Source of the DNA: Spongiibacteraceae bacterium
GTDB taxonomy: Bacteria; Pseudomonadota; Gammaproteobacteria; Pseudomonadales; CAMLJR01
DNA: 25,773 bases
Direction of reading: 5' to 3'
Assembly (NCBI GenBank): GCA_040508685.1
Contig: JBEVMI010000337.1
Location: forward strand, 1 to 25,773
Part shown: positions 1 to 25,773 of the stretch, piece after piece
Position numbering within the stretch: the stretch's first letter is position 1
Layout: each line of letters starts with the position of its first letter
Notes under the pieces: model-generated
The model's database searches: none
What the model was told of the DNA's origin: nothing
The model's input: the letters and a program-made list of their open reading frames with translations, nothing else
Made by a program: the position numbers and the translations under genes

Positions 1-382
1 CGGCCAGCATCATTTGCTCATGCAGCGGGATGCCGAGTTTTTCGTAGGTGCGCAGCAGTTCGGGGTCGACTTCTTCGAGCGATTTGGGGCCGTCGGCCAT
101 CGACTTCGGCGCGGAGTAATAACAGATGTCCTCGAACTCGATCGGCGCGATATTCAGCTTGGCCCAATCCGGCAGCGCCATTTCCTGCCATTTGCGGTAG
201 GCCTGCAGCCGCCATTCGGTCATGAATTCGGGTTCATTCTTTTTCGCGGAAATGACGCGAACGACATCTTCGTTCAGTCCCGGCGGGATCTGGTCGGATT
301 CGATGTCGGTGACAAAACCGTGTTGGTATTCGCTCTGGACCAGCGCATCGATAGTGGCGGTCGAGTCGGAAGGATTGTTCAT
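1..382 (-). CDS. sufB: Fe-S cluster assembly protein SufB, N-terminal part (runs off the window edge; absent from the ORF track)
   Basis: Manual translation from ATG at 382: MNNPSDSTATIDALVQSEYQHGFVTDIESDQIPPGLNEDVVRVISAKKNEPEFMTEWRLQAYRKW...YYSAPKS...SLEEVDPELLRTYEKLGIPLHEQMMLA. The GFVTDIE, GLNEDVVR.IS.KKNEPE and YYSAPK...VDPELL.TYEKLGIPL motifs are typical of the SufB N-terminus. An Rrf2 regulator gene is adjacent. Confidence 0.95.
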   Translation of the reverse strand, partial: MNNPSDSTATIDALVQSEYQHGFVTDIESDQIPPGLNEDVVRVISAKKNEPEFMTEWRLQAYRKWQEMALPDWAKLNIAPIEFEDICYYSAPKSMADGPKSLEEVDPELLRTYEKLGIPLHEQMMLA

Positions 383-425
383 TGCCTGGGCCTTTGAGGG
401 CAAACGGAAGGATCGGCTTGGGTGA

Positions 426-450
426 ATAGGATACTAAAGTTGTCGGGTAT
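426..450. promoter_or_regulatory. Putative Rrf2/IscR type-1-like operator
   Basis: ATAGGATACTAAAGTTGTCGGGTAT matches about 20 of 25 positions of the IscR type-1 consensus ATASYYGACTRwwwYAGTCRRSTAT (consensus recalled). It lies between sufB and the Rrf2 gene. Confidence 0.65.
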
Positions 451-459
451 TAAAATCAA
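431..459 (-). promoter_or_regulatory. Putative sigma70 promoter for the suf operon
   Basis: The minus strand reads TTGATT (459-454), 17 nt, TAGTAT (436-431), about 50 nt upstream of the sufB ATG. The Rrf2 box overlaps it. Confidence 0.55.
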
Positions 460-501
460 TACCAAATTGGTGTACTCTCTGGCCTACCTTGTGTCCGGGG
501 G

Positions 502-625
502 CAGGGCGCGGAAGGTCTTGCGGAAAACGCATGAATACTTCCCTGTAGCTCCGTAGAAACACTTTGCACCCGTTGTTGGGGTGTCCCTGTTTCTACGGTT
601 TCCGCAAGACCTTCCCCACACCCTG
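502..625 (+). repeat. Structured palindromic intergenic repeat (REP/MITE-like), copy 1
   Basis: Perfect 17-bp inverted repeat 510-526/599-615 and inner 11-bp stem 551-561/588-598. Shares identical 17-, 13- and 17-nt blocks with the reverse complement of 18011-18104. Confidence 0.85.
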
Positions 626-646
626 AGCAATACCGAGCGTAAGTCA

Positions 647-1093
647 ATGTTAAAAATAGGAAAACTTGCCGATTACGGTCTCCTGATTGCCGACTGCCTG
701 GGTCGCACCGACGATCAATTGACCACGGAAAACATCGTTCAGGAAACCGGTCTGCCGGAAGCGACGGTGCGCAAGCTGCTGCGTCTATTAGTAGAAGGAG
801 GAGTGGTCAGCTCCCGGCGTGGCCTTCGAGGCGGCTACCGTTTGAGTCGCGAAGCCGAACGCATCACCGTCGCCGAATTGATTGCCGCCATCGAAGGCCC
901 GATCGGCCTGACCGAATGTACGCATGAAGACTCCAGCTGCAGCCTGACGTCGAGCTGCGGCCAGCGCAGTAACTGGCACACCATCACCGATCTGATCAAC
1001 CGCCAGTTGGCGACCATCACCCTCGCCGATATGCGCGGCGATCTTTCCCGTCAGGGCGGCAGCCGGATTTCGGTATTGTCGGTTGCCGGTTGA
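647..1093 (+). CDS. Rrf2-family transcriptional regulator, SUF system Fe-S assembly regulator type
   Basis: MLKIGKLADYGLLI start, winged HTH with SRRGLRGGYRL, IAAIEGPIGLTEC, and a C-x6-C-x5-C cluster-ligand motif (CTHEDSSCSLTSSC). The start was moved from GTG 581, which lies inside the repeat, to ATG 647. Confidence 0.9.
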   Translation: MLKIGKLADYGLLIADCLGRTDDQLTTENIVQETGLPEATVRKLLRLLVEGGVVSSRRGLRGGYRLSREAERITVAELIAAIEGPIGLTECTHEDSSCSLTSSCGQRSNWHTITDLINRQLATITLADMRGDLSRQGGSRISVLSVAG

Positions 1094-1268
1094 CGCTAAT
1101 TCCTTTCGTCTCGATTTTGTCTGTGTCTGCCTCCGATTAGTTACCAAAATAGCCCGAGGTATCATTTTTTCACTTCTATACTGCCTAAGGTCGCCCGCGG
1201 TCATGTCGTCGCGGGATTGAGGCAGCCTGGTCGTGCTCATTTCGCCCCATCCGATTCCCGCTGTGCCG

Positions 1269-1853
1269 ATGGCTCCCGCCGAGGGTGGGCTGAACCGATC
1301 GTTATGGTCCGGCGCGGTGCTGTTGGTGTGGCTGATCACGATGGCCGTACTGTTCTGGCATTTCGAAGGCCGCTTTTTCAAGACGACGGGAAATCACCCG
1401 CTGGTGCATTTCGCGCCGGACTCGCTGCCGGCGGCACCCGCTGGCGATATCGTTCAGGTGATGTATTTCCTGGCGGGCGATTGTCCGTGCGAGCGCGTTG
1501 TGCCGCGCCAGATCGAGGCGCTGCATAACCGTTACGGCGTGCGTTTGAAACAGTGGGTCGCCGTCGGCCCGGATGCCAAAACCACGGGTTTCCCTGCTGA
1601 TGTGGCCGTTTTCGGTGCGGCGGAATCGGCACGCTGGCGCAACCAGGTACCGGCGTTTCCCGCCGTAGCGGTCTGGGACGCGCAGGGGCTGCTGGTCTAT
1701 TTCGGTCCCCCGGCGGCCGGTTCCGATTGTGGTGCCGGTGAAAGTTATGTGACGGCGAGTCTGGTGCGGATATTCGATCGCCGACCGCCGCTAGCGATAG
1801 TCAATGACGTGACCGGCTGCCTGTGTTCTGCCCCTGAACGCGCGGCTGATTAA
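1269..1853 (+). CDS. Membrane-anchored thioredoxin-like Cys-motif protein (DUF6436-like)
   Basis: One N-terminal TM segment (LWSGAVLLVWLITMAVLFWHF), DCPC motif, PAVAVWDAQG.LVYFGP, SDC and C-terminal GCLC. The start is uncertain (1233 or 1269). The DUF name is from recall. Confidence 0.65.
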   Translation: MAPAEGGLNRSLWSGAVLLVWLITMAVLFWHFEGRFFKTTGNHPLVHFAPDSLPAAPAGDIVQVMYFLAGDCPCERVVPRQIEALHNRYGVRLKQWVAVGPDAKTTGFPADVAVFGAAESARWRNQVPAFPAVAVWDAQGLLVYFGPPAAGSDCGAGESYVTASLVRIFDRRPPLAIVNDVTGCLCSAPERAAD

Positions 1854-1894
1854 CGATATCTATCTTCCAAGTTGAGTGAGCCGGAGTCCCGACA

Positions 1895-3397
1895 GTGAAT
1901 GCCGCAACCGATATTGCACTGAATCGAAACCGCCAGGCCGACCTGTATATGTTCGGGATCGCCTGCGGCCTGTTTGTGTTCAGTCTGGGGCTGGCCAGCT
2001 GGCATTCGACCTGGATGGAGGCGCTGCTGATCGGTGGCGGCACATTGGCAATGTTGGCGCTGATGCTGCAGATGGTGCCGGGTTCGGCGATCAGCCGGGC
2101 GGCATTCGGCGCGGCATTCATGGTGTTCACGGCGCTGCACATTCACCAGAGTGGCGGCATGATCGAAATGCATTTCGGTGTGTTCGTGCTGCTCGCCATG
2201 CTGCTGTATTACCGCGACTGGCTGCCGATCCTGGTCGCTGCCACGGTAATCACCGTGCATCACGTGCTGTTTTTCTGGTTGCAGGCACAGGGTGCACCGG
2301 TCTCCATTTTGAATGAGGCCAATGCGCATTGGTGGGTGATTTTCCTGCACGCCGGTTATGTCGTCGTGGAAACCGCGGTGTTGTGCGCAATGGCCATGCG
2401 TTCGCGCAGCGAGGCCGACGAGGCGCTGGCGATCATGCAGGCGACGAGCGAAATCAGCAGCGACGCGATGATCGACCTGACCCATCGGGTAAAACTCACC
2501 ACGCCGGCGGCGAAGGGTTTCAATAATGTGCTGGGCGATCTGGAGCAGCTGGTGTGTCAGGCCCGCGGCTCGGCCGACGACATCAATCAGTCCGGCGATG
2601 CGCTGGCGAAGATGACCACCAACCTGCGCGATGCCGCAGCGCAACAAAAACGCGAAACCGAAATGGTCGCCGCAGCGATCGAGCAGATGTCGGCCGCCGT
2701 GCGCGAAGTGGCCAACAATGCCGAGGAGGCGTCGGTGGCTGCCGGCCGCGCCGATCACAGCGCGCAGGAGGGCAATAATTCCAGCGATGCGATGGGTCGC
2801 GAGATGGACAACCTCGCCGATCAGATGCGCAACACCGCGGCCACCATTGCCCAACTCGACGCCAACAGCGCGCAGATCGGCTCGGTGCTCGACGTGATTC
2901 GCGGCATCGCCGAACAGACCAACTTGCTGGCGTTGAACGCAGCCATCGAAGCCGCGCGCGCCGGCGAGCTCGGGCGCGGCTTTGCGGTCGTCGCCGATGA
3001 AGTGCGCACGCTGGCTTCGCGCACACAGGCATCGACGCAGGAAATTCAGGGCATGATCCAGACGCTGCAAAACTGCAGTCGCGCCGCAGTGGATGCGATG
3101 GACTCCAGTCAGCGCAGCGTTACGACCTGCGTGCAGGAAACCCGGCGCAATCGCGAGCTGCTGCAAGACGTCAGTGCCGCCGTCATCGACATCAACCAGC
3201 GCAATCAGATGATCGCTACCGCGACCCACGAGCAGACCCAGGTCACCCACGAAGTCGCCAGCAACGTCGCCAGTATCCGCGATCTCAGTGAACGCGTTTC
3301 CGACGAGGCCGAAAAAGTCGCGGACTCCGGCGCTCATCTGCGCCAGCTTTCACACCAGCTCGACGGTGTGGTGTCGCGCTTTCGTGTGGGTAAATAG
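1895..3397 (+). CDS. Methyl-accepting chemotaxis protein with a ~6-TM His-rich N-terminal sensor
   Basis: Canonical MCP signalling core [37 protein letters not shown]. About six N-terminal hydrophobic segments and no periplasmic domain. Confidence 0.95.
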
Positions 3398-3429
3398 GCG
3401 CGTCGGCAATTAAAGTCGGCGTTTAGGGA

Positions 3430-4275
3430 TCACGAGCGCAACAACTCCAGCTCTCTATTCAGCCGCCGCAGATGTTCGTCGATCGACGCACCCTTGGTGC
3501 GCGCCACACCGACGGCGAGCACATCGATCACGGCCAGATGCGCAATCCGCGATGGCAGCGGTGTGTAGTTATCGGTTTCCTCTTCGATATCGACGTGAAT
3601 CGGAATATCGCATTTCTGAGCCACCAGCGTGCCGCCGGGTGCGAGGCCGATCACGCGGGCGCCGGCCTGCTGTGCCAGCGCGATCGCTTCGAGCAGCGCA
3701 TTAGTGCGGCCGGTTTGCGAAATGGCGACGACCACATCATTGCTGCTCAACGACAGCGCGGACATTGCCTGAATATGTGGATCGGCATACGCCGCCGATG
3801 AAATCTGCAAGCGGAAAAATTTGTGCTGGGCGTCCATCGCCACCGGGCTTGACGCACCGAAGCCGTAAAACTCAACGCGCCGCGCGCCAGCCAATGCCTG
3901 CACGGCCGCTTCGATAGCATCGCTGTCGATGTTTTCGCGCACGCGTTTCAGCGTGTCGATGATCGAATCAAACACATTCGCCGAGTATTCGCGGGCCGAG
4001 GTTTGTTCGCTGAGCCGGAAATGGCGAAAGCGGGGATTGTTGGCGACGTATTGCGCGAGTTCGACTTTTAAATTCTGGAAACCATCGCAGCCGATGGCGC
4101 GGCAGAAACGCACCACGGTAGGCTCGCTGACCCGCGCTTCCTGCGCGAGGTCAACGATCCGCATGTGAATCACTTCTTCGGGTTTGGCGAGGATGTAGTC
4201 CGCCACCTTGCGTTCGGATTTACGCAACTCCGGCCGCACCGCGGTGATCGACTGAAGCAGATTGGCTGAAGTCAC
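3430..4275 (-). CDS. hexR: RpiR/MurR-family regulator HexR (HTH + SIS domain)
   Basis: LRKSERKVADYIL, VSEPTVVRFCRAIGCDGFQNLK and SIS motifs FYGFGASSPVAMDAQHKFFR, VVVAISQTG, SRIAHLAVIDVLAVGV. Confidence 0.85.
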   Translation of the reverse strand: MTSANLLQSITAVRPELRKSERKVADYILAKPEEVIHMRIVDLAQEARVSEPTVVRFCRAIGCDGFQNLKVELAQYVANNPRFRHFRLSEQTSAREYSANVFDSIIDTLKRVRENIDSDAIEAAVQALAGARRVEFYGFGASSPVAMDAQHKFFRLQISSAAYADPHIQAMSALSLSSNDVVVAISQTGRTNALLEAIALAQQAGARVIGLAPGGTLVAQKCDIPIHVDIEEETDNYTPLPSRIAHLAVIDVLAVGVARTKGASIDEHLRRLNRELELLRS

Positions 4276-4312
4276 GCCGGATTATTTCCCTTCTTCCATC
4301 TATTTACACTGC

Positions 4313-5152
4313 CTACTTGCCTTTAAAGACAGGCGGGCGTTTTTCGACGAATGCCTTGCCCGCTTCGCGAATATCTTCGCTAAAACCGCAGCGGGTCTGG
4401 CTGTCGGCTTCGACGCGCAGGTAATTGTCGAGCGAACCTTCGCACGCGGCGGCGATATTGGCCTTGATGCCGGCGTAGGCGATGGTCGGGCCGATCGCGA
4501 GTTTCTCGGCGAAGGCGATACCTTCGGCTTCGAGGGCGTCGTCGCTGACCAGCTTGGTGACGAGGCCGAGTTCGTTGGCCTTATTGGCGTCGACTTTTTC
4601 CGACAACATCACCAATTCCATTGCCTTGTAGGCGCCGAGGGCTTTCGTCAAAAAATAACCGATGCCGTAATCGCCGCTGAGCGCGTTGTTGACGAAGGCG
4701 CTGCGAAATACTGCGGTTTCGCTGCAGATACGGTAATCGCAGGCGAGTGCGATCGACATGCCGGCGCCCATCGCCGCGCCGCGCACCAGCGCGATGGTCG
4801 GTTTCGGCATCGTGTGCAGCAAATGCGAGGTGTAGGTGCGGGTGTAATGATCTTCCGCGCGCGCCTTGAACGGATCGGCGGGCTTGGGTGTATTCGGATC
4901 GCGTTTGCGGCTGGCGCCTTCGAGCACATCGCCGCCGGCGCAGAAACCTTTACCCTCGCCGATCAATACCACGGCGCGCACCGAATCGTCGGTTGCGGCG
5001 CGCTGGGTGGCGTCGAGCAATGCGTCCATCAGGTCGGCGTTGATCGCGTTCATGCGCGTGGGTCGGTTCATGCGCAGAATCAGCACCGGGCCTTTGCGCT
5101 CTTCGAGCAGGACATTGTTGTAACGCGCAGGATCGAAAATGGAATCGCTCAT
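4313..5152 (-). CDS. Crotonase/enoyl-CoA hydratase-isomerase family protein (PaaG-like residue pattern)
   Basis: MNRPTRMNAI, FCAGGD, KPTIALVRGAAMGAGMSIALACDYR, C-terminal AFVEKRPPVFKG. Start at 5152 (MSDSIF) is preferred; 5170 is possible. Confidence 0.9.
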   Translation of the reverse strand: MSDSIFDPARYNNVLLEERKGPVLILRMNRPTRMNAINADLMDALLDATQRAATDDSVRAVVLIGEGKGFCAGGDVLEGASRKRDPNTPKPADPFKARAEDHYTRTYTSHLLHTMPKPTIALVRGAAMGAGMSIALACDYRICSETAVFRSAFVNNALSGDYGIGYFLTKALGAYKAMELVMLSEKVDANKANELGLVTKLVSDDALEAEGIAFAEKLAIGPTIAYAGIKANIAAACEGSLDNYLRVEADSQTRCGFSEDIREAGKAFVEKRPPVFKGK

Positions 5153-5275
5153 GATTTGAACACCTGTCATTTATCGGAATCGATAGCTTGGGAAAACGGT
5201 AAAACGGGGATGGCGCTACCTTATCACAGCGCCTTTCGCCGGTTGCGACGCAGTTACTGATAACGCCGGGGCCGC

Positions 5276-5284
5276 TGTTAGAAT
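5276..5284 (+). promoter_or_regulatory. Extended -10 element upstream of uvrD
   Basis: TG-T-TAGAAT ends 8 nt before the ATG at 5293, and no Shine-Dalgarno sequence is visible. Confidence 0.45.
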
Positions 5285-5292
5285 GGCCGGCT

Positions 5293-7458
5293 ATGGACGT
5301 ATCCCACCTGCTCAATGACCTCAACGCCGCCCAGCGCGACGCCGTGGCTGCCGCCGATACCAACCTGCTGGTGCTGGCCGGTGCCGGCAGCGGTAAAACC
5401 CGCGTGCTGGTACATCGCATCGCCTGGCTGATTCAGGCCGAGGGCCTGTCGCCGCACAGCATTCTCGCGGTTACCTTCACCAATAAAGCCGCGCGCGAAA
5501 TGCGCGAGCGTATCGATCAGCTGCTCGGCTATTCGCATCGCGGCATGTGGGTCGGCACCTTTCACGGCCTTGCGCATCGGCTGCTGCAGGCGCACTGGCA
5601 GGACGCGAACCTGCCGCAGAATTTTCAGATTCTCGATTCCGACGATCAGCTGCGCATCGTCAAACGCATCCATCGCGAGCTGGAGCTCGACGAAACCCGC
5701 TGGCCGCCAAAACAATCGCAATGGTTCATCAATGCGCAAAAAGACGAAGGCCTGCGCCCGCAGCATCTGGAGGTGTCGGGGCAGGATCTGTTTCAAAAGA
5801 CGATGGTCAATGTCTATCGCGCCTATGAAGCAGCTTGCGCGCGGCAGGGGGTGATCGACTTTGCGGAACTGTTGTTGCGTGCACACGAATTGTGGCTGAA
5901 CAAGCCCGCTATCCTCGCGCATTACCAGCAGCGTTTCCGCCATATGCTGGTCGACGAATTCCAGGATACCAACGCCGTGCAATACGCATGGCTGCGCGTG
6001 CTCGCCGGCGAGCGTATTCCGGTCACCGCGGTCGGCGACGACGATCAGTCGATTTACGGCTGGCGCGGCGCCCGCATCGAAAATATTCAGCAGTTCTCGA
6101 AAGATTATCCGGTCACGCAAATCGTTCGGCTCGAACAGAATTATCGTTCGACGTCGACGATCCTGAATGCCGCCAACGCGGTGATCGCCAATAACCAGGG
6201 CCGCCTCGGCAAAGAGTTGTGGACCGAGGACGATGCCGGCGAATTGATATCGCTGTATGCGGCATTCAACGATCTCGATGAAGCGCGTTTTGTCGTCGAA
6301 CGGTTGCAGGAATGGATCAGCGCCGGCAATTCGCGTCGCGATGCGGCGATCCTGTATCGCTCGAATGCGCAATCGCGGGTGATGGAAGAGGCGCTGATTC
6401 GCGCCGGTGTGCCGTACCGCATTTACGGCGGCCTGCGGTTTTACGATCGCCTCGAAATTCGCAATGTCGTCGGTTATCTGCGCCTGCTGGTCAATCGCGA
6501 TGACGATTCCGGGCTGGAGCGTGTCATCAACACGCCGACGCGCGGTATCGGCGACAAAACGCTGGAGATCCTGCGCCAGCTCGCGCGCGAACAGCAGCTG
6601 TCGCTGTGGAAAGTGTTGTTGCAGGTGATCGCGCAAAAATCGCTGCCGGCGCGCGCGTTGAATCCGCTCGCCGCGTTTGTCGAACTGATCCAGCGCATGG
6701 ATCAGGAAACCGACGACATGAGTCTCGGCGATCTGATGGATTACGTCGTGCGCCATTCCGGTCTGCTCGATTTCCACAAACAGGAAAAAGGCGAGAAGGG
6801 CCAGGCGCGCGTCGAAAACCTGCAGGAATTGATTGCCGCTGCGCAGGAGTTCAACGGCCAGAACGAAGAGCTGTCGCCGCTGCAGGAATTTCTCGACAAC
6901 GCCGCGCTCGACGCCGGTGAACACGAAGCCGCCGAATTTGAAGACAGCGTGCAATTGATGACGCTGCACTCGGCCAAGGGTCTCGAATTTCCGCTGGTGC
7001 TCATGGTAGGAATGGAGGAGAACCTGTTCCCGCACAAGATGTCCATGGACGAGCCGGGACGCCTCGAAGAAGAGCGGCGTCTCTGTTATGTCGGCATTAC
7101 CCGCGCGATGCGCAAGTTGTATCTGACCTATGCCGAATCGCGGCGCCTGTACGGCAGCGAGAATTACAATTCGCCGTCGCGGTTCCTGCGCGAAATCCCG
7201 CGCGAATTTATTCAGGAAGTGCGCCTGCAAACCAGTGTCAGCCGGCCGCTCAGCCATTCATCCCGCGTCAGTGTTCCCGATTACGACCGAGACGGCGGCA
7301 TCAGTCTCGGCCAACGCGTGTTTCACCAGGTTTTCGGTGAAGGAGTGGTGTTGAATTTCGAGTGCGGTGGCCCCTCGGCGCGGGTGCAGGTGAATTTCGA
7401 CAATGACGGCAGCAAGTGGCTCGTGCTGCAGTACGCCAATCTGCAGACGATGGCCTGA
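5293..7458 (+). CDS. uvrD: DNA helicase II UvrD
   Basis: 721 aa with LAGAGSGKTRVL, TFTNKAAREM, VDEFQDTN, VGDDDQSIYGWRGA, LEQNYRST, LMTLHSAKGLEFP, EERRLCYVGITRA and a C-terminal Tudor-like GQRVFHQVFGEG. Confidence 0.98.
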   Translation: MDVSHLLNDLNAAQRDAVAAADTNLLVLAGAGSGKTRVLVHRIAWLIQAEGLSPHSILAVTFTNKAAREMRERIDQLLGYSHRGMWVGTFHGLAHRLLQAHWQDANLPQNFQILDSDDQLRIVKRIHRELELDETRWPPKQSQWFINAQKDEGLRPQHLEVSGQDLFQKTMVNVYRAYEAACARQGVIDFAELLLRAHELWLNKPAILAHYQQRFRHMLVDEFQDTNAVQYAWLRVLAGERIPVTAVGDDDQSIYGWRGARIENIQQFSKDYPVTQIVRLEQNYRSTSTILNAANAVIANNQGRLGKELWTEDDAGELISLYAAFNDLDEARFVVERLQEWISAGNSRRDAAILYRSNAQSRVMEEALIRAGVPYRIYGGLRFYDRLEIRNVVGYLRLLVNRDDDSGLERVINTPTRGIGDKTLEILRQLAREQQLSLWKVLLQVIAQKSLPARALNPLAAFVELIQRMDQETDDMSLGDLMDYVVRHSGLLDFHKQEKGEKGQARVENLQELIAAAQEFNGQNEELSPLQEFLDNAALDAGEHEAAEFEDSVQLMTLHSAKGLEFPLVLMVGMEENLFPHKMSMDEPGRLEEERRLCYVGITRAMRKLYLTYAESRRLYGSENYNSPSRFLREIPREFIQEVRLQTSVSRPLSHSSRVSVPDYDRDGGISLGQRVFHQVFGEGVVLNFECGGPSARVQVNFDNDGSKWLVLQYANLQTMA

Positions 7459-7541
7459 GACAAGCGCGGCCGACGATACCCATGCCAGCGTCGTATCGAT
7501 TGATCCGGGCGTTGTAGAAGAATTAATAATCAGGAGAAATA

Positions 7542-8237
7542 ATGACGCGTTTTGCCCTCTCGTTGCTGACTCTGGGCGTACTGGCCGGTTGCCAGACCGC
7601 GTCGCCACCGCCGGCGCCGATCTGCCCGCCGCCGCCGCCCGTGCAATGCCCGGAGCCGTTGGTGCCGGCGGCGTATGTGCCGTTTGAGCAGAGCTGCCCG
7701 CCCATACCTGCGTGCCCGCCGATGTCGATCAAGGTTGATACACCGCTGAAATCTGCCGAGGTCCGGCTCAGTGAGATGCGTATGCTCGATGGAAAAATCC
7801 TGGTGGGCGAAGCCGAGTACGTAACCATACAGCCCGGCAATCTGCGGCTTGACGCGCGTATCGACAGCGGCGCTACCACCACCTCGATGCACGCCACCGA
7901 TATCAAATCGTTTGAGCGCGACGGTCAGCGTTGGGTGCGGTTCACCACCGAAACCGGCCGTGGCGGCGAAACCACACTGGAGCTGCCGCGTGTACGCCAT
8001 GTCCGCATCAAAGGTGAAGGCGACGAGTACGAACGGCGCCCGGTAGTGATGATCGATATACAAATCGGTGGGCTGAGACAAAAAGTGGAGGCCACACTGA
8101 CGGATCGCGACAATTATCATTTTCCGCTGCTGATCGGCCGCAACTTTCTGCGTGATCACGCCATCGTCGATGTCAGTCGCAAATATGTGCAGGGTGGAAA
8201 AGGCGGCGCCGGTAAACCGGACCCTGGCAAAAAATGA
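7542..8237 (+). CDS. Lipoprotein, retropepsin-like aspartic protease of the RimK-associated 'ATP-dependent zinc protease' family
   Basis: Lipobox LAGC, Pro/Cys-rich linker, GEAEYV, ARIDSGATTTS catalytic motif, TLTDRDNYHFPLLIGRNFL. SD AGGAG upstream. Confidence 0.88.
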   Translation: MTRFALSLLTLGVLAGCQTASPPPAPICPPPPPVQCPEPLVPAAYVPFEQSCPPIPACPPMSIKVDTPLKSAEVRLSEMRMLDGKILVGEAEYVTIQPGNLRLDARIDSGATTTSMHATDIKSFERDGQRWVRFTTETGRGGETTLELPRVRHVRIKGEGDEYERRPVVMIDIQIGGLRQKVEATLTDRDNYHFPLLIGRNFLRDHAIVDVSRKYVQGGKGGAGKPDPGKK

Positions 8238-8293
8238 CCAGCCTTTCTTTTAAACAAACGGATTTCGCTTAAACAGATTTCGGATAAACACAT

Positions 8294-9847
8294 ATGTCGC
8301 CGCGCGCACAGGTTTTTATCATTGCATTTTTGCTGATCGCCGCCGGCGTCGGCCTGTGCGCGTACAAATCAACGGTGTTGGGTTTTCCGTTGATGCCTGG
8401 CGAATATCGCAAGGTGTGGACGATCGAAGCCAAGGTCGAATTCGACGCCGAAGGCGGCCCGGCGACAGCGTCGCTGGCGCTACCGCGCGTGCAGAAACAT
8501 ATGCGCATCCTTGGCGAAAATTTCAGCGCTGCCGGTTACGGTTTTGAAATCGACGAAAGCGAAGGCGACTATCGCGCGGTGTGGTCGAAGCGCGAAGCCC
8601 ACGGCCTGCAACATCTGTTTTACAAGCTGTCCGTCTATCGCCGCGATCACAGCTCCAGCAAAAGCGGCACGTTGCCGGAGCCGGCTGTCGATCGCGGGCA
8701 GGCCGAAGAATTGCAGCAGACACCGGCGCATTCGGCGATGCTGAGTCTGGTCGAAAACGCACACCAGCTCTCTGCGGACAATCGCGGTTTTGTCGAGCAA
8801 CTGGCGAAGATAATCAATGACACCAATAATGCCGACGCCGTGATGCTGCTCGATTACAGCCGCGAAAAATCGCGCGCATCCGTCATGGTGGATCTGCTGA
8901 CGATCGCAAATTTACCCGCGCATCTGATTCGCGGGCTGTATCTGGAAAGCGAGCGCAAGGCCGTGCAGCCACAGGAGCTGGTCGAAACCTACATCGACGG
9001 CCTGTGGCAGATATTCGATCCCGTCACCGGGGTGTCGGGGCTGCCCGACAATTTTTTCATGTGGCAGCGCGGGGGCCTGTCGCTGCTGGACGTTACCGGC
9101 GGCAGCAACTCCAGCGTTACGTTCAGCATGATCGGCAATAATATTTCGGCGCGTTCGGTGGCTTTGCAGCAAGGCACCAAAGTCGATCAGAGCAAACGCG
9201 AAGCGGTGGCGTTACTCGATTTTTCGATCTACACGCTGCCCATCGAACAGCAGAATATCTTCAAGCTGATCCTGCTGGTGCCGGTCGGTACGCTCGCGGT
9301 CATTCTGCTGCGTGTGCTGGTCGGTTTGCGCACGACGGGCACGTTTATGCCGGTGCTGCTGGCGCTGGCGTTTATTCAAACGCAGTTAATTACCGGGCTG
9401 ACCATTTTTCTGCTGATTCTGGTGCTGGGACTCGGCATTCGCTCCTATCTCAGTCGGCTCAATCTATTGTTGGTATCGCGCATCGCCGCAGTGGTGATCG
9501 TGGTGGTGATGATGATGGCGTTCATCAGTGTCATCAGTTACAAACTCGGCATCGATCAGGCGCTGACCGTCACCTTCTTTCCCATGATCATCCTGGCGTG
9601 GACCATCGAACGCATGTCGATTCTGTGGGAGGAGAGCGGTGCCCGCGAAGTCGTCATCCAGGTTATCGGTACCCTGGTGGTCGCGTCGCTGGCGTTTGCG
9701 CTGATGACCAATCCGTTCATCGAACACTGGACCTTTAATTTTCCCGAGCTGACCTTGTGTTTGCTCGGTTGCGTGCTGCTGCTGGGACAATATTCCGGCT
9801 ATCGCCTCAGCGAGTTGATGCGGTTCCGCCATCTGGAGGGCATCTGA
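8294..9847 (+). CDS. Inactive transglutaminase fused to a 7TM domain
   Basis: N-terminal TM, VWTIEAKVEF, W.IFDP transglutaminase-like strand with no catalytic Cys visible, and C-terminal TM region GLRTTGTFMPVL...FFPMIILAWTIERMSILWEE. Confidence 0.85.
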   Translation: MSPRAQVFIIAFLLIAAGVGLCAYKSTVLGFPLMPGEYRKVWTIEAKVEFDAEGGPATASLALPRVQKHMRILGENFSAAGYGFEIDESEGDYRAVWSKREAHGLQHLFYKLSVYRRDHSSSKSGTLPEPAVDRGQAEELQQTPAHSAMLSLVENAHQLSADNRGFVEQLAKIINDTNNADAVMLLDYSREKSRASVMVDLLTIANLPAHLIRGLYLESERKAVQPQELVETYIDGLWQIFDPVTGVSGLPDNFFMWQRGGLSLLDVTGGSNSSVTFSMIGNNISARSVALQQGTKVDQSKREAVALLDFSIYTLPIEQQNIFKLILLVPVGTLAVILLRVLVGLRTTGTFMPVLLALAFIQTQLITGLTIFLLILVLGLGIRSYLSRLNLLLVSRIAAVVIVVVMMMAFISVISYKLGIDQALTVTFFPMIILAWTIERMSILWEESGAREVVIQVIGTLVVASLAFALMTNPFIEHWTFNFPELTLCLLGCVLLLGQYSGYRLSELMRFRHLEGI

Positions 9848-9848
9848 A

Positions 9849-10856
9849 ATGAATGTGGCCGAAATGTTCTTCGGACATTTCAAACGTGCATTTATCCAAC
9901 CCGGCAAGCTGCGCGATCTCGGCATTCTCGGCATGAACGGGCGCAACGTAAATTACATCGCACGCTACAACCCGCGTCATTTGTATCCGCTGGTCGACAA
10001 TAAACTCAAAACCAAAAAGGCGGCGCATAAGGCGGGTATCGCGACGCCGAAACTGATCGGTTATGTCGAAAGCCTCGGCGAAATCGAGCGGCTGCTGCAC
10101 CGCCTGCAACCGATGAGCGACTTTGTGATCAAGCCGACCCGCGGCTCCGGTGGCAAGGGCATCGTCGTTATTTCGGCGCGCGACGGCGAACTGTTCGTCA
10201 AACCCAGTGGCGCAAAATTAACCGCGCTGGATATCCGTCGTCATATCAGCGACATCATGAGCGGTCTCTACAGTCTCGGCGGCAAACCCGATTCGGTGAT
10301 GATCGAAACGCGTGTCGATTTCGATCCGGTATTCAACGACTACAGCTTCGAAGGTGTGCCGGATATTCGCGTCATCGTGTTTCGCGGGTTTCCGGTGATG
10401 GCGATGTTGCGCTGTTCCACGCACAGCTCCGACGGGCGCGCCAACCTGCATCAGGGTGCCGTCGGTGTTGGTATCGACCTGCGCTCCGGCCGCAGCATTC
10501 ACGCGGTGCAACGCAATAATCCGGTGCGGGTGCATCCGGATACACAAAAGCCGTTCAGCGAACTGCGTGTCCCCAACTGGGAAAAATTGTTGTTGCTCGC
10601 GGCGCAATGCCACGACATGACCGCGCTCGGTTATATCGGCTGCGATATTGTCATCGACAAAAATCTCGGCCCACTGATTCTCGAATTGAATGCGCGGCCG
10701 GGCCTTTCAATTCAGGTCGCCAACGGCGCCGGTTTGTTGCCGCGACTGCAAGCGATTGAAGCGCTCGGCGAAGATGAACTGGCGTGGCCCGCGGAAAAAC
10801 GCGTCGAATATTCGCGCAGCCTGTTTGGACATGCGCGGCCGGTGCGGGTGATGTGA
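9849..10856 (+). CDS. Alpha-L-glutamate ligase-like ATP-grasp protein
   Basis: GILGMNGRN, VDNKLKTK, FVIKPTRGSGGKGI, GVPDIRVIV, ANLHQGAVGVGID, LELNARPGLSIQ. It starts 1 nt after the 7TM gene stop. Confidence 0.9.
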   Translation: MNVAEMFFGHFKRAFIQPGKLRDLGILGMNGRNVNYIARYNPRHLYPLVDNKLKTKKAAHKAGIATPKLIGYVESLGEIERLLHRLQPMSDFVIKPTRGSGGKGIVVISARDGELFVKPSGAKLTALDIRRHISDIMSGLYSLGGKPDSVMIETRVDFDPVFNDYSFEGVPDIRVIVFRGFPVMAMLRCSTHSSDGRANLHQGAVGVGIDLRSGRSIHAVQRNNPVRVHPDTQKPFSELRVPNWEKLLLLAAQCHDMTALGYIGCDIVIDKNLGPLILELNARPGLSIQVANGAGLLPRLQAIEALGEDELAWPAEKRVEYSRSLFGHARPVRVM

Positions 10857-10980
10857 ATGCCGCAGGGCTCGGCTGGGAAACTATGATTCATGACGAGGAA
10901 TATTTTGGCGGGCTGGTAACGTTGATGAACAACGCTATAAATTCCAATTGACGATGAAGTGCATCAAGGAGGAATCGCAA

Positions 10981-11580
10981 ATGGTTACCGTTTATGGAAT
11001 GTCCGCTTCCGGCAACTGCTACAAGGTCAAACTGTTGCTGGAGCAGCTAGATTTGCCATATCAGTGGCAGGAGACAAGTGCGTTTGACGGTGCGACGCAG
11101 TCCGAAACTTTTCTCGCCAAAAATCCCAATGGCAAGGTTCCGTTGCTGGAAATCGACAGCAGCACTTGCCTGCCCGAATCGAATGCCATCCTGGTCTATC
11201 TGGCCGAAGGCTCATCGTTATGGCCGCAGGATCGACTGCAGCGCGCGCAGGTTTTGCAGTGGATGTTCTTCGAGCAGTACAGCCACGAACCCTATATTGC
11301 GGTAGCGCGCGCCATCAATTTATTTCTGCCGGCAGACAGCCCGCGCCGCGCCGAATTGCCGAAACTCCTTGAGCGAGGTTATCAGGCGCTGGCTGTGATG
11401 GAGCAACATCTGCACAGCCGGAAATTCTTCGTCGGAGAAAATTATTCAGTCGCCGATATCGCGTTGTATGCCTACACACATGTCGCTGCCGACGGCGGGT
11501 TTGATTTGTCGAGGTATGTAGCAGTAACGCAATGGCTGCGGCGCGTTGCCGCGCAGCCGGGATATATCGCGATCGGATAA
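10981..11580 (+). CDS. Glutathione S-transferase family protein
   Basis: SGNCYKVKLLL, KNPNGKVPLLE, ESNAILVYLA, WMFFEQYSHEP, YSVADIALYAYTHVA. Strong SD AGGAGG before ATG 10981. Confidence 0.93.
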   Translation: MVTVYGMSASGNCYKVKLLLEQLDLPYQWQETSAFDGATQSETFLAKNPNGKVPLLEIDSSTCLPESNAILVYLAEGSSLWPQDRLQRAQVLQWMFFEQYSHEPYIAVARAINLFLPADSPRRAELPKLLERGYQALAVMEQHLHSRKFFVGENYSVADIALYAYTHVAADGGFDLSRYVAVTQWLRRVAAQPGYIAIG

Positions 11581-11597
11581 ATTGCATGCGCTAAAGT

Positions 11598-12092
11598 CTA
11601 CGCAGGTTGCTGCCAGCGACTCGATCCGGATTGACCGGGGCCGGACGACACCTTGACTTCGACTGCGCAAATATTGCGCGTCCGCGTGAAGTTGCCGTCA
11701 CCGATAAACTGCCCGAGCAGATAACGTGCGAACTCTTCTACGGTGGAGTTGCGGACTGGCAGCAATAAAGTGTCGGATTTCAGCAGGGGGATTTTTTCAT
11801 TATTGAAGTGCACGATATAAAACACCCCGTCTTCTTTTATCTCCAGATGCGGCGAATGCAATGGCAGCAGCGTGTATTCGTCCAATGTCTCGCATAACTC
11901 ACGTATGCGCGTCTTGATTTCCTTGTAACTGAAACAGATCCCGTCATCGCCGACCGGAGCCGTCACCGCCAGCCGCACCGCGAAGTTGTGGCCGTGCAGC
12001 CGCTCGCGTTCGGTTGCTGAAAAAATCGTGAAATGTGCCGCCGAGAACTTGATGTCCTCCTTGCTGATTTCAATGGTAGTCAAATCGGTCAC
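11598..12092 (-). CDS. 6-pyruvoyl-tetrahydropterin synthase family (COG0720), PTPS-III-type ExxHGH motif
   Basis: KFSAAHFTIFS, ERERLHGHNF, NSTVEEFA, V.SGPGQ. Probable GTG start at 12092 (ATG 12125 is an alternative). The ORF-track extension to 12341 runs through the divergent promoter region. Confidence 0.85.
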   Translation of the reverse strand: MTDLTTIEISKEDIKFSAAHFTIFSATERERLHGHNFAVRLAVTAPVGDDGICFSYKEIKTRIRELCETLDEYTLLPLHSPHLEIKEDGVFYIVHFNNEKIPLLKSDTLLLPVRNSTVEEFARYLLGQFIGDGNFTRTRNICAVEVKVSSGPGQSGSSRWQQPA

Positions 12093-12335
12093 AGGAAAAA
12101 TCCATGGTGTCGGTTCTGCTGGCATTAAATAGGGATATATCGAATCTGAAAATATTATGCATCTTGTATGGCGCGGAGATTCGTATCGTAACGCTGCGTC
12201 AAAAAGTGGCGCAACCATAACACGCCGCGCCTCTTTATTGTCCGTCCTGCCAATTCGACCCCCAAAACGGTGCGCGCAACACGAAGGAGCCGCAAAAATC
12301 GCTTGGAAAATCAGGGGTGGTGTTTTTTTTGCGGC

Positions 12336-12351
12336 CGGCACGCCAATTGCT
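12336..12351 (+). promoter_or_regulatory. Sigma54 -24/-12 promoter of the activator gene
   Basis: CGGCACGCCAATTGCT: GG at 12337-38, 10 nt, GC at 12349-50; 144 nt upstream of ATG 12495. Confidence 0.7.
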
Positions 12352-12494
12352 TTTTGCTAAGAATCAAAGCGCCGTAAGTAAGGCGGCTTTGATCGACCGG
12401 ACATCGCCAGCGTTAGTCTGACATGGCCGTATGGCATTGTTGCCTCAGCAATGTGCACGCAAGGATAACGAGCACAAACGGATAAAGGTGTGTC

Positions 12495-14102
12495 ATGACC
12501 CTCCATGCCGAACACCTACAGATCAATGATGCGCTGATTCTGGAGGCGACCCGCCTACTGGCGAGCCCATTGCCCCCCGAGCAGAAACTTACCGCGCTGC
12601 TGCGCCTGCTATCGGAGTGGGCGCATCTGCACTGCGGTCGTGTGTTGATGCCCAACTATGCCACCGGCGAACTCCAGGTGGCATTCTCTTATGGCTTGAA
12701 TCGCGGACGGCTGCAGCGCGGCGAATATTCGGTGCCATTCAATCAGGGCCTCACCGGCGCCGTGTGGCGCACCGGTCAGTTGGCGCTGGTCACCGATGTC
12801 ATGGACGAGCCCATTTTCCTGACCCGAATCGCCGAGCCGCTCAATGGCAAAAAGGCCGGTGTCGGATTTATTTCGGCGCCGATTCTGGTCGAAGGCAAAC
12901 CCATCGGTGTGTTATCGGTGCAGCGTCGTGCCGACGAGAGTCGCCTGTACTCGCAGGATGTCGATTTGCTGCGCGTGATCTCCAGCATGATGACATCAGT
13001 ATTGATGTTACTCGAACAGCGCGGGCAGCTATTCGCCGCAGTACCCGAGGGCAGCAACGACAGCGAGATCGAGCGCCTGCACCAGTTGTGCAAAACCTAC
13101 GGCATCATCGGCCACAGCCCGTCGTTGCTGGCCGCGGTCAAACAAATCGACAACGCGAAATTTTCCGACGCGCCGATTCTATTGCTGGGTGAATCCGGTA
13201 CCGGCAAGGAAATGTTTGCGCAGATGGTGCATCGCCTCAGTGCGCGCAGCAATGGTCCATACATCCCGCTCAACTGCGCAGCGATTCCGGAGCAACTGCT
13301 TGAGTCCGAATTATTTGGTCACGAGAAAGGCAGTTTCACCGGCGCGCACCGCAACAAAAAAGGCAAGCTGCAGCAGGCCAATGACGGTACGTTATTCCTC
13401 GATGAGATCGGCGACCTGCAACTCGATTTACAGGTGAAACTGCTGCGCGTATTGCAGGATCGCCAGGTCGAGCCGGTGGGCGGCGACAAACCCGTCAACG
13501 TGAATTTCCGCATTATCACCGCGACCCATATCAATCTGAAAAAGGCGATCGAAACCGGTCGCTTCCGTCTCGATCTATTCTTCCGCCTGAATGTCGTGCC
13601 GATTTACCTGCCACCATTGCGCGAACGCACCGGCGACATTCCGCTGCTGGTCGATTTTTTCCTGCAGCGTTATCAGGGCATGTATCGCCGCAATCTAAAT
13701 ATGGGCGCGGGCACCATGGATCGGTTGTGTCACTACCCGTGGCCGGGCAACATTCGCCAATTGCAGAATGTTATCGAGCGCGCGGTGCTGCAGGTCGAAG
13801 GCCCGTGGATCAGCGATCGCCAGATCGAACAAATTTTGACGGACGAGGGTGGTTTCCCGCTGGGCACGGTTGAAGCGACCGAAGTGAATCGACCGATGCC
13901 GGATATCCTTCCCGTTTCTGCACCGGTGCCCGCACCGGCAGAGGCGCCGCGTTACCGTCCCTATACCCGTGTCGAACACGGCCAACGCCAGCATATCGAA
14001 CACGCCCTGAAACAGACGGGCGGCAATCAAACCCAGGCAGCGGCATTGCTGGGATTAACCCTGCGGCAACTGCGTTATCGATTGATGAAACTGGCGGATT
14101 GA
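12495..14102 (+). CDS. NifA-like sigma54-dependent activator (GAF-AAA+-HTH)
   Basis: N-terminal GAF domain, GESGTGKE, LNCAAIPEQLLESELFGHEKGSFTGA, FLDEIGDL, WPGNIRQLQNVIER, Fis-type HTH GGNQTQAAALLGLTLRQLRYRL. Confidence 0.92.
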   Translation: MTLHAEHLQINDALILEATRLLASPLPPEQKLTALLRLLSEWAHLHCGRVLMPNYATGELQVAFSYGLNRGRLQRGEYSVPFNQGLTGAVWRTGQLALVTDVMDEPIFLTRIAEPLNGKKAGVGFISAPILVEGKPIGVLSVQRRADESRLYSQDVDLLRVISSMMTSVLMLLEQRGQLFAAVPEGSNDSEIERLHQLCKTYGIIGHSPSLLAAVKQIDNAKFSDAPILLLGESGTGKEMFAQMVHRLSARSNGPYIPLNCAAIPEQLLESELFGHEKGSFTGAHRNKKGKLQQANDGTLFLDEIGDLQLDLQVKLLRVLQDRQVEPVGGDKPVNVNFRIITATHINLKKAIETGRFRLDLFFRLNVVPIYLPPLRERTGDIPLLVDFFLQRYQGMYRRNLNMGAGTMDRLCHYPWPGNIRQLQNVIERAVLQVEGPWISDRQIEQILTDEGGFPLGTVEATEVNRPMPDILPVSAPVPAPAEAPRYRPYTRVEHGQRQHIEHALKQTGGNQTQAAALLGLTLRQLRYRLMKLAD

Positions 14103-14139
14103 TTCAGGCCGCCGCCATTTCGCCCTGCTCGATCGGTGG

Positions 14140-14829
14140 TTAAACCGACAGATACGCCGTAATTTTTTTCGCGTCCACATCCTGCCGCATATCTTCGTGG
14201 ACGAAACGTCCGCGTTCGATGACGAACAATCGATCGGCCACTTCCAGCGTAAAACTCAACACCTGCTCCGATACGATGATGGTGATGTCGCGCATCTTGC
14301 GCAGTTCATTCAGTGCCTTCGCAATATCCTTGATGATCGATGGTTGAATGCCTTCGGTCGGTTCGTCGAGCAACAACACTTTCGGATCGGAGGCGAGTGC
14401 ACGTGCAATCGCAAGTTGTTGCTGCTGGCCGCCGGAGAGGTTGCCGCCTTTGCGTTTGCGCATGTCCCACAGCACCGGAAACAGCGCGTAGATGTCGTCC
14501 GAAATTTTCTTCTCCTTGGCGGTCTCTAATCCGGTCTCGATATTTTCAAGCACCGTCAATGTCGAAAAAATCTGCCGCCCCTGCGGCACGAAAGCAACGC
14601 CGTTGGCGACACGCTTGAAGCTGGGCATGCCGCCGATCTCGGTTTCGCCTACCTTGACACTGCCGTGGCGGCTGGGAATGACGCCCATCAGCGATTTGAA
14701 CAGCGTGGTTTTGCCCATGCCATTGCGGCCCATGATCGCAATCGTTTCCTTCGGTTTTACGCTGAAGGAAATATCGTGAATGATTTCGCTCTGGCCGTAG
14801 TTCACACAGAAATTTTCTACGTTCAGCAT
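14140..14829 (-). CDS. urtE: Urea/short-chain amide ABC transporter ATP-binding subunit UrtE
   Basis: GRNGMGKTT, VPQGRQIF, LSGGQQQQLAIARAL, LLDEPTEGIQPSII. Confidence 0.93.
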   Translation of the reverse strand: MLNVENFCVNYGQSEIIHDISFSVKPKETIAIMGRNGMGKTTLFKSLMGVIPSRHGSVKVGETEIGGMPSFKRVANGVAFVPQGRQIFSTLTVLENIETGLETAKEKKISDDIYALFPVLWDMRKRKGGNLSGGQQQQLAIARALASDPKVLLLDEPTEGIQPSIIKDIAKALNELRKMRDITIIVSEQVLSFTLEVADRLFVIERGRFVHEDMRQDVDAKKITAYLSV

Positions 14830-14904
14830 GATGGCGCCTAACCTCTTGAATGCTCGTCAATGAATGTCGTGCGTGGCCGCGTGATCGATCGACGGACCGC
14901 GTTA

Positions 14905-15693
14905 TTAATGACCGAGGTACACCTCGATCACTTTCGGATCTTTTTGTACCGCTTCCATCGAACCTTCTTTCAGAATTTTGCCCTGGTGCAACACGGTGAC
15001 GCGGTGGGCGATGTTTTTGACGAATTCCATATCGTGTTCGATCACGATCACCGAGCGGTTTTTGCAGATACGTTTCAGCAGCTCGCCGGTGAGTTCGCGC
15101 TCGCGTGCGCTCATGCCGGCGACGGGTTCGTCGAGCATCAGCAACTCGGGGTCCTGAATCAGCAACATGCCGATTTCCAGCCATTGTTTCTGGCCGTGGC
15201 TGAGCAGGCCGGCTTCCGTGCTGAGCAGCTCGTCGAGCATGATTTCCTTGGCAACTTCATTCACGCGCGCAATCACTTCGGCGGTGCGTTTGAACGCCAG
15301 TGCACCAAAAACGGTACGGCCTTTGGGAAACGAAATCTCCAGATTCTCGAACACCGTCAGATTTTCGTAGATCGACGGATTCTGGAATTTACGGCCCACA
15401 CCCGCCTGCACGATTTTATGCTCGGACATCTTGGTCAATTCCTTGTCCTTGAATTTGATGCTGCCGCTGGTCGCCTTGGTTTTGCCGCAGATCAAATCCA
15501 GCACCGTGGTTTTACCGGCGCCGTTGGGACCGATCACGACGCGAATTTCATTCTTGTCGATGTACAGGTTGAGATCGTCGACCGCCTTGAAGCCATCGAA
15601 CGAAACGGTGAGTCCTTCGACCGTCAGCACGAAGTCCCGCTGTAGCGATTTGGTACCGATAAAATCATTGGCAGAGATCGGGGGGGTAGCCAT
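14905..15693 (-). CDS. urtD: Urea/short-chain amide ABC transporter ATP-binding subunit UrtD
   Basis: GPNGAGKTT, GRKFQNPSIYENL, LSHGQKQWLEIGMLL, LDEPVAGM, IEHDM, VIEVYLGH. Confidence 0.93.
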   Translation of the reverse strand: MATPPISANDFIGTKSLQRDFVLTVEGLTVSFDGFKAVDDLNLYIDKNEIRVVIGPNGAGKTTVLDLICGKTKATSGSIKFKDKELTKMSEHKIVQAGVGRKFQNPSIYENLTVFENLEISFPKGRTVFGALAFKRTAEVIARVNEVAKEIMLDELLSTEAGLLSHGQKQWLEIGMLLIQDPELLMLDEPVAGMSARERELTGELLKRICKNRSVIVIEHDMEFVKNIAHRVTVLHQGKILKEGSMEAVQKDPKVIEVYLGH

Positions 15694-15726
15694 GGTCGTT
15701 TACTCTGTTAAGACTAATCGGGTCAG

Positions 15727-16956
15727 TCAGGCCGAAGGGGTGGAGGGCATAATGCGGGAGGGCAGGTCTTTGTCTGGCTCCACTTTTTCAACGGGCTTGC
15801 TGGGGGCGCTCGGCGCCGATGGCGGCGGTGTCGACTTGCCGGCTTTCGCTGCACGCCAGGCCAGGAACTTCGGTTTGACGGTTCCGCTGTAAACCCCGGC
15901 GAGACCATTGGGGAACCCCATCACCACGCCGATGAACAGGACACCCATGAAGATCAGCCACAAGGTCGGGAAACTCTCGGAAAAATAGGTCTTGCCGAAG
16001 TTGACCAGCAGCGTCCCGTACACCGCACCGATGAGCGACATGCGCCCGCCCACGGCGGCATAAATCACCATCTCGATCGACGGAATGATGCCGACGAAGG
16101 AGGGCGACATGAAACCTACCTGCAGCGTGAACATCGCACCGCCGATGGCGGAGATGACGGCGCTGGCGACGAAGATGAATACCTTGAAGTTGGCGACGTC
16201 ATAACCCGAGAAACGGACGCGATCCTCGCGATCGCGCATCGCCAGCATTAGCTTGCCGAGTTTGGAGGCGATGATGGCGCGGCCGACCAGAATTGCAGCC
16301 ACCAGCAATCCGCCGTTGATGTAGTACAAGATGTATTTCGCGCTGTCGGTGCGAATATCCCAGCCCAGCAGCGTGCGCAGATCGGTCATGCCGTTGATGC
16401 CGCCGGTGTAACCCTGTTGGCCGACGATGAGGATGGTAAGAATGGAGGCGACGGCCTGCGTCATGATCGAGAAGTACACGCCGGCAACGCGGCGTTTGAA
16501 CATCGCGACGCCGAGGATGTACGCGAAAATTCCTGCCACGGCCGTCACTGCAATCACGGTGAAGGTGAAGCTGTGAAAGGGCTGCCAGAACCAGGGCAGT
16601 TCGGTAATCTGGTTCCAGTCCATGAAATCCGGAATGCCGGGGGTCGACTGGATTTTGGTGTTCTCGGGATTGGATGCTTCGAGTTTCAGAAACATCGCCA
16701 TGCAATAACCGCCGAGCCCGAAGAAAATGCCCTGGCCCAGGCTGAGAATGCCGCCGTAACCCCAGCACAACACCAGCCCCACTGCGACGAACGCGTAAGT
16801 GAGATATTTGCCGACCAGGTTGAGCCGGAAAATATCCATGCTCAGCGGCATTACGATAAAAATAATCGCGGCGAGGATCGCTAAATTAATTGCTCCCTCG
16901 CGCCCACCCAGCCATTTGCCGAGAACTGAATTCATCGCCAACCTCTCTTGCTTCAT
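15727..16956 (-). CDS. urtC: Urea/short-chain amide ABC transporter permease UrtC
   Basis: WGYGGILSLGQGIFFGLGGY, TPGIPDFMDWN, GVYFSIMTQA, RDREDRVRFSGY. SD GGAGG before ATG 16956; ATG 16935 is an alternative start. Confidence 0.9.
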   Translation of the reverse strand: MKQERLAMNSVLGKWLGGREGAINLAILAAIIFIVMPLSMDIFRLNLVGKYLTYAFVAVGLVLCWGYGGILSLGQGIFFGLGGYCMAMFLKLEASNPENTKIQSTPGIPDFMDWNQITELPWFWQPFHSFTFTVIAVTAVAGIFAYILGVAMFKRRVAGVYFSIMTQAVASILTILIVGQQGYTGGINGMTDLRTLLGWDIRTDSAKYILYYINGGLLVAAILVGRAIIASKLGKLMLAMRDREDRVRFSGYDVANFKVFIFVASAVISAIGGAMFTLQVGFMSPSFVGIIPSIEMVIYAAVGGRMSLIGAVYGTLLVNFGKTYFSESFPTLWLIFMGVLFIGVVMGFPNGLAGVYSGTVKPKFLAWRAAKAGKSTPPPSAPSAPSKPVEKVEPDKDLPSRIMPSTPSA

Positions 16957-17019
16957 TAAGACCTCCCCTCCCCGGCAGGAAGAGGGGACTAGCGAACACC
17001 GTGATCCAAACAATGCGAT

Positions 17020-17940
17020 CTATTTGCGCACACGAATGTTGAACAGACCTTCCGGGCGCGCCATCAGGATGCCGACCACGGCCACCAGCGTGATGACTTT
17101 CGCCATCGAACCGCTGAGGAAGAAGCCGAGAATCGATTGCGCCTGGGCGATCGAGAACGCCGATGCGAACGTGCCGATCAGGCTGCCTGCGCCGCCGAAC
17201 ACGACGACGAGGAAGGTATCGACGATGTACTGCGAACCGCTGGTCGGGCCGGTGGATGCGATCGTGGTGAACGCTGCACCTGCCACGCCGGCAATGCCGC
17301 AGCCGAGCGCGAAAGTCATGCGGTCAACCTTGCCGGTATCGATGCCGACGGCGCCAGCCATTGCCCGATTCTGCGTAGTCGCGCGCACTTTCAAGCCCCA
17401 GCGCGAACGCTGCAGGAAAAAGAACACGGCGCCGGAGAGCACGATGGTGAGGCCCAGCACGAACAGGCCGTTGATCGGAATATCGAGGCCTTCGCGCAAT
17501 GTCCACGATCCCATCAGCCAGTCCGGCAGCACCGCGCTGACTTCACGCGCACCGAATGCCGAGCGGAAAATCTGTTGCATGATCAGGCTCAGGCCCCAGG
17601 TCGCCAGCAGCGTGTCGAGTGGACGTTTGTATAAATATCGGATAATAAAAAACTCGACGAGCCATCCAACCGCAAAGGCGATGAGAAAGGCGGCGATGAC
17701 GGCGAGAAAAAAGTAGCCGTTGAGCAGCACGGGAAATTTTTCCGCGAGCATCGACATGGCGACGGTGCTGTAGGCACCGATCGTAAGAAATTCGCCGTGG
17801 GCCATATTGATGACGCCCATCTGGCCGAAAATAATGGCCAGTCCCAGCGCCATCAACACGAATACCGAAAACAGACTGATGCCGGCGAAGGCCTGCATCG
17901 AAAAATTATCGATTAATTCTGCGGCTGAGTAACCGTCCAT
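17020..17940 (-). CDS. urtB: Urea/short-chain amide ABC transporter permease UrtB
   Basis: LGLAIIFGQMGVINMAHGEF, LYKRPLDTLLATWG, TFALGCGIAGVAG, VDTFLVVVFGG. Confidence 0.92.
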   Translation of the reverse strand: MDGYSAAELIDNFSMQAFAGISLFSVFVLMALGLAIIFGQMGVINMAHGEFLTIGAYSTVAMSMLAEKFPVLLNGYFFLAVIAAFLIAFAVGWLVEFFIIRYLYKRPLDTLLATWGLSLIMQQIFRSAFGAREVSAVLPDWLMGSWTLREGLDIPINGLFVLGLTIVLSGAVFFFLQRSRWGLKVRATTQNRAMAGAVGIDTGKVDRMTFALGCGIAGVAGAAFTTIASTGPTSGSQYIVDTFLVVVFGGAGSLIGTFASAFSIAQAQSILGFFLSGSMAKVITLVAVVGILMARPEGLFNIRVRK

Positions 17941-18010
17941 CTTTAATTCCTCTGGCAGCTACGGTGGTTCCAAAAATATTGCGAAATTTCAAACAGCTCA
18001 GATTGAGCGG

Positions 18011-18104
18011 GTGTCGGGGTTCTCTTGCGGAAACCGTAGGAACAGGATGTTTCTACGGAGTCTCAGGGATGAGGGATGCGTTTTCCGCAAGAGAACCCCG
18101 ATGC
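18011..18104 (-). repeat. Structured palindromic intergenic repeat, copy 2 (between urtA and urtB)
   Basis: Perfect 20-bp inverted repeat 18014-18033/18082-18101 and inner stem 18034-18044/18048-18058. Homologous to 502-625 in the opposite orientation. Confidence 0.85.
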
Positions 18105-18141
18105 CTGCGAGGCAACACCAACGCAGGCGTCGACTAAACAA

Positions 18142-19425
18142 TCACTGATAACCTTTCGGGAACGGGTTCGGCTCGATCAGATCAGACTCGAAAACCACTT
18201 TCGCCTGACCATCCTTTTGCCATACCGCGATACGCGCCTTGCTCCACAGGTGATGATTTTCGTGGAGTTTCACGTAACCTTCCGGTGCGGTTTTCAGTTC
18301 GAGGCCGGGCGATGCAGCTACCACTTTATCCACATCGAAGCTGCCCGCTTTCTCGACAGCTGCTTTCCACAACCACGGACCGAGATAGCCGGCCTGGGTC
18401 ACGTCGCCGATCACGCTGTCAGCACCGTATTTCGCTTTGAACGCAGCAACGAATGCCTTGTTGTTGGCGTTGTCGAGCGACTCGAAATATTTCATCGAGG
18501 AATACAGGCCTTCAACGTTGGCACCACCGATACCCAGAACTTCGTCCTCGGTTACGGAAATGGTCAACATCGGCTGTTTCTTGAAGGTGAGGCCGGCGGC
18601 ATTCAATTGCTTGAACCACGCCACGTTGGAGCCACCGACCACGGCGCCGAATACGAGATCAGGTTTTTTCAACTTGATCTTGTTGATCAGCGAACTGAAC
18701 TGCGTGCTGCCGAGCGGATAATATTCTTCGCCGACCACAGTGCCTTTCAGAACGTTTTCGATGTGTTTGCGGGCAATCTTCATCGACGTGCGCGGCCAGA
18801 TGTAATCCGAGCCCACCAGATAGAAGGATTTGGCACCGAGCGTTTTGCTGGCCCAGTCGAGACTGGCGAGAATTTGTTGCGTGGCTTCCTGGCCGGTGTA
18901 GAAAACGTTCTTCGACTGTTCGAGACCTTCATAGAACGTCGGATAGTAGAGCAGGCCGTTTTTCTGCTCGAAGATTGGCAGCACCGCTTTGCGTGATGCC
19001 GAGGTCCAGCAGCCGAATACTGCGGCGACTTTATCTTTCTCCAGAAGTTTTTTCGATTTCTCAGCAAAGGTTGGCCAATCGGATGCACCGTCTTCCTGAA
19101 TCACTTCGATTTTGCGACCAAGGATACCGCCCATCGCATTGATTTGATCGATGGCGAGTTTTTCTGCTTCCACGGCACCGGTCTCGCTGATCGCCATGGT
19201 GCCGGTGATCGAATGCAAAATACCGACGGTGACTGTTTTATCGGTGACCGCGAGACCCGTGGTCATTACTTTTGACGTTGGCAAATCGGCAGCAAAAGCT
19301 CCACCTATCGCACCGAATGTCAGCGAAGCGCCCAACATCAGCGCCGACCACAGCGCGCGACGTCGATGCTTTCGTTGAATCGAGTGGCCTTGAGTTGAAA
19401 GGGAATGATTTTTTTCTAAACGCAT
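18142..19425 (-). CDS. urtA: Urea/short-chain amide ABC transporter substrate-binding protein UrtA
   Basis: VGILHSITGTMAISE, EDGASDWPTFAEK, FGCWTSASRKAVLP, YPTFYEGLEQS, LVGSDYIWPRTS. SD GGAGG before ATG 19425; signal peptide present. Confidence 0.93.
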   Translation of the reverse strand: MRLEKNHSLSTQGHSIQRKHRRRALWSALMLGASLTFGAIGGAFAADLPTSKVMTTGLAVTDKTVTVGILHSITGTMAISETGAVEAEKLAIDQINAMGGILGRKIEVIQEDGASDWPTFAEKSKKLLEKDKVAAVFGCWTSASRKAVLPIFEQKNGLLYYPTFYEGLEQSKNVFYTGQEATQQILASLDWASKTLGAKSFYLVGSDYIWPRTSMKIARKHIENVLKGTVVGEEYYPLGSTQFSSLINKIKLKKPDLVFGAVVGGSNVAWFKQLNAAGLTFKKQPMLTISVTEDEVLGIGGANVEGLYSSMKYFESLDNANNKAFVAAFKAKYGADSVIGDVTQAGYLGPWLWKAAVEKAGSFDVDKVVAASPGLELKTAPEGYVKLHENHHLWSKARIAVWQKDGQAKVVFESDLIEPNPFPKGYQ

Positions 19426-19515
19426 TGTTGCTTCCTCCACCAGAGAAACGGCCTTGAGACGAAAATTAAACGTCCATCGCAATAGCAGCGCGTTGATGCG
19501 CTCTGATTCTGTAAG

Positions 19516-19531
19516 AGCAACAGGCGTGCCA
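19516..19531 (-). promoter_or_regulatory. Sigma54 -24/-12 promoter of urtABCDE
   Basis: The minus strand reads TGGCACGCCTGTTGCT, a perfect TGGCACG-N4-TTGCW match, about 90 nt upstream of urtA. Confidence 0.88.
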
Positions 19532-19670
19532 CCAAAAACGGGGCGCGTCAGAAAAGCAAAAATAAGAAAGGAAGCCGCTAAATCCGCAGGCGGCGCTGAA
19601 AATTTGATCTACTTTTGAGTGGCCGCAAATATTTAACAAATGCGAATAAAACATCTGCAGGTCGACGAGT

Positions 19671-19747
19671 TTGTCATTGGCACGGCATTGTCATTTGACA
19701 AAGGTGACATTGTTAAACGCCGGCCCCGCCAATTGTCATGTGCGACC
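19671..19747. promoter_or_regulatory. Putative upstream activator sequences (TGTCA/TGACA cluster)
   Basis: TGTCA at 19672, 19689 and 19734, TGACA at 19696 and 19705, including the dyad TTGTCATTTGACAA (19688-19701). The cluster lies between the two divergent sigma54 promoters. Confidence 0.55.
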
Positions 19748-19816
19748 TCCTCGCAAAGTTGTGCCTTCTTTATTAACGCAGCGCCATTACTGAAAATATT
19801 CCGCAAATATTCGCGC

Positions 19817-19832
19817 TGGCACACTCCGTGCT
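19817..19832 (+). promoter_or_regulatory. Sigma54 -24/-12 promoter of the fmdA operon
   Basis: TGGCACACTCCGTGCT: GG at 19818-19, 10 nt, GC at 19830-31; about 50 nt upstream of fmdA. Confidence 0.75.
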
Positions 19833-19883
19833 CTTCTCCCCGACATAAACATCCCATTGACCGCTGTCGCGAGGAACATGGAA

Positions 19884-21119
19884 ATGACGGAAACGCTAAT
19901 CAAAGTTGATCTGAAGAAACCGGCTACCGAGCAACCCTGCATCCACAACCGCTGGCATCCGGATATTCCGATGGTGGCGTGGGTGAAGCCGGGTGCGGAT
20001 TTTGTCGTCGAATGTGTGGACTGGACCGGCGGCCAGATCGGCTACAACGATTCCGCGGATGACGTGCGCGACGTCGACCTGACCAAGGTGCATTATCTTT
20101 CCGGTCCGATTGGTGTCGAAGGTGCCGAGCCCGGCGACCTGCTGGTGGTCGACATCATGGATATCGGCACGCTACCGACTTCCGAATGGGGTTTCACCGG
20201 TTTATTCGCGAAGGAAAATGGCGGTGGTTTTCTCACCGAACATTTTCCCGATGCCCACAAGGCGGTGTGGGATTTGAAGGGGATCTACGCCACTTCGCCA
20301 CAAATTCCGAACTGCAGTTTTGCCGGCATCATGCATCCGGGGCTGATCGGTTGCCTGCCGTCGAAAGCGTTGCTCGATACCTGGAACAAACGCGAAGCCG
20401 CATTGATTGCGACCGATCCCAACCGCGTGCCGCCGCTGGCCGCACCGCCGTGCGCCGACACCGCGCACATGGGTGCGATGAAACCGGAAGCCGCGAAAAT
20501 TGCGGCGCTGGAAGGTGCGCGCACCGTGCCGCCGCGCGAACACGGTGGCAACTGCGACATCAAGGATCTGACGCGCGGCTCCAAGGTATATTTCCCGGTG
20601 TATGTGAATGGCGGCGGCCTGTCGATGGGCGACCTGCACTTCTCGCAGGGCGACGGTGAAATCACTTTCTGCGGCGCCATCGAAATGGCCGGCTGGATTC
20701 ACATCAAGGTCGACATCATCAAAGGTGGGGTCGCCAAATACGGTGTGAAGAATCCAATTTTCAAACCAAGCTCACTCAAGCCCAATTATCAAAACTATCT
20801 GATCTTCGAGGGCATCTCGGTCGACGAATCCGGCAAGCAGTATTACCTCGACGTGCATGTGGCCTATCGCCAGGCCTGTCTCAACGCCATCGAATACATG
20901 AAAAAATTCGGTTACAGCGGTGCGCAGGCGTACACCATTCTCGGCACCGCGCCGGTGCAGGGACATATCAGCGGCATCGTCGATATTCCGAATGCGTGCG
21001 CGACGTTGATGCTGCCGACTGAAATTTTCGATTTCGACATGATGCCGAACAAGGATGGCCCTATCAAACACGTCACCGGCGGTATCGATATTCCGGTTTC
21101 TTACTGGAAGGACAAATAG
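19884..21119 (+). CDS. fmdA: Formamidase (acetamidase/formamidase family)
   Basis: HNRWHPDIP, VHYLSGPIGVEGAEPGDLL, PPREHGGNCDIK, GDLHFSQGDGEITFCGAIEM, VDIPNACATL. SD GAGGA 8 nt before ATG 19884. Confidence 0.93.
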   Translation: MTETLIKVDLKKPATEQPCIHNRWHPDIPMVAWVKPGADFVVECVDWTGGQIGYNDSADDVRDVDLTKVHYLSGPIGVEGAEPGDLLVVDIMDIGTLPTSEWGFTGLFAKENGGGFLTEHFPDAHKAVWDLKGIYATSPQIPNCSFAGIMHPGLIGCLPSKALLDTWNKREAALIATDPNRVPPLAAPPCADTAHMGAMKPEAAKIAALEGARTVPPREHGGNCDIKDLTRGSKVYFPVYVNGGGLSMGDLHFSQGDGEITFCGAIEMAGWIHIKVDIIKGGVAKYGVKNPIFKPSSLKPNYQNYLIFEGISVDESGKQYYLDVHVAYRQACLNAIEYMKKFGYSGAQAYTILGTAPVQGHISGIVDIPNACATLMLPTEIFDFDMMPNKDGPIKHVTGGIDIPVSYWKDK

Positions 21120-21151
21120 TTTTTTTGGGGAAAAGCTCGTTACGAGTGTTC

Positions 21152-21194
21152 GCAGGCCGATTGACAAGGCAGCGTTGATCGGCCTGCATTTTTT
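21152..21194 (+). terminator. Intrinsic terminator-like hairpin between fmdA and fmdB
   Basis: 10-bp perfect stem GCAGGCCGAT/ATCGGCCTGC, extendable with G-U pairs, followed by ATTTTTT. Confidence 0.55.
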
Positions 21195-21235
21195 ATCCCA
21201 AATCTATTTCAGTGATTTCATAGGAGGATTCCGTC

Positions 21236-21559
21236 ATGCCGGTCTATGACTTTCGCTGCAGCGAATGCAGCGGTGAATTCAGCGAATTGCGACCAATGGC
21301 ACGCAGTGGCGAACCGTCGACGTGCCCCGACTGTGAGGGTTACGCACCGCGTCTGATCAGTGCGCCCCGGCTGGCGGTACTGACAACGACACAGCGCAAG
21401 GCGCATCAGGTCAACGAACGCAGCGCGCATGAGCCGCGCGCGATGAAGAAACATGTCTGCAGTTCCGGCTGCTCGCACGGGCCTGCGAAAGGCGAGGAAA
21501 CGAAGACTGGATTACGACAATCCAAATCCACCAGCCGTCCCTGGATGATCGGACATTAA
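21236..21559 (+). CDS. fmdB: FmdB-family zinc-ribbon protein
   Basis: MPVYDFRCSEC...TCPDC...RLISAP, AHQVNERSAHEP, HVCSSGCSH. Lies downstream of fmdA; SD AGGAGG. Confidence 0.88.
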   Translation: MPVYDFRCSECSGEFSELRPMARSGEPSTCPDCEGYAPRLISAPRLAVLTTTQRKAHQVNERSAHEPRAMKKHVCSSGCSHGPAKGEETKTGLRQSKSTSRPWMIGH

Positions 21560-21562
21560 TAT

Positions 21563-21674
21563 CTCCCCCTGCGAAGTAGGGGGAGTGCCCGCAGGGCGAG
21601 GGGGTCAGGTGTGATGAGCTTGATGACCCCTCCGTCTCGCTATCGCGAGCCACCTCCCCTACTTCGCAGGGGAG
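21563..21674. repeat. Palindromic double-hairpin intergenic element (REP/RIME-like)
   Basis: Left arm CTCCCCCTGCGAAGTAGGGGGAG (21563-85) and right arm CTCCCCTACTTCGCAGGGGAG (21654-74) are each hairpins and are near-perfect reverse complements. Internal GAGGGGGTCA/TGACCCCTC pair. Confidence 0.8.
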
Positions 21675-21699
21675 GCAAAACCAACGAGAGAACGCGATC

Positions 21700-22737
21700 A
21701 TGATGCATGGCGATATTTCCAGTAGCAAAGACACCGTCGGCGTCGCCGTCGTCAACTACAAAATGCCGCGACTGCACACCAAGGCCGAGGTGCTCGACAA
21801 CGCGCGCAAAATCGCCGATATGCTGATCGGCATGAAAAGCGGTTTGCCCGGCATGGATCTGGTGATCTTTCCGGAATACAGCACGCACGGCATCATGTAC
21901 GACGCCAAGGAGATGTACGACACCGCGGCGGCCGTACCCGGTGAGGAAACCGAAATTTTCGCGGCCGCGTGCCGCAAAGCCAAAGTGTGGGGCGTATTTT
22001 CGCTGACCGGCGAACGCCACGAAGAACATCCCAACAAGGCGCCCTACAACACGCTGATCCTGATGAACGATCAGGGTGAGATCGTACAGAAATACCGCAA
22101 GATCATGCCGTGGGTGCCGATCGAAGGCTGGTATCCGGGCAACTGCACTTATGTATCCGACGGTCCGAAAGGCCTGAAAATCAGCCTGATTATTTGCGAC
22201 GACGGCAACTACCCGGAAATCTGGCGCGACTGTGCCATGAAAGGCGCAGAGCTGATCGTGCGCTGTCAGGGTTATATGTATCCGGCAAAAGATCAGCAGG
22301 TGTTGATGGCGAAGGCGATGGCCTGGGCCAATAACAGTTATGTCGCAGTCGCCAACGCCGCGGGTTTTGATGGCGTCTATTCGTATTTTGGCCACTCGGC
22401 GATTATCGGATTCGATGGCCGCACGCTCGGCGAATGTGGTGAAGAAGATTACGGCATTCAATACGCCGCGTTATCGAAATCGTTGATTCGCGACGCGCGC
22501 AAAAACATGCAGTCGGAAAATCATTTATTCAAACTGCTGCACCGCGGTTACACCGGCATGATCAATTCGGGCGACGACGTGCGCGGTGTCGCGGCGTGCC
22601 CGTACGATTTTTATCGCAGCTGGATCGAAGACCCGGAAGGCACCCGCGCCAAAGTCGAAGCCATGACGCGGTCGAGTGTCGGCACCGATGAATGCCCGAT
22701 CGAGGGAATACCGACCGAGGCGCCCGCTCATCGTTGA
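21700..22737 (+). CDS. amiE: Aliphatic amidase (nitrilase superfamily)
   Basis: [25 protein letters not shown]. Catalytic triad in FPEYS, YRKIMPW and ICDDGNYPE. Closely resembles Pseudomonas AmiE. Confidence 0.95.
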
Positions 22738-22756
22738 GCGGGCGAGGGGGGATTTG

Positions 22757-23557
22757 GTGAATTCTCTCAGTGAATACCTGATCGCCGACGAGCCGCACTA
22801 CTATGCCACCGGCAGCGAGATTGCCGTCTTCGAACAGGCCCATCGCGAAAAATTGCCATTGATGTTGAAAGGCCCGACCGGCTGCGGCAAAACGCGGTTT
22901 GTCGAATACATGGCGTGGCGCTTGCAGCGACCGCTGATTACGATTGCGTGTCACGAAGACATGACCGCGGCCGATCTGGTCGGTCGCCATTTGCTAAACA
23001 ACGACGGTACGCACTGGCAGGACGGCCCGCTGACGCGTGCAACACGAGCCGGTGCGATTTGTTATCTCGATGAAATCGTCGAGGCACATCAGGATACGGT
23101 GGTGGTCATTCATCCGCTGACCGATGCGCGGCGTCTGTTACCGCTTGAACGCAATAATGAACTGGTGCATGCGCATCCCGATTTTCAGTTGGTGGTTTCC
23201 TACAATCCCGGTTATCAGCATTTCGCCAAACAACTGAAGGAATCAACCAAACAGCGTTTTGTCGCGCTCGATTTTCAATGGCCGGAACCGGCGGTGGAAG
23301 CGCAGATCATCGTCGCTGAGGCCGACGTTGATAACCATCTGGCGGAAACCCTGGTCACCCTCGCCGCGCATTCCCGCAATCTGGTGGGCAAGGGGCTCGC
23401 CGAAGGTTTTTCGACGCGCATGCTGATTCACGCCGCGCGGCTCGCACGCAATGGCCTCGGTTTGCGCGATGCCTGTTTGTCGGCGCTGATTTTGCCGATA
23501 ACCGATGACGTTACCTTGCGCGCCACGCTGCTGCAGCTGTTTGAAACCTGTCGCTGA
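22757..23557 (+). CDS. CbbQ/NirQ/NorQ-family MoxR-type AAA+ ATPase
   Basis: EPHY, LMLKGPTGCGKTRFVEYMAW, EDMTAADLVGR, DGPLT, CYLDEIVEA, HPLTD.RR, SYNPGYQ, STKQRF, STRML. GTG 22757 follows a G-rich SD. Confidence 0.92.
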   Translation: MNSLSEYLIADEPHYYATGSEIAVFEQAHREKLPLMLKGPTGCGKTRFVEYMAWRLQRPLITIACHEDMTAADLVGRHLLNNDGTHWQDGPLTRATRAGAICYLDEIVEAHQDTVVVIHPLTDARRLLPLERNNELVHAHPDFQLVVSYNPGYQHFAKQLKESTKQRFVALDFQWPEPAVEAQIIVAEADVDNHLAETLVTLAAHSRNLVGKGLAEGFSTRMLIHAARLARNGLGLRDACLSALILPITDDVTLRATLLQLFETCR

Positions 23558-25176
23558 TGAACGCCGAGACCGACCAAATCCAGCGCAGCGCGGAGCTCTG
23601 GTTTGCGGCATGGTTAGGTGAACGCGCGTCGTGTCAGTGGATCGATTGCCAAACGCCCGCGTCTGCCCGCGCATCGTTCGCGCAGAATAAATTCCGGTTG
23701 CCGCGCCATAATCCGGCGCATCACCGCGCCAGTGTCGCGCACTTTTATGCGCACGCACGATTCGGCGGTGCACCGTTCGCGGTCGGAAAATTTCGACCGA
23801 TTCAAATCGTACTGACTTCCCTTTTCGAGGATGCCCGCGTCGAGCAGCTCGTGTTGCGCGAACGACCGGGGTTGCGCCGTTTATGGGCGCCCTATATCGA
23901 CGCCCTCCATCTCCAGACGCGGACGAAGGAGAGCGACGATGTTGCGGCGCTGTTGCGTCGGCTGGCGGTAGCATTGTTCGATCCCGCCTGGCCGAACAAC
24001 AATCCGTGGGTCAATAAAGCGCGCCGACTTTTTTATGCGCGCGAATCGGAATGGCAGAATCCGGCGTTGAGTCGCGAGCTGGGCAATCTGCTCGGCAACG
24101 ACCTCGGCCAGATGCGGCTGCAATTCAACTGGAAAAGTTATGTCGTCGAACCCGCGTATCGCGACGATCATCGCGGCCTGTGGATTGACGACGACGAGCC
24201 ACCGCCGCTGGAAGAACAACAAGCCGGCATATGTCCCGACCGCGAGGCCACGCGCATTGCCGCGGCACCGATCGCGGGCGACACGTCGGCACGGCGCAGC
24301 GAAATCGGTGACTGGTTGATCGCCGGTGCAGCGCCGGTCCTCGCGCCGGCAACCTTGCCGGAGTGGGACTATGCCCGCCAGTTCTATCGCGCTGCGTGGG
24401 TCAGTGTGCGCGAGCAGGAGCCACCGCGGGAAGCGCCACCAGAGGCTGTCGCGCGACTGCTGGAAATGTCCGACGCGGCGCTACCGTCATATCGTGCGCG
24501 ACAACACGCTGCGAATAGGCGTCGCCATCGGCGCGGGCACGACGGCGATTCGCTCGACCTGGATGCCTGCATTCGCAATATCGCTGATCGTCGTCTCGGC
24601 CAGCATGCGGACATGCGAATTTATCGGCGCTTGATCGAGCAGGAGCAGCCGGGGTCGCTGCTGATTTTAATTGATACTTCGCTGTCGATGGGCGCGCCAC
24701 CGGCGCTAGCCACCATGGCCGACGCGACAGTGCGCGCCGATCCATCTGCACTGGACCATGCAAAAGTCGCCACGTTGCAGATGGTCGAACACACCACACG
24801 CAGCGGCAATCGTTGCGCCATCTATGGCTTTTGTTCGGACGGCCGGCACGCATTGCACATGGCGCCGGTCAAAAATTTTTCCGACAATTATTCGAGTTGG
24901 AAAATTCTTACGCGACTCGCCGGCCTCAGCGCAGCCTATTCCACACGTCTTGGCGGCGCGCTGCGTTACGCCAGAAAATTACTTGCTGATGAGCCCGCGG
25001 CTGCGCACGAAATTTTTGTGTTCACCGATGGTGAAGCCAGCGACATTGATACGGTTGATCCACGTTATTTGCGCGAGGATGCATGCCAGGCCGTGCACGA
25101 ACTACAGCGTGCGGGAATCGAAGTTGAGTTCATTAATGCCAGTGCCCCTGCGGGAATAAAATCGATAAAAATTTGA
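23557..25176 (+). CDS. CbbO/NorD-like von Willebrand factor A (MIDAS) adaptor protein
   Basis: FEDARVE, YRDD..LW, PEWDY, GDSLDLDA, MIDAS DTSLS...STRLG...TDG. TGATG overlap with the ATPase gene. Confidence 0.85.
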   Translation: MNAETDQIQRSAELWFAAWLGERASCQWIDCQTPASARASFAQNKFRLPRHNPAHHRASVAHFYAHARFGGAPFAVGKFRPIQIVLTSLFEDARVEQLVLRERPGLRRLWAPYIDALHLQTRTKESDDVAALLRRLAVALFDPAWPNNNPWVNKARRLFYARESEWQNPALSRELGNLLGNDLGQMRLQFNWKSYVVEPAYRDDHRGLWIDDDEPPPLEEQQAGICPDREATRIAAAPIAGDTSARRSEIGDWLIAGAAPVLAPATLPEWDYARQFYRAAWVSVREQEPPREAPPEAVARLLEMSDAALPSYRARQHAANRRRHRRGHDGDSLDLDACIRNIADRRLGQHADMRIYRRLIEQEQPGSLLILIDTSLSMGAPPALATMADATVRADPSALDHAKVATLQMVEHTTRSGNRCAIYGFCSDGRHALHMAPVKNFSDNYSSWKILTRLAGLSAAYSTRLGGALRYARKLLADEPAAAHEIFVFTDGEASDIDTVDPRYLREDACQAVHELQRAGIEVEFINASAPAGIKSIKI

Positions 25177-25355
25177 ATGCTGAAAAATCGAGCAATAATG
25201 CGGCCCCGCGCAAGGCGGTTATTTGATAAACAATTCCTTGAATACATTCAGTTTTCGTTAATCCGCGCAATGCAATTGTGAACCCGACGAAAAACGATGT
25301 GTCGATACAGGCACGCGATAGCGCATCAAAGCGCAGCAAAAGCGGGAGAATCAAA

Positions 25356-25694
25356 ATGATGTCGATCAAAACAACCATCGCTCTGAAAACCTTTGGCGCT
25401 AGCGCCATCGCCGCACTGTTGTTATCGGCGCCGCTCGCCGGCACAGCCGCTGAAGCGGTCGCTCAATCGTCCACTCCATCTTCCAAACCCACCATTGCGG
25501 GCACTGCTTCCTGTAACTCGGTCATGAATAAAACCAAGGAATTCCGTGACGCGCCGAAAGAACAGATTGAAGGGATCTGCAAAACCAATCGCAACTCACC
25601 GGCCTACTGGTCCTGCATGAATACCCGCATCGACAAAGGCCAGGGTTTTGCGGACGCCGGTATGCGTTGCAACAAAATCACCGCCAGTCGTTGA
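25356..25694 (+). CDS. Small secreted hypothetical protein with four cysteines
   Basis: SD GGGAGA before ATG 25356, signal-peptide-like N-terminus (KTTIALKTFGASAIAALLLSAPLAG), Ser/Thr/Pro linker, then four Cys. No family recognised. Confidence 0.65.
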   Translation: MMSIKTTIALKTFGASAIAALLLSAPLAGTAAEAVAQSSTPSSKPTIAGTASCNSVMNKTKEFRDAPKEQIEGICKTNRNSPAYWSCMNTRIDKGQGFADAGMRCNKITASR

Positions 25695-25773
25695 TGCGTG
25701 GGGCCTACCGGCCCGCATTACGGTAATCATGGATACGGTAACTATCGATACTGCAATCATCAAAACCCCAGAC

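What the first reader, a model, noticed from the sequence alone, without database searches (positions are those of the whole stretch)
12336..25176. Self-contained sigma54 amide-nitrogen scavenging regulon: NifA-like activator, Urt transporter, two unrelated amidases, no urease
Seen: three correctly spaced -24/-12 promoters (activator gene at 12336, urtA at 19516 on the minus strand, fmdA at 19817), a GAF-AAA-HTH activator, urtABCDE, fmdA, fmdB and amiE. No urease or nif gene is in the window. Known: Urt-like FmdDEF of Methylophilus transports short-chain amides and urea, FmdA hydrolyses formamide, and AmiE hydrolyses C2-C4 amides. Inference: the transporter is probably an amide importer. Control by a NifA-like GAF enhancer protein would replace the AmiC/AmiR antitermination of Pseudomonas.
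Basis: partly seen in the sequence, partly recalled or inferred. Interest (0 to 1): 0.6.

Follow-up and report, generated by a model that had tools for sequence, protein, structure and literature searches.

The report
Sigma-54 formamide/amide nitrogen-scavenging regulon
A soil bacterium carries a known type of gene cluster for importing small amides such as formamide and releasing their nitrogen, but here it is switched on by its own sigma-54 activator through a binding site not described before, and the "urea" transporter has lost a residue that urea binding needs.

Summary
Window 12.3-25.2 kb holds a GAF-AAA+-HTH sigma-54 activator and divergent urtEDCBA and fmdA-fmdB-amiE-cbbQ-vwa operons. 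It has three -24/-12 sites, all conserved in related loci.

- **Activator site.** A module, TGACA-W-TGTCA-N4-TGTCA, lies between the divergent promoters. It is not NifA's TGT-N10-ACA. It follows the activator family even where gene order differs or the activator is unlinked.
- **"NifA-like".** This holds for architecture only. The protein scores below the NifA cut-off and no nifH was found.
- **"No urease".** This holds for the 78%-complete MAG. The genome does have a second, canonical urtABCDE and a urea carboxylase/allophanate hydrolase pathway.
- **Amide import.** The fmd-linked UrtA has Phe where Gln144 sits, a residue needed for urea binding. The switch is present in every fmdA-linked binding protein examined and absent from canonical paralogues.
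- **"Self-contained".** Not supported. The only perfect module elsewhere in the assembly lies upstream of an FdhF/YdeP-type molybdoenzyme gene. One relative has activator-fdhD-ydeP in a row, and others add a porin.

The cluster type is already published (Bradyrhizobium, Pseudomonas, Methylophilus). I found no description of the dedicated activator or its site. This scan has noted similar loci on other DNA.

The parts
12258..12274 (+). Conserved block CCAAAAYGGTGCG about 60-95 bp upstream of the activator gene's -24 element. It may be a degenerate NtrC-type half-site.
   Evidence: It aligns between the window and L069, and similar blocks occur in L020 and L023. Its score against TGCACC-N5-GGTGCA is only 8/12, so this reading is speculative.
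12336..12351 (+). Sigma-54 promoter of the activator gene (CGGCAC-N5-TTGCT). The predicted transcription start is near 12362 and the leader is about 133 nt.
   Evidence: A -24/-12 site sits at the equivalent place upstream of the activator gene in ten related loci.
12495..14102 (+). Bacterial enhancer-binding protein of 535 aa: GAF sensor, AAA+ sigma-54 interaction domain (GSFTGA loop, Walker A GESGTGKE) and a C-terminal Fis-type HTH.
   Evidence: The nearest solved GAF domain is Aquifex Nlh1. The family is narrow, about 50 database clusters at >=47% GAF identity.
14140..17940 (-). urtE (14140-14829), urtD (14905-15693), urtC (15727-17013) and urtB (17020-17940): the ATPases and permeases of the Urt-like ABC importer.
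   Evidence: All score above the TIGR03408-03411 cut-offs.
18011..18104 (.). Small repeat element in the urtA-urtB gap.
   Evidence: Partial copies occur at window 586-609 and on contigs C38, C372 and C429.
18142..19482 (-). UrtA-like periplasmic binding protein of the fmd-linked subfamily. The likely start is the ATG at 19428. Phe replaces urea-binding Gln144 (motif YPTF) and Trp replaces Phe192 (motif DYIW).
   Evidence: Residue roles are taken from PMC10392092.
19516..19531 (-). Sigma-54 promoter of the urt operon (TGGCAC-N5-TTGCT, a perfect consensus).
   Evidence: It is conserved in nine related loci.
19672..19715 (.). Upstream activator site shared by the two divergent promoters. It holds five TGTCA/TGACA half-sites. 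The module TAACAATGTCA-CCTT-TGTCA lies on the minus strand, has one mismatch to the family module, and is inverted relative to its relatives.
19817..19832 (+). Sigma-54 promoter of fmdA (TGGCAC-N5-GTGCT).
   Evidence: It is conserved in nine related loci.
19857..21119 (+). fmdA, a formamidase of the FmdA_AmdA family. The likely start is the ATG at 19878 or 19884, after GAGGAA.
   Evidence: NF045496 scores 760 bits against a cut-off of 500, and PF03069 scores 617 bits.
21152..21187 (+). A 14-bp G+C-rich hairpin followed by a T run, directly after fmdA. It could be a partial terminator or an mRNA stabiliser.
21236..21559 (+). fmdB, a small CxxC zinc-ribbon protein.
   Evidence: TIGR02605 scores 52.6 bits against a cut-off of 31.3, and PF09723 matches.
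21560..21680 (.). REP-like long inverted repeat between fmdB and amiE.
   Evidence: Copies lie on C350 and C320, and twice in the second urt operon on C122.
21700..22737 (+). amiE, an aliphatic amidase of the nitrilase superfamily.
   Evidence: NF009802 scores 726 bits against a cut-off of 427.
22757..25176 (+). CbbQ/NorQ-type AAA+ gene followed by a VWA-domain gene (23557-25176). The AAA+ ORF opens at 22676; GTG 22757, after GAGGGG, is the more likely start.
   Evidence: The same amiE-cbbQ-vwa module is found in L081.

Best explanation
This is a formamide / short-chain-amide nitrogen-scavenging regulon under a dedicated sigma-54 activator.

The GAF-AAA+-HTH protein (12495-14102) binds a composite site, TGACA-W-TGTCA-N4-TGTCA with extra half-sites (19672-19715). 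The site lies 100-165 bp upstream of two divergent -24/-12 promoters. From there the protein activates two units:
1. The Urt-like ABC importer, urtABCDE. Its binding protein has an amide-type pocket (Gln144 to Phe), so it probably imports formamide or acetamide rather than urea.
2. fmdA, with read-through into fmdB-amiE-cbbQ-vwa. These hydrolyse formamide and C2-C4 amides to ammonium plus acid.

The activator gene is itself sigma-54 dependent, so a second input is needed. That input may be nitrogen status, or, in relatives that carry the module upstream, autoactivation. The regulon probably reaches beyond the window to an FdhF/YdeP-type molybdoenzyme on contig C106 that could dispose of the formate produced.

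Shown here: the gene content, the promoters, the module, their co-conservation and the residue switch. Inferred: binding of the module by this protein, the effector of the GAF domain, the transported substrate and the role of YdeP.
For: - **Promoters.** All three -24/-12 sites are conserved in the related loci.
- **Module.** An exact 20-mer module lies 115-140 bp upstream of the fmdA promoter in 7 relatives. The palindromic core is present in L081 and in L057, whose activator is only 49% identical.
- **Synteny.** The order activator-urtEDCBA-fmdAB is kept in L019, L020, L023, L025, L072, L074 and L075. It is rearranged but still linked in L057.
- **Action in trans.** In G401 and G402 the activator is unlinked, yet the promoters and the module persist at urt-fmd.
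- **Specificity of the module.** In 13 fmdA loci from other families of the class, without this activator, none has the core. Six of them still have sigma-54 sites upstream of both fmdA and urtA.
- **Genome scan.** The module scan gives two outliers only, the window and C106.
- **rpoN** is present.
- **Binding pocket.** YPTF/DYIW is found in all 10 loci with the activator, in 10 of 10 fmdA-adjacent UrtA of the class sample and in the 120 best database homologues. Canonical paralogues and solved urea-binding UrtA keep YP[VI]Q. Mutation of Gln144 strongly reduced or abolished urea binding (PMC10392092). AmiC, an acetamide sensor, aligns Thr-Pro at this place.
- **A separate urea route exists.** The genome has a canonical urt operon and urea amidolyase genes elsewhere.
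Against: - There is no expression, binding or transport data; no RNA run holds the locus.
- The window's own module has one mismatch and is inverted.
- The activator's own promoter in the window has no module upstream, so what turns it on is unknown. No NtrC equivalog was found above cut-off in the 78%-complete assembly.
- A strong hairpin with a T run after fmdA may uncouple fmdB-amiE-cbbQ-vwa from the fmdA promoter.
- On C106 no convincing -24/-12 lies between the module and the ydeP start.
- YdeP was not found in four other genomes that carry the activator.
- The M. methylotrophus FmdDEF system is reported to take up urea as well as amides (PMC10781810).
Confidence: 0.65

Rival explanations
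1. The divergent promoters are ordinary NtrC-dependent nitrogen-limitation promoters, as at many urt operons. The adjacent GAF activator controls something else, or is redundant.
For: - Sigma-54 promoters upstream of urtA and fmdA occur in six class-sample loci that lack this activator.
- Sigma-54/NtrC control of urt is common (PMC13207237).
- One such locus, L106, has a near-consensus NtrC site.
Against: - No NtrC-type palindrome scoring >=9/12 is in the window's urtA-fmdA gap.
- The TGACA-W-TGTCA module was seen only in genomes that carry this activator, and it follows the activator's own promoter in L018, L019, L021 and L024.
- No NtrC equivalog was found in the assembly, though the assembly is incomplete.
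Confidence: 0.1
2. The transporter is a urea importer, or a dual urea/amide importer, and the locus is mainly a urea-scavenging unit with accessory amidases. This is what is reported for FmdDEF of Methylophilus.
For: - All five subunits pass the Urt equivalog models.
- Seven of the eight conserved urea-contact residues are kept.
- M. methylotrophus fmd genes are induced by urea as well as formamide (PMC10781810).
- The genome can degrade urea through urea carboxylase.
Against: - Gln144, which gives two of the six hydrogen bonds to urea and is required for binding, is Phe in every fmd-linked member.
- A separate canonical UrtA, 39% identical and with Gln kept, exists in the same genome.
Confidence: 0.2
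3. The activator is primarily a formate-responsive regulator, an analogue of FhlA. It senses the product formate and controls formate oxidation by YdeP/FdhD. The fmd-urt genes would be a formate-yielding branch of that regulon.
For: - In L024 the activator gene is followed at 80 bp by fdhD and a YdeP-type oxidoreductase.
- The only perfect module elsewhere in the own assembly lies upstream of a YdeP-type gene.
- FhlA is a sigma-54 activator with an N-terminal formate-binding domain that controls fdhF (PMC11291172).
Against: - The FhlA model scores 257 bits against a cut-off of 830, and only over the AAA+ domain.
- YdeP was not found in four other genomes with the activator, whereas urt-fmd is linked in most.
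- No clean sigma-54 promoter is seen for ydeP on C106.
Confidence: 0.15

Closest known systems
fmdCABDEF of Methylophilus methylotrophus (as summarised in PMC10781810)
   Same: It has an FmdA formamidase, the small FmdB protein and a Urt-like binding-protein-dependent importer for short-chain amides. Relatives of the window also carry a porin gene next to the activator. The cluster is induced under nitrogen need.
   Different: No sigma-54 enhancer-binding protein is described there; FmdB is called a putative positive regulator. The window adds amiE-cbbQ-vwa and lacks an adjacent porin.
urtABCDE-fmdA-(fmdB)-amiE clusters of Bradyrhizobium japonicum (blr0968-0973; PMC3098086) and Pseudomonas veronii Yu15 (PMC13209695)
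   Same: The gene set is the same, and so is the published inference that the Urt-like transporter carries amides rather than urea. The binding proteins are 83-84% identical to the window's and share the YPTF/DYIW signature.
   Different: No dedicated activator, site or residue-level signature was reported. In the class sample most such clusters lack this activator and the TGACA-W-TGTCA core.
NifA and the NifA-like homologues (Nlh1/Nlh2 of Aquifex aeolicus)
   Same: The GAF-AAA+-HTH order matches. The GAF domain is nearest to the Nlh1 GAF (4G3K, 44.6 bits), then to a NifA GAF (8JRC, 26 bits). The activator gene is itself sigma-54 dependent, as is nifLA of Klebsiella (from my own knowledge).
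   Different: The protein scores below the NifA equivalog cut-off. The target site is TGACA-W-TGTCA, not TGT-N10-ACA. No nif genes were found, and there is no Cys-rich interdomain linker.
AmiC/AmiR control of amiE in Pseudomonas aeruginosa
   Same: An AmiE-type aliphatic amidase is controlled in response to amides. AmiC belongs to the same binding-protein fold as UrtA and aligns Thr-Pro where the window's protein has Thr-Phe.
   Different: No AmiC/AmiR pair is at the locus. Control here is at transcription initiation by sigma-54, not by antitermination. One ANTAR protein exists elsewhere, on C268.
FhlA, the formate-binding sigma-54 activator of fdhF and hyc in E. coli (PMC11291172)
   Same: It is a sigma-54 activator with an N-terminal formate-binding domain, linked to an FdhF-family molybdoenzyme.
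   Different: The window's protein is not an FhlA orthologue (257 bits against 830). FhlA has a much longer N-terminal region (from my own knowledge). The main linked genes here are urt and fmd.

Membership tests
Bacterial enhancer-binding proteins (sigma-54 activators) | Sigma54_activat AAA+ domain with Walker A/B motifs and the GAFTGA-type loop | tested here: met
   PF00158 scores 231 bits. GESGTGKE and the loop variant GSFTGA are present.
Bacterial enhancer-binding proteins (sigma-54 activators) | rpoN in the genome and -24/-12 promoters at the target genes | tested here: met
   rpoN lies on C183. Three -24/-12 sites are conserved in relatives.
NifA (nif-specific activator) | Score above the TIGR01817 equivalog cut-off | tested here: not met
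   The score is 401.3 bits against a cut-off of 528.85.
NifA (nif-specific activator) | TGT-N10-ACA upstream activator sequences at the target promoters | tested here: not met
   None occurs in the window's urtA-fmdA gap or in three of four relatives; one incidental match occurs in L023. The conserved site is TGACA-W-TGTCA.
NifA (nif-specific activator) | Nitrogenase genes in the genome | tested here: not met
   No nifH scored above cut-off; the best hit is 42 bits against 394. The assembly is 77.6% complete.
Urt urea ABC transporter | All five subunits score above the TIGR03407-03411 cut-offs | tested here: met
   UrtA scores 521, UrtB 394, UrtC 434, UrtD 382 and UrtE 328 bits, each above its cut-off.
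Urt urea ABC transporter | Urea-contact residues of UrtA conserved (W120, S122, Y141, Q144, E146, Y190, N246, S274; PMC10392092) | tested here: not met
   Seven are kept, but Q144 is Phe. The variable F192 is Trp. The canonical paralogue on C122 keeps Gln.
Urt urea ABC transporter | Genomic linkage to urease or urea amidolyase genes | tested here: not met
   The operon is linked to fmdA and amiE. The urea carboxylase and allophanate hydrolase genes are on C27, and the canonical urt operon is on C122.
Fmd formamide-utilisation cluster (Methylophilus type) | FmdA formamidase, the FmdB zinc-ribbon protein and an adjacent Urt-like importer | tested here: met
   NF045496 scores 760 bits, TIGR02605 scores 52.6 bits, and urtABCDE is divergent from fmdA.
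Fmd formamide-utilisation cluster (Methylophilus type) | FmdC-type outer-membrane porin in the cluster | tested here: not met
   No porin is in the window, and tblastn found none in the own assembly. Porin genes are divergent from the activator in L018, L024 and L075.
Fmd formamide-utilisation cluster (Methylophilus type) | Induction by formamide or urea and repression by ammonium | not testable with these tools
   No RNA run holds the locus.
amiEBCRS amidase operon (Pseudomonas aeruginosa type) | AmiC sensor and AmiR antiterminator next to amiE | tested here: not met
   Neither is at the locus. The single ANTAR protein lies on C268. tblastn with UrtA found no AmiC-like hit beyond C428 and C122.
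FhlA (formate-responsive activator) | Score above the NF011958 cut-off | tested here: not met
   The score is 257 bits against 830, over the AAA+ domain only.

The most novel reading that the evidence does not exclude
Two linked claims.
1. The GAF activator defines an undescribed sigma-54 regulon. It would sense formamide, or its product formate, through the GAF domain and bind the TGACA-W-TGTCA-N4-TGTCA site. It would couple amide import, formamide/amide hydrolysis, a porin (in relatives) and formate oxidation by a YdeP/FdhF-type molybdoenzyme.
2. The 'UrtA' proteins with the Gln144-to-Phe switch (YPTF/DYIW) are formamide/acetamide-specific binding proteins. They are highly conserved, at 83-84% identity from this organism to Pseudomonas and Bradyrhizobium, and are annotated as urea transporters wherever a source names them.
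Probability: 0.45. Interest if true: 0.55.

Novelty: new variant of a known kind. Interest (0 to 1): 0.42.

Why it matters
- **Annotation.** Formamide and small amides are little-studied nitrogen sources. The transporter linked to formamidase is annotated as a urea transporter in the database records that name it. One residue switch, Gln144 to Phe, separates the fmd-linked binding proteins from true urea binders. It gives a cheap rule for re-annotation and a direct experiment: ITC with the wild type and a Phe-to-Gln variant.
- **Regulation.** The dedicated GAF activator and its defined 20-bp module give a testable small sigma-54 regulon. They could also serve as a formamide- or formate-responsive switch for engineering, since formamide is being developed as a selective nitrogen source.
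- **Metabolism.** The link to a YdeP/FdhF-type enzyme suggests a physiological role, disposal of formamide-derived formate, for a molybdoenzyme family whose function I believe is poorly known (from my own knowledge).

Tried and rejected
The contexts of Halothiobacillus diazotrophicus and other distant activator homologues (P0036, P0040, P0046) could not be read.
- No RNA holder was listed for the locus.
- The weak Urease_alpha hits on C106 and C36 (24-31 bits) are generic amidohydrolases, not urease.
- The third cluster of TGTCA/TGACA words, on C342, lies inside a coding region and fails the module scan. I treat it as chance.
- NtrC-site scans were inconclusive. Only an 8/12 match lies upstream of the activator promoter, and nothing clear appears at most class-sample loci.
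- The search for a -24/-12 element between the C106 module and the ydeP start found none. The only candidate with a good -12 (TGGTGT-N5-TTGCT, 2219-2204) lies upstream of the module.
- YdeP was not found at E<=1e-50 in G402, G403, G103 or G404.
- The PDB comparison did not separate the two UrtA paralogues by overall score. Only residue-level comparison did.
- The paper on amidase-linked binding proteins for amino acid amides (bioRxiv 10.1101/2024.02.22.581678) concerns a different fold family, SBP_bac_5, and does not apply.
- No paper was found for PDB entry 8TG1.

Full report
**1. What is there**

- The activator at 12495-14102(+) is 535 aa with GAF, Sigma54_activat (231 bits), an AAA lid and HTH_8.
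- urtE, D, C, B and A on the minus strand (14140-19482) all score above their equivalog cut-offs.
- fmdA scores 760 bits against a cut-off of 500.
- fmdB is a zinc-ribbon protein.
- amiE scores 726 bits against 427.

Upstream of the activator lie unrelated genes for a GST and a PTPS-like protein.

**2. The promoters**

- CGGCAC-N5-TTGCT at 12336(+)
- TGGCAC-N5-TTGCT at 19531-19516(-)
- TGGCAC-N5-GTGCT at 19817(+)

The raw count in the window is not above chance: 4 hits at <=1 mismatch against about 3 expected. The placement is informative. Three of the four hits sit in the three relevant upstream gaps, correctly oriented. The whole assembly has only 90 sites of this quality on both strands.

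Conservation is the stronger argument. I fetched loci that encode relatives of the activator at 65-83% identity, plus one at 49% (L057). A -24/-12 element stands upstream of urtA, of fmdA and of the activator gene in the related loci examined. rpoN is present on C183.

**3. The activator site**

The 285-bp gap between the divergent promoters holds a cluster of TGTCA/TGACA half-sites (19672-19715).
- Seven relatives carry an exact 20-mer, TGACATTGTCA-N4-TGTCA, 115-140 bp upstream of the fmdA -24 element.
- L081, and the distant L057 upstream of its urtA promoter, keep the palindromic core TGACAATGTCA.
- In the window the module is on the other strand and has one mismatch (TAACA...). It is therefore inverted, which an enhancer-type site tolerates.
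- NifA's TGT-N10-ACA is absent.

Three observations tie the module to this activator.
- Where a porin gene is divergent from the activator gene (L018, L019, L021, L024), one to three cores lie between the two sigma-54 promoters. This implies autoactivation there.
- In G401 and G402 the activator is unlinked from urt-fmd, yet the promoters and the module persist at urt-fmd.
- Thirteen fmdA loci from other families of the class lack this activator. None has the core, although six have good sigma-54 sites before both fmdA and urtA.

Only G103 among the 18 FmdA-positive genomes of the 400-genome class sample carries an orthologous activator. The activator family is narrow, about 50 database clusters at >=47% GAF identity, followed by a drop to 36%.

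**4. "NifA-like"**

Only the domain order is NifA-like.
- The NifA model scores 401 bits against a cut-off of 529.
- The nearest solved GAF domain is Aquifex Nlh1, not NifA.
- The sigma-54 contact loop reads GSFTGA.
- No nifH was found.

**5. "No urease"**

No urease alpha or ureG was found, with the caveat that the assembly is 78% complete. The genome does have other routes for urea.
- A complete second urtABCDE lies on C122.
- A urea amidolyase set lies on C27: UAAP1, UAAP2, urea carboxylase at 1841 bits, and allophanate hydrolase.

The two UrtA proteins are only 39% identical.

**6. What the transporter carries**

The crystal and mutagenesis study of Prochlorococcus UrtA names the urea contacts: W120, S122, Y141, Q144, E146, Y190, N246 and S274. 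Gln144 gives two hydrogen bonds, and its mutation strongly reduces or abolishes binding (PMC10392092).

In the alignments the window's protein keeps seven of these residues. It has Phe at 144 (YPTF) and Trp at the variable 192 (DYIW).

| Group | Residues at the 143-144 place |
|---|---|
| All ten fmd-linked proteins of the activator-bearing loci | TF |
| 10 of 10 fmdA-adjacent UrtA in the class sample | TF |
| The 120 best database homologues (81-99% identity; Pseudomonas, Bradyrhizobium, Marinobacter, Nitrogeniibacter) | TF |
| Canonical paralogues (C122, L018, L072, L075, second copy in L109) | VQ |
| Solved urea binders (8HIC, 7S6E, 7S6F) and the uncharacterised 8TG1 | IQ or VQ |
| AmiC, the acetamide sensor | TP |

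Replacing an acceptor for urea's second NH2 with a hydrophobic side chain is what a pocket for formamide or acetamide would need.

The inference itself is not new. It was made from gene context for B. japonicum blr0968-0973 (PMC3098086) and for P. veronii (PMC13209695). M. methylotrophus FmdDEF is described as an amide and urea uptake system (PMC10781810).

**7. "Self-contained"**

A scan of the assembly with the module, which was derived from relatives, gives these counts.
- One perfect hit, at C106:2145(-).
- The window's own site, at one mismatch.
- One site at two mismatches.
- A background of 79 sites at three mismatches.

The core TGACANTGTCA occurs exactly once in the assembly, at the same C106 place. 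It lies 75-160 bp upstream of a gene for an FdhF/YdeP-family molybdopterin oxidoreductase (TIGR01701, 717 bits).

Independently, in L024 the activator gene is followed at 80 bp by fdhD and a YdeP-type enzyme. That enzyme is 42% identical to the C106 protein.

Formamidase yields formate, so a formate-oxidising partner makes metabolic sense and favours formamide as the main substrate. Three things limit this link.
- No convincing -24/-12 lies between the C106 module and the ydeP start.
- Four other genomes with the activator have no such enzyme.
- Porin genes belong to the set in relatives but were not found in this assembly.

**8. Open points in the circuit**

- The activator's own promoter in the window has no module upstream. 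A block, CCAAAAYGGTGCG, is shared with L069, L020 and L023 and resembles half an NtrC site. No NtrC equivalog was found in the assembly.
- A 14-bp hairpin with a T run follows fmdA.
- A REP-like inverted repeat separates fmdB from amiE.
- Whether amiE-cbbQ-vwa ride on the fmdA transcript is therefore unknown. The amiE-cbbQ-vwa module recurs in L081.
- The effector of the GAF domain is unknown. Candidates are formamide or other amides, formate (by analogy with FhlA; PMC11291172) and 2-oxoglutarate (as for NifA; from my own knowledge).

**9. Verdict**

- The gene cluster is a known kind.
- Sigma-54 promoters in front of urt and fmd genes are common in this class.
- The variant part is a dedicated GAF activator with its own conserved site.
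- The Gln-to-Phe signature of the fmd-linked binding proteins is a useful, testable refinement.

In seven searches of the paper library I found no description of the activator or its site. Earlier notes of this scan report similar loci on other DNA.

Noticed in passing
G000 contig C106:2-2035(-) and 2110-2194 (locus L076): A gene for an FdhF/YdeP-family molybdopterin oxidoreductase is preceded by the assembly's only exact TGACANTGTCA and a perfect 20-mer activator module. No clean sigma-54 promoter lies between the module and the start codon.
   Followed up: partly
G000 contig C122 (L016:1357-7153) and C27 (L017:497-7569): A second, canonical urtABCDE operon keeps Gln144 and has a UrtB with a long N-terminal extension. 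A full urea amidolyase set is also present: UAAP1, UAAP2, urea carboxylase and allophanate hydrolase. The MAG can therefore use urea without urease.
   Followed up: yes
L016:1170-1205 (upstream of the canonical urtA on C122): The sequence TTGACGCATTGTCGACATTGTCA resembles the activator module, with a core at one mismatch (CGACATTGTCA). It failed the <=3-mismatch module scan. Whether the canonical urea transporter is cross-regulated is open.
   Followed up: partly
window 21560-21680 and 18011-18104: Two small repeat families sit in intergenic gaps of the operons. The fmdB-amiE inverted repeat has copies on C350, C320 and twice in the C122 urt operon, upstream of urtA and between urtA and urtB. 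The urtA-urtB element has partial copies at window 586-609 and on C38, C372 and C429.
   Followed up: partly
window 21700-25176; L081:5359-8897; L106:16710-19433: amiE is followed by a CbbQ/NorQ-type AAA+ gene and a VWA gene in the window and in L081. In L106 amiE is followed by a VWA gene. This is a chaperone-type pair attached to an amidase rather than to Rubisco or NO reductase.
   Followed up: partly
L075:150-9609; L072:1-2460; L018:937-2103: In relatives a canonical urt operon lies directly upstream of the activator-urt-fmd unit, together with two porin genes (Porin_O_P / ExtI-like) and a hybrid histidine kinase plus LuxR-type response regulator. This forms a larger urea/amide uptake island.
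   Followed up: partly
L070:55-6988: The closest activator relative with flanking DNA (82% identical) is not followed by urtE. An aldo/keto reductase and a phosphonate-type ABC transporter follow instead. Linkage to urt-fmd is therefore not universal, even among near kin.
   Followed up: partly
record titles of L018, L021, L022, L025, L026: Several MAGs that carry near-identical gammaproteobacterial-type loci are labelled Verrucomicrobiaceae, while others with the same locus are labelled Spongiibacteraceae or Gammaproteobacteria. This may reflect mislabelling or mis-binning.
   Followed up: no

Follow-up and report, generated by a model that had tools for sequence, protein, structure and literature searches.

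[quoted passage not shown] The features of this locus and its surroundings are as follows.

14140..19482, reverse strand: urtEDCBA-type ABC transporter, divergent, context (TIGR03407, TIGR03409, ABC_tran, BPD_transp_2)
19857..21119, forward strand: fmdA, upstream of amiE, context, outside the module
21236..21559, forward strand: fmdB, upstream of amiE, context, outside the module
21700..22737, forward strand: amiE, aliphatic amidase of the nitrilase superfamily (345 aa; NF009802, CN_hydrolase), proposed client
22729..22734, forward strand: His-Arg codons CAT CGT, the final two of amiE, proposed recognition tag
22738..22756, forward strand: 19-nt spacer between amiE and the ATPase gene, with the ribosome-binding stretch GAGGGGGGA (direct sequence reading)
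22757..23557, forward strand: CbbQ-type MoxR AAA+ ATPase (266 aa, GTG start; AAA_5 and CbbQ_C), proposed motor
22871..22894, forward strand: Walker A of the ATPase, GPTGCGKT
23069..23074, forward strand: Walker B Asp-Glu of the ATPase inside CYLDE, followed by EAHQD
23557..25176, forward strand: CbbO-like vWA adaptor, short form (539 aa; VWA_2)
23740..23844, forward strand: adaptor N-domain motif HxxxH…EDARVE (H62, H66, E91-E96)
24196..24345, forward strand: adaptor linker, predicted disordered (residues 214-263, pLDDT <50)
24622..25173, forward strand: adaptor vWA domain (residues 356-539)
24673-24687, 24943-24945 and 25027-25029, forward strand: MIDAS codons (D373, S375 and S377; T463; D491, respectively)

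The TGA stop of amiE (22735-22737) and the GTG start of the ATPase gene (22757) are separated by a gap of exactly 19 nt, and the ATG of the adaptor gene (23557) overlaps the TGA of the ATPase gene (TGATG). An earlier note on this DNA had described precisely this layout – a CbbQ-like ATPase gene 19 nt after the amiE stop, then a coupled vWA gene – and its coordinates are confirmed. Upstream, the fmdA product matches FmdA_AmdA (1.6e-185) and NF045496, and the fmdB product is an FmdB zinc ribbon; the substrate of the divergent transporter is probably short amides or urea. The spacer between fmdB and amiE folds strongly, but a role as leader or attenuator was rejected, because the nearest relative lacks this spacer fold and the same arms turn up at other places in the genome.

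The amiE product scores 725 bits against NF009802 (cut-off 427), 5e-49 against CN_hydrolase and 656 bits against the solved G. pallidus amidase (2plq), and the motifs around Glu59, Lys134 and Cys166 are present. A colorimetric assay exists for AmiE, a soluble homohexamer; the enzyme has the Cys-Glu-Lys nitrilase fold, with no metal cofactor to insert.

In profile searches the 266-residue ATPase matches Pfam AAA_5 (3.1e-35) and CbbQ_C (1.5e-25), while on the AAA_2 profile it reaches 19.8 bits, under the cut-off. Its motifs GPTGCGKT, CYLDE, SYNPGY, ESTKQRF and GFSTRML are intact, and their columns are conserved in an alignment of 59 family members; all the motifs listed in the earlier note (Walker A and B, STKQRF and the STRM arginines) are among them. 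The closest solved structures are those of CbbQ (5c3c, 361 bits; 6l1q, 355 bits), with NorQ lower at 277-301 bits. A suggestion that EAHQD, present in the window ATPase, marks a subfamily was rejected: 7 of the 8 compared amiE-adjacent ATPases have EARQD, and the His recurs in scattered other rows of the alignment.

The vWA protein (539 aa) matches VWA_2 at 9e-10, and its MIDAS, already described as intact, is so: D373, S375, S377, T463 and D491 are all invariant alignment columns. An AF2 model has a pLDDT of 78 overall and of ~90 over the vWA fold, and the best Foldseek matches of the modelled vWA domain are to the NorD VWA in NorQD complexes (9qh6_G, 1e-17). At the N-terminal side, HxxxH…EDARVE is invariant in adaptor alignments A1 and A2. 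The wider form HxxxH…EDxRVE occurs in 8 of 8 amiE-adjacent adaptors, in those of loci L002 and L003 and, within the Rubisco CbbO clade, in 14 of 16 rows; it was not found in 21 NorD proteins or in the remaining adaptor clades. BLASTP alignments cover 83-95% of the window adaptor's length with amiE-linked adaptors and CbbO (83-88% versus CbbO), and 36-51% with NorD, there in the C-terminal half only (residues ~262-529).

A scan of genome contigs with the ATPase alone gave only 6 loci, and the survey of gene neighbourhoods was therefore moved to genome searches and a metagenome scan. All 3 first look-ups showed the order amiE-ATPase-vWA, as did 4 genomes sampled from 3 families and the 2 nearest relatives; the annotation of a Labrenzia plasmid has it too. 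With the vWA protein as query, the metagenomes yielded 53 assessable loci: amiE lies directly upstream of the pair in 45 and nearby in 4, and urease genes are present instead in the other 4. Rubisco (RbcL) or nor (NorB) genes occur in none of the 53, and RuBisCO_large has no match among 80 related metagenome loci. No norB, norC or norE gene lies beside the amiE-linked pairs, though NorB, NorC and NorE flank 22 other pairs. The window likewise holds no Rubisco or nor gene, confirming the reported absence of cbbLS, cbbM and norCB. The link to amiE is thus general, and cbb or nor genes are not the main neighbours of the orthologues. The ATPase/vWA pair is missing from many genomes that carry AmiE, so that any benefit of the pair must be conditional; the module is accessory, and close AmiE orthologues work in genomes without any such ATPase.

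In the ATPase tree the amiE-linked rows fall into a polytomy and deep order is not resolved (a single clade is not rejected by the AU test, p 0.15-0.16); the adaptor was therefore used for phylogeny. Adaptor trees place amiE-linked adaptors and CbbO in one group, apart from NorD (100/99 in the 55-row tree; 96 in the 84-row tree), while NorQ in the ATPase tree (92/89) and NorD in the adaptor tree (97/85) form clades of their own. The Rubisco-linked CbbO clade (100/99 and 100) excludes the window adaptor and all amiE-linked adaptors. A monophyletic amiE-linked clade, which the earlier note had looked to for support, is recovered in the 55-row tree, as sister to the Rubisco clade (88/98), but not in the 84-row tree, where the amiE-linked adaptors surround the Rubisco clade as a grade; an AU test of their grouping gives p 0.055 (49-row set, LG+G4). 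Rooted on NorD, the 84-row tree suggests a possible origin of the Rubisco activase clade inside an amidase/urease-linked radiation.

Linkage to the pair is accompanied by a particular AmiE C-terminus. AmiE ends -HR in 55 of 56 pair-bearing loci – 53 of 54 AmiEs adjacent to the pair, plus 2 with the pair elsewhere in the locus – the remaining one (L073, the nearest relative of the window locus) ending -HS; among AmiEs from loci without the pair the count is 0 of 15. On the AmiE tree the tail changes on 3 to 5 independent branches, in one constant direction, and with so few independent pairs a sign test of tag versus pair stays below significance (p 0.25). Among other AmiE residues, nothing convincing tracks the pair outside positions 340-345. 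RbcL adjacent to CbbQ in the surveyed loci ends HK, HR or HA. A C-terminal H-K/R was found only in Rubiscos linked to cbbQO, and removal of 1-2 residues or addition of one extra Ala abolishes Rubisco activation and ATPase stimulation (Tsai et al. 2015, PMC4660213). When the adaptor was modelled together with AmiE (paired alignments A4 and A3, run without controls), the predicted complex scored 0.00, which speaks neither for nor against binding.

Among known systems, the CbbQO Rubisco activases (Acidithiobacillus ferrooxidans Q1O1/Q2O2, Halothiobacillus CsoCbbQO; PMC4660213) share with the window pair a CbbQ-type motor of ~266 aa, a homologous adaptor N-domain with HxxxH…EDxRVE (the adaptors falling in one supported group) and a client tail of penultimate His plus Lys/Arg, here on AmiE. 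They differ in that the neighbour and presumed client is here AmiE, a hexamer of the nitrilase superfamily, and not Rubisco, with no cbbLS or cbbM adjacency. CbbO, moreover, has ~770 residues, ~550 of them ahead of the vWA domain (Tsai et al. 2015, PMC4660213), whereas the window adaptor has 539, is missing both ends and does not group within the clade of Rubisco-linked CbbO. NorQD, the chaperone that inserts FeB into cytochrome c NO reductase (Kahle et al. 2023, PMC9976466), has an ATPase of the same family, the same Q-then-vWA gene order and, in NorD, the vWA domain on which the model superposes best. It differs in its norCB neighbours, absent here, in the restriction of the NorD alignment to the C-terminal half of the adaptor, in a NorD N-domain without the CbbO motif and in the separate clades of NorQ and NorD. 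Cryo-EM entries for NorQD are 9qh4-9qhg.

The Pseudomonas aeruginosa-type amiEBCRS operon also has an AAA+ ATPase gene, amiB, directly after amiE. The statement in the earlier note that AmiB is Clp-like is borne out by genome G303, whose operon runs amiE, AAA+ gene, amiC, amiR, amiS: its AmiB matches AAA_2 (148 bits) and ClpB_D2-small (66 bits), with no CbbQ_C and no vWA partner. BLASTP similarity between AmiB and the window ATPase is confined to the P-loop (E 0.002), and AmiEs of the AmiB branch lack the -HR tail. A further counterpart, known by description, is the ami operon of Pseudomonas veronii Yu15 plasmid pYu-LOS15-16, comprising amiE, amiC, amiR, a PF07728/PF08406 ATPase and a 'NorD-like' protein (Microorganisms 2026;14:1048, PMC13209695). 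That paper notes the ATPase and the NorD-like protein in one descriptive sentence and calls their roles unclear; the phylogeny, locus survey and AmiE tag given here go beyond it, and trees and motif place the adaptor family with CbbO rather than with NorD.

Could the pair serve a client other than AmiE? A client Rubisco or NO reductase whose gene lies elsewhere, with incidental amiE adjacency, would accord with the JGI label 'NorQ' on close homologues of the ATPase and with a family that is 50-63% identical throughout; the genome, too, is only 77.6% complete. However, that draft has no RuBisCO_large match, no NorB match and a single CbbQ_C match, Rubisco-linked and nor-linked pairs form their own clades that both exclude the window pair, and the amiE link is constant over dozens of unrelated contigs: such a client is hardly credible. 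Metal loading of the formamidase FmdA, an option raised in the earlier note, draws on the position of fmdA and fmdB just upstream of the module, in the window as in L073, L024 and L142, and on the insertion of iron into cNOR by NorQD. Yet these are 4 of ~65 pair-holding loci, the pair is missing from many urt-fmdA-fmdB-amiE clusters (L013-L016, L018-L020, L027-L032), FmdA ends -WKDK, with no tag, and the adaptor is CbbO-like, not NorD-like; with fmdA so rare beside the pair and FmdA untagged, we regard this client as very improbable. Urease is a further candidate, the pair acting in maturation or reactivation of the nickel site, or serving the whole urea/amide nitrogen-scavenging locus and not AmiE specifically. 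Urease genes flank the pair in 11 loci (L002, L003, L012, L080, L085, L091, L107, L108, L134, L149, L153), five of which (L091, L107, L108, L134, L003) have no amiE; the genome of L003 has no AmiE orthologue, its best match being a 36%-identical AmiF-like protein without the tag, and the relative NorQD is a metal-insertion chaperone. Nevertheless amiE is the neighbour in ~90% of loci, most of them without a urease gene, the UreDEFG maturation set is already present in the urease loci, and the window genome has no convincing urease alpha subunit (Pfam fragments of 24-26 bits, no protein match). UreC near the pair ends -RYM[LF]R, with Leu or Phe (not His) before the last residue, and since the same tail is equally found in the pair-less genomes G230, G048 and G059 it characterises that type of urease. 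With amiE the usual neighbour and the UreC tail independent of the pair, a urease client is improbable.

A different objection grants the family a possible action on AmiE elsewhere and takes the pair in the window for a decaying remnant, its adaptor too truncated to function. Relative to its homologues this adaptor is short by ~230 N-terminal residues and by the last ~28, the latter kept by all other relatives; without the long N-terminal extension it is the most reduced one seen (most amiE-linked adaptors have 745-778 aa). It also has an insertion directly after the DxSxS motif, terminal branches are long (ATPase 0.9, adaptor 1.1-1.2), and in L073, besides the -HS ending of AmiE, a frame change splits the adaptor gene into two ORFs. 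Set against this, the ATPase has a dN/dS of 0.11 versus L073 and the N part of the adaptor one of 0.31, both well under 1 at dS ~1, and the catalytic and MIDAS residues, the AmiE -HR tail and translational coupling are all kept. Short N-terminal adaptors occur in several other lineages (L010, L023, L074, L112, L124, L140, L151), and the split in L073 falls in a predicted disordered linker, so that function as two chains is conceivable. Substitution rates thus indicate that the window adaptor is fast-evolving yet under purifying selection: decay is unlikely, and the module here is most likely an unusually shortened form of an amidase activase.

We consider it probable that the pair is an ATP-driven remodeller dedicated to AmiE – an 'amidase activase' – because it adjoins amiE and because AmiE carries the same His-Arg tail that marks Rubisco for recognition. 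Directly supported are the linkage of the genes, the placement in the family and the joint occurrence of tag and pair. The proposal of an AmiE remodelling or activase module, made in the earlier note, thereby gains comparative support from the conserved amiE link, the CbbO-like adaptor and an AmiE tail like that of CbbQO-served Rubisco. For binding, ATP-driven remodelling and the nature of AmiE's blocked state we infer from analogy. The machine would comprise a ring-forming MoxR AAA+ ATPase as motor and one vWA adaptor, with AmiE, not Rubisco, as client. As in CbbQO, the adaptor would bind AmiE via its MIDAS site, the complex would recognise the extreme C-terminal His-Arg, and ATP hydrolysis would then remodel the enzyme. 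The likeliest purpose would be to restore access to the active site buried in the hexamer, freeing a dead-end ligand or an adduct of the catalytic Cys; alternatively, the pair might help with AmiE assembly. Amidase active sites are accessible solely via a narrow tunnel, and crystal structures have captured covalent adducts of the catalytic Cys (PMC7616060).

A wider reading, which we offer tentatively as a less likely extension, is that CbbQO-type machines read the penultimate-His tail as a portable 'repair tag'; AmiE would be a second, unrelated client, which the machine rescues by using ATP to pull on the C-terminal arm. Dead-end states of AmiE might then arise, for instance, when the catalytic Cys is oxidised or carries an adduct, or when a slow-binding inhibitor such as urea is bound. 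To our knowledge, CbbQO is known for one client only, Rubisco: a sister system with the same tail logic on an amidase of the nitrilase superfamily would make enzyme repair or activation of this kind a general strategy. AmiE would be a simpler client in which to study force transmission by MoxR/vWA machines, and the loss of activity of some amidases in biocatalysis and bioremediation would have a possible explanation. It also raises the question of whether Rubisco activase may have descended from a helper in nitrogen scavenging.

The window carries, behind a sigma-54 activator and a urtABCDE-type transporter, a row of five successive genes that includes amiE:

12495-14102, sigma-54 activator, upstream of the five-gene row
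14140-19482, urtABCDE-type transporter, upstream of the five-gene row
19857-21119, forward strand, fmdA, first of the five genes
21236-21559, forward strand, fmdB
21700-22737, forward strand, amiE, equivalog-level aliphatic amidase (NF009802, 725 bits)
22757 (GTG start) to 23557, forward strand, ATPase gene (266 aa, AAA_5 plus CbbQ_C)
23557-25176, forward strand, vWA protein (adaptor) gene (539 aa)

As the earlier note had described, 19 nt separate the amiE stop from the GTG, and the ATPase and vWA genes overlap in TGATG; sequence, profiles and alignments likewise confirmed its observation of amiE with a CbbQ-like ATPase and a vWA protein with an intact MIDAS. Residues 1-341 of AmiE match the solved amidases of G. 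pallidus and P. aeruginosa. The Walker A, Walker B, sensor and arginine motifs of the ATPase fall in columns conserved across 59 family members, and the MIDAS residues of the adaptor (D373, S375, S377, T463, D491) are invariant in two alignments. The pair is under purifying selection (dN/dS 0.11 for the ATPase, 0.31 for the N part of the adaptor; 0.016 for AmiE). The draft genome (77.6% complete) holds a single CbbQ_C gene, and RuBisCO_large and NorB found no match in it.

Between fmdA and fmdB lies a terminator-like hairpin (21152-21187; 14 pairs, then a T-run), which may separate transcription of fmdA from that of fmdB, amiE and the pair, or act by attenuation. The 147-nt spacer between fmdB and amiE folds very strongly (21563-21675; -72.7 kcal/mol, z -4.95) through inverted arms of ~20 nt and was considered as an amiE leader; the folding spacer is absent from L073, the nearest relative of the window locus, and its arms recur in the same genome (as an inverted pair on contig C122, and on C320 and C350), so it looks instead like a REP-like dispersed palindrome. 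Unrelated to the amidase genes is a three-gene set at 7542-10856: a putative ATP-dependent zinc protease (PF05618), an inactive transglutaminase fused to seven TM helices (PF14400/PF14402) and a RimK-like ATP-grasp protein (PF14397).

Whether the link to amiE extends across genomes was a question of the earlier note: it is general. The closest 120 database relatives of the window ATPase are 62-92% identical to it; on all three long contigs first looked up the order is CN_hydrolase (346 aa), ATPase, vWA protein, and amiE, ATPase and vWA protein follow one another likewise in the two nearest relatives. A Labrenzia plasmid has the same order, annotated 'aliphatic amidase', 'CbbQ/NirQ/NorQ/GpvN family protein' and 'VWA domain-containing protein'. 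Of 301 evenly sampled Pseudomonadota genomes, 20 carry an orthologue of AmiE (at least 77% identity), with the pair directly behind it in five, the window genome among them; in a sixth (G136) the ATPase lies 4.4 kb downstream of amiE and is a true CbbQ, since RbcL lies in between. A metagenome scan with the adaptor alignment gave 80 loci, 53 of them with enough upstream DNA to be assessed: amiE stands immediately before the ATPase in 45, 1.2-2.6 kb upstream in three and on the other strand in one, while four have urease genes and no amiE; RbcL and NorB occur in none of the 53. The pair is accessory to AmiE: 15 sampled genomes have AmiE without it, several of them (G056, G048, G239, G230, G290, G296) with no match to a CbbQ-like ATPase anywhere at E ≤ 1e-20, and in genus g87 the pair is present in G257 and missing from three other species.

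To place the pair, 59 ATPase/adaptor pairs were labelled by their neighbours (NorB, NorC, NorE, RbcL and RbcS, identified with Pfam). ATPase identity is 50-68% throughout the family, and because the ATPase is so conserved the amiE-linked rows form a polytomy in its tree; neither the Rubisco clade (98/91) nor the Nor clade (92/89) includes them, and a single amiE-linked clade is not rejected (p-AU 0.15). Against amiE-linked adaptors (35-42% identity) and CbbO (28-31%), 83-95% of the window adaptor can be aligned, whereas the alignment with NorD covers its C-terminal half only. A careful adaptor tree of 55 rows joins amiE-linked adaptors and CbbO (100/99), apart from NorD (97/85), with seven of eight amiE-linked rows plus L002 and L003 (two urease-flanked pairs) as the sister clade of CbbO (88/98). 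A quick tree of 84 rows retains both this superclade (96) and the clade of Rubisco-linked CbbO (100), but has the amiE- and urease-linked rows as a grade around CbbO; a reduced AU test for one amiE-linked clade gave p 0.055. The amiE-linked adaptors would thus be either a sister clade of CbbO or a grade around it, and either reading places the pair with CbbO, outside the Rubisco clade. This placement is supported by an N-domain motif common to amiE-linked adaptors and CbbO: HxxxH, with ED(A/S/C)RV(E/D) ~25 residues on, is found in all eight amiE-adjacent adaptors, in L002 and L003 and in 14 of 16 rows of the Rubisco CbbO clade, and in none of 21 NorD proteins or of the other clades. Searched against solved structures, the window ATPase scored 355-361 bits with CbbQ versus 277-301 with NorQ. 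By AF2 modelling (pLDDT 78) the adaptor is predicted to have an N-domain made of helices, a disordered linker (214-263), a β-hairpin and a vWA domain whose best structural superposition is on the NorD of NorQD complexes; the adaptor search found no CbbO sequence among solved structures.

Two other groups emerged. Eight loci (L043-L047, L049-L051; genomes G050, G094, G010, G162, G002, G078, G046 and G134) form a further clade of CbbQ-like ATPases with vWA proteins of ~700 aa (100/99), and no Rubisco, nor or amiE gene lies within 7 kb of them. In L005 and L007 (Actinomycetota MAGs) the pairs are divergent and a ~520-aa vWA gene precedes the ATPase, the reverse of the usual order.

The last residues are the only positions that strongly discriminate AmiEs with the pair from those without. 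With every AmiE ORF read to its actual stop, the ending -His-Arg is found in 53 of 54 AmiEs directly followed by the pair, the exception (-His-Ser) being L073, whose adaptor gene is split, and in two more (L002, L147) whose locus has the pair elsewhere; it is missing from all 15 AmiEs whose loci lack the pair (tails include SNY, AAK, PDPH and EKTAG). The tail switches among close relatives, both within genus g87 and where f48 genomes are set against their metagenomic sisters. Independent contrasts between tail and pair (three on well-supported branches, five on all) run in the same direction, a number too small for significance (sign test, p 0.25). In CbbQO-served Rubisco, activation and ATPase stimulation are both lost when the tail is shortened by one or two residues or lengthened by one alanine. 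Only aromatic residues can stand in for the penultimate His, and only in part, while substitutions at the last position are tolerated; the CbbQO ATPase responds with stimulation to an 11-mer of the tail, and the CbbO MIDAS binds an acidic surface residue (Tsai et al. 2015, PMC4660213). Large subunits adjoining CbbQ in our loci end in HK (10), HR (1) or HA (2); the NorB proteins have no such ending. Given that -HR tracks the pair and that H-K/R is known for Rubisco, the pair-linked AmiE carries the client mark of the sister system. In L025 (G136:C10) an untagged AmiE (-EETA) adjoins a Rubisco-directed pair, ~3 kb upstream of cbbL (-SHR), cbbS, cbbQ and cbbO.

Other clients fare less well. The earlier note's option of FmdA is rejected: few pair loci include fmdA, which leaves amiE, not fmdA, as the constant partner, and FmdA lacks the tag. 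A distant Rubisco or Nor client is rejected because searches of the 77.6%-complete draft found neither gene and because of where the pair falls in the trees. In a minority of loci the pair has urease genes beside it, and amiE is missing from five pair loci (for one of these the whole MAG was searched, with no AmiE orthologue found). The UreC proteins close to the pair, however, have tails (-RYM[LF]R) that lack the penultimate His and are a trait of a urease subtype present even in genomes without the pair, and the draft genome of the window shows no real urease, so a urease client is not supported by these sequences. Could the pair instead be a remnant? The window adaptor is the most reduced copy seen, without the long N-terminal extension (also short in L010, L023, L074, L112, L124, L140 and L151) and the last ~28 residues kept in every other relative, and with an insertion after DxSxS and long branches. 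In L073, whose ATPase is 84% identical to that of the window, a frame change in the predicted disordered linker splits the adaptor gene (5687-6564) into ORFs of 260 and 270 aa, as in an independent assembly (a Logan contig of the same type). Because selection on the pair is still purifying, we regard decay as improbable.

A minority of CbbO-like pairs follow urease genes (ureC-ureG-ureD-ATPase-adaptor; L107, L108, L134, L091, L003, L002), their loci lacking amiE and having no neighbouring real gene that ends in H-K/R; three of them (L107, L108, L134) branch as sister to the Rubisco CbbO clade (100) in the 84-row tree. A urease alpha subtype (L162-L164, L012, L085 and others) ends in -RYMLR versus the usual -RY(F/H)LF, is 76-88% identical to the L012 copy and about 55-60% to the common type, and is frequently found close to amiE and the pair, yet occurs in pair-less genomes as well.

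The earlier note had named a Clp-like ATPase, AmiB, behind amiE in P. aeruginosa; in G303 (of the genus holding G235) that gene is indeed AAA_2 plus ClpB_D2-small, its similarity to the window ATPase being restricted to the P-loop. The operon is complete there (amiE-amiB-amiC-amiR-amiS; L159, G303:C1:1712000-1724000), with AmiR as AmiR_N plus ANTAR and AmiS of the AmiS_UreI family. Two unrelated AAA+ types thus stand behind amiE in different lineages. EAHQD, suggested as a subfamily mark, occurs in the window, in L002 and L003 and in two actinobacterial rows; it marks nothing, since EARQD stands in seven of the eight amiE-adjacent ATPases that were compared. A P. veronii plasmid has amiE, amiC and amiR with a PF07728/PF08406 ATPase and a 'NorD-like' gene (Microorganisms 2026;14:1048, PMC13209695); literature searches that paired CbbQ with amidase, or MoxR with aliphatic amidase, turned up nothing beyond that paper, and none of the CbbQO and NorQD literature found co-mentions 'CbbQ' and 'amidase'.

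Judged by sequence, the pair is most likely a CbbQO-type machine with a client other than Rubisco. The amiE linkage, the CbbO-type placement and the -HR tail lend comparative support to the proposed remodelling of AmiE, and by analogy the pair is probably a dedicated AmiE remodeller. As in CbbQO and NorQD, a hexamer of the ATPase would carry one adaptor, whose MIDAS would bind an acidic residue on AmiE; the -HR end would dock into a pocket formed by the complex, and the enzyme would be loosened by ATP hydrolysis. In AmiE-type amidases the active site is buried and a narrow tunnel leads to it, and crystals have captured covalent species on the catalytic cysteine (PMC7616060). A possible purpose is rescue of AmiE by release of a dead-end ligand, a more specific scenario that we rate less than half as likely as the remodelling role; help with AmiE assembly is the alternative. 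The C-terminal arm of AmiE is long, locks the dimer together and makes the pocket narrower, and on the Pseudomonas amidase urea acts as a slow inhibitor directed at the active site. If both hold, pulling on the arm to free a dead-end ligand would closely parallel Rubisco activation, and would fit the frequent urea, urease and amide-transport neighbours.
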